DNA from: Armatimonas sp.
Lineage (GTDB): Bacteria; Armatimonadota; Armatimonadia; Armatimonadales; Armatimonadaceae
DNA length: 64,000 bases
Assembly: GCA_049840835.1 (NCBI GenBank)
Contig: JASGJG010000001.1
Coordinates: forward strand, 199,282 to 263,281
Direction: 5' to 3'
Shown here: positions 1-64,000 of the stretch, piece by piece
Position numbering within the stretch: the stretch's first letter is position 1
How the letters are laid out: each line of letters opens with the position of its first letter
Notes under the pieces: generated by a model
Told to the model about the DNA's origin: nothing
The model's database searches: none
What the model saw: only the letters and a program-made list of their open reading frames with translations
Program-made: the position numbers and the translations under genes

Positions 1-557
1 AGATGCGTTCTCCCTGCCTTGAGCACCCCGCTGAACTCCTGCGCCTTGCTCTGTAGCGCAGCGTGAAGCTCCTTCAGATTGGGAATCAGCTTTTCAGAAA
101 GCTCTAGGTACGCCGCCACATGAATGCAGGTAGGAATGACATCGTTAGATGACTGGCACTGGTTGACGTCATCATTGGGATGAACGACTGCTTTATCTCC
201 CAGTGTTCCTCCCAGAAACTCGATAGCGCGATTCGCAATTACCTCGTTCGCATTCATGTTCGTCGAGGTGCCCGAACCGGTTTGAAACAGGTCTACGGGA
301 AACTGATCCAACAGCAGTCCATCCGCCACTTCCAGGGCGGCGCGAGCGATCGCCTCCCCTTTCTCCCGCTCTAGTAGACCGAGAGCCATATTCGCCTGAG
401 CACTGGCCCACTTCACGGTTCCCAGAGCCTGAATAAAGCTATTGGGAAACCGCAAGTCGCTGATCGGGAAATTCAGGACAGCACGCTGGGTAGATGCACC
501 ATACAACGCTGTGTCTGGCACCTGCATCTCGCCCATGGAATCACGCTCGTTTCGCAT
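1..557 (-). CDS. fumC: fumarate hydratase class II (fumarase C), N-terminal part; 3' end runs off window
   Basis: Minus-strand translation from ATG (complement 555..557) gives MRNERDSMGEMQVPDTALYGASTQRA.. followed by lyase-I family blocks GSGTSTNMNANEVIANRAIE, QSSNDVIPT, KAGRTHL; absent from ORF track only because no stop lies within window. Confidence 0.85.
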   Translation of the reverse strand, partial: MRNERDSMGEMQVPDTALYGASTQRAVLNFPISDLRFPNSFIQALGTVKWASAQANMALGLLEREKGEAIARAALEVADGLLLDQFPVDLFQTGSGTSTNMNANEVIANRAIEFLGGTLGDKAVVHPNDDVNQCQSSNDVIPTCIHVAAYLELSEKLIPNLKELHAALQSKAQEFSGVLKAGRTH

Positions 558-571
558 AGGAACTCTTCATA

Positions 572-2311
572 TCATGACGCGCCGAGCAGCACTTCTAGAG
601 GCCGGTACTGGGCATCATGCAGACGCTGGTAGACACCGCCGCGCTGAAGGAGCTCGCTGTGCCTACCCTGCTCTGCGATACCCGATTCATCCACCACGAT
701 AATCCGGTCCGCATTTTGAATGGTGGCTAATCGGTGAGCAATGACCAGCGTGGTTCGTCCCACGGCAAGCTCGGTCAGTGAGGCTTGAATGGCTCGCTCG
801 GTCTCGGTATCCAAAGCGCTGGTAGCCTCATCCAGAATCAGAATCGGCGGATTTTTCAGGAAGATACGCGCGATAGCCAGGCGCTGCTTCTGCCCGCCGG
901 AGAGCTTCACACCGCGCTCCCCAATCACTGTATCCAGACCATCGGGTAGTTCGGCAATCATCGCGTCTAATCGGGCGCGGCGGGCAGCCTCGTGAATCTC
1001 TGATTCTGTGGCATCTAACCGACCGTAGGCGATGTTCTCTTTAATGGTGCCTGCGAATAAGAAGACATCCTGCTGCACAATTCCGATATTGCGCCGCAGA
1101 GAGGCCAGGGTCATGGTGTGGATATCCATGCCGTCTATAGAGATACTGCCAGAGCTGGGCTCATAGAATCGTGGCACCAGAGAGCAGATAGTCGTCTTAC
1201 CGGCACCACTGGGACCAACGAAGGCAACGGTTTCGCCCGCATGGATGCTCAGGTTGATGTTCTTCAGGACCGTTCGGTCCGCCTCGTAGCCGAACGTAAT
1301 ATTGGTGAACTGAATATCCCCGCGCAGCTTCTCGACTGTCTTCGCATTCGGTGCATCCGCGATATCCGGGTCTGTCTCCATAAGCTCTAGATAACGTTTG
1401 AATCCCGCAATGCCCTTGGGGTAGGTCTCTAGGACCGCGTTGATCTTCTCGATAGGCCGGAAGAACACCGTGACCAGCAGCAGGAAGCCCATGAAGCCGC
1501 CGACCGTGAGCTGGTTGTGCAGCACGAAGTATGTGCCCGCAATCATCACAAAAAGCTGCACGATGCGCATGGTCATGTAGCTGAGTGACATGCTCTTGGA
1601 CATCAGCCGATACGCATCTAATTTCGTGTCTCGGTAGCGGTTATTATCCTCCGCGAACAGTGCCCGCTCATGGTCTTCGTTCGCGAAGGCCTGCACCACT
1701 CGAATACCCCCCACGTTCTCTTCGATACGGGCATTGAAATCGCCCACACGGGCGAACAAGCTACGCATGGTCTGGGTCATGGCGCGGCCATAGCGGGTGG
1801 ATATCCAGGTCATGGGAGGCACTACCAGGCCGGTGATCAATGCCAGCGTGGGGTTGAGCGTGATCATCAGCACCAGCGCTCCGATAAACGTCATGACCGC
1901 AATAAACGCATCTTCCGGTCCATGGTGCGCTACTTCACCCACGTCTTCCAGGTCCTTGGTAATGCGTGCCACCAGTCGCCCGGTCTTCTGGTTGTCGAAG
2001 AACCGGAACGATAGCTTTTGTAGATGATCAAAGATCTTACGCCGCATCTCCGTTTCTATGGAGATGCCCAGCACGTGGCCCCAGTAATTCACTACGTACT
2101 GTAAACCGGTATTGATGAGATAGATGAGCAGAAGCCCTGCCGCCGCGCTGAGAATCAGGCTCCAATTCTGGCTGGGGAGCAGTTTATCCACAAACGATTT
2201 CACGGCTAGCGGAAACGCAAGCTCGAACAACCCGGAGATAACCGCGCAGGAGAAATCCAGGACAAAGAGTTTCTTGTGGGGACGATAGTAGGCAAAAAAC
2301 CGACGAAGCAT
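572..2311 (-). CDS. ABC exporter, fused transmembrane + ATP-binding protein (MsbA-like)
   Basis: 579 aa; N-terminal multi-TM exporter domain, Walker A GPSGAGKTT, ABC signature LSGGQKQRLAIARIF, Walker B ILILDEATS. Confidence 0.9.
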   Translation of the reverse strand: MLRRFFAYYRPHKKLFVLDFSCAVISGLFELAFPLAVKSFVDKLLPSQNWSLILSAAAGLLLIYLINTGLQYVVNYWGHVLGISIETEMRRKIFDHLQKLSFRFFDNQKTGRLVARITKDLEDVGEVAHHGPEDAFIAVMTFIGALVLMITLNPTLALITGLVVPPMTWISTRYGRAMTQTMRSLFARVGDFNARIEENVGGIRVVQAFANEDHERALFAEDNNRYRDTKLDAYRLMSKSMSLSYMTMRIVQLFVMIAGTYFVLHNQLTVGGFMGFLLLVTVFFRPIEKINAVLETYPKGIAGFKRYLELMETDPDIADAPNAKTVEKLRGDIQFTNITFGYEADRTVLKNINLSIHAGETVAFVGPSGAGKTTICSLVPRFYEPSSGSISIDGMDIHTMTLASLRRNIGIVQQDVFLFAGTIKENIAYGRLDATESEIHEAARRARLDAMIAELPDGLDTVIGERGVKLSGGQKQRLAIARIFLKNPPILILDEATSALDTETERAIQASLTELAVGRTTLVIAHRLATIQNADRIIVVDESGIAEQGRHSELLQRGGVYQRLHDAQYRPLEVLLGAS

Positions 2312-2350
2312 AACGCAATCAGTCTACCCGATACGCCCGCTTACTGGTTT

Positions 2351-2794
2351 TCAGTGCGCTCCCAGCCGTGCCTCACGCATGAGCGCGGCCCCAGTGAGAA
2401 TGAGCAGCCCGCAGACTATATTGATACCCGACCATAATCCTCTGTGGCGCTGCATGCCTTTCAGCCGCTCATTGGGCAGAGCGAGCAGAAACGTGATGCC
2501 GAACAGCCCCACTGCCCCGATCATCTTGATGCCGAAAGCAATCAGATAACCGCGCGGGTCCTTAATCTGTGGGAAGATAGCCAGCCACTGTACGATGCCC
2601 GTGACGGCTATGACACCCACACCGGTCCACTTAATCAAAGCGAAACGGGCAATCATACGCTTCAGAAACGGCTCACGCTCGGCTTCCAGAAGTGAGGGCA
2701 GTGATGGCCAGAGCACCGCGCGCGCGTAGAATAGGCCACCCAGTGACGTGCAGGTGGCAGCTAAGTGCAAAATATGGCAGACCAGGTTCAGCAC
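2351..2794 (-). CDS. small integral membrane protein (about 4 TM), unknown function
   Basis: 147 aa, strongly hydrophobic helices; no recognisable catalytic motif. Confidence 0.45.
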   Translation of the reverse strand: MLNLVCHILHLAATCTSLGGLFYARAVLWPSLPSLLEAEREPFLKRMIARFALIKWTGVGVIAVTGIVQWLAIFPQIKDPRGYLIAFGIKMIGAVGLFGITFLLALPNERLKGMQRHRGLWSGINIVCGLLILTGAALMREARLGAH

Positions 2795-2795
2795 A

Positions 2796-3698
2796 CTACG
2801 CCCCAGTCTGCTCTTCTGCTTCCTCTTGCGCCGCTAGCACCCGCCCCCGCCAGAACGTGAGTGCGTAGGTAATCACGCCACCTAGCGCGCCGACCAGTAT
2901 TGGGGCTGCCCAGAGCGTGCCGTCGAACCGGCGGAACAGCCAGCCGCTCGCGGCACCCTGGATTCCACCAACTATCAGGCAGATAAGGGTAACAAGCAGC
3001 AGAGACTTCTTCCAGGAATCGGGGGAGAAGTGGCTTGCGCCCGCCGCGAAGACACCACTCATGGCGCCGACCATGAGCGCGCTAACAGCTAAATCCGCAC
3101 TCTGAAACGGCAGAAACGCCAGCAGATAACCCGCTGCCCCGAAGGAGAACGGCTCTAGCCAGTGGCCATCGCGCCCGTAGTCTATGGGAAGGCCTTCTGC
3201 GGCGGCTTCCCGGTGGATACGCTCATCATCGCGCGCGAAGTAGGACAGAAACGCGCCCACCGGCGGGCCGACATAGAGAAACACCAGCAGCCATTTCCAG
3301 ACTGGCTGACCCAGAAAGGGATAGAAGGGTTTGAGCGCATAGAACAACGCAACCGCTATAGGCAACCCCCAGGCCGCGCCCACGCCGATATGCCGCCGCA
3401 TCTGGAGCGGCCCCAACAGGCTTTTCTGCACCAGCACCTGAAGGATAGCGGCAATCGCTCCCAGTCCGAAGAGGGTAAATGGAGGCACTGGAGTGCCGAG
3501 AACCAGCGCTCCTATCAATAAGAAGCCGCACCAGCCAATCAGCCCTGTCAGAAAGCTGGAGGGCCATGAGCTACGTCGCACAAACGGGTTGCGCGGAACC
3601 ACCGTCGTATCCGGCATGGCTGTAGTATAACCTGGAACCTTCGGCGATAGAGTATTGCTATGGCGTACTACCCGGACCTCAGCCCATATACCTACCAC
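2796..3698 (-). CDS. polytopic membrane protein, unknown function (true start may be internal Met near 3620)
   Basis: 300-aa ORF, multiple hydrophobic segments; overlaps 3660..4202 plus ORF so N-terminus uncertain. Confidence 0.45.
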   Translation of the reverse strand: MVGIWAEVRVVRHSNTLSPKVPGYTTAMPDTTVVPRNPFVRRSSWPSSFLTGLIGWCGFLLIGALVLGTPVPPFTLFGLGAIAAILQVLVQKSLLGPLQMRRHIGVGAAWGLPIAVALFYALKPFYPFLGQPVWKWLLVFLYVGPPVGAFLSYFARDDERIHREAAAEGLPIDYGRDGHWLEPFSFGAAGYLLAFLPFQSADLAVSALMVGAMSGVFAAGASHFSPDSWKKSLLLVTLICLIVGGIQGAASGWLFRRFDGTLWAAPILVGALGGVITYALTFWRGRVLAAQEEAEEQTGA

Positions 3699-4202
3699 CT
3701 TTTCCCAAGAGACCCATCGGCGATTGAAAAAGCGTATCCGGATGCACGGAATATCGGCTGGCTAGATAATTCGGAGCCATTTCCGCAGTGGGATACGCCG
3801 CCAGATGCGCTGCTATTGAAGCGACTTCTAGCGCATACCATCCTCTTTGTGATGCTGATGCGTGGCTATCATAGATGCCAATGGTGCTCTGGCAATAAGA
3901 ACGAACCTGGGCGTAACCTGCTTATCTATGAGGGGCATGAAATACTCTTAGACAACGGCGAGATTCTGGTAGTCGGCACCGATGGTGTCGCCTTTCGCGC
4001 CCCAGTGATGCTCTATCACTACATCACAGAGCATCGCTACAATCCGCCGCGAGTCTTCTGGGATGCTCTGCAGGTTTCATCACCGGCCCTGGGATTCGAC
4101 CTGGAAGATTCGGAGCGAACCCCTTTTAGCGACCAGGCGTATGAAAAGGGGCGTCAGGAAGAGCGGCGGAAAAGACGCGCTTTTGCACTACAGCTCCTTT
4201 AA
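3660..4202 (+). CDS. hypothetical protein
   Basis: 180-aa ORF in intergenic position between minus-strand genes; Cys-containing CQWCSG motif; no family assignment possible by eye. Confidence 0.35.
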   Translation: MAYYPDLSPYTYHLFPRDPSAIEKAYPDARNIGWLDNSEPFPQWDTPPDALLLKRLLAHTILFVMLMRGYHRCQWCSGNKNEPGRNLLIYEGHEILLDNGEILVVGTDGVAFRAPVMLYHYITEHRYNPPRVFWDALQVSSPALGFDLEDSERTPFSDQAYEKGRQEERRKRRAFALQLL

Positions 4203-5275
4203 TGGGGTGATGTTGTAACCGTAATCAAATAGCTCTGCTCCGCTGTCTGGAGCAGCAAATGCTGACTATCAGGGTGCCACACAAGGTCGTAAAGCAACTC
4301 CTGCCCCACATAGAGGCAGCGCTGAGCAGATCCGTCGCGGTGGGCTACCCATACTTCGAAGTGAATGGAGGGTTCTGGCCCGGCAATAAAGCGGCCCCAG
4401 AATTTCTGCCCGAAGGCGAGCTCTGTGGTGATGTAGGTTACGACCACATGATTTCCATCGGGGGAAATACTGGTTCCATAGGGGAGCATCATCGTATTGG
4501 TAGAACCATGTTGGAGGGGGAAATCGGCACTCTCACTTACTGTGAAAGGAGCCTGGCTATCTACCGTGTAAAAACGCAATTGCTCCAGCTCAACGAACTC
4601 GGTAAGACCCTCGGGGACTACCTGGTAACTCTCTCTAATAAGAATCTTTCCATCCGGCAGGAGACCACAGGGAGAGCGATGCCAGTTCTCGCTGGAAAGC
4701 GGTGGAAGAGGCACCGAAATACTCTGGCAGTTGAGGTCATAAATAAAAAGATTCGTGGCTGTTGTGGATGCCCAGTGCGAGGAATTCTGGAGCCAGAGAG
4801 GACCCGCTTCCAGAGGCTTATAGGCTGGCTGTGGAGTAGTGGTGAGTTTTCCATGGTCATCCATGAGCCAGCTACGCTGTTTTATAGGCCATAACCCTTC
4901 GGTGTAATCCCGCTGCTGAAATAGTATCTGTGTAATTAGAGTCCATTTTCCATCAGGAGAGAAACTCCAGTAAAGGGACTCCTGATCTGTGCCGTTCAGG
5001 CGCTTTTTCAAGATTCCCGGTGGTTGGGGTAGCGGTTTTGCTGGGAAAGTAACACCTGTAGAGGGATTCCAGAGAAAGCGTTGTTTTTTGGGAGTGATTA
5101 TCTCCACTGAGCCATCTAGCATCCATTGATACTTGCCCGGCAGAGGTACCGGAACCGCTTTTAAGTCCTTTAAAGAAGGATAGGTAGATTGCGGTGAGCT
5201 ATGCCGGGCCGAACGAAAAGCCACTCCAATACAGAAGGCGATTCCTAAAACAATGACTCCTAATTGCCACTTCAT
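4199..5275 (-). CDS. secreted/membrane-anchored hypothetical protein (possible beta-propeller)
   Basis: 358 aa; N-terminal signal/anchor MKWQLGVIVLGIAFCIGVAF; W/Y/G-rich repeats. Confidence 0.5.
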   Translation of the reverse strand: MKWQLGVIVLGIAFCIGVAFRSARHSSPQSTYPSLKDLKAVPVPLPGKYQWMLDGSVEIITPKKQRFLWNPSTGVTFPAKPLPQPPGILKKRLNGTDQESLYWSFSPDGKWTLITQILFQQRDYTEGLWPIKQRSWLMDDHGKLTTTPQPAYKPLEAGPLWLQNSSHWASTTATNLFIYDLNCQSISVPLPPLSSENWHRSPCGLLPDGKILIRESYQVVPEGLTEFVELEQLRFYTVDSQAPFTVSESADFPLQHGSTNTMMLPYGTSISPDGNHVVVTYITTELAFGQKFWGRFIAGPEPSIHFEVWVAHRDGSAQRCLYVGQELLYDLVWHPDSQHLLLQTAEQSYLITVTTSPH

Positions 5276-5378
5276 AAAGCCTTGCTGATTAAACGGAACT
5301 CAAGGCGAATTAGTTACGCAGGAGCAACCGTTAACCCGTTGTCCCTGTACCAGCCATAGTCCTGAACTCGACCAAAAC

Positions 5379-5888
5379 CTACTTTATAAAACCAGCGGCT
5401 CCTTCGCGTGGTACTGTTACGCCTCTAGCGTCTTGCTCATACGAAGTTACCTTCCACTTGCCCGCACGTAGCTGGATGGATTCCGTGGTACGGCCCCCTC
5501 CACTAGCGGCCAGTTGGGTGGCTTTTAAAAAAGAAACGTCTTCCAACTCTACCCGCTGGTATTCAAAAGGTCTTTCAGCACCACGCAGCATAACAAAATG
5601 GAGGATCAGCTTGCCGGGTATCCGTGCATTGGCAGCCAGACTCAACCATGCCGCAGAGTTACGGTCACTGGATTTTTCAAAGGCAATGGTAATATTTTTT
5701 CCGTCAGGAGTCAGAGTGCAAAACATCAACTCTGTCTGCCTGGGATAGTCTTTTTGGACAGACCCACCCTGAGGAGTTCCCGGCCCAACCCCCTCTAGAA
5801 ACAGGTCGGCTCGGGATACAGATGCTAGGGCGAGAAGGGCAGTGGCGCAAAGCAAAAGTCGTTTCATAATGCTCTGTACTATACCCAC
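5379..5888 (-). CDS. secreted hypothetical protein with signal peptide
   Basis: 169 aa; signal peptide MKRLLLCATALLALASVSRA. Confidence 0.5.
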   Translation of the reverse strand: MGIVQSIMKRLLLCATALLALASVSRADLFLEGVGPGTPQGGSVQKDYPRQTELMFCTLTPDGKNITIAFEKSSDRNSAAWLSLAANARIPGKLILHFVMLRGAERPFEYQRVELEDVSFLKATQLAASGGGRTTESIQLRAGKWKVTSYEQDARGVTVPREGAAGFIK

Positions 5889-5931
5889 GTTGGCAGGATT
5901 CGAAGCAGGGCATTATGCGCTTATGAGAATC

Positions 5932-6384
5932 TCAAGGAGTTCGCCACCGCGCCTGGTTGGATTGGAGCAGCACTTCTACATTTAACTCTATCGAGTTCGG
6001 TCGAGAAAGCTGCTCTGCCCGTGCAAAGATGCGTTGGGTACGTTCTTTCCATTCTGGATGCTCTATCCAGAAACTATCTTCCCGGTGTAGAACATATTCC
6101 AGTAGGTCGCCGGGATATAACTCGGCGTTGATCAGCGGCTGGCGCTCCAGCACTTCCAACGCCAGCGGTATCAGAAACTCTGTTCCGATATTCTGACCCA
6201 ACAGAATACGAAGATCCGCTGGTGTCATCTCGCCTACGGGAACGGTTCGTAGAGCATGGCATCGTCCGACAAGATGAGAGACGTAATCGTCCTCTTCAGG
6301 TGGCTCCCAGACATCGTTTTCTAGTTCGTTGAGGGTTTTTGTGCGGTCAAAAGATATAGGCTCAAGCTGCTCTTGCCTCGGCAT
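5932..6384 (-). CDS. small acidic cytoplasmic hypothetical protein (immunity-protein-like size/composition)
   Basis: 150 aa ORF at edge of low-GC island; no motif recognised. Confidence 0.4.
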   Translation of the reverse strand: MPRQEQLEPISFDRTKTLNELENDVWEPPEEDDYVSHLVGRCHALRTVPVGEMTPADLRILLGQNIGTEFLIPLALEVLERQPLINAELYPGDLLEYVLHREDSFWIEHPEWKERTQRIFARAEQLSRPNSIELNVEVLLQSNQARWRTP

Positions 6385-6763
6385 GGTCGCGATACCACTC
6401 TCGTACTCTCTCTATCATGAAATTCAGCGATTCTGGGGAGATTACTTTCAGAGCATCATTGTGCAGGATGTATCCATGGTCCATCTCGAAGCAAATAAAG
6501 AAGACTGGAAAAGCGAAGCGTTTAAAATGCTCGGTGGATTCTTTTAACTTACTTAATGAGATATCCCCCGCGTGACGAAAACCTTGGACTTCTATGCCAA
6601 AGAGCCGACCAATGTCTTGACTCTTTTCTAGAAGGGAGCAAACGATGTCCGGCCAATTTTTCTCGTCTACATCAATTAAGGAGATTTCATTCTGTCGAAG
6701 TAAGAGAATTCGACCCATATGAAAGGCACGAAGTTTTAAGAGAGATTCCTGTGTGGCTTCCAT
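6362..6763 (-). CDS. hypothetical protein, lower-GC
   Basis: 133 aa ORF, GC ~45%, immediately downstream (same strand) of the AT-rich 584-aa gene. Confidence 0.4.
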   Translation of the reverse strand: MEATQESLLKLRAFHMGRILLLRQNEISLIDVDEKNWPDIVCSLLEKSQDIGRLFGIEVQGFRHAGDISLSKLKESTEHFKRFAFPVFFICFEMDHGYILHNDALKVISPESLNFMIERVREWYRDHAEARAA

Positions 6764-6769
6764 ATGGTT

Positions 6770-8524
6770 TCATTCTTGATCAAAAAATTCAGATTTGATC
6801 GTTTCTATTGATCTTCTAAAATTCTCTAATAAATAATTTCCATCTTTTATTTCTTTCTTTAGATGATTGCTAATATAAAAGTTAATTCCTATTTCGTTAG
6901 ATGTTCTGAAGTGTCTGTACTGAGCAAGAAGATGATTGAATTGTAAGTTTTTGCTAAATGTTGAGTAGGCTTCAATGTCATCAATTGACATAACTGTTAT
7001 GCTATGCACGGGTGGTGTTGATAGCGAATCACTCATTGCGATTTGTTTGCCGAATTCAGACTGGAGATATCCTAAAATTCCCGGTGACATTATGGAAGGA
7101 TCGTAAGTGACTATTACAGGGTATATACCTCTGCATTTTTTAATATCAATCTGGTAGTTTACTATTGGTTGGCCATTGATAAGTTTATTGATGCTGTCTG
7201 ATAGCTGGCTGATGCCTTTTCTTGATTTTGGCTTTCCTATAAATCTGTCTACTACATCTTTATGTAAAATGTTAGGATCTCCTGAATATTTAGCTTGTGT
7301 TGTTAAAATAGAAGCTTTCACCTCTATGAGAATTAAAAATTCTCCATCGTTACATTCTAACAAGATGTCACAAACTTCAGCATTGTCTTTGAATTTTGGA
7401 TTTTTATAAACAATTTGGCTTTTCGATTTTAGATACTGTTCTGAAGTATGTTCTAGTATTGAATATGCGTATTCCTCTACTATTTCCCCGAAAAATGCTC
7501 TGAAATTTACTTTTTCTGGATCAGAGAGGTGGTCATTGATAGTCCAGTAAATTATATCAAAAAATGATTGATATAAAAATCCTCTGTCGTATATAACGTG
7601 GTTTTTATCAATACTTATAACTGGTGTCATTCTGAGGATTGTCATGTCGTTAATTCTAGAATGATGACCTTTAGAAAATAGAAGTGTTGATAAATCGTTT
7701 ATATCTCGTGATATTACTGCTAAACACATCTTGAAAATGTCTTTGGGGGATGTGGTGTTTGTTAAAAACAAATCTTCATTTACAATGAGTGGATCAGATC
7801 TTTCAATGGAGTGAGGGCTATATGATTCTGATCTGACAAATAAAAGAGTAAGGAACTTTATGAAGTATTCAAGACTTACCCCTGTGCATTCTAAAAATGG
7901 TTTTTCAAATGAAACGTAATTGCTTGATTTTTGTAATTTGTTTGGAATATTAAGCCAGATTTCATTGGCGCGTCCTATAACCGGAAGTGCTTGTTGACCA
8001 TAGCTCATTTCGGCGATAGGGATCATCATGGAGGCCAACTGAAACGGTTGCTGTGATGACGGAAGAGAATCATCAATTTTTGAGTTTTGAGAAAATAAAT
8101 CATTAACCATGAATAGTGCTTTGCCAAATTCAGTTAGAAATTGAGAATTGCCTTGAGCGGATGTTACTCTGGTTAGTCCGTTATTTTGAGGACATGATTC
8201 TATAGATAATTTCAAAAATAGTAAAAACTGATGACGATGGAATAATAATAAATCGGTTTTGTTCTGCTTTACAAAAGCGAAAATATTATCCTTGTAATCA
8301 GGAAGAAGAGTGTCAATAAGGCTTTTCTGAAGACGGTTATTTGATATATTGTTGTGATCTGCACCAGTAAGTGCAGGCATTATTACAGAAAGTAAACTAA
8401 TTACTTCGTATATATTGAGCTGGGATAAAATACGGATTATATCACTGTAATTTGCCTTTGATCCAGTAATATCTTCGTGTGTTATGTATGTTCGTATGTA
8501 GTCGTCAGAAGTCATAGGGTACAT
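6770..8524 (-). CDS. large AT-rich-encoded protein with PD-(D/E)xK nuclease-like motif; candidate defence/abortive-infection nuclease
   Basis: 584 aa; coding GC ~33% versus ~60% flanks; motif CDILLE..x10..ILIEVKAS fits D..ExK restriction-endonuclease-like core; AT-rich promoter-like region 8525..8610. Confidence 0.6.
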   Translation of the reverse strand: MYPMTSDDYIRTYITHEDITGSKANYSDIIRILSQLNIYEVISLLSVIMPALTGADHNNISNNRLQKSLIDTLLPDYKDNIFAFVKQNKTDLLLFHRHQFLLFLKLSIESCPQNNGLTRVTSAQGNSQFLTEFGKALFMVNDLFSQNSKIDDSLPSSQQPFQLASMMIPIAEMSYGQQALPVIGRANEIWLNIPNKLQKSSNYVSFEKPFLECTGVSLEYFIKFLTLLFVRSESYSPHSIERSDPLIVNEDLFLTNTTSPKDIFKMCLAVISRDINDLSTLLFSKGHHSRINDMTILRMTPVISIDKNHVIYDRGFLYQSFFDIIYWTINDHLSDPEKVNFRAFFGEIVEEYAYSILEHTSEQYLKSKSQIVYKNPKFKDNAEVCDILLECNDGEFLILIEVKASILTTQAKYSGDPNILHKDVVDRFIGKPKSRKGISQLSDSINKLINGQPIVNYQIDIKKCRGIYPVIVTYDPSIMSPGILGYLQSEFGKQIAMSDSLSTPPVHSITVMSIDDIEAYSTFSKNLQFNHLLAQYRHFRTSNEIGINFYISNHLKKEIKDGNYLLENFRRSIETIKSEFFDQE

Positions 8525-8610
8525 GTTGGCACCATGATTGAGATATTTCTATATCTCGCAGTTGCATATAAATGCTAGATTTTTATCTTTATTAGTATAG
8601 GGAAATCCTA

Positions 8611-11600
8611 TTACTCCACCCAGGCGCGGCGGGGGCCACCACCGAGGACGCGACGGACTTGCTCCACGGCGGCTTCATCAGCATCCATGTGGAATTTGGT
8701 CTGAATAACGTGCTCGCCAGAGGGTGTGTCAGCGTGGAGGAAGACAGACGAACCACCTTCGTGTTGGAGGAGCATTTCTTTTAGCATCTTGAGCATGTTG
8801 CGCACGCCATCGTCGATGCGGATATGGATGGTGCGGGGGCGGGCATCGGCGGACATGGCGTTCTCGACGATGCGCTCTACTTTGTCCGCAATAATTTCCA
8901 CGCTTTTCTCACCGCCGCCACCACCTTCGCCCTCTTCCGAGGACTCCGCGTTCTTTATAATCCGCTCCCGGTGCTGGGCCTTGCCGGAGATCACTACCAC
9001 AGAGTTTTGCAGCAGGAACTTGCCGTACTCGCTGGCGGTGCGTGGGAAGCAGGTAACGGACATCGACCCCACAGCGTCTTCAATCGTCACAAACAACATG
9101 GCGGAGCCGGTCTTGGTGTACTTGGTGCGTACTTCTGTGACCATACCACCGATAGTGATCTGCTGGTTCGGTTGGGTTTCGCCCAGCTCATCCGAGCGAA
9201 TCGCCCGGTGCTTCTTGCGCAGCTCCGGCTCAAAGGGCTTGACCGGGTGCTCGGTGAGGTAGATACCCAGCAGCTCTTTCTCCCAGGCCAGGCGCTCTCC
9301 ACGGGCATAGTCGGTTACCAGGGGAAGGGTTGCCGGGGCAAGGGAGGCAGCATCTTCGCTGGTGGCATCCCCAAAGAGGTTTTCTTGACCGGCTGCTGCA
9401 TCGCGCGCACCACGCTGGGCGGCGGAAACGCAGTCGTCTAAGACCTCTAAGAGCGCCCGGAAATTGGCGTGAATGCTTCGAAAGGCTCCGGCTTTAACCA
9501 GCATTTCAATGACTGACTTGCTGGTAAGCCCCTCGGCAAAGACCCGCAGGCAGAAGTCATCTAAGCTGATAAACGCGCCACCCTTGGCACGTGCGGCCAG
9601 AATCGCGTCTATGGGGGCTTTGCCTACGTTCTTGATAGCGAACAGCCCGAAACGCACCGCACCCACGTACTTCGGCTCGGTCGGCTCCGCGACAGTAAAG
9701 TCACCATCGGAGGCGTTCACATCGGGTGGGAGAACCTGAATACCCAGGCGCTCGCACTCTTCGATGGTGCCGACTACTTTGTCGGTTTTGTCCACATAAG
9801 CCGCCATCAAGGCCGCCAGATACTCGGATGTGTAGTTCGCTTTCAGATACGCAGTCTGATACGCCACCATGGCGTAGCAAGCAGCATGGGCACCGTTGAA
9901 GGCGTACCCGGCGAACGGTTCGATATCGGCGAAGATCTGCTCCGCAACCTTGGCCGTGACCCCGCGCTCCTTTGCGCCCTCCATGAACACGCCCTTCTGC
10001 TTGTCCATGTAGGCTTTCTGCTTCTTACCCATGGCGCGGCGCAGAAGGTCCGCCTGACCGAGCGAGAGGCCACCCACAGCCTGCACGATTTTGAGAACCT
10101 GATCCTGGTAAACAATGACCCCGTAGGTCTCCTCCAGAATCGGCTTGACCAGGTCATGTGCGTAGGTAATCTGGGTCGCGTCGAACTTGGAGCGGATATA
10201 GCGGGGAATATGCGCCAGCGGACCGGGACGGTAGAGCGCCACCATGGCCGAGAGCTCTTTCACGGAGTTTGGCTTTAGCTCCACAACATACTTCTTCATG
10301 CCCGCCGACTCCAGCTGGAACACACCCGTGGTCTCGCCACGACCCAGCATGTCGTAGGCTCTCTTGGCATCCGGATGCGAGTAGTCCAGTGGGATATCCC
10401 AAACATCCACCGTCTCGTTTCGGGTCTTCTGAATAAGCTTCACCGCGCGGGCCAGAATGGACAGGTTGACAAGACCCAGGAAGTCCATCTTGAGCAGCCC
10501 GATCTCCTCCAGCGACGAGTGCGGGTATTGCGTGGCCAGCGAGCCATCGTTGAGCTTGCGGAGTGGGGTGTACTCTACCAGCGGCCTATCCGAGATCATG
10601 ATTCCCGCCGCGTGTACCGACTCAGAGCGAGTGATTCCCTCTATACTCTTCGCGGTGTCTAAAAGCTTGCGGGCCAGTTCCTCGTTCTCGTAGGCGGCTA
10701 CCATTTCCGGGTTGCCGGAGTAGTCTTTCTCCTGCCAGCCGTGCATCGCCTTATCGATAGAGATACCCAGCGGCAACGCCGGAATCATACGGGCGATTCG
10801 GTCGACATCCGGTAGGGGCATAGACAGCGCCCGCCCGGCATCTCTGATTGCGGCCTTGGCACCCAGCGTACCGAACGTGGTGATGTAGCTGACGTTGTCT
10901 TTGCCGTACTGCTGGGTTACGTGCTCGATCACTTCGGCGCGGCGCGTATCCTCGAAGTCCATGTCGATATCGGGCATGGTCACGCGCTCTGGGTTCAAGA
11001 AGCGCTCAAAGGTCAGGCCATACTCCACCGGATCCAGGTCGGTGATCCCTAAGCAGTAGCTGGCCAAGGACCCCGCCGCACTACCGCGCACCCCGAAGAA
11101 AATGCCGGATTGGCGGGCGTGCTGCGCAATGTCTCTGACAATCAGGAAGTACTGCGCGAATCCGGTCTGCTCGATAATGTCCAGTTCGTAGTTCAAGCGG
11201 TCCTTATGCTCACCGGCATGCTCCGGTAAGCGTCGCTCCATTCCCTCCCAGCACAGCCGTGTCATAGTCTTCTGCGCTGTGCTGCCTTCATCCACACCGA
11301 CCACGGGCATGGGGGCGCGGCCTGTCTCGATTTCTAAATTACACTTCTCGGCGATTTCGAGAGTGTTCTCAATCGCATCCGGCGCAAAGTGCTCGAACTC
11401 ACCCATCATCTCGTCGTAGGACTTCAGGTAGAATTCACGCGGCTCGTAGCGCATGCGTTTGGGATCGTTTACCGTGGTGCCGGTCTGAATACAAATAAGC
11501 ACATCGTGCGGGTCGGCATCGGCAGCTTTCAGATAGTGGCTGTCATTGGTGGCCACCATCTTGATGTTCATGGAGCGTGCGATACGCTTGACCTGCTCGT

Positions 11601-12156
11601 TTATGTCCCACTGACCATCGGCATGGTGCCCCTGGACCTCTAAGTAAAAGTCCTCGCCGAACAGCTCCCGGTACCAGGCGGCCACACTCTTGGCTTCCTC
11701 GTACCCCTGCTTCATGATGGTCTGAGCAAGCTCGCCGCCCATACACGCCGAGCAGATAATCAACCCCTCATGGTGCTCTTCTAAAAGCTCTTTATCCACA
11801 CGCGGCTTGTAGTAGAATCCCTCCAGCGACGCCTTGGTCACCAATTTCATCAGGTTCTTATAGCCGGTCTCGTTCTTCGCCAGCGCGACTAAGTGGTGGT
11901 TGCCATCCTTCTTCGGGTCGCGGTCTTTGCGCCCACGGGTGGCCACATACAGTTCACTCCCCACCAGCGGTTTGATACCCGCTTTCTTGGCCGCGTTGTA
12001 GAACTCAAACGCCCCATACATCACCCCATGGTCCGTGAGCGCCAGCGCTGGCATCTCCATCTCCACGGCGTATTTGACCATATCTTTGATCTTGGAAGCG
12101 CCGTCGAGAAGGGAGAACTCCGAGTGGTTGTGGAGATGCACAAAGGGGGTGGGCAT
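8611..12156 (-). CDS. dnaE: DNA polymerase III alpha subunit
   Basis: 1181 aa; PHP domain start MPTPFVHLHNHSEFSLLDGASKI, polymerase core, OB-fold; unmistakable DnaE. Confidence 0.97.
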   Translation of the reverse strand: MPTPFVHLHNHSEFSLLDGASKIKDMVKYAVEMEMPALALTDHGVMYGAFEFYNAAKKAGIKPLVGSELYVATRGRKDRDPKKDGNHHLVALAKNETGYKNLMKLVTKASLEGFYYKPRVDKELLEEHHEGLIICSACMGGELAQTIMKQGYEEAKSVAAWYRELFGEDFYLEVQGHHADGQWDINEQVKRIARSMNIKMVATNDSHYLKAADADPHDVLICIQTGTTVNDPKRMRYEPREFYLKSYDEMMGEFEHFAPDAIENTLEIAEKCNLEIETGRAPMPVVGVDEGSTAQKTMTRLCWEGMERRLPEHAGEHKDRLNYELDIIEQTGFAQYFLIVRDIAQHARQSGIFFGVRGSAAGSLASYCLGITDLDPVEYGLTFERFLNPERVTMPDIDMDFEDTRRAEVIEHVTQQYGKDNVSYITTFGTLGAKAAIRDAGRALSMPLPDVDRIARMIPALPLGISIDKAMHGWQEKDYSGNPEMVAAYENEELARKLLDTAKSIEGITRSESVHAAGIMISDRPLVEYTPLRKLNDGSLATQYPHSSLEEIGLLKMDFLGLVNLSILARAVKLIQKTRNETVDVWDIPLDYSHPDAKRAYDMLGRGETTGVFQLESAGMKKYVVELKPNSVKELSAMVALYRPGPLAHIPRYIRSKFDATQITYAHDLVKPILEETYGVIVYQDQVLKIVQAVGGLSLGQADLLRRAMGKKQKAYMDKQKGVFMEGAKERGVTAKVAEQIFADIEPFAGYAFNGAHAACYAMVAYQTAYLKANYTSEYLAALMAAYVDKTDKVVGTIEECERLGIQVLPPDVNASDGDFTVAEPTEPKYVGAVRFGLFAIKNVGKAPIDAILAARAKGGAFISLDDFCLRVFAEGLTSKSVIEMLVKAGAFRSIHANFRALLEVLDDCVSAAQRGARDAAAGQENLFGDATSEDAASLAPATLPLVTDYARGERLAWEKELLGIYLTEHPVKPFEPELRKKHRAIRSDELGETQPNQQITIGGMVTEVRTKYTKTGSAMLFVTIEDAVGSMSVTCFPRTASEYGKFLLQNSVVVISGKAQHRERIIKNAESSEEGEGGGGGEKSVEIIADKVERIVENAMSADARPRTIHIRIDDGVRNMLKMLKEMLLQHEGGSSVFLHADTPSGEHVIQTKFHMDADEAAVEQVRRVLGGGPRRAWVE

Positions 12157-12357
12157 GACCGCTATTGTACAATATGCGAGGGCAATGAGTCGCTAAGATG
12201 CTGGCATGAGTACCGGGTATTGGTGTCGGGCAGCTAAAGCAGCCCGCTGCTAGGGCAAGCACCCTGAAGGGCGCTAATAACGTCCTTTTATGGAGGGGCC
12301 TTTAGGCTCCTTGTCGCAACAGCGGGTTCCTTCAGGGACCCGTTTTGTAATGGGCAT

Positions 12358-13308
12358 ATGAACACAGAAAACTCCATTACCCTTGAGCAGATTGCGGAAG
12401 TATTCCGGGCATATGCTCTGGCAGAAAATCCGTCTATCACCCGAATCACCTCAGGATTTACCAATGAAGTGTATGAGGTAGATGGCTACATCCTAAAGGT
12501 CTGCGTCAATCTGCTCAATGAGCCTAATTTCGAGCGGGAAGTTTTTCTGTACCAGATGCTGCGGGGCACAGTCCTCACACCAGAGCCCATTGTTGTTGAT
12601 ATCTCTAAGAGTCTCCTGAGTAAGTTCTATATGATCTACCCTAAAATCGAAGGGGAATCAGCGGGGCAGCGCTGGCACGGGTTGGATAATATGGCCCGAC
12701 GAGAGTTCGTAAGGGATTTATGCCAGCAGCTACAGCGAATGGATAACTTTCCCCTGAAAAGCTACACGGAGCGCTTTGGGCTAAATCTCAATCTGATATG
12801 GCAAGAAGAGGTTGTCAACGGGCTGTTTCGTTCGCTGGCAAAAGTCCAAGAGCAAGAGATTCCTATTCTGCCAGAAACCACTGTCCAGGCGATTGATACC
12901 TATATCCAAAAGACAGCCTATGTGCTGGAACCACAGAAACTTGGTCTGGTGTTCTGGGATGTGCAGTGGGACAACATGCTCATTGATAACCAGAATAGGC
13001 TAGCAGCCCTGATTGATTTCGAGGGCATCAGCATTGTCTCCATTGACTATCGTCTGTCCATCATCCGCGCGATGATGGAGCGACCGCATATTTTTCTGAG
13101 TAGTGAACTGGAGCCTTGTGCAAATACAGAAGACTACAAGCACCTTATGGAGTGGTACCGGGAGTTCTACCCGGAACTGTTTGACTTTCCTGAACTCGAA
13201 AAACGGGTGAGTCTCTATGAGTTGGGCGATGTGCTGGACCATTTGCCCGATTGGCCGAAAGCTCGGCAGCTTCATGAGCGATTAGAGAAAATTCTTAGTA
13301 CCTACTGA
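12358..13308 (+). CDS. phosphotransferase enzyme family protein (aminoglycoside/choline-kinase-like)
   Basis: 316 aa; catalytic-loop-like WDVQWDNMLID and IDFEG (DFG-like) motifs of APH/CHK kinases. Confidence 0.65.
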   Translation: MNTENSITLEQIAEVFRAYALAENPSITRITSGFTNEVYEVDGYILKVCVNLLNEPNFEREVFLYQMLRGTVLTPEPIVVDISKSLLSKFYMIYPKIEGESAGQRWHGLDNMARREFVRDLCQQLQRMDNFPLKSYTERFGLNLNLIWQEEVVNGLFRSLAKVQEQEIPILPETTVQAIDTYIQKTAYVLEPQKLGLVFWDVQWDNMLIDNQNRLAALIDFEGISIVSIDYRLSIIRAMMERPHIFLSSELEPCANTEDYKHLMEWYREFYPELFDFPELEKRVSLYELGDVLDHLPDWPKARQLHERLEKILSTY

Positions 13309-13314
13309 ATACCT

Positions 13315-14566
13315 ATGACATGGTCTGAACTATCCGAGAGATGGCGTGCAGAAGGTCTGCGCTATACGCAAGAAACCAATGCGTTTGTGGCGCGCGGAAT
13401 CGCCTCAAACTGGACGAGCGGAGAGCCAGAACCAACCCCAGATAGTCGAGAAGAAATCGCGGAAGCAGTGCTGGCGGAGGTACGGCGCGCCAACGATGAG
13501 GGAAACGCTGGCATACTCCGAAGCGCCTTTCCGCCTGCCTGGGAACCCTTTCATAAAACGCTAAATACTCGTGGTCAAGGGATTGACGGCGTTGTTCTGC
13601 TCCCCGACGACTCTATCTTGCTCAGGACAGCAGACACGAAGGGGCGCTATTACCGGGTATGGAAGCACTCGTATGATTGGCTTGAGGGAATCCACTATGT
13701 AGGAATAGCTCCCGATAGAAGCTGGCTGGCAGTCGCAACCTATTCCGGAGTGCAACTGCGGCGCACCTGGGAATCCTCCGTGGAGCTGCTGCTTCCCTGG
13801 TCCAGTCTTGGTTGTCCGGAGCAAATCACCCAGCTAATTCCATCTCCTAGAGGGAATTGTGCGCTGCTGGTAAACGAGCAAGGCTTCTTTATTTTGAAGC
13901 CGGACGGTGCTATACGACTGTTTGCAGCGGACAGTGACCGGGAGGAAGGTGAGGAGCTACCACTGCCGTACACGCTTGCTATGGAGCATGGTGCTATCTC
14001 CCGTGATGGCCGCTACTTTGTAGTGGGGCATCAATCGAGTAACCATGCCGTTTTCGATGAAGAGGGGAATCGGGTAGCCGATATCGGCCCGCACTGTGAG
14101 TACCCCCACTACGCTTTCTTTGACTATGAGAACGAGCACCTATTCGGCGAACTCCTGCCATTTCTATAATGGCGAGACTATCTCTGTCCCGGTAGCTACT
14201 CTAGAAGGGCTGAAGACCGCGCCTTATAAGGACGATGAGCGGATTCTGCCCTGCTCTGGGGGCGAGCGAATCTATGCCGCCGCGACTCGCTCCGGTGAGT
14301 TTATCGTGGGAGATGCCTATGGCTACGTACGTGCCTACGGGCACGATGGCAAGCTAACGTGGCAGCATTTTCTTGGGTCTACTATCACCGGCATGGACAT
14401 CTCCGCGAATGGGAAAACACTGGCCGTAGCTTCCTATGCCGGGATTGTCGCGTTGATTGACCTGGATACCGAAGCCGCTGACCCGTTCCAAATCGGCACG
14501 GCTACGCACCGGGAGCGTTTCCGTTGGCTATTCTGGAAAGGTGAGGAAAGCCCGCTGCTCTGGTAG
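13315..14566 (+). pseudogene. beta-propeller repeat protein split by a 1-nt frameshift near 14155..14170 (ORFs 13315..14169 and 14096..14566)
   Basis: Frame 1 ends ..NEHLFGELLPFL*; overlapping frame continues with sensible repeat sequence ..YNGETISVPVATLEGL..; beginning of second ORF is junk-like, indicating a frame switch rather than two genes. Confidence 0.45.
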
Positions 14567-14579
14567 GCTCCAGAGTTTT

Positions 14580-14966
14580 CTACGCTTCCTCTTCTTGAAG
14601 CCGAAGCATTTCTGTACGTAGGAATTCTGCAAAGGTATCGAAGTGGCAAAGCTGATTTTCGGCGAGCCAGCGAATTCCGGCGAAGCTGTTGGGAGAGCGA
14701 AGAGCGGCTTCGCTCTCCTCTGGAGACAATGCCCCATACTCCTCCTGGTCCGAAAAATCGCGGAAGGCAGAAGCCACCCACGGAAGCCACTCCCCAGGAA
14801 TGGGGAGATAGTTTCGGAAATAGGCCAGCTTCTGATTTTCCTCGAGAGGCTCCATAGCTTCCCAGTAGTCCATCAGGTAGGACTCTCCTTCGCCCATTCG
14901 CCAGCGAATCTCAAAGGGATCTGAGTTCGGATAGCGTACCCAGGGAGGGGGGAGGAGGTCAGTCAT
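14580..14966 (-). CDS. hypothetical 128-aa protein, last gene of the RT operon (8 nt after RT stop)
   Basis: ORF MTDLLPPPWVRYPNSDPFEIRWRMGEGESY..; W-rich; tightly coupled to RT gene; possible retron accessory/effector. Confidence 0.5.
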   Translation of the reverse strand: MTDLLPPPWVRYPNSDPFEIRWRMGEGESYLMDYWEAMEPLEENQKLAYFRNYLPIPGEWLPWVASAFRDFSDQEEYGALSPEESEAALRSPNSFAGIRWLAENQLCHFDTFAEFLRTEMLRLQEEEA

Positions 14967-14974
14967 GGTTATGT

Positions 14975-16372
14975 TTACACAAACGGGTTCTGGCGCTGGA
15001 TTTTCTCGGCCTCCTCAGGCCGCGTGGAGCGAATCCAGGCGATATAGCCACGGGCATAGGCCATGGAATCACGGCCTATCTTCGCGCTCATGGCATCCGG
15101 TCCCTCAGTTCGGCAATGATGCATGAACGCCCGGAATTTACGAAGGTCCTCACGAGAGACACGAGCCTGTCCTTCGAAACCCTGGTTTACGACCAGGCCT
15201 GTTACGCTCTGGCGCTGGCGAGTGCGAAGTACCTGGGTTTTGTCTTCGTTGATAACGAGGTTCTCCTCTGTAACGATCTTGCGAACCAGCGTGAGCAATG
15301 CGCCCACAGGAGCATCCGGCTTTTCGTGAGAGAAGGTCAGGTCGTCGGCGTAGCGGGTGTAGACAAACCCCAGGCTTTTCGCGGCGCCTTCGATGCGCGC
15401 ATCCAGCCCCAGGCAGAGCCAGTTCGTCAGCGCTGGCGATGTACAGGCACCCTGTGGCGTGGCACGCTCACCCACAGCGACGAACTTGCGCTCGCCATCG
15501 AAAGTAATACAAACGCGTGGAGAGTCGGTGCAGAGCAGGGCCAGCAGGGTGGCCACGCTCTCGCCATAGCCCAGCTTCTCGAACATCCCTTTCACGCGTC
15601 GCCAGGTCACGCTGGGGAAGAAGTCTTTCAGGTCTGTCTTGACTACCACAGCCTTGTCTACATGGGGCGCGGCGTTTTTCTGCACGGAGCAACCGGGCGC
15701 AAACGCCATTGCCGCCTGGTGCGGCGTGAGCGTTTCTAAGATCTCTTTGAGAATCCAGCTCTGCGCCACCCGCAGGGTGCGTTTGGGCGACGAAAGCACC
15801 CGTAGCCCCCCCTTTTTCTTAGGAATCGTAAAACGGGAGTAGTGCCCGGTTTTATCCGCGCGGCTCTGATAGCTCAGCCAGGCCAGCTTCTCGGGGGGCA
15901 GGCCAATAGCAGTTGCCAGCTCCTCAGGAGTGTTTACGATAGGCAGTCCACGCTTCTGCAGCGCTTCGGCATCGCTGGTAGTGCCGCTCAGGCCGCCGGA
16001 GACACCGACGCCCAAGTGTGGCAGGCTTTTCTTGCGCCAGGCGGCATCTGCTTCTTTCTTCTTCTGGCGCTCAGCGGCGCGAACTTTGGCTTTCTCTGTA
16101 CGCTCAGCACGCACACGCTCGATACGCTTGCGCCGAATCTCAGCCAGCAGGCGCGGTACATCGCCGCCCTCGCTGATTTCTTTTTCAATCTGGCGTAGCT
16201 CACGGCTGAATTTGGCGCGCTCTTCATAGAGCGGCTTCAACGTAGCTTCTATCTCGGCATACTCGGCGGCTTTTTCTGGGGATGGTGGCCAGTAGCCCAG
16301 CCGGGTCATCTCTTCTCGGATGAACCCGGACTTGCCCAGCTCGCCCATACGCTTTTTCTGATCTCCGGTCAT
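14975..16372 (-). CDS. retron-type reverse transcriptase with ~170-aa N-terminal basic coiled-coil extension
   Basis: 465 aa; motif 1-2 FTIPKKKGGLRVLSSP; retron-specific NAAPHV + DLKDFFPS (cf. Ec86 NATPHI..DLEDFFPS); motif 4 PQGACTSPALTN; motif 5 YTRYADDLTFS; LVINEDKT; conserved VTG (RQSVTGLVV). Confidence 0.9.
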   Translation of the reverse strand: MTGDQKKRMGELGKSGFIREEMTRLGYWPPSPEKAAEYAEIEATLKPLYEERAKFSRELRQIEKEISEGGDVPRLLAEIRRKRIERVRAERTEKAKVRAAERQKKKEADAAWRKKSLPHLGVGVSGGLSGTTSDAEALQKRGLPIVNTPEELATAIGLPPEKLAWLSYQSRADKTGHYSRFTIPKKKGGLRVLSSPKRTLRVAQSWILKEILETLTPHQAAMAFAPGCSVQKNAAPHVDKAVVVKTDLKDFFPSVTWRRVKGMFEKLGYGESVATLLALLCTDSPRVCITFDGERKFVAVGERATPQGACTSPALTNWLCLGLDARIEGAAKSLGFVYTRYADDLTFSHEKPDAPVGALLTLVRKIVTEENLVINEDKTQVLRTRQRQSVTGLVVNQGFEGQARVSREDLRKFRAFMHHCRTEGPDAMSAKIGRDSMAYARGYIAWIRSTRPEEAEKIQRQNPFV

Positions 16373-16412
16373 GCGATGTCTCCAATAAATATCGAGCCCG
16401 TGCCGATTCGTG

Positions 16413-16536
16413 CCAGGACGGTAAACGTCCGGCTATAGGCACTTCGTGCCGTCTCCCTGCAGGAGGGGTTTGGCCTGATTTGGCCGCAGGCCACGGCGGG
16501 CTTGTCCGCCACATAGCCGGACGTTTACCGTCCTGG
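16413..16536 (-). ncRNA. perfect 24-nt inverted repeats flanking a 76-nt multi-hairpin core, 40 nt upstream of RT start: candidate compact retron msr-msd (a1/a2-like repeats) or RT-operon regulatory structure
   Basis: ccaggacggtaaacgtccggctat (16413..16436) is exact reverse complement of atagccggacgtttaccgtcctgg (16513..16536); core contains small hairpins ggcgg..ccgcc, ggcc..ggcc, ctcctgcaggag. Confidence 0.45.
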
Positions 16537-16557
16537 AAACAGGAGCCAGATTCGTCA

Positions 16558-17733
16558 TCACGCCTTGCCTTCTTTCATATCCAGGAACTGCTGTTCGGTG
16601 AGCACGGGCACGCCCAGCTCGTTGGCTTTGGCTAGCTTGCTTCCCGCTTTGTCCCCTGCTACCAGGTAGGTGGTGTTCTTGCTCACGCTGCCGGAGGCTT
16701 TTCCGCCCAGCTGCTCCACGATAGACTCGGCTTGCTCACGGGTGAAGAGGGTGAGTGCTCCTGTGAACACAAAGGTCTGCCCGGTGAAGTCTACGGTCTT
16801 GCCCGATGCCCCTGTGGCAGTCGCTTTCGCGCCGATAAGGTCGCGGCTTGCCAGGGCGATAGCCGCGACAATATGGGCGCAGGGGCCTTTGCGCAGTTTC
16901 TCGCGGCGGAAGAAGGCGCAGGTGCAGGAGGCGAACTTGGCGCGGCCATCGGCATCCAGGTCCAGAGTGACGATGAACTTGCGCTCACGCTTGCTCTCGC
17001 CCCCTCGCACCGAAGCACGAAGTCGGGTGATGCCTTCGCCGGGGGCTCCGAAGAACCCGCCACCATCTTCATCCTCCTCTTCGCCGGGTTTCAGGAACGT
17101 TACGCCGCCAGAGTTCACGATACGGGCAGCCAGGCGAGACGGCTGGCTTTCATCGTCCTCTTCGGGTGCGGGGAATGGGAGGAGCTGGCGCCAACGGTAG
17201 CGGTTAGTGGGCAGGTCGAACATCGCGCGACCCTGGCGACAGAGGCGCTGAAGCGCAGCGGTCGCGGCCTCTCGGGATAGGTCGGAGGAGCTGAAAAGTT
17301 CTTCGGGGGTAAGCGCCAGACGCTTTTCTAAAACCTCGGCGGCAGCCGCGACATCACCTTCACTGGCACCACCTACAGCGGCGAGTACATCGAAGCGAGC
17401 GGCGGCGGACCAGTCGTTTTTGGTCCACCCGGAGATACCTAAATCGAACCGATGGCCCTGCAGCGTGACGGACCAATAGGATGGCATGCCGGTGCCGAGT
17501 AATCGAACATCTACCCGGTCGGCGTGGGGAAGCAGGTCGATCAAGGTCATCAGGCGGCGGCGGCCCCACAGGCGGATTTCCTGCGCCGCGCTACCCTGCC
17601 AGCGGTGGGTGTGCTCTTTGATCTCTATTCCCCACGGCTCCACGATGACTTTGGGATACTCACCCGGCTCCAGAATAAACTTCAGCGAGCGAGGGCTTTC
17701 TTTCTCTCGCTGCCCTTCCAGCACGGCCAGCAC
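16558..17733 (-). CDS. SWIM zinc-finger + C-terminal BRCT domain protein
   Basis: 391 aa; SWIM CxCx(n)CxH: [22 protein letters not shown]; C-terminus [69 protein letters not shown] closely resembles LigA-type BRCT. Confidence 0.75.
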
Positions 17734-17738
17734 GTCAG

Positions 17739-18539
17739 CTAGGGTATCTGGCGAGAGCGTGACATCGGTGCCGGGAAACGTGGCGGCGGACTGTACCTGG
17801 AGGAAGCCGCGAATCCAGGTGGGGGCAGGTCGATTTTCTTTTCGTAGCGCTCGCCCGCACCCGTCGCTATAGACACGCCGCCCGAACCTACATTGAGAAA
17901 TGCTGGGCGATAGCTGCGCACGCGCCGAATCTCATCGGCCAGCGCACGGGAGTAATCCACATTGGTGGTACCGAAGACAGTCTCGCCAAATGTATCTAGC
18001 TTTTCAAAGGGCACCGTCACGCGGCCATAGCTGGACTCATCGATAGAGAAGACCTCGAAGACCACAGCATCCGGGTGCACGGAAACCACCGGGTCTAAGA
18101 CCCACCAGGCGTCTGAGTCGTTTTTATGAAGCCAGGCGAAGTACTCCCCACGCTTTTGATAAAAATCCGAAGTTTCGGTCTTGCGCTCCAGGGGCTGAAT
18201 ATCTCGGTCCAAATCCTTCAGAGTCTTCCGAAGGGCATCACGGCGATCCATGAGGCCAGGCACGCGCTTTAGAAACTCGCCGCGCTCGGCTTGTAGCTCT
18301 TCTAAGTAGCGTGCCTGCACCCAGTTCTGGTAGGCCGTGTGGTCTTTCTCTTTGCGGCGCAGATCACTGGTCACAGTGGCATAGAGCGCCAGCATGACCC
18401 TGGCATAGGCCCTGCTGTCCTTGATCTGTGCGCTAAGCTGCACGCCGGGGCGGTGTAGCTCGGCGGAGACAGACATCTTCAGGCCAGAATTATCCCAGGT
18501 GGCGCTGGATGGTTTGGCATAGGCTTGTGTGACGTTCAT
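17739..18539 (-). CDS. hypothetical 266-aa protein within RT operon
   Basis: ORF translationally coupled on both sides (4-nt overlap with upstream gene, 5-nt gap to downstream); no family recognised. Confidence 0.5.
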
Positions 18540-21500
18540 TGAGCTATCTCCATTCCGTCGATGACTTCTCCGGCAAGGGCGCGCTTAACTAGTTGGCTCA
18601 GCGCCCACTCGGCATCTTTCGGCGAAGTCTTCTGCCGGGCAAGTACGAGCAGGGCGGCAGTGTCCATGGTCGGGCGAGCTTCTTGCCGCGCTTTGATTTT
18701 CTCCTTAGCTCGGCGTGCTCGGCGTCGGGTTTTGAGTACAGCAGCATCGAAGGCAGGCGCATCGATTTCCGCACCGGTCTCCGCCACGAAGTCCTGCATC
18801 TCGGGGTCGTCGTGCTCCAGCAGGGAGGTCAGTATCTGTTCGGCGGGCAGAGTTGCCTGTCGCGCTGTCACAAACTCCCGGCCCCGGGCACGTACGGAGC
18901 GGGCCGGACTGTCGCAGAGCGCCAGCGCCGCGCCATACTCGTCCAGACCACCAGGGGGCAGGTTATCGAAGTAGCCCGCGCCGAGCTTGATCGCATCCGG
19001 TACTTCGGACTCTAATAAGTGCAGCGCGAACGGCATAGTGAGTGGGCGCTTAGCGACCTCGGCAACTCCGATAGCACGAATTTCGCTGAGGGAATGCGTA
19101 GCCGCGAGAAGGCGCAGGCTATCGCTCTCACCAATCATCTCCTGGTGCCGCTCAGCCCAGCGACCCAGGAGCGGACCGAAGGCGACGGCTCGGATACCCA
19201 GCAGCACCTCGCCGTCTGTCAGACCGAGTAGTGTGTTTGCGAACTCGTCGTCATTCAACAAGCGGGCTTCCAGGACTTCGCCGCCCGCTTCTGGTAAGGC
19301 GCGTTCTACGGCTTCCCAGAAAGGTAGCAGGCGAATACCTTCCACCAGGTTCTGCAAAAGCCCGCGGCGCAAGCGCCCCCAGCTTGCATCGCTGGCTGCC
19401 GCACTCAATCGGAGCACTACATCAAGTGACAAGGTCTGGCTCAGGCTCTTGAACGTTTTGGCATCTAAAGCCGCCACTAAGAAGGGGCGCTCCTGCAGTG
19501 CCTGCTGGAATTCCTCATTGGGAATGTACTTCGCCAGTAGTGCCAGTGCGTGTGGCGAGGTCATGGCAGTTTCCAGGGAACTTGTGAGCACATTCGCGCT
19601 TAGAAGCGCGCGCCAGACTATAGGGGCAGCTTCGGCGGCGACTTTATGCACCGCCAGGAAACGCCACCAGGCCGCCCGCGTGAAAGCGCCATTGTTATCG
19701 TTGTTAATCAGCTTCCACTGCCACCACCAGACATTGGAGTTGCCTCCTTTGCGCATTACCTCAGCGAGGACATCCAGGGCCGCTTCACGCGCCTCTACGT
19801 TCTTGACACCTTCCAGATCCGAGAGCCAGTCTTCGACTTCGCCATGCTTGAGGGTTCTAAGGCGGGCCAAGGCCAGTTCTCTAAGAGCGCCGCCGCCATC
19901 CAGCAGCATCACAAGCCAGCCTGATTGCATCTGCGGCCCCGCGACCTCAGGGAAGCGCTCTGCCAGAAGCGCTAGAGCGGCTCGCTCACGGGCAGAGGTC
20001 GGCGTCTCGCTCAGGTGAGAGGCCAGGGCTTTGCAGAACTCGGCGGGGTTCTTGGTGCTGGCTATGCCAGGCTCCAGTTTTGCCCGATTCGCCCGCCCAG
20101 CACGGAACCACACATGGCCCAGAAGTGCGGAAGAGAGCGCTGTGCCATTCTGCACTTTTTGAATCGCTACTCGCACGGCCAGCGCCTGAAGCAAGGCAGA
20201 TGGTGAGGCCAGGTCGGCTATCAGCGCGGCATCTGGCACGGAGGGAAGCTTGCGCTTGGCGACGCGAAGCTGGCGAGCTACCATTTCACGGGCGCCCCAA
20301 CCGGCTTTCGGATCGGTGTAGATGCTCTCGGAAAGCTCCGGGCGAGCATCCCAGGCTTCTGGACAGAGCTCCTCGCGACGACGCAGATTGAGGCTTGGAC
20401 CAGGAGTTAGTGAGACCACACCACGCCCGTGGTGCGCCTGTCGCAGCCGTCCGCCGCCACCGTAAATAACCTCTGCCAGCGCCCAGTTGTGATTCAGGTC
20501 GAACCCATCCGAGGCTTTCAGCGTGGCATGAGCCAGCTCCACATAGGCGGTGCGACCAGTCTTGGCCAGAGTTTTCAGCAAGCGCCGGGTGCGGCGCTTC
20601 ATGTAGCCAATCGTTGGACCGCTGGGAGCGGCGCCCAACTGAACCGGGCGTGCTTCCTGAGAAGCGAGAGGCTGTTGCCACACGCGCCCTCCCTGCCAGT
20701 TACCGGTACAGACAATCAAGCCGTTGCCGGTACAGACCGCTCCCTCAGGACCGATACGCCAGCGCTCTATCTTGGGTACGCCTTTGTCATCCACGAAGAC
20801 ACATCGGCTGTTATAGGAAGTCGCGAAGATAGCACGTCGTCCCAGGGTGATTGCTTTGACCTCACCACTGATATAGTCCAGGGTGCACTTGCCAGTCTCT
20901 GTCAGAGTGTCACCGCTATAGGAATAGACATGGCAGGTACGCTCCCACCGGTTGGATTCCGGCAACACAGCAATAAAGCCATCACCTCCAATAGCAGCCT
21001 CGGGCTTGATAGTAATAGTGTTGCTCTGTTTGGGCCGGGCCGGATCGGAAAGATCGATAAACGAGATTCCCTCAGCGCGGGGAAGGCCCTTTAGGGAGAG
21101 ACCACGACCACTCTGGTGAACAATAACTCCACCTACGGCGCTCCATAAATTCGCGCCACTATCCAGGCTCAGCGCAGACTGGCGGGTCAGTACGCCACCC
21201 TCTGAGAGGGTATAGACCAGCAACTCTGGGCTTTTGCCACCTGTAAGAACGCAGAGAAGCGAACCGCTTCGTACAACCGCTTTTAGCTCCGGCGCGTCTA
21301 CTTTCTCTGCAGCAACTCGCGTTACATCTTTGCCAGAGACTTTCCAGGTTATGAGCCAGGTACCGGTTTTATCTGACTGCCCGGCAATACAGTAAGAACC
21401 CAGAGGGACAATCTGCTTGACTTCCGCCCCTATATCTTTTGAGGCTAAGCGCTCTGTTTTCAGGCGCTCCGCATCTAGCTGATAGACCTGAAGGTTTCGG

Positions 21501-21787
21501 TCTCGCCAGCCATCGCCTCCCAGGCCCCAGAGAAGCCGACCATCTGCGGTTTCGAGAATGGGCAGGTAGCGTGCGTTCTTGAACTTCAGCGCTTCTGGGG
21601 TGGCATAGGGATCGGCCTGCGCGGCATCTAGGCGGGCAATGAGCGCTCCTAGGCGGGAAATATCTTCGCTAGGGTTTGCTTCTAATTGCTTGTAGAGAGA
21701 TTTCAGAGTCCGCCAGCTTCCATATTTCAGCGGAAGGGTGCGGATAGCATCGGGAGTAGGAAGGGCGTCGTTGGGCATAGCTCTCAC
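18536..21787 (-). CDS. 1083-aa repeat protein: N-terminal beta-propeller-like region, C-terminal alpha-helical (ARM/HEAT-like) repeats; first gene of RT operon (GTG start at 21787 or ATG at 21778)
   Basis: Long ORF with G/W-rich beta-strand repeats in first ~450 aa and Leu/Ala-rich helical repeats afterwards; no enzymatic motif found. Confidence 0.6.
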   Translation of the reverse strand: MRAMPNDALPTPDAIRTLPLKYGSWRTLKSLYKQLEANPSEDISRLGALIARLDAAQADPYATPEALKFKNARYLPILETADGRLLWGLGGDGWRDRNLQVYQLDAERLKTERLASKDIGAEVKQIVPLGSYCIAGQSDKTGTWLITWKVSGKDVTRVAAEKVDAPELKAVVRSGSLLCVLTGGKSPELLVYTLSEGGVLTRQSALSLDSGANLWSAVGGVIVHQSGRGLSLKGLPRAEGISFIDLSDPARPKQSNTITIKPEAAIGGDGFIAVLPESNRWERTCHVYSYSGDTLTETGKCTLDYISGEVKAITLGRRAIFATSYNSRCVFVDDKGVPKIERWRIGPEGAVCTGNGLIVCTGNWQGGRVWQQPLASQEARPVQLGAAPSGPTIGYMKRRTRRLLKTLAKTGRTAYVELAHATLKASDGFDLNHNWALAEVIYGGGGRLRQAHHGRGVVSLTPGPSLNLRRREELCPEAWDARPELSESIYTDPKAGWGAREMVARQLRVAKRKLPSVPDAALIADLASPSALLQALAVRVAIQKVQNGTALSSALLGHVWFRAGRANRAKLEPGIASTKNPAEFCKALASHLSETPTSARERAALALLAERFPEVAGPQMQSGWLVMLLDGGGALRELALARLRTLKHGEVEDWLSDLEGVKNVEAREAALDVLAEVMRKGGNSNVWWWQWKLINNDNNGAFTRAAWWRFLAVHKVAAEAAPIVWRALLSANVLTSSLETAMTSPHALALLAKYIPNEEFQQALQERPFLVAALDAKTFKSLSQTLSLDVVLRLSAAASDASWGRLRRGLLQNLVEGIRLLPFWEAVERALPEAGGEVLEARLLNDDEFANTLLGLTDGEVLLGIRAVAFGPLLGRWAERHQEMIGESDSLRLLAATHSLSEIRAIGVAEVAKRPLTMPFALHLLESEVPDAIKLGAGYFDNLPPGGLDEYGAALALCDSPARSVRARGREFVTARQATLPAEQILTSLLEHDDPEMQDFVAETGAEIDAPAFDAAVLKTRRRARRAKEKIKARQEARPTMDTAALLVLARQKTSPKDAEWALSQLVKRALAGEVIDGMEIAQ

Positions 21788-21827
21788 CGAACTGGGGAAG
21801 TACCTTCAGAGGGTAGCTATTTTTGTC

Positions 21828-22060
21828 GCTACTATCTCCCCGAGGACCGGTGACGGCCACTGTAGGAGCCGGACGGACAAGTAGTGTACCGTCGGTGGTG
21901 GACGTGTCGGATCAGCGCTATCGACGGTACACTACTTGTCCGTCCGGCTCTGAGTCGAGACGACATCCGGTGGCGTGAAATCAGCTTCACGGCAACCGCT
22001 GCGAAACACAGCGTGTGGGTGGCAGCAAGCTGCCTCCCGTGCTAACGATGTATCCACCCT
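21828..22060. ncRNA. structured repeat unit A (candidate ncRNA, possibly retron ncRNA on minus strand) immediately upstream of the 1083-aa gene
   Basis: Second copy 348 bp away (unit B); 29-bp perfect stem 21866..21894 / 21922..21950 enclosing conserved loop ggtggacgtgtcggatcagcgc; further small conserved hairpins; stem sequences differ from unit B by fully compensatory changes. Confidence 0.5.
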
Positions 22061-22175
22061 CTGAAGTTTTCCCGAAGGGGATTGTCTCCCCGTCGAGTTT
22101 CCCACTCGGATTTCTTCGGGGAATCCGGAAAGTCCTTGTTGGAAATCGCACAAGAAATTCCAAAGGCAGTATTTC

Positions 22176-22402
22176 GCTACTATCTCCCCAGGGACCGGCG
22201 GTGGCCACTGTAGGAGCCGCGGGGTTCAATCGCGGCCCTGGATGGGTGGACGTGTCGAATCAGCGCCTGTCCAGGGCCGCGATTGAACCCCGCGGCTCTG
22301 AGTCGAGACAGCGTCCGGTGGTGTGAAGTCAGCTTCACGGCGACTGCTGCGAAACACAGCAGGGAGAAGGTGGCAAGCCACCTTCCAGTGCTAACGATAC
22401 TC
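22176..22402. ncRNA. structured repeat unit B (tandem copy of unit A with covarying stems)
   Basis: Same flanks gctactatctcccc..ggccactgtaggagcc and ggctctgagtcgagac..gtgaag.cagcttcac..gctgcgaaacacagc; long stem 22214..22241 / 22271..22298 has different sequence but same structure; small stem ggtggcaagccacc vs ggcagcaagctgcc also covaries. Confidence 0.5.
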
Positions 22403-22451
22403 CTGCCTTTGGAATTACATGCTTCTTCGGGTGAAAGACCGGGAATTCCTG

Positions 22452-23684
22452 CTAAAATGTATTTATTCTTGCAACTACATCCCCATCTTGAGTAGCCTCA
22501 TAGACATGGGAGTTGTTATTCTTAGCGGGAATCGGGCTTCCGCCGTTATCTTTCCCGTCTGGCCCCACGCTCCAGAGCCGATAACCATCCGACTTCTTTT
22601 CGTAGTGCAGTGGCTGGTTCTGGTTAAAGGGGTCTGCCGGGGCATCGAAACTTGCCGGAATGCTCTGCGCCTTGATCTTTAGGCAACCACGAAGCAGAGC
22701 AGAGTCTGTGAGGTTGCGGGTGGTATTGAAGTAGGCCTGCTCGAACACCGGAGCCAGAATCTGATTGATAGTATCTCCGGGAGGCTGCGGCATTACGCCG
22801 CGTGTATAAGGGCGGCTCCAGTAGTCTTCTAGAGTGTCGTAGTACTGACCGCTTGCTTTCCAGGCTTTCCCCTTATCGGTGAGCGCCAGAGCTAGCATCA
22901 GTTTGCCCTGCTCAGCCCCGTTTTCGGTATTCCCATTGGTAGGGGTAACGAAATCAGCGGGTTTTATCGTACGGTGAGCCAAATCGGAGATAATCTTCTG
23001 CGCATAGGCTCGCTCGACAGTCAGGAATTTCCTAGAGGGATTACGCCGCTTCTCCAGACTTTCCAGGCGAGTCAAAGCCTCACCCGCTTCTTCTGGGGTG
23101 AGCGCGTCTAGCTGATCCCAGAGAGCCTTACGCCCTATAGTCTCACAGGCTGTGCCAACCAGGTATCCAATTATGGGACCATCGCCGCCAACCATGATGC
23201 CCATTTCAATGGCATCCAATGCGCACCGAATCGCCTCTTTACGATTGCCCATCTCAGCATAGGTTGCTGAGGCAAGGGCCAGCTGGCGGGCCAGCTCTCT
23301 GTGTTCCGCATACTGCGGAAAGGTCTGTGCCATCGGGTTATGCCAGTCAATCGGAGTGGCATAGCTCTGGTTCAGTGCCTCGCGAACACGGGTTATAACC
23401 TTCTCATTGGCAGCCAGGTTCTTCTGGCGCTCCGCCAGCGGCATCTTGAGGGTATCCTCGAAACGTGTTTTCGGTTTCTCCCAGGTGTTTACCCGCAGGT
23501 TGTAGGCACTCCGAAGTGTCTCCATGGCGTTCGGCGCGGGAATGCTCTGCGGTGGTGGCACAAAGTCAGGAACAGTATTGAGTTTGCGATCTACCCCTAC
23601 CCAGGCCAGCACCAGCGTGGGGACCAGGATTCCGAAGCTTATCAGGGCGCGTTCTCCGCGCGTGAAGCGTTTCTCTTGGCTCAT
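22452..23684 (-). CDS. membrane-anchored hypothetical protein with pseudopilin-like C-terminus
   Basis: 410 aa; N-terminal TM segment; C-terminal ..GYRLWSVGPDGKDNGG.. resembles type II secretion GspG-like pseudopilin tail. Confidence 0.5.
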   Translation of the reverse strand: MSQEKRFTRGERALISFGILVPTLVLAWVGVDRKLNTVPDFVPPPQSIPAPNAMETLRSAYNLRVNTWEKPKTRFEDTLKMPLAERQKNLAANEKVITRVREALNQSYATPIDWHNPMAQTFPQYAEHRELARQLALASATYAEMGNRKEAIRCALDAIEMGIMVGGDGPIIGYLVGTACETIGRKALWDQLDALTPEEAGEALTRLESLEKRRNPSRKFLTVERAYAQKIISDLAHRTIKPADFVTPTNGNTENGAEQGKLMLALALTDKGKAWKASGQYYDTLEDYWSRPYTRGVMPQPPGDTINQILAPVFEQAYFNTTRNLTDSALLRGCLKIKAQSIPASFDAPADPFNQNQPLHYEKKSDGYRLWSVGPDGKDNGGSPIPAKNNNSHVYEATQDGDVVARINTF

Positions 23685-23715
23685 GCTCCCTCTAACGCGT
23701 AAAACCGGAATCTGG

Positions 23716-24624
23716 TTACGGCAGCATTTTGAGTGTCAGGCAGCGGGTCCAGAAATCATCTAATACTTTGCCGAACCCAGGGCCGCCAGGAAAGCTATGC
23801 CCACCATCGGAGACCCAGTAAGCGGGCTTTGAGCCTGCCCTCTGTAGCGCCAGATAGAGGTCTTTCCCCATACAGCCAGGCACAATGGGGTCATGCGCCC
23901 CGTCACAGATAAGCACTGGTGGTACATCGCGGCGAACATGCCCGATAGGCGACATGAGCCGATAGAGTTCGCGCTGCTTCGGAGTCTCTGCACCGACTCC
24001 GTGGAAGAGCGCCCGCAGGTGTGGGCGGGCATCGTTCGGGTACTTCTGGTCATCCCAGGGGCGGTAGGTTATTGAGCCATCGCCCTGCCGAATCACATCG
24101 TCTGGTCCCTGATCCCAGAAGCGCGGAAAGTCGCTCGGGGGAATCCAGCTAAACGAACCGCTGACTTTTGCGGAAACGCCTTTTAGCTCCGGGATTGGCC
24201 CACCATCGGGGAAGTTTTCAGGGACCATAGCTACCATCAGGCTCAAATGACCGCCCGCTGACTCTCCCTGCACACCAATTCGCTTCGGATCGATATGGAA
24301 CCGGGCCGCGTTCTTTCGCAAGAATCGAATCGCGTTCCGGCAGTCTCGAATGCACTCCGGAAAGCCGCCCCCATTGCCACCGAGCCGATATTGAATCGAA
24401 AAGAAAGCGACTCCGTCCCCATTCGGGCTCTGCCGCCGAGCGATATAGTCCGGCACGCCACCTGCGGGTCCGCCCCCAATAAACCAGCCGCCATGTATAT
24501 CAACCACAGCAGCCGTTGGCGCCTTGGTGCCCTCAGGCAGCCATGCGTTCAGGATAAGTGTCTTTCCGTCGATCTGGCAGTAGGGAACATCGCGCTCGGC
24601 GCGATAGGTGGTGTTCGTGGGCAT
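23716..24624 (-). CDS. alpha/beta-hydrolase fold esterase/lipase
   Basis: GxSxG nucleophile elbow GESAGGHLS, HGGW oxyanion-hole region; start taken at internal Met (MPTNTTY) to avoid overlap with AraC gene. Confidence 0.75.
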   Translation of the reverse strand: MPTNTTYRAERDVPYCQIDGKTLILNAWLPEGTKAPTAAVVDIHGGWFIGGGPAGGVPDYIARRQSPNGDGVAFFSIQYRLGGNGGGFPECIRDCRNAIRFLRKNAARFHIDPKRIGVQGESAGGHLSLMVAMVPENFPDGGPIPELKGVSAKVSGSFSWIPPSDFPRFWDQGPDDVIRQGDGSITYRPWDDQKYPNDARPHLRALFHGVGAETPKQRELYRLMSPIGHVRRDVPPVLICDGAHDPIVPGCMGKDLYLALQRAGSKPAYWVSDGGHSFPGGPGFGKVLDDFWTRCLTLKMLP

Positions 24625-24628
24625 GAAG

Positions 24629-25567
24629 TTATGTCTGGCGGCGCAGCTCGGTAGGAGTCTGACCGCGCTCCTGACGAAGCGTGCGCGTGAGATGGGCGGC
24701 ATCGGCGAACCCAGATGCCTGAGCGATATGGGCTACGGTGTGGTCGGTGGAGAGCAGCAGGCGGCAGGCGTGCTCCAATCGCACATGGCGCAGATAGTCC
24801 CGCGGAGTGCGCCCCATGAGCGCTGAGAACACCTCGGTGAAGCGGTCCGGGGAGAGTCCAACCTCTGTAGCTAAGCGCTCAATACGCATCGGCTCCGCAA
24901 AATCCGTATCCAGGCGCCGCACCGCCTCCGCGATAATGCGCTCATGACCGGGGCGGGCATCTGGCTCGGTAAACAGGCGCCCCGCGTGCCGCCTGGCCAG
25001 CGTGACCAGCAAGCGCAAGAAGTGGGCACGGACCAGAAGAGCGGCTTCCGGGGTACCCAGATCCCACTCCCTGCGTAGCTCCTCAATGATGCTCTCTATC
25101 TCGGTCAAGGCCCCAGGGGTCAGGCGCAGCCAGCGCCCTACGGGGCCATCTTCCGCCATGAGTGCCGAGAAGCCAGGGGTTGCCGCGAGAACCGTATTGG
25201 TGTTCTCATCGAACAAAGAAAGCTGGAAGTGGATGGCATCTAACAGCAGGCTGTCGCCGCCTTCGTAGTTATGCGCCATGCCGGGGCGCATCACATAGAC
25301 ATCGCCACGGGCTACCGAGAAGGCACGCCCCTCTACCCGGTGTACACCGCGCCCGCGCCGCACCAGATAGAGTGCCCAGAAGTCAGAGTGCACATTGGTT
25401 CGGCCCTCTATCTGAGTTGCTACATCGGACCAGATAGTGAGCGGTAAATAGTCCGCCCCGGTACCAGCTCGCCCCGCCCGGAGCGTCGCAAAGTCGTGGT
25501 TATGCCGGTGGGGTTCCTGCTTGTGCCGGTTTCGTTCTTTCCCTGGCCTCATAACCGTCGGTACCAT
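24629..25567 (-). CDS. AraC-family transcriptional regulator with N-terminal cupin-type sensor
   Basis: C-terminal HTH ..DYLRHVRLEHACRLLLSTDHTVAHIAQASGFADAAHLTRTLRQERGQTPTELRRQT; ORF track extends to 25675 but likely start is internal Met. Confidence 0.8.
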   Translation of the reverse strand: MVPTVMRPGKERNRHKQEPHRHNHDFATLRAGRAGTGADYLPLTIWSDVATQIEGRTNVHSDFWALYLVRRGRGVHRVEGRAFSVARGDVYVMRPGMAHNYEGGDSLLLDAIHFQLSLFDENTNTVLAATPGFSALMAEDGPVGRWLRLTPGALTEIESIIEELRREWDLGTPEAALLVRAHFLRLLVTLARRHAGRLFTEPDARPGHERIIAEAVRRLDTDFAEPMRIERLATEVGLSPDRFTEVFSALMGRTPRDYLRHVRLEHACRLLLSTDHTVAHIAQASGFADAAHLTRTLRQERGQTPTELRRQT

Positions 25568-25603
25568 GCAGGCTAATTCTACAACCAAAAGCGAGGCTTT
25601 CCA

Positions 25604-26398
25604 TTGAAGGAAATTACCTATAAACAGCAGACATTCTCCCAGGATGCCACCGACGCGATGACCGAGGCGCTCCATGAAGATGGTTTCGCACTCATTCCCG
25701 GCGTTCTAAACGCAGAGGAAGTACAGGCCTACAAAGACGCTATCGACCGCCTTGTGCCTTTCCACTGGGATGGTCAGGGTAAGACCGACCACTACAAGTG
25801 TGTCTTCAACCGCGAGAAAATCTTCCTGGACCTTCTGGATCGCGAACCGGTGATTACGCTGGCCGAGAAGACCATGGGCGAGCAGTGCCATATCATCGGG
25901 CAGAGCGCCTGGCGCTCGCATCCCGGCCATAATGGCTGGTCCCCCCATACCGACCGTGTATTCGTGGAGTACCCCGAGAACATCACCGACCTGGATCCTA
26001 ACTGGCGCATGCCTATCTATCTGTGCACCGCCCACTTCTATCTGAACGATATCGATGAAGATCTCTGCCCCACCTATGTGATTCCTGGCAGCCACAAGTC
26101 CGGCAAGGCCAAGGTCTGGGGTGCGGACAAAGATCCTGAGTACAAGGGCCGCAAGCTGGAGCCCGTGCTCTGCAAAGCGGGCGATGTGCTCTTCTTCCGC
26201 TCCGAGATCTGGCATACCGGCAGCGAGAATAAATCGGATCAGACTCGCTACCTGATTCAGAACCACTACTCGCATCGATTCATAGCACCGCAGTACAGCC
26301 CGTTTCTAGAGTGGCAGTTCGCGCCGCATATTCTCGCAAACGCCACCCCACGCCAGCGCCGCCTGATGGGTGAGCACAATCGCGGAGCCTACGACTAG
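25604..26398 (+). CDS. phytanoyl-CoA dioxygenase (PhyH) family Fe(II)/2-oxoglutarate oxygenase
   Basis: 264 aa; HTD..H metal-binding arrangement (WSPHTDRV .. IWHTGSEN), typical PhyH length and spacing. Confidence 0.75.
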   Translation: MKEITYKQQTFSQDATDAMTEALHEDGFALIPGVLNAEEVQAYKDAIDRLVPFHWDGQGKTDHYKCVFNREKIFLDLLDREPVITLAEKTMGEQCHIIGQSAWRSHPGHNGWSPHTDRVFVEYPENITDLDPNWRMPIYLCTAHFYLNDIDEDLCPTYVIPGSHKSGKAKVWGADKDPEYKGRKLEPVLCKAGDVLFFRSEIWHTGSENKSDQTRYLIQNHYSHRFIAPQYSPFLEWQFAPHILANATPRQRRLMGEHNRGAYD

Positions 26399-26427
26399 TC
26401 AAGAAGGGATACGTCCCTCAGAAAGCG

Positions 26428-26456
26428 AAAGCCCCGGAAAGCCGGGGCTTTTTTCA
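26428..26456 (+). terminator. Rho-independent terminator
   Basis: gccccggaaagccggggc hairpin followed by tttttt. Confidence 0.7.
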
Positions 26457-26460
26457 CACT

Positions 26461-27216
26461 ATGATAGACCTTTCCAATCAGCATGTTTTCATCGCGGGTG
26501 GCTCGCGCGGCATCGGGGCGGCGGCAGCCAAGCTTTTAGGGAGCTGTGGGGCTGCCGTGAGCGTGAACTACCTCTCTAACTCAGCAGCGGCACAGGAGAC
26601 TGTAGACGAGATTCTAGCCGCAGGCGGACGCGCGGCGGCGTTCCAGGGTGATGTTTCCGAGGACGGCGTGGCGAAGCGAGTCGTTGGGGAGGCCGTCGCA
26701 AAACTGGGACCGCTTACCGGGTGCGTGATTTCGGCGGGCATCTTTGAGGGCAAGGCCATTGATGAGATGGACCTGGCGTTCTGGGACCGCACCATGCGTA
26801 TCAATGTCACGGGGACCTTTTTGACCACTCAGGCCTGTGCACCGCACATGAGAACAAGTGGCGGTGGGTCTATTGTTATCTACACATCTACAGCAGGGCA
26901 GCGGGGCAGCGATGTGTTTTCTGCCTATGCCACCAGCAAGGGCGCGCAGATTCTCTTTATGCGCTCCATGGCCCGCGAGTTGGGCAAAGATAAGATTCGG
27001 GTGAACTGTGTGGCCCCTGCCTGGACCGAGACCGATATGGCGGCAGCTAGCCTGGATGCGCTGGGCCGTGAAGAAGTGGCCAAGAACTTTGTGCTGGGGC
27101 GAATCGGGCTGCCAGAAGATGTGGCGGGGTGTACAGCGTTCCTGCTTTCGGAGCTCGCATGCTTCGTAACCGGGGTTACGCTGACCTGTGATGGTGGCAT
27201 GGATATGCGAGGTTAA
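26461..27216 (+). CDS. SDR-family oxidoreductase (3-oxoacyl-ACP reductase-like)
   Basis: 251 aa; GGSRGIGAA Rossmann motif, YxxxK (YATSKGAQ), NxxG. Confidence 0.9.
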   Translation: MIDLSNQHVFIAGGSRGIGAAAAKLLGSCGAAVSVNYLSNSAAAQETVDEILAAGGRAAAFQGDVSEDGVAKRVVGEAVAKLGPLTGCVISAGIFEGKAIDEMDLAFWDRTMRINVTGTFLTTQACAPHMRTSGGGSIVIYTSTAGQRGSDVFSAYATSKGAQILFMRSMARELGKDKIRVNCVAPAWTETDMAAASLDALGREEVAKNFVLGRIGLPEDVAGCTAFLLSELACFVTGVTLTCDGGMDMRG

Positions 27217-27345
27217 CAGGGGGTTAAGGAACCCAATCGGTGGGGGCTTCGTCCTATAGGAGTAAGAAGGCCCCTTCCCTTAACCAGAATTCACGAGGGG
27301 GCTCTAAGGACGGTACCTTACCATCCAACGAAGGAGTTTCCTGAA

Positions 27346-28269
27346 ATGCCTCGCTCTTGCCCGGCTTTCAACCGCTCAGCGGCATTTACCCGCACAGCGG
27401 GCTTTACTTTAATCGAGCTTCTGGTTGTCATCGCGATCATCGCGATCCTTGCGGCGATTCTGTTCCCGGTTTTCGCACAGGCGCGAGAAAAAGCCCGACA
27501 GACAAGCTGCCTCTCCAACACCAAGCAGCTCGCCACCGCGACTCTGATGTACGTGCAGGACTACGATGAAGTCTTCCCACAGGCCGCCTATGTCGGTCTA
27601 CGCCCGGCTGCGGTCACAAACCCGGTCTCGCTGCCCGCTGGCGGGGTGGCCGTGATCACCGTCTATGATCTGCTTCAGCCGTACATCAAAAACGTAGACA
27701 TCTTTAACTGCCCCAGCTACAAGCCCGGCCTGGACTGGTACAGTCGCTTAGGCCCGCTATGGTCGGGCGGTTTCCGCTATGTGGGCTATGTACCGAACTT
27801 CGGTCTGTTCGGCGAAAACCTCTGTGGCGGCGGCGGTCTGCCATTGATTAAGCCCGGCTATACCGCCGCAGTATCGCTGGCGGCGGCAGGTTTCCCCGCG
27901 GAGACGATTATGTTCTTCGATGGTACGCATCGTAATGATACGAATGCGGCCACCAAACTGCAGGCCTTCAACTTCCTGGCAGACGGACGCCACAACGATG
28001 GCTCGAACATCAATTTCTCCGATGGGCACTCCAAGTGGTTCCGCTATGGCACCAACCCTGCGCCTGGACAGCTCACCACGGCTGTTGTCAATGGCCGCCC
28101 GATAGGAACGCCGGTCTATGGCTGGCGTGCAGGAATCACCGCGCCAGTGAAGGGGCAGGCGCTGGAAAACCCGGCAAATACGACCAGTACGGCGACCGAT
28201 CCGTACAACGATTACCATGGAATTCCGGGTGGTCCGAACTTCGATTCTGAGGATGTCGCCTGCCCCTAG
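27346..28269 (+). CDS. prepilin-type N-terminal cleavage/methylation domain protein, DUF1559 family
   Basis: [34 protein letters not shown]-terminus; C-terminal H-x9-G..DG..H motif ([22 protein letters not shown]) characteristic of DUF1559. Confidence 0.8.
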
Positions 28270-28293
28270 TGACCCTTGGAAACATTTTGGAAA

Positions 28294-28322
28294 AAGACCT
28301 CGCTTTTGGCGGGGTCTTTTCC
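28294..28322 (+). terminator. probable Rho-independent terminator
   Basis: gacctcgc-ttttg-gcggggtc hairpin then ttttcc. Confidence 0.5.
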
Positions 28323-28421
28323 TTGACAGGTGGGTTTGCGTCGGCTACAATTCCTCTCGGGCCGGTGCACTGTTGCGCCGTTGTTTCGGGCCGCATGGAG
28401 GCGGACGCGAAAGGACGAATA

Positions 28422-29455
28422 TGGCGAAAGCGAAACTGGAATATATCTGGCTAGACGGCTATCAGCCGATGCAGAGCCTGCGCAGCAAGACGAAGATTGA
28501 GTCGGATTTTTCGGGCAAGCTGGAAGACTGCGAGATGTGGAGCTTCGATGGCTCCTCGACCGAGCAGGCTCCCGGTGGCTCGTCGGACTGTCAGCTCAAG
28601 CCGGTCTTCATCTGCCCCGATCCCGAGCGCTCCAAGCTGGGCACCCCCGCCTATCTTGTTATGTGCGAGGTTCTGGATGCGTATGGTATGCCGCACCGGT
28701 CTAATGGCCGCGCAACTATTGACGACGACGATAACGATTTCTGGTTCGGCTTCGAGCAGGAGTACTTCCTGTACGATGGCGCGAGCAACAAGCCCCTCGG
28801 CTTCCCCGAGCGCGGCTACCCGGCTCCTCAGGGGCCTTACTACTGCTCCGTGGGTGCGCGTAATGCCTTTGGCCGCACCATTGTTGAGGAGCATCTGGAG
28901 CAGTGCCTGCAGGCTGGCCTGAACGTTGAGGGTATCAACGCCGAGGTCGCCACAGGCCAGTGGGAGTTCCAGATCTTCTCCAAGGGGGCCAAGGAAGCCG
29001 GCGACCAGATCTGGGTGGCTCGCTACCTGCTAGAGCGCATCGGCGAGGAGCACGATGTCTGGGTGAACTGGCACTGCAAGCCGCTAGGCGATACGGACTG
29101 GAACGGTAGTGGTATGCACGCCAATTTCTCCAACACCGCCCTGCGCACTGCGGGAGACAAGTCTGTCTTCGATAAGATCTGCTCCGCCTTCGCGCCACCA
29201 GAGATTATCGCTGCCCATATCGAGGTCTATGGCCCCGATAACCACATGCGTCTGACCGGTAAGCACGAGACCCAGTCTATCGACAAGTTCTCTTACGGCA
29301 TCTCTGACCGTGGCGCTTCTATCCGTATCCCCATCGGTGCGGTTCAGAAGGGCTGGAAGGGCTGGCTGGAAGATCGCCGACCGAACTCTGCCGCCGACCC
29401 CTACAAGGTGGCCGCGCGAATTGTTCAGACTGTCAAGCTGGCCGACCTCAAGTAA
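28422..29455 (+). CDS. glnII: glutamine synthetase, type II (eukaryote-like GSII)
   Basis: 344 aa from MAKAKLEYIWLDG; FDGSST, GFEQEYFL, NWNGSGMHANFS, ASIRIP blocks of GSII; upstream part of ORF track (from 28217) is non-coding leader. Confidence 0.85.
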
Positions 29456-29471
29456 GGTAGGCTATCGCAGC

Positions 29472-29503
29472 AAAAAGCCCCCGCAAATGTGGGGGCTTTT
29501 GTT
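29472..29503. terminator. bidirectional Rho-independent terminator between convergent genes
   Basis: aaaaagcccccgcaaatgtgggggcttttgtt. Confidence 0.75.
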
Positions 29504-29515
29504 ATTGGTGCTTAG

Positions 29516-29788
29516 CTAGGAATGGCTCTGGTGGTCGTCGATTTTTATTTCGAACTGCAGGGTCAGCCTGCCATTTTCCGCGCTGACTCTGGCTCGCTTC
29601 ACATAGGGAATCAGGGCATTGGCGTCTACCTGGGGGCGATCCGGGGACCGTTCCGGCACGCCATGTTCCAGAGTTTCCGTAATGACCTCATTGATAAGGT
29701 CCTGGCCAATCGGTATCGTGCCGCTCAGCTCCAGACCCGCCAGCTCCTGTAATCCGCCCGCTAAGGCTTTCTCAATCAGCTCTTTCAT
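29516..29788 (-). CDS. hypothetical protein
   Basis: 90 aa, coupled to upstream 188-aa ORF. Confidence 0.4.
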   Translation of the reverse strand: MKELIEKALAGGLQELAGLELSGTIPIGQDLINEVITETLEHGVPERSPDRPQVDANALIPYVKRARVSAENGRLTLQFEIKIDDHQSHS

Positions 29789-29791
29789 GTT

Positions 29792-30358
29792 TTAAATCTT
29801 CTTCTCCGGAAGGGATAGCGCGAAATCTACCCAGAGTACACCGCGCGCGCCGCGAAGCTCCAATCGGGTAATGAATCCCATCAGCTCGTCAAGGCCCTGT
29901 TCTTTCAGTAGCGTGCCAAGCGCTATGTTCACATGCCGACCCTCCGCGCGTATGCCACTATTTTTTAGCGAGCCGACGATCAACGGGATCGCGGTTCCGA
30001 GCAGGCCGGTGGCTTCGTGGGTCAGACGCAAAATAGGGCCGCCGGGCACGCCTGTCTCTACCTTCGGATCCCAGATAAAGGGAATCTCAATCAGCTTGGG
30101 CAGAGGCCACTGCTCCAGGGAGACCAACAAGGTACCCCGCGTAGTGTCTTGGATCGCCAGGGCGATGCCTTTTACCGGTGATGCATCGTCTTCGGGCTTA
30201 CCCTCGCGTAGCGCCTGGTTGAGCCACTCGCCCGGAACGGGGATTCGCCCGGTAAGAGAGAGACCTCTCAGGTTCGAAAAGCCACGAGAGCGTTCACGTT
30301 CAAAAATCTGCTTCAAATACGGGGGCGACGGCATGCGTCCCATTGTACCGCGCAACAA
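29792..30358 (-). CDS. hypothetical protein
   Basis: 188 aa ORF; no family recognised. Confidence 0.45.
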   Translation of the reverse strand: MLRGTMGRMPSPPYLKQIFERERSRGFSNLRGLSLTGRIPVPGEWLNQALREGKPEDDASPVKGIALAIQDTTRGTLLVSLEQWPLPKLIEIPFIWDPKVETGVPGGPILRLTHEATGLLGTAIPLIVGSLKNSGIRAEGRHVNIALGTLLKEQGLDELMGFITRLELRGARGVLWVDFALSLPEKKI

Positions 30359-30408
30359 AATGGCTAGTTAAGGGTCTCTTAGACAAGAACTAAGAAAGGA
30401 GGACGCCA

Positions 30409-31035
30409 ATGAATCTGTTGCGCTGGGAGTGGCTCATTTTTCTGGTTCCACTGGGGCTTGGAATCCTGATTGCGCTCTCGGCTGTGGTTGGTGTGGGAGG
30501 AGAGCACGATGCTGACACAGACCATGCTCTGGAAATGGACCACGATGGTGGGTCCGACCTGGATCACAATGGCGATGGTCATGTTTCCTTTCTAGAGTGG
30601 ATGGGAGTCGGTGCTGCTCCGCTCTCTCTGGTGGGCTTGAGCTTTTTACTGCTCTTTGCTGTGGTCGGGTTACTGGGCAACCTAGCCTGGGGCATAGAGC
30701 GGGTCTGGTTTTCCCTAGGGCTGGCTACCGTAGTTACCACAGTGGGTACACGGTATCTCGCAAAAGGGCTGGCTCGGCTGGCCCCAGCTACAGAGACTCA
30801 CTCCGTGGCTCGGCATGAGCTAATTGGCTGCGAAGGAGTGGCTATCTACCCCATTACTGCTACATCGGGCACGGCGCGGCTCTATGACCGATTGAAAAAC
30901 CTGCGCCAGCTCGATTGCCGAACCTTCACGGGAGACGACGACATCCCGGAAGGCGCCAGAATCACTGTCGTCGATTATGACACCGAGCGGCAGGTCTTCA
31001 CCGTACGTCGCCCGGAGAGTGTTTTTAAAAACTAA
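30409..31035 (+). CDS. NfeD-like membrane protein (partner of SPFH/flotillin)
   Basis: N-terminal His/Asp-rich segment and TM helices, C-terminal OB-fold-like beta region; immediately precedes flotillin gene as in canonical nfeD-floT operons. Confidence 0.6.
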   Translation: MNLLRWEWLIFLVPLGLGILIALSAVVGVGGEHDADTDHALEMDHDGGSDLDHNGDGHVSFLEWMGVGAAPLSLVGLSFLLLFAVVGLLGNLAWGIERVWFSLGLATVVTTVGTRYLAKGLARLAPATETHSVARHELIGCEGVAIYPITATSGTARLYDRLKNLRQLDCRTFTGDDDIPEGARITVVDYDTERQVFTVRRPESVFKN

Positions 31036-31051
31036 GTAAGGAGGACTAACA

Positions 31052-32950
31052 ATGAAAGAGAACACGGGATTGGCTGGAGGGCTGATTGCCGGTGTACTGG
31101 TGGGAGTGGCGATGATGGTTGGGCCCTTCTTCGCCCCGATTGACCGTATTGCGCAGATGGTGCTGCTGACCTTTGGCGCTATCACCGCCGCAATCTGTGC
31201 GACCCTGGCTGTGTACTCCAAGCTCTATGTACGCACCCGCCCCGATGAAGCCTTCGTGCGAACTGGTGGCGGGGGAGCGAAAGTGTTGATAGATGGTGGC
31301 GCCATGGTCTGGCCTATTGTCCACCAGGTAAAGCGAGTCCCCCTGCGTACCCTGAAGCTAGAAGTCGAGCGAAAGGGCACCGAAGCGCTGATTACCTCAG
31401 ACTTCCTGCGTGTGGATGTGAAAGCGGCGTTCTTTGTGCGAGTCGCTAAAGAAACAGAGGCGATTCAAACAGCGGCCTCTACTCTGCCGGATGCCTTTAC
31501 TGGCACCCATGCCATTCAAGACCTGGTTCAGGAAAAGCTGGTCTCCGCGCTCCGCACCGTTGCGGCGCAACAGACCCTGAACGACCTGAATACCCGCCGC
31601 AATGAGTTCGCGGCCAGGGTGCAGGAAATGGTGACCCATGACCTCGCCGCCAACGGCCTGACACTGGAGTCAGTAACTATCTCCAACCTGGACCAGGCGC
31701 CTCTAGAAAGCCTGAGACCCGACCAGAACGTGTTCGATGCTCAGGGTGCACGCACCATCTCGCAGATGGTAGCCGAGGAGAGTGTCCGGCGCAACGATAT
31801 TGAACGCACCGCACAGCGACAGAAGAAAGAGCAGGATGTCGCGGCGGCCAAGTACATCGCCGAACGCGAAGTAGAAGAGGCCAATGCCCGTGCTGAGGCC
31901 GAGAAGAACAAGCAGATAGCTCAGGCTGCCGCACAGCGCGCCGCCGCAGAAGCCATTGCTCAGGCAGATGCCGAGCGCAAGATAGCCGAGGCCAAGGCCC
32001 GCCAGTCCGCCGAGTCCACCGAAGCCGAAGAGCGGCGAAAAGCCGAAGTTGCCAAAGCGGCTTCTGAGCAGGCGATTCAAGTTGCCGAAGTCGAAAAACA
32101 GAAGGCGGTAGAGCTAGCCAACCAGGAGAAAGAGAAAGTCTCTCAGGTAGCAGGTGTAGAGCGCGAAAAAGAAGTGTCTGTGCGAGAGCAGGAGCGCGCC
32201 GCTGCGATTGCTGCCGCCGAGCAGGCTCGCGCCAAGGCCGAAGCCGAGAAGCTGGCCGCGGAGAACGCCCGAGAGGCCGCCGCGCAGGCGGTAGAGACCA
32301 CCCGCGTGGTTGCCGAGTCTGAGCGGCGCAAGCGCCAGGAGATTATCCAGAAGGAGACCGAGGCCGAGCGGCTCAAGCTGGAGCAAGCTGCCAAGTCCGA
32401 TGCAGATGCCTATGCCCGGCAGAAATCGGCAGAAGCAGATCAAATAGCCGCCGTGAAAATGGCGGAGGCCATGCTCTTGAAAGCGAAAGCCGAAAAAGAA
32501 GCCAAGGAGCTGGCTGCTGCGGGTGATAAAGCCGCGCAAATGGTGCCGGTTATTGTAGAGGCCGAGCGGGTTATCATCGAGCGGCAACGGGTAGAGGTGC
32601 TTCAGGCCGAGCTGGAAGCCAAGAGCGCCCATGCCAGTGTCTCTGTACAGGTCGAAATAGCCAAGGCTGTTATCGAGGCCGAGAAAGACTCACGCGTAGC
32701 AGCAGCACAGGCCATGGGCCAGGCACTCTCGAGCGCCAATATGACCGTCTGGGGCGATCCGGAGTCCGTGAAAAAGATCAGCGACTCGTTTCTCAGGGGC
32801 CAACAGGTCGGTACTCTCTTAGATGGTGTAGCATCGAATCTGCCGGATTCGGTACGCGGGCTGGTAGAGTCGGCGCTGGGGAAACTCACCGAAGTGACTG
32901 AGGCTGCCAAACCGAAGGAGCCAAAAGAGTCGGAAAAGAAGGCTGCCTAG
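31052..32950 (+). CDS. flotillin-like SPFH/band-7 domain protein with long Ala/Glu-rich coiled coil
   Basis: 632 aa; N-terminal TM hairpin, SPFH core (..KVLIDGGAMVWPIVHQVKRVPLRTLKLEVE..), extended EA-repeat coiled-coil. Confidence 0.85.
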   Translation: MKENTGLAGGLIAGVLVGVAMMVGPFFAPIDRIAQMVLLTFGAITAAICATLAVYSKLYVRTRPDEAFVRTGGGGAKVLIDGGAMVWPIVHQVKRVPLRTLKLEVERKGTEALITSDFLRVDVKAAFFVRVAKETEAIQTAASTLPDAFTGTHAIQDLVQEKLVSALRTVAAQQTLNDLNTRRNEFAARVQEMVTHDLAANGLTLESVTISNLDQAPLESLRPDQNVFDAQGARTISQMVAEESVRRNDIERTAQRQKKEQDVAAAKYIAEREVEEANARAEAEKNKQIAQAAAQRAAAEAIAQADAERKIAEAKARQSAESTEAEERRKAEVAKAASEQAIQVAEVEKQKAVELANQEKEKVSQVAGVEREKEVSVREQERAAAIAAAEQARAKAEAEKLAAENAREAAAQAVETTRVVAESERRKRQEIIQKETEAERLKLEQAAKSDADAYARQKSAEADQIAAVKMAEAMLLKAKAEKEAKELAAAGDKAAQMVPVIVEAERVIIERQRVEVLQAELEAKSAHASVSVQVEIAKAVIEAEKDSRVAAAQAMGQALSSANMTVWGDPESVKKISDSFLRGQQVGTLLDGVASNLPDSVRGLVESALGKLTEVTEAAKPKEPKESEKKAA

Positions 32951-32959
32951 TTAGGGAAA

Positions 32960-32997
32960 ATTTACCACCCGAGAGTCTCTCGGGTGGTAAATTTTTT
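32960..32997 (+). terminator. Rho-independent terminator
   Basis: ttaccacccgagagtctctcgggtggtaaatttttt. Confidence 0.75.
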
Positions 32998-33029
32998 GCC
33001 TCGGAAATTAATTGGAACAGTTTGAATAG

Positions 33030-33572
33030 GTGGGGCGTCTGTGGAAGGGCAATAGTTGCGGTTGCGCAAATGTTGCTAAATCGGTATCTTATATGGTATC
33101 TCGAACAGTAGGTTTCTCATCCGTGCCGACGCATTACCAGGGGTCTGAAGCTGAGCGACGCGCGCTTGACATCTACATCAAGCTGCTGCGTGCTGCAGAC
33201 TCTATTGCCTCCCATGCCCTCTCCTCCGTTCAGGAGTTGGGCCTTACCGTCACTCAGTTTGGTGTCCTGGAAGCCCTGTGGCATCTAGGACCTCTAACTC
33301 TCTCCGAGCTGGCCAATAAACATCTTAAGAGCGCCAACAACCTCACTGTGGTTGTAGACAATCTGGAAAAGATGAACCTGGCCCGCCGGGAGCGTAGCAC
33401 TACCGACCGCCGGGTTATCTATGTGCATCTCACCGAAGATGGTGAGGCACTTATCCGGCAAGCGTTTCCTCCCCATGTGGAAGCGGTTGTACAGCTAGTC
33501 TCTGTCCTCACCGAAGAGGAACAGGATACGCTCTCTGTCCTCTTGCGCCGCCTCGGTAAGCAAGAGCGCTGA
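33030..33572 (+). CDS. MarR-family transcriptional regulator
   Basis: winged-helix region LTVTQFGVLEALWHLGPLTLSELANKHLKSANNLTVVVDNLEKMNLARRERSTTDRRVIYVHLTEDGE. Confidence 0.8.
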   Translation: MGRLWKGNSCGCANVAKSVSYMVSRTVGFSSVPTHYQGSEAERRALDIYIKLLRAADSIASHALSSVQELGLTVTQFGVLEALWHLGPLTLSELANKHLKSANNLTVVVDNLEKMNLARRERSTTDRRVIYVHLTEDGEALIRQAFPPHVEAVVQLVSVLTEEEQDTLSVLLRRLGKQER

Positions 33573-33583
33573 ATTCAAAAAAT

Positions 33584-33628
33584 AAAAACAGGCATGGTGT
33601 CGTTCACGAACACCATGCCTGTTTTGTC
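33584..33628 (+). terminator. Rho-independent terminator
   Basis: aaacaggcatggtgtcgttcacgaacaccatgcctgtttt. Confidence 0.75.
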
Positions 33629-33680
33629 TGTTCTGGCATCGGACAAAGGAAAGTCGAAAGACATTCTGAAATAGCCTTTT

Positions 33681-34910
33681 ATGTCTTTCGAGAAAGTCAG
33701 GATTGGCGTGGTTGGGTGCGGAGTGGTGGCAACAGCGTACTACCTGCCCTATATTCTGCGGCAAAGCGACATAGAGCTGGTGGCTGTCTGTGATACCAAT
33801 TCTCGGCGTACCGCAGCCTGCCAGCGGCTTTTCGGTGCCAAGCAGCAATACACAGACTACTTTGCTATGCTGGAAAAGGCTGAGCTAGATGCGGTCTTTA
33901 TCCTGACCGGACCGGGTACTCATGCTAAGTTCGCGCTGGCAGCAGCCGAACGCAATCTCCACTTCCTGCTACAAAAGCCCATGGCTCTGACTATGGCTGA
34001 TACCAACGCCATAGTAGATGCTGTGCGGAAGCACGGCGTAAAGGCCCTGATAGAGCCAAGCAGCAGTACCGCTCTGGAGCCGCACTATCAGCGTATTCGA
34101 CAACTAGTGCTAGAAGGAGCGCTGGGCAATCCATACTGGTTTACCTGGATGCCGGGGGTAGCGAACGGTCCGCACCCTTCTCTGGGAGGCAATCCCTATG
34201 GGGTAGGAGCGTTTTACGCGAAAGACTCTGGGGGAATGCTCCTAGACTTTCCCTACGCTCCTGTACAGATAGCCTCAGTACTCGGCTCCTGCAAGAAAGT
34301 CTCTGGCATGGCGAAAATCTCCATCCCGGATCGCCATATCGTGCCTGAGGACGAGTACGATACGTTCTTAGAAAGCGTAACCGATCCAGAGGACGCCAAC
34401 TACTGGCGCGTGGTCGTGGACCTGCCGAAGACTCAGCCTGTACAGATGGAGGCTGAAGACAACAGCTTCAGCCTGTATGAAATGGATAACGGCTGCATTG
34501 GTGCCTTCCACATTGCCCGTGCCATGCACCCCATGCCGCCGGGCGTAAACAACGGTGGCTTCCGTATCTTCGGCACCGAAGGCAATTTAGTGCTCGGAGG
34601 TACGGGCCACGCCGCCTCGCTCTATACCACCCGCAAAGACCTGAGGCTGGAGACGGATGAGAACGGCTGGCACCATATCTCGGATGGGCGGACCTACGGC
34701 AGAGCGCCCTGGCCGATTCCACCACCGGGTGCCTTCAATTATTACCACGAATCTACCCGGCACCTGATCGACTGCATTAAAGAGGACAGGGACCCGCTTA
34801 TGAACGTGGAGTGGGGCCGCCACATCAACGAAATGATGCTTGGCTCCCTACTCTCCGCCCACGAAGGTATTACCTACGAAATGACCTCTACTCTGACCGG
34901 GCTACGTTAG
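33681..34910 (+). CDS. Gfo/Idh/MocA-family NAD(P)-dependent oxidoreductase
   Basis: 409 aa; N-terminal Rossmann IGVVGCGVVATAYYLP..VAVCD. Confidence 0.85.
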   Translation: MSFEKVRIGVVGCGVVATAYYLPYILRQSDIELVAVCDTNSRRTAACQRLFGAKQQYTDYFAMLEKAELDAVFILTGPGTHAKFALAAAERNLHFLLQKPMALTMADTNAIVDAVRKHGVKALIEPSSSTALEPHYQRIRQLVLEGALGNPYWFTWMPGVANGPHPSLGGNPYGVGAFYAKDSGGMLLDFPYAPVQIASVLGSCKKVSGMAKISIPDRHIVPEDEYDTFLESVTDPEDANYWRVVVDLPKTQPVQMEAEDNSFSLYEMDNGCIGAFHIARAMHPMPPGVNNGGFRIFGTEGNLVLGGTGHAASLYTTRKDLRLETDENGWHHISDGRTYGRAPWPIPPPGAFNYYHESTRHLIDCIKEDRDPLMNVEWGRHINEMMLGSLLSAHEGITYEMTSTLTGLR

Positions 34911-35881
34911 ATACCCTGGAAGGGGTGTGCCCCGGCGGACTTGGCCACGTGGCGCAGCAGGGTTGCCAGAGTCTCTTCGCGATCCACGCCGGAGAGGGCG
35001 AGAGCCATCTGGGTTTCTATGTAGCCTGCAGGCACACCCATATCCAGGCGCTGGCCCACAGTTTCCACGGCCACGTAGCGCTCACGGGTGCGCAGAAGCT
35101 CCTGGCTGCTGGTAAGCTGAATCTCACCCTTCTCACGCCAGTTGTTCACAATGTGCTCTTCCAGGCAATCAAAGATGGCGGGCGGGAAGACATGCATGCC
35201 GAAGAAGCACAGATAGTAGCCGCGCTTTACACCGGGGGTTTGCAGGTGCTCTGCCGCGAACTCGATACTGGGCTTCTCTACAATTTTCTCCACAGCGTAG
35301 GTCGGCGGTGCACCTGTGCCGAGTCGATTTCCCGCGACTGTACCGAAGAGATGCAAATCATCATCTGGGGTCTGCTGCACGGCGCTCACGGCGCACTGCA
35401 CAAGAGCGTAGGTATCGATTACCTGGCGGGCGCAACGGGTCTCGGTGCCAGAGATATAGACATGGTCGCCCAGCAGCAGAAGGAACGGTTCATCGCCCAC
35501 GAACTCCTTGGCCTGAAACACCGCATGGCCATAGCCCTCCGGTGAGGGCTGTTCCACATAGGTGATGCTTTCAGAAATACGCTCCAGCATTTCCGCCTGC
35601 TTGATCGCCCATTCTTTACCCTTGAAACTGGCTAGCTCATCTTGAGCGAGTTTCGAGAAGTGCTCTCGAAAGCGCTCTTCGCCAACACCCTTTTCTACAA
35701 TCACGCAGATGTCTTCGATGCCGCTTTCCAGGCACTCTTCGAAGATAATCTGAATAGTGGGCTTGGAGATGCCGTCTCTGTCGACCAGAGGCATCAGCTC
35801 TTTCTGGAGAGCACGAGTCGCGGGGAACTGCCGTGTTCCACGACCTGCTGCGGTAACAACAGCCTTGCGAACGGTTTTCAT
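34907..35881 (-). CDS. sugar-1-phosphate nucleotidyltransferase (UTP--glucose-1-phosphate uridylyltransferase-like)
   Basis: 324 aa; N-terminal KAVVTAAGRGTRQFPATRALQKEL nucleotide-binding motif of GalU/GlmU-type transferases. Confidence 0.7.
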   Translation of the reverse strand: MKTVRKAVVTAAGRGTRQFPATRALQKELMPLVDRDGISKPTIQIIFEECLESGIEDICVIVEKGVGEERFREHFSKLAQDELASFKGKEWAIKQAEMLERISESITYVEQPSPEGYGHAVFQAKEFVGDEPFLLLLGDHVYISGTETRCARQVIDTYALVQCAVSAVQQTPDDDLHLFGTVAGNRLGTGAPPTYAVEKIVEKPSIEFAAEHLQTPGVKRGYYLCFFGMHVFPPAIFDCLEEHIVNNWREKGEIQLTSSQELLRTRERYVAVETVGQRLDMGVPAGYIETQMALALSGVDREETLATLLRHVAKSAGAHPFQGI

Positions 35882-36881
35882 AGCTTCCTCAGCAGAGCCA
35901 GAAGCTCCGGCTCAATGATGTTTTTTAGAGTGGCGTTGGCATAGCCGCACCAGGCCACATCGGCGCGAATATCCAGCGGGGCAGAGAGCGGCTGGCCCTT
36001 CTCGTCGGTTATAAACACGCCTGCTTCACGAGCGATTAGCTCCACACAGATGTCATACGGATGGCAGACAAGTTTCTTGGGTAGGCCCAGCTTCTCAAAG
36101 AAGATAGGGCGCAGGTCGGCCAGGAACCGGTCATGACCGACTAAGAGCTCGTAGATCTGTCCGCCCGTGGAGATGTACTCATCATCGAACACAAGTGGGT
36201 TCTCTCCCGCGTCATCGGGCATCACGCGCGCCAGAAGCTCCTCTTCAAACGCCGCCGTGGCCGCCTTGGCCGGGGGAAGAACTTGGCGATAGAGGCGAAA
36301 CCATGCGCCAAGTTGGGCGACTGTGAGGGGCGCAGGGGAACAGAGGTAATCTCGCCTGTAGCCAGGTCCTGAGTATCCCGGTGGGCGCCGCTGCCCTTAG
36401 TGGCCCAGAGAATGTCTCCCACACGGTGCCGAGTAGTGGGTAGCTCGGTCATCACGGCAGCCTCAATGTCTGCCAGAGTGGTTTCGCGGCCCTTGTTGGG
36501 AGCTATACCGGTTAGAATCCAGGCGCTCCGCTTGTCGTACATGATGTTGCGGGTCCCGTCTATGGGGTCCACCATCATCAGAAAGCTGGCGTCCTCTTCC
36601 TTCGCCCCCTCGGGGAAGACATGCCAGCCCGCGCCTTCGATACCTTCGGCAATCAGTGCCAGCGGTCCGATTTCCTTGGCCCACTCGGTGCAGAAGGCGT
36701 GCAGGATTTCATCGGCGTGGGCGTCAATAGTATAAATCGTGTCGCCACCGCGCACATCGGCTACCGAGGAGAGCGCCTCGCTGGCCTGCTCGCGAATGGC
36801 CTGAAGCAGTCCATCGCGCATAGAAATATGCAGCGTCCGGACCTTCTCAATGTAATAATTTAGCTCTCGGGTTAGGCTCAC
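35878..36881 (-). pseudogene. inositol monophosphatase-family gene split by a frameshift near 36222..36235
   Basis: ORF 36222..36881 carries the MMVDPIDGT metal-binding motif but ends in junk-like PRPRRPRRRLKR tail; ORF 35878..36225 carries the C-terminal ..HPYDICVELIAREAGVFITD.. block in another frame. Confidence 0.55.
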
Positions 36882-36940
36882 ATAGTCATTTTAACCCGGC
36901 TATTTCAGATTTCCACGGTTGGGTTGTGCTAAATATAGTC

Positions 36941-37612
36941 TTATTGTGTCAGCTTGCGCCGCGCCAGTAGCGTGCCCCCTGCAATGAAACCGGGACCGAG
37001 TAAAAGTCCCAAACCGGGCACCAGCGCGGCCAACCCGACAACCAACCCGAAGAGAACAGAAGGGCGATCCAACCGGGCAAACATCTCCCTGCGTTGCACC
37101 GGGAAGAGCTTGCCCCGGCGTAGATAGCCCACAGAACTATAGTCCAGCAAGCCAATGACACCAGCAATAGCGACGGCGGCGATAGTACCGACTACAGGGA
37201 TAAAGCCCAGCCCGAAGGCAAGTAGTCCGAGCAGTGCATTGAAGCCAAGGCGCTGAAGCGAATCGGCAAAAAGTGTCTTCCAGGGATAAGGACACGCCGG
37301 GGGGAACTCGCCCGAAACTTCTCGCTCCACTTCGCGGGAGAGCGGGTCGAAGATCACCCCGATAAAGGCGCTCATTACAACCACAGAGAGTAGCGCCAAC
37401 CCGACCAGCACGAGCAAGACGTAGAAAACTTGCCCCAGCGCATTCAGAAAAGCAATAGACTCCTGCCATTCGGTAAACGCAGCGGGTGGATGGGTGAGCA
37501 ACCACCAGGCAGCCAGCACATACAACCCCAGCCCTGCCAGAGTTGGGGCCATACACAGCGGCCACAGGCGCGGGCGGCTCAGCACTAGCCCGATTCCACG
37601 AAAAGCGTCCAC
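36941..37612 (-). CDS. membrane protein (CysZ/EI24-like topology), unknown function
   Basis: 223 aa, multiple TM helices. Confidence 0.4.
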   Translation of the reverse strand: MDAFRGIGLVLSRPRLWPLCMAPTLAGLGLYVLAAWWLLTHPPAAFTEWQESIAFLNALGQVFYVLLVLVGLALLSVVVMSAFIGVIFDPLSREVEREVSGEFPPACPYPWKTLFADSLQRLGFNALLGLLAFGLGFIPVVGTIAAVAIAGVIGLLDYSSVGYLRRGKLFPVQRREMFARLDRPSVLFGLVVGLAALVPGLGLLLGPGFIAGGTLLARRKLTQ

Positions 37613-37825
37613 GCTACATCAGACACATAGAGTGGCCTAAGGGTTACGCACTCTGTTTTCTAGCCCGCTGCCGGTAAATAATAGGTGTTTTCCTCTCGAA
37701 ATACTCTCCTGTAAAATCCAGATTCTACCCATAATTGTACGGACCGCGTCTCGCAAGTCAATTTCATAATTTCCCCTCGTGCTGTCTATTCTGCGGAAAA
37801 GAGAGCACTGGAAAAGCGGTTTGTA

Positions 37826-40413
37826 TGGCATCCTCCACGCTCACAGATAGCAATCGGCTGGCAGCGCTTGCTGCCTACCATATTCTCGACACTCCACCCG
37901 AGCAGGGCTACGACGATATCACTCAGTTGGCGGCGATTCTATGCGACGTCCCTATATGTGTGATTACCCTGTTAGACGATTCCAGGCAATGGTTCAAATC
38001 CTGTATTGGTATTGAGGGCTCAGAGACTCCACTCTCTGTCTCTTTTTGTGCCTATGCCATCCAGACTCCGAGTACTCCCATGATTATTCCGGATGCTCTG
38101 GAAGACCCACGCTTTGTTCATCATCCTATGGTAACAGGCGACCCCTATATTCGGTTCTACGCGGGTGTTCCGCTGATTACACCCGAGGGCTACGCTCTAG
38201 GAACACTCTGTGTTGTCGATAGGATGCCACGAACGCTGACAGAGGCTCAGTTAAAAGGGCTTCAGGCCCTGGCAAGGCAGGTCGTTTGCCTGCTGGAAAT
38301 GAGAAAGCAGGTTCGCCAGAAAGAGGCCATAGAACAGCTTTTTTTCTCTGCTCTGAACGTGATGCAGGAAGGCTTTCTGCTGATAGACAGAGACGGACAT
38401 ATTGCCTACTCAAACACCCGTGTCGAAGAAATACTCGGGCTTGCCAAAAAGCAGATTACAGGGTGTGAAAAAGCGGAGGCCATATGGCATGAGGGGGATA
38501 CGCAGTCCTCAGCTATGACCATGGTAGAGCTGCAAAAAACGCTCTTTCAACCTCGTACTAGCTCTTTGTTAGAAATCCGGCCTGCTGATGGGGAATCTAC
38601 CTGGCTCTGGGTAAACTCCTGCCCGATTCCACAATGGGATGTCACAGTATTGGGTAATAGCTCACTAGACTCGTATTCTGTAGTCGTCACCCTGCGGGAT
38701 GTCACGGAGCAAAAACGCGTTGAAGCAAATCTGGCCCAGGCTCATGAGTGGACCAACAGTATCCTATCCAGCATTACCGATGCCTTCATGGTTCTGGATA
38801 GGCAGTGGCGCTTTGTCTCTGTGAATAAAGAGGCGGAGCGGCTCATTGGGCGCTCCCAGGAAGAGCTCGTTGGAAAGAGTGCGTGGCAGGAATACCCGGA
38901 AGCCATTGGTGCCACCTGGTACCGACAGTACCGCCGCGCCATGCACAAAAATGAGGCCGTGGCTTTCGAGGCATTCAATCCCCTCAATCAGACCTGGAAT
39001 GATGTCAGGGCCTACCCCTCTGCGCAGGGCATAGCCATCTACTTCCGGGACATTACGGATAAGAAACGGGCCGAGAAAGCGCTCCAGGAGAGTGAAGCCC
39101 AGTTGGATGAAGCGCAACAGATTGCTCAGCTGGGGAGTTTCGAATACCACCTGGCAACCAATCAGATCAACTGGTCTAAGGGAATCTTCTCCATCTTGCA
39201 AAGAGAGCCGGAACTAGGACCTCCTACATATGAGGAAGCTGTTTCGTATTTTGATCCTGAGGACTATCAGCAACTTCTAGAGCAGAGGAAGGAAGCATTG
39301 CGACTACGGCTGCCCTATGAGTACGACACTCGCGTTCGGCGGAGAGATGGCTCCTATCGGTGGATTCACAATCGGTCACAGTTCTTCTTCGATGAGCAAG
39401 GGGAACCTCTAGGAATCCGCGGCACCATGATGGACGTTCATGATCGTAAGCTAGCGGAGAGCCGGATTTTAGTTAGCGAGGCGAACTTGAATCGTGCTCA
39501 GGCGCTAGCCCATATCGGTTCCTGGGAGCTAGATCTGAAAACCTTTCAGGGTCACTGGTCTGATGAGATGTACCGTATCTATGGACTGGAACCGAGAGGG
39601 AAAGACAGCCGTGCCCCCTCTTTTGAAGAATCTCTGAATTATGTACACCCCGAGGACCGAGAGAGGGTGCGCAGCCATGCTAGAACCGCTCTGGAAGAAG
39701 AAATAGAATTCCGCATAGTCTTGCCGAATGGGGAGTTGCGCTACGCTCGTGTTCTCAGTGAGCTCTTTCGTGATGGAGATGGGCGACCCTGTCTGCTCCG
39801 CGGGACGCTCATGGATGTTACAACCGAGAAAGAGGCGCAGCTACAGATTCAAGAGCAGATGGACCAGATTCAGGAAGCGAACGAGCGCCTTTCTGCTCTG
39901 GCCACCATAGATGGGCTTACTGGACTGAAGAACCATAGGACGTTTCAGGAGAAACTCTCCAAAGAGTTCGCCCGCTCACGCCGTTATGACCATCCGCTGG
40001 CTCTGCTACTGCTAGATGTGGACTACTTCAAGCAGTTCAATGACTGCTTCGGGCATCCAGCGGGTGACTCGGTCCTGAAAGCTGTAGGAGCAAAGCTCCA
40101 GGGCCAGTGCCGCACCAGCGATATGGTGGCGCGTTATGGCGGAGAAGAGTTTGCTCTTATCTTGCCTGAAACCAGCAGTCAGGGCGCACTGGAGCTTGCC
40201 GAGCGAATTCGCGCTGCCATAGAGGCGGGCCCCTGGTCGGAGCGAGCGATAACTGTCAGTATCGGAGTGTCCGTCTTGCAGGTCGCCACAGAAGATGAAG
40301 CGGCGCTTATCTCAGCGGCAGACAAGGCGCTCTATCAGGCGAAAGCCCTGGGGCGAAACTGTGTCGCTCTCGCCTCCGTCATGGCAGAGCAAGAAGCCGA
40401 GCTACACGTTTAG
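37826..40413 (+). CDS. sensor diguanylate cyclase: GAF + multiple PAS domains + GGDEF
   Basis: C-terminal GGDEF domain with RYGGEEF active site and DVDYFKQFND; upstream PAS repeats; start taken at MASSTLTDSNRL. Confidence 0.85.
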
Positions 40414-41783
40414 ACAGACTCACGCTCAATATTCACGGTCTCCGATTCTTGCGACGAGAAGCCCAGAAGGCTTCGTGTCAGCGCTCCGCCGCCATAGACC
40501 ATCTCTCGGAGGGCTATGTCCATGTGTGAATCGGAGACTTGAATAACGCCGTCAGTAACATCGCCCTGCTCTGCGGCAATCATAGCGGCTTTGCGAATCA
40601 GCTCCTGAATAAACGCAGGGCTTGCGCCTGCGGTTCGTTCCACGACCTGGCCTGGCTCTTTCAGACTCAGGGTCAGCCCCTTGCTATAAAACGAGAGCAA
40701 GCGCTGTCGGCACTCGGCGTCCGGCAAGGGGAACTCTATCGCCTGATCGATACGCCCAGGGCGTGCGGCAATCGCGGACTCAATCACCTCGGGGCGGTTG
40801 GTTGTGAGTAAAAACAGAACTTCCAGGTTGCTGGAAAGACCGTCCATCTCGTTCATGAGCTGGTGTAGCGTTATCTGATAGGCTGGATGTCGCTTTTCAT
40901 CACGCTCACCTGCAATCAGGTCTACGTCTTCCAGAATCACCAGGGCCGGAGCCAGTAGGCGGGCAAGCTGACAGCACTCCTTTATCAAGCCAAGCTGGTC
41001 AGCAGAGATAAGAATGGTCGTAACATTGGGCAGGGCTTGCGCCAGCCACTTTGCCGTGTAGGTCTTGCCAGTGCCTGGCTTGCCATGGAGCAGTAGACCG
41101 CGCTTGAGTGCCCGTCCACTTTGTCGCAGAAGAGCGACATTCTGGAAGTAGCGAACAGTATTGCGCTCCAGCATCTCCAGAGTGGCTGCTGGCAGAATAA
41201 TCTCTTCACGCTCCACCCTGGGAAATCGATGGAAACGGAGAGCAGAGAAACCGGAGCGACCCGGCATCCGAGCGTCGCATTCCAGAGAGAGCGCTTTGCC
41301 ACGATAGACATTCGCTTCGGCAATCGCAACACGGACTTTCTCCAGGAAGTCACTCGCAAGCTCTGGTGAGGTAGTCAGTACCTCCATCTCCAGCCCGTGT
41401 GTCATCCGGTCAGAGCGCACGTGCGCTGCTATAAGACCTACTGAATCTTTAATAAGGTGGATTCCGTTCTCCACGCAGCGCATCTGGCTGTTGACATCAA
41501 TATCTACTTCACGGTAATCGGGCGCAGTAACTGTAGCCTTGGTACTGAAGAGAGCCCGTAACTCGTTATAAAAAAAGCTCTGCTCAGAGATATAGCCAAT
41601 GGCTCGATAGCTAGCACTGGTCTTTTCGGCATATCCTGTAATAGCTCGTTCCAGGTTGGGTAGGTCCACCATAGAATAGGAGCGGCTTACTATAGGCAAA
41701 TTGCCGACATCTTCTCCAAAAAACTGAGTTAGCTCTGATTCCAGAGACGCACCGGATTTGTTCCCAGGCATAAATCGCATCAT
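40410..41783 (-). CDS. AAA+ ATPase family protein
   Basis: 457 aa; Walker A LLHGKPGTGKTY, Walker B ALVILEDVD, arginine finger region. Confidence 0.8.
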   Translation of the reverse strand: MMRFMPGNKSGASLESELTQFFGEDVGNLPIVSRSYSMVDLPNLERAITGYAEKTSASYRAIGYISEQSFFYNELRALFSTKATVTAPDYREVDIDVNSQMRCVENGIHLIKDSVGLIAAHVRSDRMTHGLEMEVLTTSPELASDFLEKVRVAIAEANVYRGKALSLECDARMPGRSGFSALRFHRFPRVEREEIILPAATLEMLERNTVRYFQNVALLRQSGRALKRGLLLHGKPGTGKTYTAKWLAQALPNVTTILISADQLGLIKECCQLARLLAPALVILEDVDLIAGERDEKRHPAYQITLHQLMNEMDGLSSNLEVLFLLTTNRPEVIESAIAARPGRIDQAIEFPLPDAECRQRLLSFYSKGLTLSLKEPGQVVERTAGASPAFIQELIRKAAMIAAEQGDVTDGVIQVSDSHMDIALREMVYGGGALTRSLLGFSSQESETVNIERESV

Positions 41784-41824
41784 TACCCCCTGGAATAGTT
41801 TAAGCGAGAAAAGCTCAGTTCCTG

Positions 41825-43240
41825 TTGCAGACGGATGATTTTTTGTGTTACCTTGAGGTCATGGACCGACGGGGGTTTTTGCTACAGGCCGGAGCGGGGC
41901 TGAGTGCGGTTGCTCTGCCGTATTTGCTGCAGTCCGAAGCATTGGCGGCAGCGCCTGTGGGAAAGGCAAAGCGCGTTATCTTTGTCTTCTGTTGTGGGGG
42001 TGTCAGCCACATAGACACCTTTGACTACAAGCCAGAGCTGAAGAAGCGTGAGGGGCAAGAGCTGACCGGCAAAGGCAAGTTGGATACATTCTTTGCGCAG
42101 CCCGGAAAGCTCATGGGAAGCCCCTTTGAGTTCCGCCAGCATGGGCAGAGCGGGGCCTGGGTTAGCAGCTTACTCCCCAATATTGCTGAGCATGTGGATG
42201 ACATGACCTTTATCCACTCCATGGTCTCTAAGAGCAGTAATCACACCCCCGCCACGTTTTTCTTTAACACCGGTTTCACCATGAACGGGTTCCCCTGCTT
42301 AGGGGCATGGCTCAGCTACGGGCTGGGTTCGCTGAATGAGAATCTACCCTCGTTTGTAGTGCTCCCCGATCCGCGCGGGTTGCCTGCGGGTGGGCCGATC
42401 AACTGGACCAGTGGGTTTCTGCCAGCCTCCCATCAAGGGGTCGCGTTTCAAACAAAAGGCGATCTGATTCCTGAGCTTTTCCCCGCAGACCCCGAGGCAC
42501 AGAAGAAGCTCGCGGGGCGTCTGGCGTTTCTACAGAAACTCAACCGAGAGGATGAAGCAGCGCACCCCGGAGACAGCACACTCTCTGCCCGTATTCGCTC
42601 CTATGAGCTGGCTGCCCGCATGCAGGTCAGTATCCCGGAGGCTGCTGGAATCGAGAAAGAGAGCGAGGCTACGAAGGCGCTCTATGGGCTGGACCGGGAG
42701 ACGACCGCCGGTTTCGGACGCAACTGCCTGCTGGCACGGCGACTGGTGGAGCGGGGTGTGCGGTTTGTACAGCTATTCCATGGCGGAGCCTTCGGTGGCT
42801 CACCGCGCATCAACTGGGATGGGCACGAGGATATGGTGGATAACCACACCCGCCAGGCAGAGAATTTAGACAAGCCACTGGCCGGGCTGCTGACCGACCT
42901 GAAACAGCGCGGGCTACTCGACGACACACTGGTGGTCTGCGCCACCGAGTTCGGGCGCACTCCGTTTACCCAGGGAGTCGGCACGCGCGGGCGAGACCAT
43001 CACCCACATGCCTTTACTATATGGATGGCTGGGGCAGGCGTGAAGAAGGGCCTGCACTACGGCACTAGCGATGAAGTGGGCTACAACGCGGTAGAGAATC
43101 CAGTAGAGGTGTACGACCTCAATGCGACGATTCTCCAATTGCTTGGAATCGACCACAAGCAGCTGACCTATTACCACAACGGTATTCGCCGTCGCCTGAC
43201 GGATGTCCATGGAACGGTGGTTAATGCGCTTCTGGCTTAG
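41825..43240 (+). CDS. DUF1501 family protein (sulfatase-like, Tat signal)
   Basis: twin-arginine-like N-terminus MDRRGFLLQAGAGL; DUF1501 blocks; classical partner of following DUF1549/DUF1553 gene. Confidence 0.8.
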   Translation: MQTDDFLCYLEVMDRRGFLLQAGAGLSAVALPYLLQSEALAAAPVGKAKRVIFVFCCGGVSHIDTFDYKPELKKREGQELTGKGKLDTFFAQPGKLMGSPFEFRQHGQSGAWVSSLLPNIAEHVDDMTFIHSMVSKSSNHTPATFFFNTGFTMNGFPCLGAWLSYGLGSLNENLPSFVVLPDPRGLPAGGPINWTSGFLPASHQGVAFQTKGDLIPELFPADPEAQKKLAGRLAFLQKLNREDEAAHPGDSTLSARIRSYELAARMQVSIPEAAGIEKESEATKALYGLDRETTAGFGRNCLLARRLVERGVRFVQLFHGGAFGGSPRINWDGHEDMVDNHTRQAENLDKPLAGLLTDLKQRGLLDDTLVVCATEFGRTPFTQGVGTRGRDHHPHAFTIWMAGAGVKKGLHYGTSDEVGYNAVENPVEVYDLNATILQLLGIDHKQLTYYHNGIRRRLTDVHGTVVNALLA

Positions 43241-46016
43241 TGGTCTCTCCAGTCTTGTAGTATTGGGGCTCGCTCTTGCGGCACCGCCTGGTATTCCCAC
43301 CGAGGTTGCCCCGATAGTTAAGACGAAGTGCCTGCCTTGCCATAATGCGAATACGCACTCTGGTGGGCTGGACCTCAGCGTGGCACCCGCACCCGCCATG
43401 CTCGGGCGTATCGTGAAGCAAGTGGAGGCAGGGAAGATGCCTCCGGGCGCGCCGCTTCCCCCCGCAGAAAAAGCCCGGTTTGCCGCCTGGGTCAAGTCTG
43501 GCTCGGGAGCTACCTGGTGGTCGCTACGTCCAGTGCCACCCCCCGCTCCCGCAGCTACTCTGGATGGCTTTATTGAAGCAGGCTTGAAAGCGAAAGGGCT
43601 TAGCTTTTCGCCGGAGGCAGATAAACGCACTCTCTTACGCCGCGTGGCTCTGGACCTCACCGGGTTGCCACCCACACCTGAAGAAACCGCCGCGTTTCTA
43701 GCAGACAAGTCTCCGAATGCCTATGAGAAGCGAGTCGATGCCCTATTAGCATCCCCCGCTTATGGCGAGCGCTGGGCGCGGCACTGGCTAGATGTAGCTC
43801 GGTTCGGAGAGAGCCACGGCTTCGAGCGCGACCAGCTCCGGGAGCATTCCTGGCGCTATCGGGATTGGGTCATCAATGCTCTGAACTCTGACCTGCCTTA
43901 TGATGAGTTCGTTCGACAGCAGGTCGCCGGAGATGTACTCTACCCGGACAATGCCAGTGCGATTACTGCCACGGGTTTCCTGGTCGGTGCGCCCTGGGAT
44001 GAAGTTGGCCAAACTCAGGCCAGCGCCTTAGCTCGTGCCCGCACTCGGGAAGAAGAGCTAGAGGAACTTATCGGCACGGTGGGGCAGGCGTTCCTGGGCC
44101 TCAGTGTGCAGTGCGCGCGCTGCCACGACCACAAGTTCGACCCCATTCCTACAAAAGACTACTATCGGTTTCGAGCCGCTCTCTCCGGTGTGCGCCATGG
44201 TACTCGCCCCTTACCCAGCCCCGCCGAAAAGCGCTTGCGAGTCGTAGAGGCGCAGCTAACGACGCTGGATGAGGCAGCGAGGAAGCGTATTACCCTGCCG
44301 GGACAGCAGAAGTTTGGCCCTGCACCAACTCTCCGCTGGAGCTTCGATGAGGGGCCGAAAGATAGCGTGCGTGGTCTGCCTTTGCATATGGAAGGCGGTG
44401 CACAAATAGCTGCCGGGCGGCTCAAACTACCGAAGTCTGGCGCGTTTGCCGCTACGGATGCCCTGCCCCTTGCTCTAGGCGCGAAGACTCTCGAAGCCTG
44501 GGTAGCTCTACCCAATCGCACTCAGCGAGGTGGTGGCGTTATCTCCGTGGAGCTACCCGATGGCACCATGTTCGACGCCATAGTCTATGGAGAGCGAGAT
44601 CCAGGTAAATGGGCCACGGGCAGCGATAATTTTCGCAGGAGCCGAAGCCTCAATGCGCCTGTGGAGAGCGCCGCACCCGATGCTCTGATTCATGTCGCTG
44701 CCGTATACGAGGCGAATGGGCGTATTCAGCTCTACCGAAATGGCGTGCCCTACGGGGAGAGTTACGCAACCGAGGGGCCACTGAAGTTCACTGCGGGAAA
44801 TGCGAAGCTGCTACTGGGAATGCGCCATACCGGAGGCGGGAACGCGTTTCTAACCGGCGAGCTGGAAGAAGCGCGGGTCTACGACCGAGCCCTGAGCGCG
44901 GAAGAAGTCGCCGCTTCGTATGCTGCTGGCGTGGCTGCACTCGATGAGAAGACGATTGAAGCAGCTCTGACCGAGCCGGAACGTGCCGAACGCCGGAAAC
45001 TCAAAGCCGAGCGAGCCAATCTCCTCGTTGCCACAGCAACACCCGCGCAGGTCTATGCCTGTACCCCGCGTGCGCCAGAGCCCGGCTTTGTGCTGGCACG
45101 CGGCGATGTGGAAAGCCCGAAGGAGCCGGTGACACCGGGCGCGCTCTCCGCACTACCAGGTGATTTCTCGCTACCCGCGACAGCGACGGATGTCGAGCGG
45201 CGGACTCAGTTGGCTCGCTGGCTAAGCGATGCAAAGAACCCGCTTACCGCACGGGTCATGGTGAACCGGGTCTGGCAGGGGCACTTCGGGCGGGGAATTG
45301 TAGGAACGTCCAGTGACTTCGGTGCTGTGGGGGAGACTCCCAGTCATCCTGAGCTCCTGGACTGGCTAGCAGCGACGTTTATGAAAGACGGTTGGAGTAT
45401 CAAAAAGCTCCACAAGCGCATCGTACTCTCGCGGGCCTATAAGCAGGCGTCGGCAGCTACGAAAGAGGGGCTGGCGAAAGACGCCGACGACCGCCTGCTC
45501 TGGCGCTTCGCTCCCCGTCGGCTAGAGGCGGAGGCTATTCGAGACGATATTCTCTTTACCAGTGGACGGTTGAATACGGCGCGTGGCGGACCTGGGTTCC
45601 GCCCGTTCAAACTGGTGATTGATAACTCCTACTTCTACAATCTGATCGATTCCGATGCACCGGAGTTCCGAAAGCGCTCCATCTACCGCATTCAAGTACA
45701 GTCCGCCCGCCCACCGCTACTGGAAGCCTTAGACTGCCCCGACCCTTCCACGCGCACTCCACGCCGTACTCAGACCGTGACCCCACTTCAGGCGCTGGAA
45801 CTGATGAACGCACCGTTTATACTGCGGCAGGCCCATATGCTGGCGGAAGCAATAGGAGGCACCTCTGACCCGGTAGCGACTGCGTATCGTCGCGTGCTGG
45901 GTCGCTCTCCCTCAGAGAAGGAACGCACAGAGGCAACTACATTCGTAAAGCAAGATAGCCTGGAAGGGCTCTGCTGGGCGCTCTTTAACAGCAGCGAGTT
46001 TCTGTACCTGCGCTAG
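43203..46016 (+). CDS. PSCyt (planctomycete cytochrome-c-like) + DUF1549 + LamG-like + DUF1553 protein
   Basis: 937 aa; N-terminal CLPCHN haem-motif region, conserved DUF1549/DUF1553 architecture. Confidence 0.8.
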
Positions 46017-48568
46017 TTCGCGGGAAAAGTGACACCCTCTAACCAGCGAGGAACATCATCGAGCGGAATGGCTTTCAGGTCTAGCAAAAAGCGATCGGCG
46101 TCTCTGCTCTGTGAGAACACAGCACGGGCCAGTGCTTCTGGACCATCCGGGGTGGCGGGTAGCCCAAGCCACAGTGGAGTTTGAAGAAACTGGCCAGGTG
46201 TACAGGAAACATAGTGCATCGTCCGTGCGGGGGAGGTCGCTGCTCCGGCGGGTTGCGGAATAGGGCGGTCCCAAACTGTAAGGTTCCCGGAACCAGAACC
46301 TGGCTGCTCTATCCAGAGAGGCAGCATGGCTGAGCGAGCCCGTAGGTTCGTAAACAGCTCAGGCAGAAGGGCGTTTACTTTGGCCTCCAGAAACTTCTGC
46401 CAGTCTTTCTGCAACCGTCTCCCTTCGTCTGGCGCGATGCCAAGGTTGATAGGGCCGTTGGGCATGACCCGAATACCTGGTCCATGTGCGTTGGGAGCTA
46501 CCAGAGAGATACCCGAAAGTTCACCACTGGAAAAGAAGGGGCCATAAAGTAGGCCTGCATCGAGGTCAAGTGGGTCGGCACCTGTCTGCCGTAGAAACGC
46601 CAGCCGATTTCCTGGCCGTCCGCCAAGTCCTCTCGAGCAGATTCATAGCGCGCCGGAAGCTTACTGTAGTAGCCCATTGGGGCGGTTTCTACCACCGCCA
46701 ATCCAGCCAGACCCTCCAGGGTGGCTAGAGTGCTCAGGCGGGTACGGAGTTTTTCGGTGACCCCTGGTGCATCGGGAGCGATCCATTCCAGCGAGGTCCC
46801 TTGCAAGTGTGAGGGGGATTGTGCAGGTTGGCGTCCTCCTGTCAGGCGCTCATCTCGGTCGGGTGCCTGGGAGTCGGGTGACGTAGTCAGTAAATGCACC
46901 AGCGCACCAACGGCAACCTTTTGTGTTTTTCCTTCGGCCAGAGCTGCCGTAAGTAGGGCTTTTTCTGAGGCGCTATTGGTAGCAAGAGGCAGTGCTAGCC
47001 AGAGCTCAGGGATATGGTGTGTCGCCGCTAGCTGAACAGCGCGGCGGGCAGACTCCGGAGTGTCCACTCTCAGTAGCAGCGAAGGCGCGCGTTTCAGAGC
47101 GATTTGTTTTGGAAAGACTGGTGTGGAACTGTTCGCGCCCTGTGTTGCCGATTGGATAATCTGGGTCAGTCTGCCATCACGTACTGCTGCCCCATTGGGC
47201 AGAAGCAGTTGACCTTCTAGGGGAGTGCTTATCTGTACGGCATCAGGCACAAAACTATTCGCAGTGACGGGTACCCCATTGATACTGAAAGAGGTATTTA
47301 TGGAGGTTATGGAAATTCCATTAGCGGTGGTAGTGGTATCTTCCGGGCTAAATCCCTTCCGCCGTTGATCGACTAAGGCACGAATCTCTGGCGGGAGTTG
47401 AGATACCGAATAGCGGCCTTCCGTCTTGCCTGCCAGACTTCCTACTGAGGGAGCTTCCGGAAGTGTCCAGCTAATGCGCGTAGATGTGATGTCGCCTACT
47501 TCTGAAATGGCGGAATCTACCCATTTTTGTCTTTGAGCTAGGCGAACGCTTACTGGCTCCAGATCGCCCGTAAGCACCCAGGGACCGCCTTCTATGCGGC
47601 GGAAGGTGCCGGTGAGGGCATAGGCCAGTCCCTGTAAAACATCTCCAGCGCGTGCGGAAGTACCCAGGAAATGGACCCTATACAGAGCAAGCCGTGGGTC
47701 TACATAGAGCTCTACTCCTGTGCGCTTTGCCGCCAGCGCTATGAGCTCTCCTACGTTTTTTGCACTCTCTGGCGAAAGGGAAGCGTTTAGCTCCGATGCG
47801 CCATAGTTCAAATCCGAGCGTTTAAGCTGATTCGGTACATCGCGGTAAAGCACGGAACCCAGCAGAGTGTTGTTATCCGGGTTCTGCTGGTAGTAGGCTA
47901 CCGACCAGAACGTTTCAGACGGTAGAGTTACTGCCTCTCCTCTTGCTTTTTGTAGGGCAGGCTCCTGGAGGATGAGCCGGACAGTAGGCGTACGTACTAC
48001 ACGCAGGCGAACGGCATTGCGGTCACTATCCGAGAGTACAGGTGGCTGGGGCGGCTGCCCAGCTCCAGGAATTAGAATCGCCCGTGTATCCAATCCCAGC
48101 GGCGTGGGTAATGAGGCAAGGAATAGCCGCTGTTGATCCAGGTTGAGGTCCGGAAGTCCCAGCCCCTGCTCGGAGAAAAGCGCTTTTTGCTGAGACTCTT
48201 TCAGCGAGGCCAGAAGGCGCAGGCGCCGTTCTCCAAAGGGGAGAGCCTGCTGCCATATCGGGCTTCCGTGTCGGTTCCGGAAAAAGGCGCATCGTCTGCG
48301 GCACCCAGACCGTTAAGCGTCCTGCTTTAGCACTTTTTAGATCTGAGGAGGCAGTCAGGTCCTCGGGGGTCCAGGAGTCCGCTTGAGGGGATTTAATCGC
48401 TGTCGCTAGAGTATCGACAATAAGCAGCGGGCCTCGCTTTGCCGTATCCCAGCGCAGTTTCGGTAACTCATCGGAGAGCTTCTGGGCCTGAGCGTTTAAG
48501 GGCAGTAAGGTGAAGGCGACGAATAGTACTATGGCATGCCGCATAGGCGAGTATACCAGGAAATACAC
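46013..48568 (-). pseudogene. degraded paralog of gene 48580..51084, broken into three ORFs (48026..48568, 46498..48093, 46013..46465)
   Basis: The three ORF products align in order with N-terminal, middle and C-terminal parts of the intact 864-aa neighbour (e.g. ..LPLWIEQP.., ..AIPLDDVPRWLEGVTFPA..). Confidence 0.6.
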
Positions 48569-48579
48569 TCCTACTTTCT

Positions 48580-51084
48580 CTAAGGAGCAGCGGGAAAGCT
48601 AACTCCTTCCAGCCAGCGAGAAACGTCTTCCAACGGAATTGCCTGCAGATCCAGAAGAACCTGCTCAACACCATCGGCCTGCGTAAATACGGTGCGTGCC
48701 AAGGCCTCGGCGCCATCGGGAGTGGGGCGCCAGGAAGAGAGATACTGTCCGGGAGCACAGATTATATAGCGCATCGTCCGCGCCTGGGGAGCAGGCGTGG
48801 AAAACGATTGATTGGCTTTGTCCCAGACTGCCAGACTCAATAAGTCACCCACAGCCGGCTGCTCTATCCACAGAGGCAGAGCTGCCGAGTGGGATCGCAC
48901 CACGGGAAAAAGTCCCTGACGCAGGGTGTCTATTCGGGCGCCCAGAAACTGCTGCCAGTCTTTCATAAGCCGCTTGCCTTCGTCGGTGGCTGCGGTGGCC
49001 ACATGGATACTATTCGGACCGACGGTCACCCCAGGCCCATGGGCATTGGGAGCGAGCAGAGAGACACCCGGAACCACAACCCCTATATGGAACGGTCCAA
49101 AAAGGATGCCCCTATCCAGATCAAGCGGGTCTGCCCCGGTGCGCCGCAGGAATGCCAACCGATTCCCCGGTCGCCCCCCGAAGTCATAGCGGGTGGAGTT
49201 GGAGAAGAAGGAGGGTTTGGGGGAGTACCCTGGCGGAGCGGTGTCAACAAGGGCAAGTCCTGCCAGCCCTGGTAGACCCGCCAACTCGTTTATCCGTGCG
49301 CGTACTTTCGCGGTTACTCCCGGTGCATCCGGGGCAAGCCACTCGAAAGCGGTCTTAGGAAGATAGGGGGATGGTTGGTCGGGTTCACGCCCACCGGTCA
49401 GGCGCTCGTCTCTATCCATCGCTTCTGGATTCGGAGTGGCCGCGAGCAGGTGTAGCAGGGCACCCACGGTTACTTTCTTTGTCTTTCCCTCTGCCAGGGC
49501 GGCAGAGAGAATCGCTTTCTCGGTGGCAATATCGGCGGAAAGCGGCATTGCCAGCCACAGGTTAGGCAGATGGCGCTCCGCCGCGAGCCGAACCAGACGC
49601 CTAGCTGTCTCCTGAGTGTCGGCCTGTAAAAGCAATATGGGAGGGCGCTTTAGAGCTACTTGTTTTGGTGGGGGCGGAGGCTCGTCTTCCACCTGTTCTG
49701 GGTCCAGGTCAGAAACAATTTGCCTCAGTGTCGCATCGCGCACAAGTGTGCCATCAGGGAGAATCAGCTCTCCCACCAGTGGTGCTTCTATCTGTACAGT
49801 ATCCGGCGTAAAGCTCTCGGCAGTAAGTTTGATTTTGTTGAAGCTCGCGGAGTAATCAGGGCTGTCGTAGCGGTTGCGAAAGGCTTCGACCTGTGATCGA
49901 ACATCGGGTGGAAGCTGCGCCAGAGGCTTTTTACCGGCGGATATACCGCTCAGGCTTCCCACGGAGAGAACCTCCGGTAGCGCCCAGGAGATTCGCTTCT
50001 CCTTCAGTTTGCTGGCTTCGGCAAGCGCGGGAGCGGCCCATGCCTGTCGCCGTGCCAGGCGAGCCAGAATCGGTTCCTTATCCACAGTAAGGACCCAGGC
50101 CTGCCCCTCCACCCTCCGAAACGTTCCGGTAAGGGCATAGGCAAGAGCCTGCAGAACATCTCCCACTCGCGCCGAGGCGCCCACGGAGTGCACGCTATAC
50201 CGAGCTAGTCTTGGGTCTACATACAACTCAGCGTTAGCTAGTTTCGCCGCCCGCGCTACCAGGTCGCCTACTGTCTTTGCTCCTTGCAAGGAAAGAGGAG
50301 CATCTAACTCTGGGGCCGCGTAGTTCAACTCCGAGGCCTTGGGTTGGTTCGGCACATCGCGCACCAGAGAGGAACCCAGCACAGTGTCGGTTGGCTGTTT
50401 GGGAGTGTTGTAAAGAATAGACAGATCTGGTTCGGAAGAAAGGACGATAAGCGGACCCTCTTCTTTTTGAAGCTCCGGCACCTGAAAGACCAGGCGAGTT
50501 CGAGGAGAGCGCACTACGCGCAGGCGAATCGCAGCTCGTTCGTCTCCAGAGATTTGCCGTGGCCGAAATACGAATCCAGCTCTAAGAGCAGGAGTATAAG
50601 GGTTCAACTCTATCGGATCCGGCAGCGACGATAGAAGCATGCGCGCCTGGTCCGGATTGATGTCCTCCATACCCAATCCTCGCTCGGAGAACAGGGCTTT
50701 GCGCTGTGATTCCTTCAGAGAGACAAGCAGGCGCAGGCGTCGCTCGCGGAAAGGAATAAGCTCTGTTGCATCGGGTTGGCGGGTAGGAGCGGGGAAGGTC
50801 CGCATCATCGTCGGCACCCAGACAGTGAGCCCACCTACCGAGGCGCTTTTCAGGCCGGAGGCAGCCGCCAATCCCTGCGGTGTCCAGGAACCGGATACAG
50901 GGGAAGGCGAAGTCAGAGAGATAGATGTTGCGTCTACTAGGAGCAAAGGCCCTTTTGGGGCAGCATCCCAATTTAGCTTCGGTAGCTCTTCAGCAAGCTT
51001 CGGAGGTTCATCCCCGAGATTCTGAGCATATACGGGCAAAGACAAAAAAGTAAGTGCACCAAGTAATACTAGTATGTCTCGCAT
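48580..51084 (-). CDS. secreted hypothetical protein (intact paralog)
   Basis: Signal peptide MRDILVLLGALTFLSLPVYAQ; ORF track extends to 51174 but likely start is MRD; unknown function. Confidence 0.6.
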   Translation of the reverse strand: MRDILVLLGALTFLSLPVYAQNLGDEPPKLAEELPKLNWDAAPKGPLLLVDATSISLTSPSPVSGSWTPQGLAAASGLKSASVGGLTVWVPTMMRTFPAPTRQPDATELIPFRERRLRLLVSLKESQRKALFSERGLGMEDINPDQARMLLSSLPDPIELNPYTPALRAGFVFRPRQISGDERAAIRLRVVRSPRTRLVFQVPELQKEEGPLIVLSSEPDLSILYNTPKQPTDTVLGSSLVRDVPNQPKASELNYAAPELDAPLSLQGAKTVGDLVARAAKLANAELYVDPRLARYSVHSVGASARVGDVLQALAYALTGTFRRVEGQAWVLTVDKEPILARLARRQAWAAPALAEASKLKEKRISWALPEVLSVGSLSGISAGKKPLAQLPPDVRSQVEAFRNRYDSPDYSASFNKIKLTAESFTPDTVQIEAPLVGELILPDGTLVRDATLRQIVSDLDPEQVEDEPPPPPKQVALKRPPILLLQADTQETARRLVRLAAERHLPNLWLAMPLSADIATEKAILSAALAEGKTKKVTVGALLHLLAATPNPEAMDRDERLTGGREPDQPSPYLPKTAFEWLAPDAPGVTAKVRARINELAGLPGLAGLALVDTAPPGYSPKPSFFSNSTRYDFGGRPGNRLAFLRRTGADPLDLDRGILFGPFHIGVVVPGVSLLAPNAHGPGVTVGPNSIHVATAATDEGKRLMKDWQQFLGARIDTLRQGLFPVVRSHSAALPLWIEQPAVGDLLSLAVWDKANQSFSTPAPQARTMRYIICAPGQYLSSWRPTPDGAEALARTVFTQADGVEQVLLDLQAIPLEDVSRWLEGVSFPAAP

Positions 51085-51146
51085 ACTGAAGTATACAAGA
51101 GGGTACAGGCTGCACAGATTAAGATTTTGCCGCGTACAATAGCGGA

Positions 51147-53150
51147 ATGAAACCGTACTATGGGCCGCTAGCACTCCTGCTGCTATTAGCGCTCACGGTT
51201 CTTTCTATGGATCCACCGTTGGCAGCGCCTACCAGTGCCCCAGAGAGTGAGTTCTCTGCGGAGAGGGCTATGACCCATGTACGTGACCTGGCACGGGCGC
51301 CGCATCCACCGGGTACTCCAGAGCACACCCACGTTCGCAAGGAGCTGATCAAGCGCTTTCAAGCGCTTGGGCTGACAGTACGTACACAAAAAGTGCGCGT
51401 GGTCCAGAAGTTTTCCAAAGAAGTACGTGTAGTTGAGGCACAGAATATTCTGGCGCGGTTGCCTGGGCAGGAAAAAGGGCCGGGGTTGATGCTCTGTGCT
51501 CACTATGACTCTCACCCCACCGGACCGGGGGCTGGCGATGATATGGCAGGAGTCTCCGTGCTCCTGGAGACGGCACGCGCTCTTGCATTAGAGAAACCAC
51601 GCCGCGATGTACTATTTCTGATTACCGATGCGGAAGAATATGGGCTGCTCGGAGCCGAAGGATTTGTAGACGATGCCCAGGAGCTAGAGGATTTTCCTCT
51701 GGTGCTGAACTTCGAGGCGCGCGGCGGCAGCGGTCCGGTCTTTATGTTTGAGACGGGGAAAGATAATGCCCCATTAATTGAGGCTCTGGCGCATACCCCA
51801 CGCCCACTGGCAACTTCGCTCATGTACGCGCTCTACAAAACCCTGCCCAACGATACAGATCTATCTGTCTTCAAGCGTGCGGGAAAGACCGGGCTAAACT
51901 TCGCGTTTGCCGAAAGCTGGAGTCACTATCACACAGCGCTGGATACCCCGGAGCGTTTAGACGCGCGAAGTGTGCAGCATCAGGGAGACTACGCCCTGGC
52001 TCTGGCCCGGCTGCTTCCCGGTACAGTTACAGAGAACAAGGGCGATGCTATCTACTTCGATCTCTTCAGTCGGCTTCTGGTTCGCTATCCCGAGTCTCTG
52101 GTCTGGCCACTGACGGCGCTGGGATTGGCGGCTTACCTCTGGGCGATACTCTCTACTCGGCGCGAGGAAAAGTTCTGGCGCAGCTGGCTAATCGGTATCG
52201 GGCTGGGGCCGCTGGCGCTTCTGAATGGTGCGGTTGTAGCGGTGTGCTTCGGGTTTCTGATAGGGCCACTCCGCGCCGGGGCTCCCTGGCGTGACCCCTA
52301 TGGCGCCCGCTGGCTAGAAGCCGCACTCTTCTTATTGTCACTGGCTGCGGCGCTGGTTCCACTGGGAATCGCACTACGAAAACAGTCTGCAAAGCCACCG
52401 ACTCTGGGAGCGCTGCTCTGGTGGGTACTGCTTCTGCTGGCGACTACTCTATGGCTACCAGGAGCTAGCTATCTGTTCCTCTGGCCGTTGCTTTTGGCTA
52501 CTCTAGGGCAGCTACTACGCCCCCATCCGGTATTGGCAATAGCGGCCAGTGTTCCAACGGTGGTATTGCTAACCCCGGTCTGGCATGGGCTGGCGCTGCT
52601 ATTAGGCTTCTCGCTGCCGCCACTGTTGGGTGGTCTAGTGGGGTTAGGATTGCTGCCACTGCTCCCGGTACTGGAAGGGCTGAAGCCGCGCGGGCTCTAT
52701 CTATTGGCTGGGGTAGGCGCTCTCTGTATACTGGTCGGTTGGCTGGGATTCCGTACCAGTGAGCGCTATCCACGTGTGGTCGCGGATTCCAAAGAGCAAA
52801 GCGCTCCGGCAACACCTAAAGCCACGGTAGTGCCGGGCAAGCTGACGCTGGCTCCGGCTCGCAGTGGATTCGAGCTGAGCGCCTTTACGAAGACAAAGGT
52901 TTCCAGCGCTATCTTAGATGGCAAACTGCTGCCACTGATAGACGGGAAACTGGCTCTGCGATTCTTAGCGCCCCCGCCCACCGGATTTGTGCTGCAGATA
53001 GACGCTCCCTTGGAGACAACAGTGACTGTGGGAGAAGACATTTTAAAGACCGACACTTCATTGCCGCCGAATAGCATCGTCGCGCCGGGGCCGTTTCCAG
53101 GGAATCGGTTACAGTATCGACGTAGCGTGACGCTACCGGCCCAGCCGTAA
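51147..53150 (+). CDS. M28-family peptidase fused to C-terminal polytopic membrane domain
   Basis: signal peptide; M28 zinc-ligand blocks LMLCAHYDSHP and ITDAEEYGLLG; then ~8 TM helices. Confidence 0.75.
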   Translation: MKPYYGPLALLLLLALTVLSMDPPLAAPTSAPESEFSAERAMTHVRDLARAPHPPGTPEHTHVRKELIKRFQALGLTVRTQKVRVVQKFSKEVRVVEAQNILARLPGQEKGPGLMLCAHYDSHPTGPGAGDDMAGVSVLLETARALALEKPRRDVLFLITDAEEYGLLGAEGFVDDAQELEDFPLVLNFEARGGSGPVFMFETGKDNAPLIEALAHTPRPLATSLMYALYKTLPNDTDLSVFKRAGKTGLNFAFAESWSHYHTALDTPERLDARSVQHQGDYALALARLLPGTVTENKGDAIYFDLFSRLLVRYPESLVWPLTALGLAAYLWAILSTRREEKFWRSWLIGIGLGPLALLNGAVVAVCFGFLIGPLRAGAPWRDPYGARWLEAALFLLSLAAALVPLGIALRKQSAKPPTLGALLWWVLLLLATTLWLPGASYLFLWPLLLATLGQLLRPHPVLAIAASVPTVVLLTPVWHGLALLLGFSLPPLLGGLVGLGLLPLLPVLEGLKPRGLYLLAGVGALCILVGWLGFRTSERYPRVVADSKEQSAPATPKATVVPGKLTLAPARSGFELSAFTKTKVSSAILDGKLLPLIDGKLALRFLAPPPTGFVLQIDAPLETTVTVGEDILKTDTSLPPNSIVAPGPFPGNRLQYRRSVTLPAQP

Positions 53151-54068
53151 GGTTTGCTGCTCTGGTTCGGTAGTGGTGTAGGTGCCTACACCGACTGCCT
53201 GGGCCAGCTCTTCTTGAGCGGCCGCTACAGAGGCGGCTTCGCGAGCCACTCCCTGCACTTGCTCGGCTAGGGCAGAGAATCTCCCTATACCCAGGCTACT
53301 GGCAGCTCCGCTGGTGCGTGCCAGCGCAGGCAGGGCCGCACGACAACCCTCTATCTGGGCCAGCACTTCTTGCCGGAGTGTGCGGGTGCGGCGGGCGAGT
53401 TTCAGAGCGTCCGTGGTAGCCCGAGCACGCCGCACCGTGGCCTCCGCCTGCCGTTGTAGCGAGGAAGCAATGACTTCGTCTTTTTCACGCCGGGCACGTA
53501 TGAGAAGAGTCTCGGCATCCACTACCAGGTCCGCCACATCGATGTCGGGCAGCTCGGCAGGAGCGGGCAGGTCACTAACGGCGTCGCCCAGAGCTTTCAG
53601 GGTGCGGCGTAGCTCGTTGGCCGTGCTTTCTTCACTGACCTCTAGCTCCCGCATCTGTTGCGCTAGCTTTACAAACGCTTCTTCCAGTCCATCGCTGACT
53701 TTGGGCATAGGTAGCGGGCGACCAATAAGACTTGCCAGAAACGCTACCGGAGCGGGAATGTCGAACGCTTTCTGTGAGGCGGGCCGAATGAACTCTATTT
53801 CATCGTCCGTGACTGGGGCGGTTGTCAGTTGGCGGCGACCTCGCCAATCATTGTGCAGAAAACCGGCTCCCAGCGCTATCATCACCCCACCAACGGCAGC
53901 AACTATAGTGGCCTGAGAGAGCGCCCCGACGCTAAAGGTTCCGGCACCCACCACGGCGGTACTGATCATTCCGATTTTCTCGGCGGGGCTCATGGTCCGT
54001 ATTTCACGGCGACGATTGATGAGCGTGCTTTCAAATCCTGTGCCCAGGTCGGCGGGAGTGAGGTTCAT
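53133..54068 (-). CDS. membrane-anchored coiled-coil protein, paralog 1 of 4
   Basis: N-terminal M.L.P.DLG motif, Gly-rich TM segment, Ala/Arg/Glu-rich coiled coil; aligns with three upstream neighbours. Confidence 0.55.
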   Translation of the reverse strand: MNLTPADLGTGFESTLINRRREIRTMSPAEKIGMISTAVVGAGTFSVGALSQATIVAAVGGVMIALGAGFLHNDWRGRRQLTTAPVTDDEIEFIRPASQKAFDIPAPVAFLASLIGRPLPMPKVSDGLEEAFVKLAQQMRELEVSEESTANELRRTLKALGDAVSDLPAPAELPDIDVADLVVDAETLLIRARREKDEVIASSLQRQAEATVRRARATTDALKLARRTRTLRQEVLAQIEGCRAALPALARTSGAASSLGIGRFSALAEQVQGVAREAASVAAAQEELAQAVGVGTYTTTEPEQQTLRLGR

Positions 54069-55051
54069 CGGCGGAGTACCTGCTGTTGTGGTGTCTCTGA
54101 CTCTACCACGACCGGGCGAGGAGAGATACGGTCCACTTCGTTTTCTGCATCTATGGAACTGACTGCCTCTGCGGCTACACGCCGAACGTTCTCCGCCATA
54201 TGGGATAGGTCCGCCAGGGAGGAGCGTGCGGTATCCACGCTCAGCGCGGCGAGTCCTTCGCGCAGGGCCTCTATCTGAGCCTGAATCTCAGCTTTCAAGG
54301 CTGCTGTGCGCTTCCCAGCAAGAGCAGTGCGCTCCGCAGACTCGGCGCGGCGGCGTAAGGCATCCGCGCGCCGGGTGAACGAATCACTGGTCACTCGATC
54401 TGTCTCCGCGAGTGCCTGAGCATCTATAGAGTCGGCCTCCGCACGTAGATTATCCGTATCCACGGCAGAGGGGGCGACTTCCGGCAGAGAGTCCAGCGCC
54501 TCAGCGAGCGCGGAGATACTTTTGCGAACCTCGGAGGCGGGTGGATCCGGCAAGTTTGTGCGAATCGCATCGCGCACCAGCCCCAGAAACGTTCGCTCTA
54601 AATCGTCTTCTGATTTCTCTACCAGCGCGTCGATCTCGCTCACACTCAGTGGTTTCCGGTTCAGGTCTTTGAAAGCTGCCTGAGCAAAAGGACCGGCTCC
54701 CAGCGCGAAGAGCCCTGCGGTTGCCGCGGTCCAGCTTGCCCACCCGATAGCCGGGTCCAGCCCACTCTTCTTGCAAAGTATCAGGAAAACCATGCCCGAG
54801 AAGAAGCTACCCAGGCCGCCTGTTAGCCAGGTTGAAGCCTGCGTATGTGTGGAGGCGGCAGGATTCACACGGGCCGCCTGTGCCTCGGTCAATCCGCTCC
54901 CTTTCGCCCAGATGCGTCCCAGAAAACCCAATTTTGGTGGAGGCGGCTCCGCAGGCGTGCTGACGCCGGGCTGGCCATAGCCCGCCATCGCTCTTGCATA
55001 TACCGTCTGCGTATGGTGCCGGGCACGCAGGTCATACGGGAAAAGATCCAT
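54065..55051 (-). CDS. membrane-anchored coiled-coil protein, paralog 2 of 4
   Basis: shared blocks EIDALV..LERTFLGLVRDAIR, VTSDSFTRRADALRRRA, LKAEIQAQIEALREGLAAL; 4-nt start/stop overlap with neighbours. Confidence 0.55.
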   Translation of the reverse strand: MDLFPYDLRARHHTQTVYARAMAGYGQPGVSTPAEPPPPKLGFLGRIWAKGSGLTEAQAARVNPAASTHTQASTWLTGGLGSFFSGMVFLILCKKSGLDPAIGWASWTAATAGLFALGAGPFAQAAFKDLNRKPLSVSEIDALVEKSEDDLERTFLGLVRDAIRTNLPDPPASEVRKSISALAEALDSLPEVAPSAVDTDNLRAEADSIDAQALAETDRVTSDSFTRRADALRRRAESAERTALAGKRTAALKAEIQAQIEALREGLAALSVDTARSSLADLSHMAENVRRVAAEAVSSIDAENEVDRISPRPVVVESETPQQQVLRR

Positions 55052-55053
55052 AC

Positions 55054-56004
55054 TTAACCCAATCGTACCTTTTGCGGGGCGGAATCCAGCTCGTTACGGG
55101 CATCTGCCAGAGAGGTAGCTTCGGCAGCCACGCGCCGCGCAGACTCGGCCAGGTTCGCCAGCTCGCCAATGCCACTCTGTTCTGTACTCTGTACAGCTAA
55201 GCCGATTCTCAGGGCTTCGGTCTGTGCCACTAGCTCATCACGCAGCACTGCGTTGCGCCGCAGAGTCTGCTGGGAGCGGGAAATTGCATTTGCGGAGCGC
55301 TCGCGGGCATCTGCCTGGCGAATCAGAGAGTCGGAAACAGTCTGATCTGACTCCTGCATTCCCTTTTCGCGTAGCGCTTTCGCCTCTGCCTGCAGGGTTT
55401 CTGGAGCAACGGCAGCACTCTCTGGCGCAGCAGAGGGTAGCTGCTCCATAGCGTCACCCAGGGCACGCAGGGCGCTACGAAGCTCATTTTCCGCAGACTC
55501 GCTCAGGTTGCTCTGACGCAGGGTGTCCTTTATCAACTGGAAATAGGCGCGCTCCAGCGGGTCATTGGCAGCGGCCAGCAGGGCATCTAACTCCGCTTCC
55601 TGCAGGGGAGCCTTGCAGTCGCGGCTCAGCAGAAAGCGCGGCGGAAGCTGCCCAAGGGTGATACCCACGGCTGCCAGTACCGGAACCACTACAGCGACAG
55701 TGGAGAGACCGTGGGGCATTGCGGACAGCCCCATCATTCCCAGAGCGCCACCCCAGGCGCAAGAGAGCACCGTGCCAAAAGTAGAGAAGGATTGCCCAAC
55801 CCTGTCCATAGTCAGGGTAGCGGCAGGCTCTGTCATGCCGGTGCTGCGCTTCAGAAATCCCTGGAAAGGACCGAAAGCCGGGCCAGTCTGGTTCATCATG
55901 GCTCGGCGGCCATGGGTTCGGGAGCTTCCTACGCTTGCCGCTACACGCCGGGCGACAAGCTCTGCGCCCAGCTCCGGGCTGAGGTCACCGGGCAGAAGTT
56001 TCAT
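55054..56004 (-). CDS. membrane-anchored coiled-coil protein, paralog 3 of 4
   Basis: shared blocks ELDALL..LERAYFQLIKDTLR, VSDSLIRQADARERSA, LRDELVAQTEALRIGLAV. Confidence 0.55.
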   Translation of the reverse strand: MKLLPGDLSPELGAELVARRVAASVGSSRTHGRRAMMNQTGPAFGPFQGFLKRSTGMTEPAATLTMDRVGQSFSTFGTVLSCAWGGALGMMGLSAMPHGLSTVAVVVPVLAAVGITLGQLPPRFLLSRDCKAPLQEAELDALLAAANDPLERAYFQLIKDTLRQSNLSESAENELRSALRALGDAMEQLPSAAPESAAVAPETLQAEAKALREKGMQESDQTVSDSLIRQADARERSANAISRSQQTLRRNAVLRDELVAQTEALRIGLAVQSTEQSGIGELANLAESARRVAAEATSLADARNELDSAPQKVRLG

Positions 56005-56990
56005 CGGCGGCCTGCCTGGACTAACTGTGGGCCAGCGTCCAGTTCCGCTGTCGCACGTGCCAGCGAGGTCGCCTCGCCCGCCACAGCGCGTGCGGAGGTC
56101 GCCAGCTGGGTCAGCGCGGTTTCATCAGTATGTCCTGCGGTGTAGTAGGCACTCAGGCCGAGCCGTAAGGCTTCGATCTGCGCGGAAAGCTCCTCACGCA
56201 AGGCTGCCGCGCGTCGGAGACCGAGCTGCGAGTGTCCCAGAGCATCTGCTTGCCGTGCTAGCGCATCTGCCCGGCGCTCCAGAGACTCGGAGACAACGGG
56301 GTCCGCTTCAGCAAGCGCTTTTTTGTGTAGCGCCGCAGCGTCGGCACGGAGTGCATCGGCATCGGGTAGGTCGCCATCCATTACCGGCAGTGGTGGCAGA
56401 GATGCTATGGCTTCACCAACGGTTTTTATTGCGGAACGGACTTCATCTGCTGCTTTTTCCGGAGCGCCTTGAATTCGCACCGCCTCGCGCACCAGCCCGA
56501 GATAGGCTTTCTCTAAAGCATCGCTGGTTTCATGGAGTAGGGCATCTATCTCACCCTCGCTCAGTGGCGTACTTGCCCAGCGCTTCAGATACGCCCGGGG
56601 AGCCGTCAGGCCCGCGAAGATACCACCAACACCAGCCACGGCGAAGACCGAGCCCAGAATCAGCATGACAGTGCTATCATTGCCCCGGCCTGCCAGGCCG
56701 CCTGCCAGCATACCAATAGCCGGGCCGCCGAATCCGCCGCCGAATCCGCCCGCGAAGCCACCTACGATTCCACCGGTGAACCCGCGTGTAGCCGCAAGAA
56801 GCGCCGCGCCGGTTTCCTCATCTACATCCAAACCCTTGAGCCAGTAGCGGCCCAATGCTCCAATAGACGTGGGGGTTACTGTAGAGCGGGGAAACTGCGC
56901 TGCGCCCGAACGACTGACATAGGGAGCAACCCGCCCCAGAACAAGCTGCGCGCAGCGCTTTGAACCAAGGTCCGTGGGGCGGATATCCAT
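56001..56990 (-). CDS. membrane-anchored coiled-coil protein, paralog 4 of 4
   Basis: shared blocks EIDALL..LEKAYLGLVREAVR, VVSESLERRADALARQA, LREELSAQIEALRLGLSA; long GGFGGGFGG region. Confidence 0.55.
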   Translation of the reverse strand: MDIRPTDLGSKRCAQLVLGRVAPYVSRSGAAQFPRSTVTPTSIGALGRYWLKGLDVDEETGAALLAATRGFTGGIVGGFAGGFGGGFGGPAIGMLAGGLAGRGNDSTVMLILGSVFAVAGVGGIFAGLTAPRAYLKRWASTPLSEGEIDALLHETSDALEKAYLGLVREAVRIQGAPEKAADEVRSAIKTVGEAIASLPPLPVMDGDLPDADALRADAAALHKKALAEADPVVSESLERRADALARQADALGHSQLGLRRAAALREELSAQIEALRLGLSAYYTAGHTDETALTQLATSARAVAGEATSLARATAELDAGPQLVQAGRR

Positions 56991-57012
56991 ACAAAAAGCT
57001 CCTCGATACCAA

Positions 57013-57672
57013 TTAGCGACGAGTCATCACGATAATAATAATGGTCAGCGCCGCGATTCCGCCCAGTCCCAGCACCATCCAGTCGTAGGTGCCGAAGAAC
57101 GTGACCAGGAAGACCGCCGTGGCTCCGATAATGCCGAGAATGATTCCCAGTCGGGCCGCGCTGGAGGGATTGCCCTGTTTATTCACAGAGCGCGCAATTA
57201 AGTAGAAGAGAAAGGGAATCGCCAGGAGGCAGACCAGAATACCGATGCCCGCCTTGAGCCACTTATCGCTCACCGACGATACCGAGAACGTGTAGAACTT
57301 GGCCGCATCTTCCGGGTAGCGCGTGGTTTTACCCGTAGCAGTCTTTACCTCGAAGTAGCCGCTGTGCGCGCCCTTCTCAAAGCCATTGATAGCCCAGATA
57401 AGCGTAGCGCCGTTCTCCATGGTTCCTTCCATAGACTTAAAGTCGAAGGAAACACGGGTCGGGGTTTCGTTGATGAACTGGGCGCTCTTGATTCGGTCAC
57501 CGTCTTTATCGGTGTACTCCAGGCGCAGAGAGTAGGGTTTGCCTGGCTCATAGTCGCTCTGGAGCTTGAACTGCGGCTCAGAAGCTTCTTTGAGGGTGGG
57601 AGCCTGCGCAAAGACGGGCAGAACCATCGCCAGCATGGCGAGCAGCGTTACGAAAAGTCGAGTCTTAATCAT
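57013..57672 (-). CDS. exported protein with C-terminal membrane anchor helices
   Basis: signal peptide MIKTRLFVTLLAMLAMVLPVFAQA; two C-terminal TM helices. Confidence 0.5.
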   Translation of the reverse strand: MIKTRLFVTLLAMLAMVLPVFAQAPTLKEASEPQFKLQSDYEPGKPYSLRLEYTDKDGDRIKSAQFINETPTRVSFDFKSMEGTMENGATLIWAINGFEKGAHSGYFEVKTATGKTTRYPEDAAKFYTFSVSSVSDKWLKAGIGILVCLLAIPFLFYLIARSVNKQGNPSSAARLGIILGIIGATAVFLVTFFGTYDWMVLGLGGIAALTIIIIVMTRR

Positions 57673-57677
57673 GTTTT

Positions 57678-58865
57678 TCAGAAACTCTTGGCCGGGTCTA
57701 TGAGCTTGAGCCGTATCTCTTTGTCTGTCAGACTCACCCGAATCTCATCGCCATAGCGTACGACGGTGGGTTTGTCTAACGGCACTCCGTTGATAAAGAC
57801 TCTTGCGGCGGCATTTGGTTGCGGGTAGAGCATAAGCTGCCCGCGTGCACCCGTGAGTTTCCCTACCGGATCTTTTGTGCCAGCCAGTGGGTAGGCGTCG
57901 AAAGAGGCCGCAGCACCCTCACCGCCGAGCCGCACACCCACATTACCTTTGAGCTGAAAATCTTTCGGACTGCCCCCCGAGGAAAGCGCGACACGCAACG
58001 GCATAGGCTTGGGGTTCAAGAAGAAGTATGCCCCCGCTCCCAGAGCGAGCACGGCCAGCCCGCCTATAATGGCAGCGACTGGGGGACCATCTGGCTTTTC
58101 GGAGTTCGGTATCGGCGGTGGCGTGGTCTCAACAACAGGGGCAGGAGTAGGGGCATCCTTGGGCAAGCGCTCCTTGGGGCGCCCATTCTCATCTAAGCCG
58201 ATACCCACGCCAAACGTATGGTCCTTATACTTCAGCAGAAGTCGCTCATAGTCAGCGTTCTCCGTAGTCTTGGGATACTTATCCAGCCGCCCACCCGGAA
58301 TGTAGTACTTCAGGTAGGTCACGCGCTCCGGGTCTTCCGGCTTCGGTTCATCGTTGAACGAGTCCGTGAGCAGCACAATATACGAAGGCTTCGGCTCCGC
58401 GCCCTCTGCCAGCTTCAGAGCTTCATGGTGGGGCTTGCGGATATTGGTGCCAGCACCATTCTCCGGCTGCGTGGGCACCTGCGCGAAAAGGCTCTTTTTG
58501 TCGGACTCGCTCTGCAGGGTCTCATCAAAGACTTTCTTGTAGCCAGAACCGAAGGTGAACAGGGCGACTCTATCGCCTTTTTGAGCACCTTCGTTCAGCA
58601 GGGTATAGATGGCTTCGCGGGTGCGGGCCAGCATCCGGTCCTTTCTCATGGAGCCGGAGACGTCTAAGACCAGAAGCAAATTTTTTGGCGAGGTGGTCTG
58701 CATAGCATGAACCGCGTCGCCTGCCTCGCCAAGATCGGTATCCTGAGCATGAGTCGGGCTCATCCCCAGAATCCACAGCGCCCACAGCGCCAGCATCCAC
58801 CGTAAAGTTCGCACGATAGTCCATTGTACCGATACAATAGCCCGGTTTCCAAAGATGCTGGTCAC
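57678..58865 (-). CDS. von Willebrand factor A domain protein with C-terminal FHA-like domain
   Basis: MIDAS LLLVLDVSGSM; C-terminus ..VFINGVPLDKPTVVRYGDEIRVS.. FHA-like. Confidence 0.7.
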   Translation of the reverse strand: MTSIFGNRAIVSVQWTIVRTLRWMLALWALWILGMSPTHAQDTDLGEAGDAVHAMQTTSPKNLLLVLDVSGSMRKDRMLARTREAIYTLLNEGAQKGDRVALFTFGSGYKKVFDETLQSESDKKSLFAQVPTQPENGAGTNIRKPHHEALKLAEGAEPKPSYIVLLTDSFNDEPKPEDPERVTYLKYYIPGGRLDKYPKTTENADYERLLLKYKDHTFGVGIGLDENGRPKERLPKDAPTPAPVVETTPPPIPNSEKPDGPPVAAIIGGLAVLALGAGAYFFLNPKPMPLRVALSSGGSPKDFQLKGNVGVRLGGEGAAASFDAYPLAGTKDPVGKLTGARGQLMLYPQPNAAARVFINGVPLDKPTVVRYGDEIRVSLTDKEIRLKLIDPAKSF

Positions 58866-60174
58866 CTCTCGTTTCCTCTGGTTACTATCCCTGGGTGTAT
58901 TGCCGCTACTGGGAGCCTATGCGCTGCCGCCTCTAGGAACCCTGACCGCTCTCTGGAACCTTGCGCTGGCTACATTAGCCGTTATTGACTTCCTCCGCTG
59001 CCCGAAACCTATTGACGCACTGGAAGCAAGCCGCATAACCGACGACGTACTCTCTGTAGCTACTCAAAACGAAGTTGAGGTTCGGTTACGAAACTCCACA
59101 AACCATGCATTACGGGTTGTTTTACGCGATGAACCGCCGCCAGAGTTCGCTCTAACCGGAGTCCGGCAGAAAGAGTTGGCTCTAAAGCCGCGCGGAGAGT
59201 TTACGCTGACCTACTCGCTGACCCCACCTGCGCGGGGCAATTTTCGGTTCGGCGATATCTACGCCCGCATCGTAGGGCCATTGGGGCTAGTGATTCGGCA
59301 AGGGAAACTCAAAGATGGCGCGGCTCCGGTTGCAGTCTTTCCCAATATCAAGCAAATCGGAGAGTACGAGCTAAACCTGCGGCGCACCCAGCGGGCACGG
59401 ATGGGAGTGCGCCGCCTGCGCCTGACCGGTGGTGGGCGTGAGTTCAGCTCCCTGCGCGACTACACTCCCGATGATGAATTCCGGGTTATCGACTGGAAAG
59501 CGACCGCCCGGCGTGGCAAAGCCACAGCACGTACTTTTGAAGCCGAGCGTGCTCAAGATGTCCTGCTACTGATTGACAAAGGCCGACTCATGCGCCAGGA
59601 AATCGGCCACGTGCAGAAGCTGGATACCGTGATCAACGCCGCGATGCTGCTGGCCCACGTGGTGGTCAATGCCGACGATAGGATAGGTCTATTGCTTTTC
59701 GATGATGAAGCTCGGACCTGGGTACCCCCACATAAAGGCAAGTCACAGACCACGCACCTGCTGCATGCCCTGTACGCCACTCACGCCGACCCGGTAGAGT
59801 CCGACTATCGTGTGGCGTTTCGGCATCTGGCCGCCCGCTGGCGTAAGCGCAGCTTGATCGTGCTCTTTACCGACCTCGCCGACCCGGAGACCTCTGCCGT
59901 GCTGCTCTCAGAGATTGCGCATTTAAACCGAGCGCACTTGGTCTGCTGCGTGACCGTGCGTGACCCCTTGCTCTCCGAGCAGGCCCGCCAGTTCCCCAAC
60001 AAAATCGAGCATGTCTTTGAAAAAGCCGTAGCTTCAGAAACTCTGGCCGAGCGAAGAAAAACCCTGGCATTACTGGAGCGCCAGGGAGTGTTAGTGGTAG
60101 ATGCAGAGCCGAAAGAGCTTTCCGCCGAGCTGGTGGCCCGCTACCTCGCTGTGAAGCAGCAGGCTATGATTTAA
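58855..60174 (+). CDS. DUF58 domain protein
   Basis: N-terminal TM helices; signature GGREFSSLRDYTPDDEFRVIDWKATARRGK. Confidence 0.8.
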   Translation: MLVTSRFLWLLSLGVLPLLGAYALPPLGTLTALWNLALATLAVIDFLRCPKPIDALEASRITDDVLSVATQNEVEVRLRNSTNHALRVVLRDEPPPEFALTGVRQKELALKPRGEFTLTYSLTPPARGNFRFGDIYARIVGPLGLVIRQGKLKDGAAPVAVFPNIKQIGEYELNLRRTQRARMGVRRLRLTGGGREFSSLRDYTPDDEFRVIDWKATARRGKATARTFEAERAQDVLLLIDKGRLMRQEIGHVQKLDTVINAAMLLAHVVVNADDRIGLLLFDDEARTWVPPHKGKSQTTHLLHALYATHADPVESDYRVAFRHLAARWRKRSLIVLFTDLADPETSAVLLSEIAHLNRAHLVCCVTVRDPLLSEQARQFPNKIEHVFEKAVASETLAERRKTLALLERQGVLVVDAEPKELSAELVARYLAVKQQAMI

Positions 60175-60180
60175 GCTCAC

Positions 60181-60597
60181 TTATGAGTTTTTTTGTTGAG
60201 CAATCACATCGCGAAAAAGTACATAATGCATCATCTCGCCCAGGCTAAACACTATATGTGGTTTGGTCATATAATCCCCTGCTTCACCTGACAAAAAAGC
60301 TGCGGGTATATTCAGGGTGCCATCTTCTTTGAAATGTTGATTCAAATTCTCTGACTCTAATATCTCAGGTGGGTAATAAGAAACACAAAAGCGCATTTGC
60401 ATATCGTGATAGAGAAGCGGTGAGTCTACAATAGTTTTCTTGTCACAGATATTGCAATCGAAGATATTTATATTGCCCGAAAATAGCTTTTTCTTTAGCT
60501 CTGGATCAAGTGTGACGTTGATAGATTCCCATATAGTCATCTTTTGTTTCGAGCCGCAGTGAGGACACTGAAGTTCATGCTGTGCCATCTTAGACAT
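60181..60597 (-). CDS. CpXC-type zinc-ribbon protein, AT-rich gene
   Basis: 138 aa; CPHCG .. CNIC cysteine pairs; GC ~42% in a 60% GC genome. Confidence 0.5.
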   Translation of the reverse strand: MSKMAQHELQCPHCGSKQKMTIWESINVTLDPELKKKLFSGNINIFDCNICDKKTIVDSPLLYHDMQMRFCVSYYPPEILESENLNQHFKEDGTLNIPAAFLSGEAGDYMTKPHIVFSLGEMMHYVLFRDVIAQQKNS

Positions 60598-60668
60598 AAT
60601 TCGCTGCTACCTCCGATGTAAAGAACAGGTACTCGTTCGTCGTAGAAGATATTATTCCTGCCCAAAAA

Positions 60669-60699
60669 GAACCCTGGCGCTCTCTGAGCGCCAGGGAAT
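60669..60699 (-). terminator. Rho-independent terminator for the phospholipase gene
   Basis: ccctggcgctc-tctg-agcgccaggg hairpin, T-run on minus strand (aaaaag on plus at 60664..60669). Confidence 0.65.
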
Positions 60700-60718
60700 A
60701 CTGTGATATAGCTAGGGG

Positions 60719-61993
60719 CTAGTGCAGAGTGCGGGTGAGTTTACCCTTCTGAATCCAGTCGTTCAGGGTGAAGCGCTTCGTGGCGATATTCGGGCCGCTG
60801 ATCTCCACCCAGCCCAGATACCAGTCGGAGCCGGGGTAGGAATCATCGCTACGAATGGTTATGCTCTGAATCTCTCCGATTGCCGGGAAACCTTTGAGAG
60901 TAATGGTATCTGTCTGATTGCGCTCAAAGGCGTTTCCAGAGATAAGCGGGTTCAGGCGGACTTCATTGATTTTCCCAGTTGCTCCCTGAATCGCCAGGAA
61001 GATGTTGGAGTCGGTTCCAGCCAGGAATTTGTCTCCGGTGTATACCTTCACTGTGTAGTTCGTGGAACCGATATTGGCCCCGGCAAGCTGAGCCGTGGTC
61101 AGGGTGGTTATCTTCTGGCGGCTTGTAGGAATCGTGATCGGGCCTACCAGATTGGTGGCTCCATTCAGCACTTGCTGGAGAGCAATGCGTACCTTGCCGT
61201 AGTTCGCTTCATCGGCAGTGAAGCGTCCGGGAAAGAAAAGGTCCAGAGACGAGCTATACGCCCCTATCTGCGCACGAATCAAGCCCGTAAGCAAGCCCCG
61301 AGCCGGAGTTGAGTTATCCAGCGCAATCTGGTGGAAGTATTTCCCTTTGCGGTCATCCTTCCACCCGGAGTCTTGCTGTCCACTGGCAGGGCTATAAGAG
61401 GCGAAAGCGGCATTCGGAGTGCGTTTCAGCGAGGTCGTCAGAAAGCTTTTCGCATAGCCGATACCATCCTCCAGGCAGCGCAGCGCACAGACCGGATCGA
61501 ACGGTGGGCGGTCCGGCTGGTGTCCATCGGGGGCATGCCCGAAGGGAACGGAGTAGGGGCTAAAGTTCGTGGGGTGGCTGTTCTCATGGTGCCGGTGCGC
61601 CCAGGTGTCCTGCTGGTAGTGAAAGAACACGCCTAGGCGCTGGAGTTTTTTCTGCGGATCCTGCTCACTGATAGCCTGATTCCAGAGGACCTGTTTGCGC
61701 GCTAAGACTTCGGCTGCGGTGCCATTTTGCGGAATGGAGTGCCACAAATGTTCCTCGGCCACATTGGGAATGATTCCACCCACTCCGCCATTGGCGACCG
61801 TGCCAGAGGAATCGTCCATGCCCTGGTCATAGCTGGCGACTACCAGCGCTTCTGCGTCTGTGAAGCCAGCCATACGGCACTGAACATAGGTCATGGTGAA
61901 GTGGGTGTCTTCTTCGTAGGCATAGGCTGGAGCGCCTGCCAGCGCGCTCAGCAGAGCGATACCTCCGAGAATAGATAGGGTTTTGACTCTCAT
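60719..61993 (-). CDS. secreted zinc-dependent phospholipase C-like N-domain + C-terminal PLAT/LH2 domain (alpha-toxin-like architecture)
   Basis: signal peptide; His-rich Zn-site blocks (YEEDTHF, DTWAHRHHE); C-terminal beta-sandwich ..KVYTGDKFLAGTDSNIFLAIQG..DWYLGWVEISGP.. typical PLAT. Confidence 0.65.
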   Translation of the reverse strand: MRVKTLSILGGIALLSALAGAPAYAYEEDTHFTMTYVQCRMAGFTDAEALVVASYDQGMDDSSGTVANGGVGGIIPNVAEEHLWHSIPQNGTAAEVLARKQVLWNQAISEQDPQKKLQRLGVFFHYQQDTWAHRHHENSHPTNFSPYSVPFGHAPDGHQPDRPPFDPVCALRCLEDGIGYAKSFLTTSLKRTPNAAFASYSPASGQQDSGWKDDRKGKYFHQIALDNSTPARGLLTGLIRAQIGAYSSSLDLFFPGRFTADEANYGKVRIALQQVLNGATNLVGPITIPTSRQKITTLTTAQLAGANIGSTNYTVKVYTGDKFLAGTDSNIFLAIQGATGKINEVRLNPLISGNAFERNQTDTITLKGFPAIGEIQSITIRSDDSYPGSDWYLGWVEISGPNIATKRFTLNDWIQKGKLTRTLH

Positions 61994-62073
61994 GGGTGTG
62001 AATATTCCCTGGAGTGTTTAATCTTAAACATGTTTGAGCAAACTGGTTCTTTGTTGCGATATGGAACCAGACG

Positions 62074-62225
62074 CACATCGCGGCGTGGAGGAAATAGGAG
62101 ACTCGCCGGTTGCTCGAAAGAGCGGTTCCCCCTTTTCGCCCACTTGTCCGGAGTTCCGGGCCGACAGAGGAGGGTTATCTAGGGAGCCGGTGTCCAAAAG
62201 GACGTGCCTGGTGCGAATCCGGGTC
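62074..62225 (+). ncRNA. possible degenerate Y-RNA-like element
   Basis: contains the same conserved insert core ttgtccggagttccgggccg..ggttatc and a T-arm-like cctggtgcgaatccggg, ends partially complementary; no clear D-arm. Confidence 0.3.
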
Positions 62226-62252
62226 GCCGCGACTACTCTAAGAATTACATAT

Positions 62253-62375
62253 CGAGGCGTAGCTCAGTAGTAGAGCAATGGAATATCCTCTCGTCCTCTT
62301 GTCCGGTATCCGGGCCGCTTGAGTAGGGTTATCGTTAATCCATAGGTCGCAAGGTGCGAATCCTTGCCGCCTCGG
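62253..62375 (+). ncRNA. Y-RNA-like (YrlA-type) tRNA-like ncRNA 1
   Basis: acceptor-like pairing cgaggcg/cgcctcg, D-arm tagctcagtagtagagc, T-arm caagg-tgcgaat-ccttg, anticodon-arm position replaced by ~50-nt conserved insert cttgtccggtatccgggccg..ggttatcg; located upstream of Ro60 gene. Confidence 0.55.
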
Positions 62376-62498
62376 CAGTTAGTGTGTTTGAGAATCGGGC
62401 CGACGTTCACGGGTTACCGTCATTTTTGCAAGGGATCGCGGTATGCGAAATACAACCCTGCAGTTTCCTGTGGCAATCCTTGTCTGATTCTCTGTCTT

Positions 62499-62638
62499 GC
62501 GGGTGGGCCAAGCCACAGCGTCTCCAAAGCGCGGTGGGGCGGCAATTTTCCGTTTTGCGCTCTTTGCCTGGAGCCTCAAACTTCGGGCCGTAGCAAGAGG
62601 GTTATCTGGCAAATCTGGTTCGAATCCGACCACCCGCG
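62499..62638 (+). ncRNA. Y-RNA-like tRNA-like ncRNA 2 (more divergent)
   Basis: acceptor gcgggtg/cacccgc, T-loop ggttcgaatcc, same insert family tttgcctggagcc..ttcgggccg..gggttatc. Confidence 0.45.
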
Positions 62639-62745
62639 CTGGAATATACTTGGATATAGAGGGATGGGCCGATGTTTACCGTTATCGTTCCCTCGATGGA
62701 GCAGATGCTCCTTCGGTAGACAACCTTTGCCTATCCTGAACAAAT

Positions 62746-62879
62746 GGGAGCGTAGCTCAGTGGGTAGAGCGGGAAAAATTCCGTCTTCGTCCTTTGCCTG
62801 GAGGGTGACTTTCGGGCCGCAGAATGATGGTTATCGATTGTAACTCGCCAGGTCGAGGGTTCGAATCCCTCCGCTTCCA
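62746..62879 (+). ncRNA. Y-RNA-like tRNA-like ncRNA 3 (ends nearly identical to adjacent tRNA-Ile)
   Basis: 5' gggagcgtagctcagtgggtagagcg and 3' gtcgagggttcgaatccctccgcttcca match tRNA-Ile gene ends; insert tttgcctggagggtgactttcgggccg..ggttatcg in anticodon region. Confidence 0.55.
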
Positions 62880-62904
62880 TAGAAGATTTAGAGAATGGAA
62901 TATC

Positions 62905-63025
62905 AGGGGTGTAGCTCAGTGGTAGAGCACAAGGCAAACTCGTCGCGCTTACTTGTCCGGTATCCGGGCCGCCAGTGATGGTTATCGCAACCTTGCCGTC
63001 GTGGGTTCAAATCCCATTACCCCTG
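62905..63025 (+). ncRNA. Y-RNA-like tRNA-like ncRNA 4
   Basis: acceptor aggggtg/tacccct, D-arm tagctcagtggtagagc, T-arm gtggg-ttcaaat-cccat, insert ttgtccggtatccgggccg..ggttatcg. Confidence 0.55.
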
Positions 63026-63034
63026 AAAAAATTT

Positions 63035-63108
63035 AGAAGCGTAGCTCAGTTGGTCAGAGCACACCCCTGATAAGGGTGAGGTCGCGGGTTCGATTCCCTC
63101 CGCTTCTA
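63035..63108 (+). tRNA. tRNA-Ile (anticodon GAU)
   Basis: cloverleaf: acceptor agaagcg/cgcttct, D-arm gctcagttggtcagagc, anticodon stem cacccc/ggggtg loop cTGATAa, T-arm gcggg-ttcgatt-ccctc; no encoded CCA. Confidence 0.7.
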
Positions 63109-63128
63109 TTAAGACAAAAAGAATATCT

Positions 63129-63200
63129 AGAGGTGTGGCGCAATGGTAGCGCAGCGGATTCCAAATCCGACGGTTGTGGGTTCAAATCCTGTCACCTCTG
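63129..63200 (+). tRNA. tRNA-Trp (anticodon CCA)
   Basis: acceptor agaggtg/cacctct, D-arm gcgc-aatggta-gcgc, anticodon loop ttCCAaa, T-loop ttcaaat; T-stem uses G-U pairs. Confidence 0.6.
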
Positions 63201-63227
63201 TATCGATTAAAAAGGAGAAACACGACG

Positions 63228-64000
63228 ATGCGTTACTTGAAGAACACACTCAACCGAAAGGTGACCCCACAGAATCAGCCGATTCCGGGCTCGGCGCAGG
63301 TACCCAACTCCGCGGGTGGCTACAGCTTTGCCCTGGGAGACTGGGAGCGCCTGGAGCGCTTCCTGATTCTGGGGTCTGAGGGGGGCTCGTACTACGCCAC
63401 CGAGCGTGAACTGACACTTCAGAACGCAACGATTGTACAGAAGTGCGTGAAGGCAGATGGCGAGCGCTTGGTGAAGACCGTAGCCGCTATCTCAGATGCC
63501 GGGCGCGCTCCAAAGAACGATCCGGCTATCTTTGCACTGGCGATTGCTGCTGCCGAGGGCGATGAGAAGACGCGTAAGGCGGCTCTGGCTGCCCTGCCGA
63601 CGGTCTGCCGCACGGGCACGCACCTTTTCCACTTTGCGCAGTTCGTAGATGGCATGCGCGGCTGGGGCCGTGGTCTGCGCCGCGCCGTGGCCGACTGGTA
63701 CACGGACAAGGATACGGACGCGCTGGCCTACCAGGCAGTGAAGTACCAGCAGCGCGATGGCTGGAGCCACCGTGACCTGCTGCGTCTGGCCCACCCGAAG
63801 CCAGAGTCTGAGAGCCGCAAGGCGCTCTACCACTGGGTGACTCAGCACACGCTGACGGATCAGGCTCCGGCCATGGTGCATGCGTTCGAGAAGGCCAAGG
63901 TCAGCACGAATGCGAAGGAACTGGCAGCTCTGATTCGAGAGTCGAAGCTGCCACGTGAGGCGATTCCTACGCAGTTCTTGAATGAGCGCGTGGTGTGGGA
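63228..64000 (+). CDS. rsr: Ro60-kDa autoantigen ortholog (TROVE domain, Rsr), 3' end beyond window
   Basis: RBS aaaggag; MRYLKNTLNRKVTPQNQPIPGSAQVPNSAGGYSFALGDWERLERFLILGSEGGSYYATERELT matches conserved Ro60/Rsr N-terminus. Confidence 0.85.
   Translation, partial: MRYLKNTLNRKVTPQNQPIPGSAQVPNSAGGYSFALGDWERLERFLILGSEGGSYYATERELTLQNATIVQKCVKADGERLVKTVAAISDAGRAPKNDPAIFALAIAAAEGDEKTRKAALAALPTVCRTGTHLFHFAQFVDGMRGWGRGLRRAVADWYTDKDTDALAYQAVKYQQRDGWSHRDLLRLAHPKPESESRKALYHWVTQHTLTDQAPAMVHAFEKAKVSTNAKELAALIRESKLPREAIPTQFLNERVVW

Follow-up and report, generated by a model that had tools for sequence, protein, structure and literature searches.

The window, by which we mean the whole 64-kb stretch of DNA that was analysed, carries a gene for a protein of 584 aa on the minus strand, immediately downstream of dnaE. 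The same gene is recorded at NCBI as QM758_00900 (Armatimonas sp. MAG), where it is called from Met4 as a 581-aa protein of identical sequence and is annotated as hypothetical. The genes and spacer of the locus, listed from dnaE onward, are as follows.

8611..12156, minus strand: dnaE (DNA polymerase III alpha, 1181 aa), the conserved left flank of a variable slot
8525..8610, minus strand: AT-rich spacer of 86 nt from the dnaE stop to the start of the nuclease gene, assigned to the swapped cassette
6770..8524, minus strand: predicted nuclease gene (GapS1-like, 584 aa), an ORF with an ATG start
6362..6763, minus strand: p133 (133 aa), forming the conserved right flank in loci L025 and L003
5932..6384, minus strand: CdiI_3, an orphan CDI immunity gene and resident neighbour (Pfam PF18616, E = 4.3e-27)

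Composition and boundaries of the segment downstream of dnaE

When GC content was computed in 400-nt windows, it fell from 0.58 to 0.60 in dnaE to 0.31 to 0.37 over approximately 6600-8600, then rose to 0.41 to 0.47 and finally to ∼0.52. This profile reproduces the drop from ∼60% to ∼33%, with an intermediate zone beside it, on which the original prediction was built. The individual genes follow the same course, with a GC of 0.581 (GC3, 0.734) in dnaE, 0.314 in the spacer, 0.333 (GC3, 0.284) in the nuclease gene, 0.438 (GC3, 0.440) in p133, and 0.517 (GC3, 0.510) in cdiI_3. The nuclease region is the sole part of the 64-kb window (overall GC, 0.563) to fall below 45% GC; every other 1-kb bin is at least 0.468.

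Pfam searches detected no integrase or transposase domains in the neighboring ORFs, and no tRNA lies within 54 kb of the nuclease gene, the window's only tRNAs being located at 63 kb, so that the integrase- and tRNA-free insertion described originally is confirmed. No convincing flanking direct repeat, target-site duplication, or terminal repeat was found around the cassette. With no integrase, no tRNA or attachment site, and no flanking direct repeats, the segment does not classify as a site-specific-recombinase island. An 18-nt imperfect inverted repeat located within the coding ends of dnaE and cdiI is not retained in the related locus L001 and was judged to be probably a chance occurrence. 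The 86-nt spacer includes a perfect 7+7 palindrome (GAGATAT-AGAA-ATATCTC) at 8540..8557. Neither a consensus promoter nor a terminator was called in 8525..8610, and expression of the nuclease gene may therefore rely on read-through from dnaE.

Genome contigs were scanned with dnaE, which yielded eight loci from Armatimonas/Armatimonadota and a distant one from Peregrinibacteria. The window's dnaE matches over its full length at 81 to 91% amino acid identity in three Armatimonas/Armatimonadota MAG loci (L001-L003), and partial or interrupted matches are also present in L004-L007, L009, and L025. The 584-aa nuclease gene was absent from all related dnaE loci examined, where the following genes were found after dnaE instead.

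L001 (dnaE 91% identical, aa): a cdiI_3 homolog (64% aa) starting 3 nt after dnaE, with neither p133 nor the nuclease gene
L002: a 302-aa Mrr (Mrr_N plus Mrr_cat; GC, 0.48; Mrr_cat match, E = 4e-35)
L003: a 171-aa ORF with a weak DUF4365 match, followed by a p133 homolog (36% aa)
L006: a small ORF that weakly matches an antitoxin, with a PIN gene after it (VapBC-like)
L025 (a 1.7-kb Logan contig): the dnaE C terminus (93% aa), Mrr, p133 (69%), and cdiI_3 (85%)

The nuclease gene is accessory, and the slot after dnaE is variable, being occupied by Mrr, a VapBC-like pair, a small ORF, or nothing. The accessory and horizontally acquired character claimed at the outset holds on both counts, as no related dnaE locus has the gene at this position and its GC content is foreign. 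In L025, L001, L002, L003, and L006 alike, the sequence ceases to match the window at the dnaE stop codon. The L025 contig is informative for the opposite border as well: in the DNA alignment, homology stops exactly at the dnaE stop and restarts inside the N terminus of p133, at ∼6745. The Mrr gene that fills the interval in L025 matches Mrr_cat and is 83% identical to the Mrr of L002, and it is frameshifted.

From these breakpoints, the exchanged cassette is placed at ∼6764..8610 and comprises the nuclease gene and its 86-nt AT-rich leader, leaving p133 and cdiI_3 outside it as older residents. Of the bounds first proposed, 6385 to 8610, the lower one is refined: 6385 is a border relative to L001 only, whereas the comparison with L025 gives ∼6764..8610. 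The simplest explanation for this pattern would be that cassettes are exchanged through homologous recombination within the conserved flanking genes.

The p133 gene has two homologs only, one in L025 (69% aa, directly after Mrr) and one in L003 (36%, after the 171-aa ORF). It has no family match in Pfam, PADLOC, NCBIfam, or PHROGs, and its AlphaFold2 model was unusable for searching (pLDDT, 41.7). The difference in GC between p133 and the nuclease gene (0.438 versus 0.333) indicates that the two were not acquired together. It is a lineage-restricted gene that lies outside the AT-rich cassette.

Family and predicted fold of the 584-aa protein

The only significant family match of the 584-aa protein is to the NCBIfam model NF047931 (GapS1), with an E-value of 2.1e-21 and a score of 76.4 bits, against a curated cutoff of 320 bits for membership in the GapS1 subfamily. 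Residues 202-519 align to profile positions 123-419 of 455, including the catalytic motif; the first ∼200 residues are outside the match, and the protein is ∼130 aa longer. Scans against Pfam, PADLOC (2023), and PHROGs returned nothing significant, and neither the Shedu (DUF4263) nor the Mrr_cat (PF04471) model matched. Among PDB sequences, phmmer and profile searches retrieved nothing beyond spurious matches to TPRs and a weak match to Can2; in the latter, obtained with the profile, the GxxFExY, D, and ExK motifs are aligned. The candidate families suggested originally (DUF4263, AbiJ, NucS, and RES) likewise gave no profile matches, with none in PADLOC (2023), and identification as Shedu, AbiJ, NucS, or RES was rejected on that basis.

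Relatives were sought in large sequence collections. A word-indexed protein search recovered the protein itself and three distant matches only, even with a 41-sequence alignment as the query. When 1.84 billion cluster representatives were searched exhaustively with phmmer, 762 sequences matched at E ≤ 1e-3, of which 319 also passed 1e-10 and 28 passed 1e-30. These relatives are mostly 560 to 610 aa long and can be aligned end to end, and the closest is only ∼32% identical. Those that were looked up are metagenomic singletons, either named "hypothetical protein" or without a name. The GapS1 model was matched by 40/41 members of the clade (best E-value, 1e-22), and ten related cluster representatives of shorter length did not exceed 79 bits on it, none reaching the cutoff. 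Because the GapS1 match is far below the cutoff, sequence comparison places the protein in what appears to be a distinct, longer, and unnamed sister clade of GapS1 (∼580 aa) rather than in GapS1 proper.

A confident AlphaFold2 model built from the 41-member alignment (pLDDT, 89.4; pTM, 0.91) divides the protein into two parts, which map to the DNA together with the catalytic codons as listed here.

7625..8524, minus strand: N-terminal all-helical domain, approximately residues 1-300 (AlphaFold2 and DSSP: helices only, residues 16-299)
6965..7522, minus strand: predicted C-terminal PD-(D/E)xK (restriction-endonuclease-fold) domain, approximately residues 335-520
7369..7367, minus strand: catalytic-motif codon of D386
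7324..7322, minus strand: catalytic-motif codon of E401
7318..7316, minus strand: catalytic-motif codon of K403

In the model, residues ∼335-520 form an alpha-beta-beta-beta-alpha-beta core, which is that of the PD-(D/E)xK superfamily. Helix alpha1 bears G346, E350, and Y352, D386 starts beta2, E401-V-K403 lies on beta3, and Q440 is located on the next helix. The motif as read from the sequence is C385-D386-I-L-L-E ... I-L-I-E401-V-K403, and the D..ExK core of a 584-aa protein, as originally described, was thereby located codon by codon. Across the 41-member alignment, R185, P301, G346, D386, K403, Q440, and E518 are invariant, and E401, Y352, D293, D313, F95, H96, and Q99 are conserved in ≥90% of the members. 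The ORF is intact, and every family-invariant residue is present. The model thus shows a nuclease fold in which the conserved catalytic motif is intact; the nuclease fold named earlier as a point to check is supported by the restriction-enzyme fold of the AlphaFold2 model together with the GapS1 profile match. The N-terminal domain has conserved positions of its own (F95-H96-x-x-Q99, D142, and R185) and no Pfam or PDB sequence match, and it is probably the sensor or regulatory part of the protein.

Comparison with known nucleases and contexts of the homologs

GapS1 is a single protein that loses defence upon the substitution D313A or K328A; its trigger is the T7 capsid protein Gp10, the outcome is dormancy rather than death, and E. 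coli homologs with 24 to 29% identity to GapS1 are also protective (bioRxiv 10.1101/2023.03.28.534373). The protein described here resembles GapS1 in being a single protein whose N-terminal part is helical and whose C-terminal PD-(D/E)xK domain has conserved D and K residues, and in being encoded by a horizontally mobile, solitary gene that is found in islands without a conserved partner. Judged from profile coordinates only, D386 and K403 would correspond to D313 and K328 of GapS1. Unlike GapS1 (∼455 aa), it has 584 aa, is not located in a GMT island, and is hosted by an Armatimonadota MAG.

The nearest structure is Upx (PDB 9wuf), a 1212-aa single-protein anti-phage nuclease that is activated by a phage protein and acts as a 3′-5′ single-stranded DNA exonuclease (PMC13099982). 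Its C-terminal domain consists of a long helical region followed by a core with D1161, E1176, and K1178 (PMC13099982), and the D-to-K spacing of 17 in the present protein (D386/K403) equals that of Upx D1161/K1178. Foldseek aligned the whole protein to Upx (566 columns; E = 3.3e-5) with a low overall TM-score of 0.27. With 584 aa and a single core, the protein departs from the three-domain (∼1200-aa) organization of Upx and resembles the C-terminal domain only; the extra N-terminal nuclease domain and the middle regulatory domain of Upx are both missing. No sequence similarity to Upx was detectable by profile against PDB sequences, where the weak Can2 match was the sole result of the profile search, so that the relationship to Upx is structural only. 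The chemistry of Upx is not confidently transferable to the protein analyzed here.

Other nucleases share fewer features. Shedu (SduA, DUF4263), likewise a defence encoded by one gene, couples a variable N-terminal domain to a PD-(D/E)xK effector, but the DUF4263 domain is missing here. In contrast to Can2/Card1, FokI, and BspD6I, the protein has neither a CARF nor a DNA-recognition domain and no methyltransferase partner, and, unlike for Can2/Card1, no cyclic-oligoadenylate system is encoded nearby. The cleavage domains of the type IIS enzymes FokI and BspD6I are structural matches, and Mrr occupies the same slot in relatives of the window. Both observations fit a solitary restriction enzyme, either modification-dependent (type IV) or type IIS-like, that would bind incoming DNA through its N-terminal part and cut it directly, with neither a phage-protein trigger nor dormancy involved. 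No restriction-enzyme family was matched, however, and we regard this explanation as rather unlikely, though it is the most credible of the alternatives.

The genomic contexts of the homologs were analyzed as a further source of evidence. The homologs are solitary: neighbors differ among all loci examined, and there is no conserved partner gene. One homolog (L010, P0152) comes after a DUF1016 gene and a type III restriction-modification system, and rve, HEPN, and ArdC genes are present in the same region; a second (L011-14, P0153) is located in an RteC/HTH_17 conjugative-transposon-like region; and another (L015, P0002) lies between an HTH_17 gene and an SLFN_AlbA_2 gene. Two more adjoin, respectively, an MmeI-like restriction-modification enzyme and two SLFN_AlbA_2 genes (L027, P0005) and an SLFN_AlbA_2/HATPase_c_4 gene with a phage integrase close by (L028, P0006). 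No neighbor is common to L018-L024, and several of the metagenomic loci have ordinary metabolic genes. The GC content of the family gene is below that of its flanks in 9/10 loci. No family match was found by tblastn in plasmid and phage collections, no significant viral structure match was found in BFVD, and a single contig matched in IMG/VR. The family is, therefore, all but missing from the phage, plasmid, and viral-contig collections searched.

Proposed function and its implications

The foreign composition of the gene, its presence/absence polymorphism, and the defence-associated and mobile neighborhoods of its homologs are direct observations. Considered together with the homology to the experimentally validated GapS1, the defence-island contexts favor a single-gene defence. 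The segment ∼6764..8610 is probably a horizontally acquired single-gene anti-phage cassette, the product of which is predicted to be a phage-triggered, stand-alone GapS1-type nuclease. We infer the trigger, the substrate, and the dormancy outcome, drawing on the homology to GapS1 and on the protein's architecture for the phage-triggered function. The helical N-terminal half of ∼300 aa would keep the enzyme inactive and recognize a phage-derived trigger. Once triggered, the C-terminal PD-(D/E)xK domain (E350, D386, E401, K403, and Q440) would bind Mg2+ and cut nucleic acid. Phage replication would then be halted at the price of host growth arrest, after the model of the capsid-protein-triggered dormancy of GapS1. 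The original prediction of a Shedu- or Abi-like single-gene defence nuclease survives in its reference to a defence nuclease, through the GapS1 homology and the genomic contexts, and fails for Shedu and AbiJ, neither of which gave a profile match.

Under a different explanation, the nuclease and p133 would form a two-gene module, toxin-immunity or effector-regulator, in which p133 neutralizes the nuclease. The arrangement of the genes is suggestive of such a module: p133 starts 6 nt downstream of the nuclease stop and overlaps cdiI_3, itself an immunity gene, by 23 nt, and p133 follows a nuclease gene in 3/3 loci that have it. However, the p133 of L025 is 69% identical while lying beside an unrelated Mrr, which indicates that p133 and the nuclease do not vary together. 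No p133 homolog occurs at the other GapS1-like loci (L010-L028), the 144-aa ORF downstream of the gene in L010 being unrelated, and the GC contents of the two genes differ, as described above. A module of this kind is, accordingly, very improbable. Least plausible of all is a housekeeping or repair nuclease functionally tied to dnaE, or a decaying, functionless remnant, since the position of the gene on the dnaE strand, immediately downstream and with no terminator called between, is outweighed by its absence from every related dnaE locus, its extremely foreign composition, an intact ORF with all family-invariant residues, and the scattering of the family over unrelated, often mobile contexts.

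The anti-phage nuclease reading, which we prefer, bears on how the protein should be named. Because its score is below the threshold of the GapS1 subfamily and its length is different, the protein is not filed as GapS1; the fitting label is "GapS1-like, resembling Upx C-terminal domain," not Shedu and not GapS1 proper. A broader scenario is offered tentatively, as a joint proposal that we consider less likely to be right than wrong. The ∼580-aa clade may be an independent single-protein defence family, with its own trigger and substrate, that links GapS1 and the Upx C-terminal module as one ancient unit of a helical sensor and a terminal restriction fold. At the same time, the 3′ end of the Armatimonas dnaE gene may be an integrase-free hotspot at which unrelated nuclease or toxin cassettes (GapS1-like, Mrr, and VapBC) are swapped by recombination in the flanks, with p133 possibly aiding the exchange or regulating the upstream nuclease.

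These results do not overturn current ideas and constitute an incremental addition, with nothing conceptually unexpected. They would extend GapS1-type single-protein nuclease defences to the poorly studied phylum Armatimonadota and to a clade of longer proteins that has no name and includes hundreds of metagenomic sequences, every one of them annotated as hypothetical. They also help to connect, at the structural level, GapS1, for which no structure has been solved, with Upx, whose structure became available recently. As a natural case of cassette exchange at a hotspot flanked by a core gene, the locus is a clean one, with Mrr, the GapS1-like gene, VapBC, or nothing in the slot, and the dnaE hotspot could be mined for more defence genes in this lineage.

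A lineage-restricted gene beside the dnaE slot

In the window, in L025, and in L003, the gene occupying the variable slot 3′ of dnaE is followed directly by p133, a lineage-restricted gene encoding 133 aa.

Window 6362..6763, (-) strand: p133, 3′ of the GapS1-like nuclease gene
L025:1043-1450: p133, 3′ of mrr
L003:5437-5844: p133, 3′ of a 171-aa ORF

The p133 sequence carries a WPD…E-V-(K/Q) pattern reminiscent of a small PD-ExK domain; the lysine of this pattern is retained in P0155, with glutamine in its place in the window copy. Family searches returned no match for p133, whose AF2 model was too low in confidence to be of use (pLDDT of 41.7).

Composition and gene content on either side of dnaE

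Downstream of p133, the window has an intermediate GC content (0.50 to 0.53) from 3.6 to 6.4 kb, a zone that also holds a PD40-like gene and another gene whose product appears to have a signal peptide.

5932..6384, (-) strand: cdiI_3, an orphan CDI immunity gene (CdiI_3 match, E = 4e-27)
3660..4202, (+) strand: DUF7919 gene (DUF7919 match, E = 1e-30)
12358..13308, (+) strand: APH phosphotransferase family gene, upstream of dnaE

A CdiA toxin gene was not found near the window cdiI_3, which is the only gene of the zone recovered in related dnaE loci, the others being absent there. The APH gene likewise lacks a counterpart in the related dnaE loci and has a below-average GC content (0.48); therefore, the dnaE flanks appear to be variable on both sides in this lineage. 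The dnaE gene itself carries a lower-GC (0.50), in-frame insert of approximately 970 nt in the relative Armatimonas sp. GL72_DN_metabinner_2 (L006:12287-13258), which is probably a DnaE intein, as suggested by a match to the Intein_splicing domain that falls just under the cutoff (E = 1e-8; 35.6 versus 35.8 bits). The window dnaE has no such insert.

Repeats around the nuclease gene

5944-5961 and 8615-8632: 18-nt inverted repeat (16/18 complementary), one arm in the 3′-terminal coding sequence of cdiI_3 and the other in that of dnaE
8540..8557: GAGATAT-AGAA-ATATCTC, a perfect palindrome (7-bp arms, 4-nt loop) located 16 nt before the start codon of the nuclease gene, within the AT-rich leader

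The arms of the inverted repeat flank the nuclease–p133–cdiI block. The repeat is not kept in the related locus L001 and probably arose by chance, the rough expectation being 0.1 to 0.5 per region. The leader palindrome could serve as an operator or form a weak hairpin.

Schlafen-type neighbors of GapS1-like genes

SLFN_AlbA_2 (Schlafen/AlbA_2) genes adjoin GapS1-like genes in three independent loci (L015, L027, and L028, encoding the homologs P0002, P0005, and P0006, respectively). The two may constitute a co-occurring defense pair or may merely be common island content.

Follow-up and report, generated by a model that had tools for sequence, protein, structure and literature searches.

In a 64,000-nucleotide stretch of the genome of an Armatimonas sp. 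(hereafter the window), an open reading frame (ORF) on the minus strand (16558..17733, 391 aa) was described in a first-pass annotation as a SWIM zinc finger fused to a DNA-ligase-type BRCT domain, inside an operon with a reverse transcriptase (RT). The locus thereby raises three questions: what kind of system the operon encodes, whether this ORF is a complete gene, and what a BRCT domain would recognize in such a setting.

Regarding the first question, we classify the operon, by the sequences of its proteins, as a type XIII retron in a metagenome-assembled genome (MAG) of Armatimonas sp.; retrons are bacterial RT systems that produce small DNA molecules. This classification agrees with the RT-operon setting given in the first-pass annotation, and is reflected in matches to the PADLOC models RT_XIII, SWIM_XIII and HEAT-ARM/WGR_XIII. 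On the minus strand, the operon opens with a tandem pair of ncRNA units; a partner gene comes next, and the genes for SWIM-BRCT and then the RT close it. The RT (14975..16372, 465 aa, with an N-terminal extension) matches RT_XIII with E 8.7e-147 over 455 residues, outscoring all other RT models of PADLOC, and Pfam RVT_1 with E 3e-22; it carries the YADD and VTG motifs, and among solved structures it comes nearest to the Ec86 RT (E 2e-41). The partner gene (18536..21778, minus strand, 1080 aa) has a stop that reaches 4 nt into the start of the SWIM gene, and its product is 100% identical to GenBank QM758_00945 of an Armatimonas sp. MAG. It matches the PADLOC models WGR_XIII (E 6e-20) and HEAT-ARM_XIII (E 1e-14), and is laid out as N-terminal helices, a beta-propeller (approximately residues 70-370) and a HEAT/ARM-type alpha-solenoid (387-1068). 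Its AF2 model has a mean pLDDT of 86.5, and Foldseek searches with this model returned proteins that combine a propeller with a solenoid, e.g., IFT-A, clathrin and nucleoporins. The HEAT/ARM solenoid of a type XIII partner was therefore confirmed, with a beta-propeller instead of a WGR domain. As neither Pfam nor the model showed a WGR domain in the window's partner, the PADLOC "WGR_XIII" label reflects a shared solenoid and basic region.

These features can be set against the published description of type XIII, in which the accessory protein (cluster 114_1) combines a CxCx12CxH SWIM finger with a winged helix and a DEDE pattern, and usually follows a HEAT/ARM partner, which in the main cluster has a WGR-like domain (PMC7736814). 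Like the described type XIII retrons (Mxa1/Mx162, Mxa2/Mx65, Nex2/Ne144 and Sau1/Sa163), the window's system has an RT of the same clade (clade 10), the acidic DEDE pattern, the winged helix and the C-terminal SWIM finger (PMC7736814), as well as a large upstream HEAT/ARM partner; its ncRNA, structured and with inverted repeats at its ends around a long hairpin, resembles theirs in outline. Unlike them, it has a LigA-type BRCT domain at the C-terminus of its accessory protein, a beta-propeller partner without WGR, and an ncRNA that lies upstream of the partner rather than beside the RT and is duplicated here. The system is thus of a known kind, in an undescribed variant marked by the BRCT tail, the WGR-less propeller partner and the duplicated upstream ncRNA.

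Between the SWIM-BRCT and RT genes, the spacer (16413..16536, minus strand) is itself structured, with a perfect 24-bp inverted repeat around small hairpins (z -7.0); this structure occurs only in the window's close clade, and in most relatives the RT follows 3-20 nt after the SWIM gene. We weighed a short ORF just past the RT (14580..14966) as a possible fourth component but dropped it, as it has no tblastn match in any of 83 related loci and no family match. A scan of the operon for sigma-70 promoters and terminators gave nothing above chance on the coding strand, and no recognizable toxic enzyme domain was found in the RT, SWIM-BRCT or partner protein. The locus lies outside any recognizable defence island, and is flanked by dnaE and metabolic genes.

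Regarding the second question, the ORF turned out to be the 3' fragment of a longer gene. It is listed in GenBank as MGC4042353.1, 'SWIM zinc finger family protein', and is preceded on the same strand by an ORF of 266 aa (17739..18539; GenBank MGC4042354.1), which is the 5' fragment. The two divide the 509 positions of the PADLOC SWIM_XIII profile between them, positions 1-195 matching the 266-aa ORF (E 7.6e-61) and positions 227-501 the 391-aa ORF (E 2e-83). In a three-frame translation, the upstream frame decays into a Pro/Ser/Arg-rich read-through where the downstream frame turns meaningful, with the switch located at GACCTGCCCCCACCTGG; the final ~28 codons of the 266-aa ORF are out-of-frame read-through, and the true frame of the 3' fragment runs upstream as far as 17825. 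The lesion itself maps to a run of CCCCC on the coding strand (17821..17825, minus strand), where relatives have 6 bases (CCG CCT or CCG CCG) and where the window is one base short compared with three close relatives. One added C at this site yields a single protein of 660 aa. Over 110 intact homologues of 640-690 aa match it from end to end (100% of its length), at 53-96% identity. The annotated start of the 391-aa ORF corresponds to residue 270 of this restored protein, within a folded domain. By alignment, then, the two annotated ORFs are one gene of ~660 codons (16558-18539, minus strand). Against a relative at dS ~1.1 (L003; against L001, synonymous sites are saturated), dN/dS is 0.037 in the part upstream of the break and 0.014 in the downstream part, and the BRCT-encoding part differs by 25 synonymous and 0 nonsynonymous changes. 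Because dN/dS is 0.01-0.04 in both halves, with no nonsynonymous change in BRCT, the frame break is either a very recent event or an assembly error in the MAG. The remaining three members of the 90%-identity cluster to which the 391-aa ORF belongs (cluster 1) are intact. Pfam searches on other possibly split genes gave no sign for or against a generally error-prone assembly.

With the frame restored, the domains could be placed on the protein. The 266-aa ORF encodes an N-terminal helical hairpin and the first half of a core domain with a predicted clamp-like fold, including the acidic residues conserved in the family (D149, E162, D167, D195 and E233); the 391-aa ORF encodes the second half of that core, a winged helix, an acidic linker, the SWIM finger and, after a flexible linker, BRCT. 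The spacing of D149, D157, E162, D195 and E233 in the restored protein is that published for the type XIII accessory protein. The winged helix (17191..17394, minus strand; residues ~383-450) was delimited by the helix/strand pattern of the model; a family profile searched against the PDB gave weak matches to wHTH proteins (eS25, MarR, IclR and TFE; E 0.03-0.07), and a DprA-type winged helix was predicted at the same region by Mestre 2020 (PMC7736814). Both domains proposed in the first-pass annotation held up in comparisons with Pfam, NCBIfam and known structures, well above what chance would give. The SWIM finger matches PF04434 at residues 253-292 of the 391-aa ORF (E 6.3e-7; 29.2 bits against a cutoff of 19.6), its CxCx12CxH motif lies at 16873..16926 on the minus strand (residues 539-556 of the restored protein), and its C, C, C and H ligands are each at least 90% conserved among 116 family sequences. 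BRCT matches PF00533 at residues 316-386 of the ORF (E 2.2e-15; 72 of the 78 profile positions), which corresponds to 16573..16785 on the minus strand and residues 586-656 of the restored protein. It scores above the curated threshold, and its predicted fold is the beta-alpha-beta-beta-alpha-beta-alpha arrangement of BRCT domains. It is preceded by a linker of ~25 residues, which has low model confidence and varies in length among homologues.

The BRCT domain was said to align with that of LigA almost residue by residue, and indeed the alignment of the last 90 residues of the ORF with solved LigA structures is gapless, with 38 identities in 69 positions to 9vse and 34 in 71 to E. coli LigA (2owo). 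Across such gapless alignments, identity is 48-55% to LigA BRCTs and 37% to the RFC1 BRCT. The closest sequence matches are likewise LigA and RFC1 BRCTs (E 1e-17 to 5e-12), with TopBP1 far behind at E ~1e-5, and the NCBIfam LigA models match the 391-aa ORF solely through their extreme C-termini (E 7e-25). On this sequence evidence, we assign the domain to the LigA/RFC1 class. Aligned with LigA, the domain shows no variation among 111 homologues at its T-G, R, GG and GSK positions; of these, the T-G after beta1, the Arg in alpha1 and the Lys of GSK are what we take, from published RFC1 BRCT work, to be the positions of the 5'-phosphate pocket. Like LigA and RFC1 BRCTs, then, the domain has the predicted fold and the conserved T-G, R and GSK positions; unlike them, it is tethered to a clamp-like, winged-helix and SWIM-containing retron protein, with no ligase or AAA+ clamp loader attached. 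Because it belongs to the LigA/RFC1 class, it is reasonable to infer, by analogy, that it may bind a DNA end or nick. As a separate observation, NCBIfam gave a weak match between the BRCT domain and the C-terminal end of GapS2, an anti-phage protein (E 4e-4), which we keep as a lead only; the source paper of GAPS2 reported no recognized domains in that protein.

The SWIM protein was already known as the accessory protein by which type XIII retrons are defined (PMC7736814), and the novelty here is the BRCT tail alone. To see how this tail is distributed, we searched the BRCT-less part of the protein against 1.84 billion 50%-identity representatives, and found 514 relatives, 114 of them with E < 1e-30. 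The SWIM-BRCT combination had been called rare, which is right within the family, where 7 of the 150 best 50%-identity representatives carry BRCT, but does not convey that it is fixed in a whole phylum-level lineage. In the species genomes of GTDB, relatives are encoded at no fewer than 593 loci, and we surveyed the BRCT state of the best 80: in these, the domain occurs only in Armatimonadota (Armatimonadaceae, Capsulimonadaceae and Abditibacteriaceae) and in one unclassified MAG. Homologues from Bacteroidota, Thermoactinomycetaceae, Myxococcota, Cyanobacteria and Proteobacteria have the SWIM finger as their C-terminal end. As far as these sequences tell, BRCT is a clade-specific addition rather than a general trait of the family. 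Where present, it is well kept: the RT gene lies directly downstream in all 20 BRCT loci that extend far enough (22 BRCT loci in total), BRCT identity across homologues is 56-100% compared with 53-94% for the rest of the protein, and sequence comparison puts the domain under strong purifying selection.

Other lineages carry a different module. Pfam WGR domains occur at the N-terminus of the partner in loci of Myxococcota, Actinomycetota, Acidobacteriota and Cyanobacteria, and in a Chloroflexia-type variant (P0121, L034) WGR is inserted in the SWIM protein itself, in a loop that is acidic in the window's protein. Pfam found no WGR in the window's partner or in the partners of its Armatimonadota relatives, and the model of the window's partner likewise lacks one. 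WGR domains and LigA/RFC1-class BRCT domains are both modules that bind DNA breaks or 5' ends, as in PARP, LigA and RFC1. The end-binding state thus varies in the family: some loci have WGR at the partner, others have it within the SWIM protein, and others again have BRCT or no such module, which suggests one functional slot filled by different end-binding modules. The pattern is not strict: since Bacteroidota loci (L036, L043) and an Abditibacterium locus (L033) have neither BRCT nor a Pfam WGR in the partner, an end-binding module is not obligatory in the family. Taken as a whole, the family uses a zinc finger (SWIM), WGR and BRCT, as PARP1-type break sensors do; this is an analogy only, and differs from PARP1 in that there is no ADP-ribosyltransferase and the modules are distributed over two proteins and vary between lineages.

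Upstream of the partner gene lie the two ncRNA units, which are msr-msd-like in their layout. The distal unit A (22151..22421, minus strand) is bounded by an a1/a2-type inverted repeat (22151-22169 and 22403-22421) and contains a perfect 29-bp hairpin at 22214-22298 (MFE -151 kcal/mol, z -10.9). The proximal unit B (21804..22066, minus strand) has inverted-repeat arms at 21804-21819 and 22051-22066 and a perfect 29-bp hairpin at 21866-21950 (folding z -8.2). The units are spaced 348 nt apart, each with its own 16-19-nt inverted repeat and three short 5' hairpins, and are 82% identical, their stems and terminal arms diverging in sequence yet staying complementary. Unit B is the one conserved in relatives, at the same position upstream of the partner, with identities of 92% (L003) and 83% (L001). 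In an alignment of 8 ncRNA sequences, 35 of the 65 consensus pairs show compensatory changes. An nhmmer search placed a unit ahead of the partner gene at 20 loci, one of which (L002) shows only its 3' end, at a contig edge, and relatives have up to 3 units per locus. In other words, this is an ncRNA with terminal inverted repeats and strong covariation, upstream of the partner and without an Rfam match: at both gathering and E-value thresholds, Rfam returned no retron RNA family, and gave weak miRNA-precursor-like matches on the hairpins alone. The same ncRNA type occurs in loci with and without BRCT, which neither supports nor excludes a contact between BRCT and msDNA.

Regarding the third question, we propose that the intact ~660-aa protein would act as a chain of nucleic-acid-binding modules, in the order helical hairpin, clamp-like core, winged helix, acidic loop, SWIM finger and tethered BRCT. 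It would serve as the DNA-binding or sensing subunit of a complex of RT, msDNA and partner, rather than as a nuclease, and its BRCT tail would add recognition of a DNA 5'-phosphate end, a nick or a single-strand/double-strand junction, as in LigA and RFC1. On balance, we consider it probable that the retron accessory protein is such a multi-module sensing subunit, with BRCT for 5' ends, nicks and junctions. As the end-binding module is interchangeable within the family, we lean towards ends of invader or damaged DNA as the target of BRCT, rather than the retron's own msDNA. By analogy with characterized retrons, the output of the system would be anti-phage; a role in repair or housekeeping is possible, given that the locus is outside a recognizable defence island, that type XIII tends to be vertically inherited and that no toxic enzyme domain is recognizable.

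The own msDNA is nevertheless the alternative target that survives best, though we think it unlikely. Here, BRCT would be a structural anchor on the base of the msDNA hairpin, its DNA/RNA junction or a debranched 5'-phosphate, holding the clamp-like subunit on the RT-msDNA complex, such that damage to the msDNA releases the subunit and triggers the response. The perfect 29-bp stem of each ncRNA unit would supply a ligand of duplex plus junction, the order of ncRNA, partner, SWIM gene and RT is constant in BRCT loci, and in solved retron complexes of the Ec86/Eco1 type the msDNA does scaffold the effector. However, relatives with the same ncRNA family lack BRCT (L034, L036, L037, L023 and L027), msDNA normally has a 2'-5' branch at its 5' end in place of a free 5'-phosphate, and the long tether of variable length suggests a module that reaches out rather than a fixed interface. 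We regard it as distinctly less likely that BRCT is a protein-protein module, binding a phosphorylated partner, the host replisome or beta clamp, or mediating oligomerization: the domain is single, with no tandem pair, and the LigA and RFC1 BRCTs lie far closer to it (E 1e-17 to 5e-12) than that of TopBP1 (E ~1e-5).

Our preferred reading, a sensing subunit rather than a nuclease, also depends on the nature of the core, which carries the DEDE pattern. Its predicted fold is that of a PCNA-like, two-domain clamp (17401..18101, minus strand; approximately residues 147-380 of the restored protein, spanning the frameshift), and this most unusual feature of the protein lies mostly upstream of the ORF that was first described. 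The model was made with AF2 for an intact homologue (P0001, 96% identical), using an alignment of 116 sequences, and has a mean pLDDT of 85 (above 90 over most of residues ~150-370) and a pTM of 0.76. It shows two topologically repeated domains, as in a clamp protomer, and Foldseek matched it to PCNA with E 3e-10, probability 1.0 and a target TM of 0.6-0.74. The likeness to clamps is one of predicted fold only and comes from one AF2 model: identity of the core to sliding clamps is ~10%, and sequence homology to clamps was found neither with Pfam families nor with the family profile against the PDB up to E 10, which returned weak winged-helix and BRCT matches only. Neither the SWIM core nor the partner has a relative by sequence in the PDB. 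As homology to clamps was not detected, we have not filed the core as a member of a clamp family. It also differs from PCNA, the beta clamp, 9-1-1, UL42 and UL44 in that the clamp-like fold is set between a helical hairpin and the winged helix, SWIM finger and BRCT. Conserved basic residues (R208, R323, W325-G326-R327 and R329) mark the core, with a near-invariant WGRRRL and further Arg residues on or beside its predicted helices. Since the frameshift falls between the two clamp-like subdomains, neither annotated half would be able to fold alone.

This prediction bears on another explanation, put forward with the definition of type XIII, in which the accessory protein would be a nuclease effector of the DEDE kind that derives from a transposase; BRCT would then steer it to DNA ends. 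D149, E162, D167, D195 and E233 are invariant or nearly so, and both the DEDE pattern and the link of the SWIM finger to Mutator transposases were noted by Mestre 2020 (PMC7736814); what the protein shares with Mutator/MULE and IS256-type DDE transposases is indeed the SWIM finger at its C-terminus, together with conserved acidic residues in a pattern. Unlike in those enzymes, however, the region of the acidic motif is predicted to be clamp-like and not RNase-H-like, and neither list of structure matches for the predicted core held RNase-H-like or transposase structures. On present evidence, the DEDE region is probably a clamp-like fold rather than a transposase-derived nuclease, and we consider the nuclease improbable. 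Least probable of all is that the SWIM-BRCT gene is a dead pseudogene in this genome, an ORF without function: the frame is broken at 17821-17825 and GenBank lists the halves as separate proteins, but the lesion is a single one in a homopolymer of a metagenome-assembled genome, both halves retain the low dN/dS given above against a relative at dS ~1.1, with BRCT free of nonsynonymous changes, all other cluster members are intact, and isolated frameshifts of a like kind occur in other metagenomic homologues (P0014, P0067 and P0077).

A practical point for this window is that the ORF, as first described and as annotated in GenBank, is half a gene. The wider meaning concerns the retron type. Type XIII includes the first retrons discovered, Mx162 and Mx65 of Myxococcus. 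It is widespread, being the third most abundant retron group in the SPIRE survey, and inclines to vertical inheritance (PMC7736814). Its accessory protein has hitherto been assumed to be a transposase-like nuclease; the literature that we searched held no experiment on a type XIII accessory protein, and nothing relevant on the mechanism of type XIII, on retrons with BRCT or on retrons with a sliding clamp. Abditibacterium utsteinense LMG 29911 (L017) is in culture and carries the gene unbroken, which makes such experiments feasible. The natural tandem arrays of ncRNA units also resemble the engineered "arrayed multitrons" that serve multiplex editing (PMC10370050).

The recruitment of a LigA/RFC1-class BRCT, strongly conserved in one phylum where others have WGR, suggests that the logic of the system includes recognizing DNA ends or breaks. 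The predicted clamp-like core is our most surprising result and, if the prediction is right, it changes the working hypothesis for the whole of type XIII. A tentative picture, which we rate as unlikely as it stands, is that type XIII retrons place a PCNA-like clamp subunit on or around the msDNA hairpin or an invader duplex, equipped with swappable BRCT or WGR break sensors rather than a nuclease toxin, and with one RT sometimes serving 2-3 msr-msd units. If true, a clamp-based type XIII retron would represent a retron mechanism without known precedent.

In the window and in three related loci (L042, L023 and L027), two to three complete retron ncRNA units are arranged in a natural tandem array upstream of a single operon. 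The array occupies 21804-22421 (-) in the window, L042:2283-3135, L023:2716-3170 and L027:2685-3933. Each arrayed unit has a1/a2 arms and an msd hairpin of its own sequence, with conservation in the loops and the msr portions. L001 and L003, close relatives of the window locus, carry one ncRNA unit only. We found no description of natural retron ncRNA arrays in the literature; engineered ncRNA arrays of such design are employed for multiplex editing (PMC10370050).

A second structured element, a perfect 24-bp inverted repeat enclosing four small hairpins (16413-16536, -; z -7), lies inside the 185-nt spacer that separates the RT gene from the SWIM-BRCT gene. It occurs once in the window, is partially conserved in the relatives L001 and L002, and is missing from loci in which the RT begins 3-20 nt downstream. 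On the other side of the RT, a 128-aa ORF (14580-14966, -) starts 9 nt past the stop codon; since family searches left it unmatched and none of 83 related loci has a counterpart, it is probably not a retron component. Further away, a low-GC patch adjoining dnaE (5900-8600, -; 38% versus ~57%) is probably a foreign insertion. Its genes are a contact-dependent-inhibition immunity gene of the CdiI_3 family (5932-6384) and, at 6770-8524, an ORF of 584 aa that matched no family.

Three homologues of the accessory protein from ENA metagenomes (P0014, P0067 and P0077) end in out-of-frame read-through, with two of the break sites past the acidic GAA/GAG-rich stretch and the third within the BRCT domain. 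Judged from these sequences, isolated frameshifts in the accessory gene recur across metagenomic assemblies. Within the window, two overlapping ORFs of 284 and 156 aa, in different frames of the same strand (13315-14566, +), look like another frameshift-split gene, with the break near 14140-14160; family searches gave no hits supporting this reading. If this pair is truly split, the window assembly may be error-prone.

With regard to the accessory protein itself, the window BRCT (16573-16785, -) has a weak match (E 4e-4) to GapS2, an anti-phage protein, at the C-terminal 70 positions of its NCBIfam model, suggesting that a BRCT-like module may form the C-terminal end of GapS2. The original description of GAPS2 lists no recognisable domains. 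A Chloroflexia-type variant of the accessory protein, seen in P0121 and at L034, has a Pfam WGR domain (P0121 residues 512-571; L034:8492-8698) inserted N-terminal of the SWIM finger rather than a BRCT at the C-terminus. The nearest BRCT-less relatives are from Bacteroidota (Cytophagales, Microscillaceae; L022, L024, L026, L031, L032, L035, L040, L041 and L045), and tblastn found no retron RT within these nine loci, which span flanks of at most 7 kb, several of them cut short by the contig end. L023 has ncRNA units and no detectable RT. The Bacteroidota loci suggest that some family members may operate without a neighbouring RT, or with a distant one.

Follow-up and report, generated by a model that had tools for sequence, protein, structure and literature searches.

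We found that a stretch of 64,000 nucleotides from Armatimonas sp. (GCA_049840835.1 JASGJG010000001.1:199282-263281; hereafter the window) most probably contains two head-to-tail type XIII retron msr-msd genes on its minus strand, which would share one reverse transcriptase (RT) and are predicted to give two hairpin DNAs. We give this reading a probability of roughly 0.82. That both units are retron msr-msd units is held with high confidence. A sequence-only reading of the same DNA had pointed to two retron ncRNAs, but had left their identity and their strand unassigned. Both were assigned in this study, the elements being read as type XIII retron ncRNAs of the minus strand, on the basis of the type XIII operon, the private closing arms (a1/a2), the UUAGC motif with the predicted priming G, the msr and msd hairpins and, for the strand, the G.U pairs and the promoters of relatives. 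We infer that both units would be transcribed, primed and used for msDNA synthesis, and the same holds for any role in defence.

Two structured units upstream of the operon

The intergenic region 21788-22451, between two minus-strand ORFs, contains two homologous units, A and B, that can be aligned over about 260 nt. The two tandem structured elements that had been described upstream of the operon were both found there. The features of the region are as follows; R1 is the covariance model described below, and L-numbers denote homologous loci.

21804-22066, minus strand: unit A, complete retron ncRNA (msr-msd), R1 match of 296 bits
22157-22416, minus strand: unit B, complete retron ncRNA (msr-msd), the upstream and promoter-distal copy, R1 match of 278.7 bits covering the full model
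21866-21950, minus strand: msd hairpin of unit A, with 29-bp arms (21866-21894 and 21922-21950) and a 27-nt loop
22214-22298, minus strand: msd hairpin of unit B, with 29-bp arms (22214-22242 and 22270-22298) and a 27-nt loop
22067-22156, minus strand: spacer between B and A, homologous to the leader before the single unit in L001, L002 and L005

Judged from their sequence, units A and B are head-to-tail copies ahead of a single RT operon. Unit A, which lies 25 nt upstream of the first start codon of the operon, formed 83/83 of the model pairs. Unit B formed 82/83, and its RNA fold had an energy of -147 kcal/mol (z -10.9). The fold z-scores of the two units on either strand ranged from -8.8 to -10.9 against shuffles. 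The 90-nt spacer, by its own fold, was not significant as a structured element (z -1.2). A search with the stem sequences found no further copy of the long stem of A or B within the window.

The units had originally been placed at 21828..22060 and 22176..22402. The ends of each unit, however, form a private terminal inverted repeat that closes it, and the true extents are therefore the longer ones listed above. The long stems of 28-29 bp, said to differ in sequence and yet to be perfectly paired, proved to be exact 29-bp inverted repeats in both units. The claim of an identical 27-nt loop, on the other hand, has to be narrowed, since the apical loops of A and B have only a 22-nt core, GGTGGACGTGTCG[G/A]ATCAGCGC, in common, with one mismatch. 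The covariation reported for a smaller stem was also observed, but the unit labels had been swapped: the small hairpin is ggcagcaagctgcc in A and ggtggcaagccacc in B. In the model-based alignment of A with B, 53 of the 83 shared pairs were identical and 26 were changed on both sides and yet paired. Of the rest, 3 had one-sided changes and were still paired, and 1 was broken.

The operon and its proteins

Downstream of the units, on the minus strand, the genes of the operon are arranged in the order HEAT/WGR protein, SWIM-BRCT protein and RT.

18536-21778, minus strand: HEAT/ARM-WGR-like accessory protein of about 1080 aa (PADLOC WGR_XIII 5.8e-20, HEAT-ARM_XIII 1.1e-14)
16558-18539, minus strand: SWIM-BRCT accessory gene (PADLOC SWIM_XIII 7.6e-61 and 1.7e-83 for its two halves; Pfam SWIM and BRCT)
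14975-16372, minus strand: retron reverse transcriptase of 465 aa (PADLOC RT_XIII 8.7e-147 over residues 7-461; RVT_1 3.3e-22)

The start codon of the HEAT/ARM-WGR-like gene, the ATG at 21778, was picked by homology with L001. This first gene of the operon is syntenic in L001, L002 and L092-L097. The translation of the RT gene contains the motifs NAAPH (NAxxH), RYADD (YADD) and SVTGLVVN (VTG). This is the single RT in the window, where no second YADD motif was found, and its homologues are mostly from Armatimonadota. The type XIII gene set was defined by Mestre et al. 2020, with Mx162, Mx65, Sa163 and Ne144 as members (PMC7736814). By its sequence, the present system is a type XIII retron of the Mx162 family.

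Two features of the operon are different from the corresponding locus L001. First, the SWIM-BRCT gene, which is an intact 661-aa ORF in L001, is split into ORFs of 266 aa and 391 aa by a 1-nt deletion in a C5 run near 17823/17824. The frameshift may be a homopolymer sequencing error or may mark a real pseudogene. Second, an insertion of 185 nt (16373-16557) separates the SWIM-BRCT stop codon from the RT start. It is absent from L001, where the two genes overlap (GTGA). Within this insertion, an inverted repeat of 24 nt without mismatch, CCAGGACGGTAAACGTCCGGCTAT, occupies 16413-16436 and 16513-16536, and the insertion may be a small MITE/REP-like element.

These facts suggest that the system may be decaying or inactive here, unless the frameshift is a sequencing error. 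We put the odds of an active system in this genome at about even. It would be a further step to regard the whole retron as a relic, as an inactive system whose ncRNAs and RT look intact, and we consider this doubtful. The two halves of the SWIM-BRCT gene are 93-95% identical to L001 and contain no further stops, and the RT is of full length and 92% identical to that of L001. In addition, the nature of the two elements as msr-msd units would be unaffected even if the operon were a relic.

Conservation of the paired structure in homologous units

Homologous units were taken from the loci around close RT homologues (RT identity of 92% for L001, 80% for L002/L003, 77% for L004, 82% for L005 and 53% for L006). 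Metagenome contigs were added through a conserved ncRNA pattern, five of them with a full unit (L085 and L088-L091) and one truncated (L086), together with six more Armatimonadota loci (L092-L097). Covariance model R1 was built from five units with a hand-specified retron-type structure consisting of a2/a1, an inner CGUUA/UAGCG helix, three msr hairpins, a helix joining msr-3' and msd-3', and the long msd stem. It was followed by a model-based realignment of 11 units. The hand-specified structure and the realignment were used because MAFFT alone misaligned the 5' ends of two subgroups.

In the 11 aligned homologues, which include the five-unit set behind R1 so that the counts are biased towards the structure, 97.8% of the cells were paired, compared with 73.3% in shuffles and 34-47% with slid partners, and 52 of the 83 pairs were changed on both sides. 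None of 500 shuffles (0/500) reached any of these measures. The control with slid partners, and stems whose sequences have nothing in common, argue that the covariation signal is real. In helix 1 (a2/a1), 13/13 pairs were changed on both sides and 96.5% of the cells were paired; helices 3-5, which make up the msr, were supported by covariation; and in helix 8, the 29-bp msd stem, both sides were changed in 28/29 pairs. The minus-strand layout that had been outlined from the sequence, with msr-like hairpins followed by a long msd-like hairpin between partially complementary ends, is thus recognized as three msr hairpins, the 29-bp msd stem and the a2/a1 closure. The earlier conclusion that the covariation points to a functional structure and not to a decaying repeat is likewise supported by these 11 homologues.

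G.U pairs were found in 15/41 pairs of the closing and msr helices; for instance, U.G occurs at columns 26/250 in 10/11 units. The G.U pairs in a1/a2 and msr would become C.A mismatches if the units were read on the opposite strand. These pairs, the promoters of relatives described below and the orientation of the genes support the minus strand of the window as the RNA strand. The msd stem showed no G.U among its 29 pairs across the 11 units of the model-aligned Armatimonadota subfamily. A stem free of G.U is expected if it must also pair as complementary DNA. Mutation by quasipalindrome template switching, however, could be another source of perfect Watson-Crick msd stems, one that requires no selection on a DNA hairpin. 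In minimum-free-energy folds of 60 units of the broad family, G.U made up 8% of the pairs in the long hairpin domain and 10% elsewhere, which does not discriminate between the two parts. The absence of G.U from the msd stem is therefore claimed for that subfamily alone, as aligned to the model.

Searches of Rfam with gathering scores and with permissive E-values assigned the units to no family and gave only chance-level, sub-threshold microRNA-like matches on the hairpins. No type XIII ncRNA model was among the Rfam matches to the units.

Elsewhere in the window, a 121-nt Rfam tRNA match at 62905-63025 had no ARAGORN call, whereas the neighbouring Ile-GAT and Trp-CCA tRNAs were found by both programs. 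Direct repeats connect 62249-62334 with 62900-62987.

Homologous loci, leaders and promoters

The ncRNA element was found on the operon strand in 17 other loci. Wherever the contig suffices (L001, L002, L005, L006 and L092-L097), it is located upstream of the HEAT/WGR, SWIM-BRCT and RT operon. A search of metagenomes for more copies, which the sequence-only reading had recommended, was carried out with a conserved 19-base pattern. It gave 7 loci with one pattern match each and no extra arrays; one of the 7 (L087) had no nhmmer unit, and the unit of another (L086) was cut by the contig end.

A well-conserved sigma-70 promoter, TTGCCA-17-TATAAT/TATACT, precedes the 5' closing arm in L006 (4190-4230), L088 and L085, with about 8-10 nt between the two. 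L090 has just a TAGAAT -10 box upstream of a2. A scan of 21700-22700 for sigma-70 promoters and terminators found nothing on the minus strand of the window. The subgroup to which the window belongs has a conserved leader of about 90 nt without a consensus promoter. Both units would probably be co-transcribed with the operon on the minus strand.

The single unit of L005 (4351-4607) combines an A-type core and msd stem with B-like closing arms (25/32 positions, compared with 19/32 for A). Such a combination is not producible by a single crossover.

Closing arms, predicted priming sites and msDNAs

The terminal a2/a1 closure is present in both units and consists of 13-14 bp. The arms and the sites predicted from them are listed here; the priming role of the two Gs is a prediction.

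22054-22066, minus strand: a2 arm of unit A, CTTCAGAGGGTGG, pairs with 21804-21816
21804-21816, minus strand: a1 arm of unit A, CTACCCTCTGAAG, pairs with 22054-22066
22403-22416, minus strand: a2 arm of unit B, AATTCCAAAGGCAG, pairs with 22157-22170
22157-22170, minus strand: a1 arm of unit B, CTGCCTTTGGAATT, pairs with 22403-22416
22042, minus strand: predicted priming (branch) G of unit A, opposing G at 21829
22391, minus strand: predicted priming (branch) G of unit B, within GUUA-G-CA, opposing G at 22177
21830-21975, plus strand: predicted msDNA-A, start from the opposing-G rule, roughly 140-165 nt, 3' end approximate
22178-22323, plus strand: predicted msDNA-B, plus-strand sequence starting at 22178, 3' end approximate

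The cognate a2/a1 duplex was calculated at -27.0 kcal/mol for unit A, compared with -15.8 kcal/mol for the cross duplex. For unit B, the corresponding energies were -27.7 kcal/mol and, with a1 of unit A, -10.1 kcal/mol. According to these modelled energies, the closing arms of A and B are orthogonal.

The sequence GTTAGC (GUUAGC) directly follows a2 in 11/11 aligned units. Its CGUUA pairs with UAGCG just before a1, so that the G of UUA-G-C comes to lie opposite a second G, which is 213 nt away. In retrons, the priming G most commonly belongs to a TAGC located where the a2/a1 stem ends on its inner side (review PMC6868368). The UUAGC context opposite a G in both units matches this rule. When folded as DNA, the predicted cDNA of A gave -50.4 kcal/mol (z -9.0) and that of B -55.1 kcal/mol (z -8.6).

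These features would fit the following mechanism. Each unit would fold independently, because its 5' a2 and 3' a1 arms would pair only with each other. The closing stem would put the conserved G of UUA-G-C opposite the second G, and the 2'-OH of that conserved G would serve the single RT as the primer for copying the msd part. The outcome would be two branched RNA-DNA molecules, each with a DNA of the length given above. The two DNAs would be alike in their 5' and 3' segments and in the apical loop, and would differ in the core of about 23 bp within the 29-bp stem.

It is also conceivable that the units are no RT templates at all but a cis-regulatory leader, REP/MITE-like palindromes, integron attC-like sites or DGR repeats. 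Conserved flanks around a variable palindromic core look superficially like attC, both strands fold equally well, and Rfam offers no match. In the loci examined, however, the element is present in one or a few copies per locus, always next to an RT of type XIII and in the same orientation as that RT. The window shows no dispersed copies and has neither an integrase nor cassettes; the differences between A and B are compensated and are not adenine-specific; and the RT belongs to the retrons and not to the DGR clade. Moreover, the a1/a2 arms, the opposing G and the msr hairpins are laid out as in retrons. We therefore regard a non-template nature of the units as extremely unlikely.

Age and state of unit B

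Outside the long stem and the closing arms, the core of unit A was 95% identical to the L001 unit and 87-88% identical to the L005 and L002 units, compared with 82% identity to unit B. The single units of L001, L002 and L005 are thus orthologues of A (87-95% core identity), and B is about equally distant from A and from these orthologues. It follows that B diverged before these lineages split and is an old paralogue. What L001 has at the same place (4326-4425) is a degraded relic of B. It consists of a2, a fragment of one msr hairpin (GTGAAGCT) and the 3' end with a1, the msd hairpin having been deleted, and the second unit was thus lost in the closest relative.

The four closest loci that were assessed (L001, L002, L005 and L006) have one unit each. 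Since most close relatives have a single unit, the second unit appears to be dispensable. Unit A could then be the sole working template, and unit B a redundant duplicate that is being lost and, whether transcribed or not, gives no msDNA that matters. The internal deletions by which L001 lost B would agree with this, as would the lack, in front of B, of a segment of about 50 nt of the leader that precedes A and its orthologues. The state of B itself argues in the opposite direction. Its core has diverged by 18% and branches outside the A-type orthologues, yet nearly all of its pairs and all conserved motifs are retained despite its age, which argues for selection on the structure. B still has an intact UUAGC, opposing G and loop core, whereas neutral decay should break the helices, as in L001. 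Arrays with distinct stems are, in addition, present in about 15 loci (see below). A duplication without maintained pairing, the outcome that had been named as speaking against a functional structure, was not what the homologous loci showed, since B keeps its pairs and the 11 homologues stay paired. We therefore consider it unlikely that A is the only template of consequence, and rather probable that both templates are used now or have been used recently.

Template arrays in other type XIII loci

Arrays were searched for by self-BLAST of 80 diverse type XIII loci from a genome scan, and then with an iterated nhmmer profile and model R1. Among roughly 66 loci with at least one unit by nhmmer or by a strong R1 match, 15 arrays were found including that of the window, or about a fifth. 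They contain 2-3 units and lie upstream of the RT. The arrays other than that of the window are the following.

L013: Beggiatoa
L010, L026 and L059: Saprospiraceae
L035: Bacteroidota, three units
L041, L046 and L053: Acidobacteriota
L051 and L074: Verrucomicrobiales
L064: Hyphomicrobiales
L073: Cyanobacteria
L094 and L097: Armatimonadota-type loci

In most arrays (for example L035, L046, L053, L059, L064 and L074), the msr and the flanks are 92-100% identical between the units, and both arms of the msd stem have been replaced in a central segment. This contrast between msr and msd stem is weak or absent in L013, L026, L041 and L073. By cognate versus cross duplex energies, 10/11 of the arrays tested had private closing arms for each unit. 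The Myxococcaceae and Archangium loci have one unit.

The two units of L013 (2696-2877 and 4147-4327) are 1.45 kb apart and not adjacent. Self-BLAST repeats in L024, L034, L037, L039, L043, L056, L065, L078 and L080 had been candidates for ncRNA arrays and were rejected as coding or simple repeats.

The extra unit might have arisen by reverse transcription of msDNA and its re-integration, instead of by tandem duplication at the DNA level. There is a precedent in the msd-like repeats of Nannocystis exedens, as described in the review PMC6868368 after Lampson and Rice 1997. The duplicate in the window, however, includes a2, the whole msr and the leader-like TTCCCGG...CCCGAAGAA, none of which is part of the cDNA, and msr and flanks are 94-100% identical between units within arrays. 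An origin by re-integration is accordingly judged to be very unlikely.

Sequences of the variable stems

The 8-mer TAGTAGTG was found at the same position of the msd-stem 5' arm in units from distant phyla. It is exact in the 5' arm of 7 units, and also in L035 unit 3 on the 3' arm, while 0.05 exact occurrences were expected from shuffles. The msd stems listed for the motif are those of window unit A (21871-21894), L001, L002, L004, L005, L013 (2696-2877), L035 (2265-2449) and L041 (9304-9488). Unit A of the window carries AAGTAGTG, which is one mismatch away from TAGTAGTG. The related k-mers TAGTGTAC and CTAGTAGT recur, for example in L010, L067, L080 and L097 unit 2. Within an array, at most one unit has TAGTAGTG in the 5'-arm orientation; the copy of L035 unit 3 is on the other arm. 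The recurrence of TAGTAGTG hints at discrete, shared stem 'alleles' and not at free drift.

A possible phage origin of the stems was also considered. Among 50,697 phage records, the stem of B gave chance matches only (E=4) and that of A none, and IMG/VR contained no exact 20-mers of the variable stems. As the variable stems have no phage match, a spacer-like origin is unsupported.

Comparison with known systems

Mx162, a type XIII retron, was among the first retrons ever found. To our knowledge, the biological role of type XIII retrons is not established. The present system resembles the type XIII retrons (Mxa1/Mx162, Mxa2/Mx65, Sau1/Sa163 and Nex2/Ne144) in the clade of its RT, in the N-terminal extension ahead of RVT_1, in the accessory genes for SWIM-domain and HEAT/ARM-WGR proteins, and in the make-up of its ncRNA, where a1/a2 arms are combined with three msr hairpins and a long hairpin for the msd. 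The transcript of Mx162 is 241 nt and its msDNA 162 nt (PMC6868368). The span of 213 nt between the opposing Gs is estimated from these two lengths to be close to that of Mx162. The covariance model and the HMM built here also match ncRNAs of Polyangiaceae loci, and the HMM matches those of Archangium and Hyalangium as well.

In several respects the system is unlike the known type XIII retrons. There are two templates instead of one, and the ncRNA precedes the accessory genes, which puts it about 5.5 kb away from the RT instead of directly before it. The SWIM protein has a C-terminal BRCT domain, and the host lineage is Armatimonadota.

Repeated msr-msd sequences far from any RT have been reported for Retron-Nex1 (Ne160) of Nannocystis exedens, where, in the account given by PMC6868368, they were interpreted as duplication and insertion by a distant RT or as retrotransposition (Lampson and Rice 1997). 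An array ahead of accessory genes would look as reported there, a likeness drawn from that description. Engineered 'multitron' arrays, in which one RT uses several tandem msr-msd units of a single transcript independently, are a second point of comparison (PMC10370050). The window likewise has msr-msd units in tandem and one RT, as read from the sequence alone. The multitrons, however, are synthetic, are derived from the type II retron Eco1 and have repeats that are identical outside the donor, whereas the present array is natural and each of its units has its own closing stem. By analogy only, tandem conserved scaffolds around a variable core also recall CRISPR arrays and DGR repeats. Unlike these, the units have stems without phage matches and show no adenine-specific mutagenesis, and neither Cas nor DGR components are present.

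A diversity-generating retroelement was tried as a candidate for the locus and was rejected: changes to any of the four bases occur between the units and are compensated on the two arms, and the RT scores as a retron RT.

In the papers searched for natural tandem msr-msd arrays, only engineered arrays and the remark on Ne160 came up. None of the reports found presents diverging stems, each with closing arms of its own, as something that recurs. While the retron family itself is known, a recurrent natural template array with divergent msd stems and orthogonal arms seems to be scarcely documented.

Biological implications

As a tentative generalization, type XIII retrons may keep expandable template arrays, in which the msd stem would be an exchangeable specificity cassette and the private arms would ensure independent folding. 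If this is true, one RT would make a repertoire of msDNAs, each of which would perhaps sense or resist a different phage factor. Natural arrays with one RT and 2-3 templates, which differ only in the core of the msd stem and in their private closing arms, point to the duplex sequence of the msDNA as the part under diversifying pressure. Such arrays may explain the old report of repeated msr-msd sequences far from any RT in Nannocystis exedens, as far as it is described in the review cited above. They would be a counterpart in nature to the multitron arrays, which serve for multiplex genome editing, and the orthogonal a1/a2 arms would be a design principle that could be borrowed.

Follow-up and report, generated by a model that had tools for sequence, protein, structure and literature searches.

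Four tandem genes in the 64-kb stretch of Armatimonas sp. DNA analysed here (the window) encode paralogous proteins, A to D, which probably provide the membrane platform for a bacterial system of signalling or membrane remodelling that is still poorly understood. These genes are predicted to occupy the distal end of a six-gene operon that starts with the genes of a vWA-TM-FHA protein and a 219-aa membrane protein. The observations comprise paralogy, family limits, predicted architecture, operon conservation, the FHA fold of the vWA protein, and kinase/tubulin linkage in relatives.

Four paralogous proteins and their family

Paralog A (329 aa; positions 56001–56990, minus strand) is matched by the family HMM at E=1.7e-101 and is 100 % identical to the NCBI 'hypothetical protein' QM758_01090 from an Armatimonas sp. 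MAG. It is followed by the ORFs of paralog B (316 aa; 55054–56004, minus), paralog C (328 aa; 54065–55051, minus) and the divergent, 'D-type' paralog D (311 aa; 53133–54068, minus). Paralogs B, C and D share 39, 37 and 31 % identity with A, respectively, the range among all four being 29–46 %, and pairwise BLASTP E-values run from 2e-39 (B against A) to about 5e-13 (C/D), well past chance; by sequence, A–D are true paralogs. The exact ORF coordinates and the BLASTP relatedness bear out the four tandem paralogs proposed in the first-pass annotation, which had also described overlapping start and stop codons. Such overlaps (ATGA, where the next start overlaps the preceding stop) occur at the A/B and C/D junctions, but the B/C junction has a 2-nt spacer (TAAgtATG). 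Likewise, the sequence blocks said to be common to all four are present in A–C, while in D the first of these blocks is missing E[IL]DAL. The 3' end of the paralog D gene overlaps a convergent M28 peptidase gene by 18 nt.

The proteins begin with MDIRPTDLG (A), MKLLPGDLS (B), MDLFPYDLR (C) and MNLTPADLG (D), sharing the N-terminal motif M-x-[IL]-x-P-x-D-L. Of the M.L.P.DLG motif described earlier, M1, P5, D7 and L8 are invariant in A–D, but G9 is found in A and D only, being absent from B and C. Position counts over the 129 full-length members of the family (P5 in 123/129, D7 in 118/129, L8 in 121/129, G9 in 101/129 and R20 in 127/129) give the signature M-[EDN]-[IL]-x-P-x-D-L-G-x-[RK]-[RW]-[HY]-[VI]-x-[LIV]-[VLI]-x-x-R from Met1, which corresponds to codons 1–20 of paralog A (56931–56990, minus) and is encoded at the same place in B, C and D. 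These 20 residues have a pLDDT of 86–89 in the AF2 model of A (pLDDT 82 and pTM 0.68 for the whole model) and are followed by a low-confidence variable linker, while a 26-aa N-terminal profile of the 129 members retrieved nothing from the PDB at E<=10. The N-terminal lipid-binding domain of DivIVA/GpsB carries the motif M-P-L-T-P-x-D-I...F...R-G-Y, followed by a coiled coil. This candidate was rejected, as neither a Pfam/NCBIfam DivIVA match nor a PDB match to the 26-residue profile was obtained, and the motif here leads into the variable linker, not a coiled coil.

In paralog A, the segment MDIRPTDLG...R20 precedes a Gly-rich TM hairpin (about residues 58–140) and a helical domain (145–318). 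The hydrophobic region is Gly-rich, as the first-pass annotation had it, but instead of a single TM segment it consists of two helices (H58–100 and H105–140) arranged as a hairpin, according to the AF2 model and hydropathy. About 50 % of the C-terminal ~190 aa is A+R+E+L, and AF2 predicts this region to be helical with one 54-residue helix, in agreement with the helical character of the Ala/Arg/Glu coiled coil described before; together, the predicted hairpin and the helical C-terminal domain support the description of A–D as membrane-anchored helical proteins. Paralog D has the motif and C-terminal domain as in A–C with a different hydrophobic region, and is matched by the family HMM in two separate pieces (positions 1–28 and 78–325). 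No signal peptide is present in A–D; the N-terminal region is basic and another basic stretch follows the second hydrophobic helix. From hydropathy and charge we infer an N-in/C-in topology, in which the N-terminal motif and the helical domain would be cytoplasmic.

The family comprises 281 cluster representatives among 1.84 billion proteins (201 of them at E<=1e-30; lengths about 310–385 aa). The few members with taxon names are all from Armatimonadota, and the family occurs in cultured Armatimonas rosea and Capsulimonas corticalis, two organisms in which genetic and localisation work could be tried. Searches of A–D against Pfam-A, NCBIfam, PADLOC and PHROGs gave no match above the cut-off (best E 0.01–0.65), no Pfam family was matched by more than 4 of the 126 members scanned, and no significant match to the family was found in the PDB by sequence or by Foldseek. 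The family is thus without known annotation, as first proposed, no well-known annotated domain having turned up in any of these databases.

In the tree, the subtypes A/B, C and D are resolved as distinct clades that include orthologs from other genomes. Paralog B groups with the second array gene of locus L004 (L numbers designate related loci), paralog C groups with the third L004 array gene and with genes of L008 and L006, and the D-type clade is found in L001, L004, L005, L006, L008, L010 and L012; multi-copy arrays almost always hold a D-type gene. These separate clades with orthologs and the near-constant D-type gene make the heteromeric assembly suggested at first pass plausible. The amplification suggested there, understood as a recent expansion, finds no support, given the identity range among A–D, the one-to-one orthologs in L004 and the absence of long DNA repeats. 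Because of such orthologs and the lack of repeats, the four-gene set is, on sequence grounds, old and subfunctionalised and not recently amplified. The family diverges faster than its neighbours, with about 50–55 % versus 62–85 % identity between the same genomes.

Operon partners and related loci

The gene of the 219-aa membrane protein (57013–57672, minus) lies 22 nt upstream of A, and its product has a signal peptide followed by a beta-rich extracytoplasmic domain of ~110 aa, with three TM helices at the C-terminus; no known family was matched. In L001, L002 and L004, an ortholog of this protein (52–81 % identity) is encoded immediately between vWA and the family, and genes of the same size occupy this position in L009–L014. 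The vWA-TM-FHA protein (57678–58865, minus; Pfam VWA_2, E=1e-11) has a signal peptide and a vWA domain, from which a Pro-rich linker and a single TM helix lead to the cytoplasmic FHA-fold domain; its true start is probably near 58814, as the NCBI version has 378 aa. The MIDAS motif DxSxS is intact (DVSGS) and was detected by a crude regex in 81/120 homologs. The C-terminal domain (57678–57992, minus) has an 11-stranded beta-sandwich FHA fold, in which GG and P-V/A-A seem to stand in place of the canonical phosphothreonine-contacting Arg and Ser. By inspection of the homolog alignment, the presumed site of G-R is taken by an invariant G23-G24 and that of S-x-x-H by P-[VA]-A, while the N-G and G-D motifs are kept.

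The divergently transcribed gene at 58855–60174 (plus strand) encodes a DUF58 (vWA-like) membrane protein (Pfam DUF58, E=2e-32), which is adjacent only in the close relatives L002 and L004 (80–85 % identity) and absent beside the module in L001, L009, L010, L011, L012, L013 and L014; it is a syntenic neighbour in close relatives and probably not a core part. The neighbours listed in the first-pass annotation, namely a vWA-FHA protein, a DUF58 protein and small membrane proteins, were confirmed by Pfam, by the FHA fold and by the 219-aa protein. The conserved partnership of the family with the vWA-TM-FHA and ~220-aa proteins, and with the kinase and FtsZl1 in relatives, had not been recorded there. 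No Tubulin_2, NACHT or kinase gene is present in the 64-kb window. A scan of the ORFs around the operon turned up no MoxR; the one AAA protein (40410–41783) is 17 kb off and matches the classic AAA family.

The family is immediately preceded by a vWA gene and a ~220-aa gene at 10 loci: the window, L001, L002, L004, L009, L010, L011, L012, L013 and L014. Tubulin_2 directly follows the array in L008, L011 and L013 (E=1e-65 to 1e-70) and is separated from it by one gene in L006, while NACHT takes its place in L014; the tubulin-like protein of the relatives is a long FtsZl1 (Tubulin_2)-SHOCT protein. A Ser/Thr kinase is encoded directly upstream in L009, L011 and L014, accompanied in L009 and L014 by a PQQ beta-propeller, and L013 has a weak kinase match. 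In Capsulimonas, the 288-aa gene flanked by the 220-aa gene and by Tubulin_2 is also a family member (E=1e-41), and solo family genes without vWA nearby occur at two loci (L003 and L007). No MoxR was found next to the module in the related loci compared. The kinase/tubulin link of the family rests on these orthologous loci, and in Armatimonas a tubulin-like partner may not be needed. Paralog copy number varies from one to four and the downstream gene is tubulin-like, NACHT or none, which offers natural comparisons for tests of a platform role.

Proposed role and alternatives

The best explanation as a whole, to which we give about an even chance, is that the paralogs form a hetero-oligomeric inner-membrane platform or adaptor linking the vWA part to an NTPase. 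At least one A/C-like and at least one D-like subunit would assemble in the inner membrane, and this platform would connect a vWA/Ig-like sensor or adhesin part facing the envelope with a cytoplasmic NTPase, which may polymerise or oligomerise. The N-terminal peptide would be where either a phospho-independent FHA domain or the NTPase docks, the cytoplasmic scaffold would consist of the helical domains, and the output may be membrane remodelling or a threat response. The argument is contextual and brings in no new principle. With its sharply defined N-terminal signature, the family would represent a defined, conserved membrane-embedded component between a sensor-like vWA-FHA protein and an NTPase.

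The Gly-rich GxxxG-type hairpin would also suit membrane-permeabilising effectors of a threat-sensing (conflict/abortive-infection) system, in which glycine-zipper hairpins would form pores and cause depolarisation upon a vWA/kinase/FHA and NTPase signal, the several paralogs providing redundancy or diversification. The fast divergence of the family is consistent with such a role, as are the replacement of Tubulin_2 by NACHT (L014) and the PQQ beta-propeller with kinase (L009 and L014), which recall how sensor, vWA, kinase and FHA are combined in the conflict systems described by Kaur et al. (2020; PMC7159879) and in Esr (PMC13622651). Weak holin matches were also obtained (Phage_holin_3_6 in 4/126 members, best E 0.01; Phage_holin_3_3, E 0.023 for C), but they are far below the cut-off and are accounted for by composition. 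Effectors are nonetheless unlikely, as A–D have no PADLOC or PHROG match, no MoxR or GAP1 GTPase is nearby, the loci lie among housekeeping genes and not in evident defence islands, and the one-to-one subtype orthologs look like structural subunits, not diversifying effectors.

It is rather improbable that the family constitutes a novel type of membrane receptor for a polymer of the tubulin superfamily, in which the hairpin-anchored helical subunits, as A/C-like and D-like hetero-oligomers, would bring FtsZl1 filaments to the inner membrane or nucleate them there on periplasmic vWA ligand binding, relayed by a phospho-independent FHA domain gripping the N-terminal peptide; if true, this would be the first mechanistic wiring diagram of the long-uncharacterised vWA/FtsZl1 systems.

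A membrane-stress or membrane-shaping coat similar to PspA/IM30/ESCRT-III or to BAR proteins, with helical domains polymerising on the membrane independently of the vWA-FHA protein, would agree with the membrane remodelling proposed by Makarova and Koonin for the parent operons (PMC2875224), but is very unlikely. The PspA/IM30 relationship named for checking in the first-pass annotation found no support, as hhalign of the 126-sequence profile against verified E. coli PspA gave a probability of 0.7 % over 19 columns; PspA_IM30 and Snf7 were unmatched in the Pfam scan of 126 members, the Foldseek match to Vipp1 reached only E 4.2, and PspA and ESCRT-III proteins are peripheral, without a hairpin anchor. 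Variable surface proteins (also suggested at first pass), secreted proteins, or exported ClyA-like multi-component alpha-helical pore-forming toxins against other cells are scarcely credible: ~320-aa tandem paralogs with a hydrophobic hairpin (central or N-proximal) and long helices superficially recall tripartite alpha-PFTs, and SmhB and AhlB are among the Foldseek matches, but these have E 1.9–5.0, probability <=0.09 and TM-score <=0.19, the signal peptide is absent, the two basic stretches fit the N-in/C-in topology that would put motif and helical domain in the cytoplasm, and the extreme N-terminus, the most conserved part, fits an intracellular docking peptide better.

Comparison with known systems

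The hetero-oligomeric platform proposed here falls within a known context. Comparative genomics brought operons of FtsZl1 (Tubulin_2) with vWA and kinases to light in 2010, when vWA, kinase, FtsZl1 and lineage-specific membrane proteins were described as a recurrent predicted operon (PMC2875224, Makarova and Koonin 2010), and tubulin/vWA/GTPase and STAND NTPase systems were later reread as conflict systems by Kaur et al., whose tubulin-containing, GTPase-centric systems are related to these operons. The vWA/FtsZl1 operons are accordingly read as membrane-remodelling machines or NTP-dependent conflict systems; function in the parent operons is itself predicted only, and the literature searched reports no experimental function of FtsZl1. 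Because the relatives have a kinase and FtsZl1/Tubulin_2, the family would belong to this already computationally described system type. The likeness extends to a membrane vWA with intact MIDAS, a Ser/Thr kinase, a long FtsZl1 with C-terminal extension and lineage-specific membrane proteins without known domains (L008/L009, L011 and L013), of which the window has the vWA with MIDAS and the membrane proteins (219-aa, A–D). However, the family is not among the accessory families when compared by name, neither a diverged GTPase nor an OmpA-like gene was seen, a cytoplasmic FHA domain forms part of the vWA protein here, and the array of the window is expanded to four without FtsZl1 or kinase within 64 kb.

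Modules of vWA, FHA and Ser/Thr kinase are also known from Sulfolobus ArnA/ArnB (PMC6509490), Deinococcus DRA0331-0334 (bioRxiv 10.64898/2026.01.23.701218) and the actinobacterial Esr threat-sensing system. Unlike these, the vWA and FHA domains here are in one polypeptide with a membrane span between, the FHA domain apparently has no canonical phosphate-binding Arg and Ser, and neither a PP2C phosphatase nor a MoxR turned up; the hairpin-helical family is absent from all of those systems. In comparison with the MoxR-vWA ternary conflict systems of Kaur et al., no MoxR AAA+ ATPase gene adjoins the vWA gene.

Chlamydial Inc proteins such as IncA likewise combine a bilobed hydrophobic hairpin with a cytosolic coiled-coil domain, but are type III secreted into a host-derived membrane, and the sub-threshold PDB sequence match to IncA (E 0.11) covers 40 residues of coiled coil, from which no relationship is claimed. 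EzrA is a membrane tether and regulator of FtsZ with a helical cytoplasmic domain and a single N-terminal TM helix. As a 'works-like' analogy only, it shares with the family a membrane anchor, an elongated all-helical cytoplasmic domain and a tubulin-superfamily neighbour or target, whereas there is no sequence or significant fold relationship, the anchor here is a hairpin, and the partner would be FtsZl1, not FtsZ.

Four paralogs of an undescribed family in a packed operon

The window contains four adjacent paralogs on the minus strand (53133–56990), designated A (56001–56990, ORF of 329 aa), B (55054–56004, 316 aa), C (54065–55051, 328 aa) and D (53133–54068, 311 aa). As aligned over their full length, B, C and D share 39%, 37% and 31% identity with A, respectively, and the pairwise BLASTP E-values among the four (2e-39 to 5e-13) exclude a composition artefact as the source of the paralogy, which bears out the four tandem paralogs of the first-pass annotation. 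The overlap of start and stop codons also claimed there holds for A/B and C/D (ATGA), but B and C are separated by a 2-nt gap. On the same strand, the gene for a 219-aa protein (57013–57672) lies 22 nt upstream of A and the gene for a vWA-FHA protein (57678–58865) 5 nt further, so that the vWA gene, the 219-aa gene and A–D form one tightly packed six-gene unit. The 3′ end of D reaches 18 nt into a convergent M28 peptidase gene. A promoter and terminator scan gave consensus-level matches only, at a frequency near the shuffled expectation. At 58814–58865, the mechanical ORF of the vWA gene has a GTG start and an 11-nt overlap with the start of the divergent DUF58 gene, and the NCBI product (378 aa) starts about 17 codons downstream; this shorter version is more likely, since a sigma-70-like match (58852–58823) falls within the N-terminal extension.

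The protein family is undescribed, in line with the unknown family of the first-pass annotation. A–D have no match above threshold in Pfam, NCBIfam, PADLOC or PHROG, and the PADLOC and PHROG results led to the rejection of a phage or defence origin. Any one Pfam family is matched by at most four of 126 family members scanned, and the family profile finds nothing significant among PDB sequences. A matches a "hypothetical protein" from an Armatimonas sp. MAG at 100% identity, and the few named members are from Armatimonas, Armatimonadaceae or Capsulimonas. Word-indexed homolog searches retrieved at least 14–15 members, and the full extent emerged only when the profile was run exhaustively against 1.84 billion cluster representatives: 281 score E ≤ 1e-3, of which 201 reach E ≤ 1e-30, nearly all of 310–385 aa and matched end to end. 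The 129 full-length members share the signature M-[EDN]-[IL]-x-P-x-D-L-G-x-[RK]-[RW]-[HY]-[VI]-x-[LIV]-[VLI]-x-x-R from Met1, where P5, D7, L8 and R20 are each kept in more than 90%.

Architecture and age of the paralogs

The AlphaFold2 model, built on an 18-sequence alignment (pLDDT 82, pTM 0.68), contains a short N-terminal helix (pLDDT 86–89), a disordered linker (residues 28–38) and two long Gly-rich hydrophobic helices (58–100 and 105–140), the latter also supported by hydropathy, followed by helices at 145–154, 158–172, 178–197, 211–227, 231–284 and 290–318. The first 55 residues are net basic, as is the stretch after the second hydrophobic helix, and we therefore infer an N-in/C-in hairpin that would place both the N-terminal motif and the helical domain in the cytoplasm. 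A Foldseek search against PDB gives no match below E 0.5. The M-x-L-x-P-x-D-L start had suggested a DivIVA/Wag31-like N-terminus, which was rejected, as the N-terminal profile has no PDB match and no DivIVA model matched; similarities to ClyA-type toxins and Inc proteins are not significant. Elsewhere in the window, another protein of membrane-scaffold type, of 632 aa and with weak SPFH/Band 7 matches (31052–32950), has no connection with the present finding.

The four genes share no DNA repeat of more than 37 nt, and recent tandem amplification or gene conversion was rejected on this ground, so the amplification read from the array in the first-pass annotation does not look recent; the copies are old and subfunctionalised. 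Subtypes were assigned with the family HMM on all related loci (L001–L014, from other genomes) and a crude, unbootstrapped neighbour-joining tree, in which A lies with the first family gene of L002 and of L004. The second and third genes of L004 group with B and C, respectively, and C is also joined by genes of L006 and L008. D belongs to a deep clade of divergent D-type proteins found in nearly all multi-copy arrays (L001, L004, L005, L006, L008, L010, L012), which keep the N-terminal motif and C-terminal domain and have a different hydrophobic region. Copies per locus range from one (L002, L003, L007, L011) to four (the window and L004), and the expansion to four genes is derived. The family is diverging faster than its neighbouring genes: identity between the window and L004 is about 50% for A, 70% for the vWA protein, 81% for the 219-aa protein and 85% for DUF58. 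In L013 (8100–8968), the full-length family gene and a Tubulin_2 gene come after a 59-aa ORF and an extra 230-aa copy of the C-terminal helical domain, a copy that lacks both N-terminal motif and membrane hairpin.

Conserved neighbourhood and its surroundings

The gene context was sampled in 13 loci outside the window. Among 12 loci with a readable upstream flank, 10 contain a vWA gene (~380–450 aa) and then a membrane protein gene (~220–250 aa) directly before the family; the pair is present in the window, L001 (A. rosea), L002, L004, L009, L010, L011 (Capsulimonas corticalis), L012, L013 and L014, and L003 and L007 contain solo family genes. The vWA-FHA neighbour noted in the first reading is thus conserved, but among the related loci DUF58 (58855–60174, plus strand) adjoins the operon in L002 and L004 alone, both close relatives; it was left out of the core as a functional partner and is treated as a syntenic neighbour. 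A signal peptide and an intact MIDAS motif (DVSGS) are present in the vWA protein, together with a Pro-rich linker, a single TM helix and a C-terminal domain of about 105 aa (57678–57992) with only faint FHA sequence signals (Pfam FHA in 4 of 32 homologs; EssC FHA at E 0.24). In the FHA alignment, N-G and G-D are kept, and G-G and P-[VA]-A appear to stand where the phosphate-contacting Arg and Ser are expected; with residue positions so assigned, binding may be phospho-independent, as it is in FHA domains of the YscD and EssC types.

Downstream of the family, several related loci encode an NTPase. The order in L011 is Pkinase, vWA-FHA, a 220-aa protein, a 288-aa family member (E 1e-41) and Tubulin_2 (1123 aa, E 1.5e-69). 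L008/L009 have a PQQ propeller, Pkinase, vWA, a 246-aa protein, three family genes and Tubulin_2+SHOCT; L013 has a kinase-like gene, vWA, a 230-aa protein, the truncated copy, a family gene and Tubulin_2+SHOCT; and L006 has three family genes, one unrelated gene and Tubulin_2. L014 comprises a PQQ propeller, Pkinase, vWA, a 234-aa protein, two family genes and a 718-aa membrane-anchored NACHT NTPase (10332–12488), which takes the position of Tubulin_2/FtsZl1 elsewhere and suggests that, in this system, either NTPase can take the place of the other. The PQQ_2 beta-propeller (~610–620 aa) immediately upstream of the Ser/Thr kinase (L009 4683–6512; L014 2502–4367) may serve this system as a sensor. 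A scan of ORFs over the 64-kb window found no Tubulin_2, NACHT or kinase gene.

Beyond DUF58, on the minus strand, a CpXC-domain protein (60181–60597) adjoins a 424-aa secreted protein (60719–61993; region 60181–61993) with DUF6765 and a C-terminal PLAT/LH2 domain, a domain known mostly from eukaryotes. On the other side of the array, an 864-aa secreted protein without Pfam match (48580–51174, minus; region 46013–51174) has an apparent second copy split into N-terminal (48026–48568), middle (46498–48093) and C-terminal (46013–46465) ORFs, the last ending in WLEGV[ST]FPA; this may reflect a frameshifted duplicate, a pseudogene or errors in the assembly. A minus-strand cluster (14975–21787) contains an RVT_1 reverse transcriptase (14975–16372, E 3e-22), the adjoining SWIM and BRCT protein (16558–17733), a 266-aa ORF and a 1083-aa ORF without Pfam match (18536–21787), and may be defence-associated or a retroelement. 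A low-GC patch (6001–8000; 0.38 against about 0.57 elsewhere), with a 584-aa minus-strand ORF without Pfam match (6770–8524), may be recently acquired DNA.

Proposed role and known systems

From gene context, we give roughly even odds to A–D being a hetero-oligomeric inner-membrane platform of an Armatimonadota variant of the vWA/FtsZl1 system, FtsZl1 being the Tubulin_2 protein. A–D would assemble as its subunits and would join the vWA and Ig-like parts, which face the envelope, to the cytoplasmic NTPase; the N-terminal peptide would probably serve for docking and the helical domains as a scaffold. The main rival, pore-forming effectors of a conflict system, is unlikely; it would fit the glycine-zipper hairpin, the faster divergence of the family and the NACHT substitution, but is opposed by the lack of a match in any defence database and by the stability of orthologous subtypes. 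A PspA/ESCRT-III-like coat has little support and is highly improbable; in the profile comparison proposed at first reading, hhalign gives 0.7% probability against the verified E. coli PspA, and PspA/IM30 was rejected at the sequence level. Surface or secreted proteins, likewise with little support, are scarcely credible.

Comparative genomics has already identified the type of system to which the platform would belong. In Pfam, Tubulin_2 represents the FtsZ-like proteins that Makarova and Koonin defined (PMC9871819). These authors reported FtsZl1 in recurrent operons together with vWA proteins that keep an intact MIDAS and are often membrane-bound, as well as Ser/Thr kinases, GTPases, OmpA-like and lineage-specific membrane proteins, and proposed a role in membrane remodelling (PMC2875224). 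Tubulin/vWA/GTPase neighbourhoods and STAND NTPases were later counted among NTP-dependent conflict systems by Kaur et al. (PMC7159879), and experiments in a 2026 preprint demonstrate that Actinobacteria sense threats through a propeller-vWA-kinase-FHA pathway (PMC13622651).
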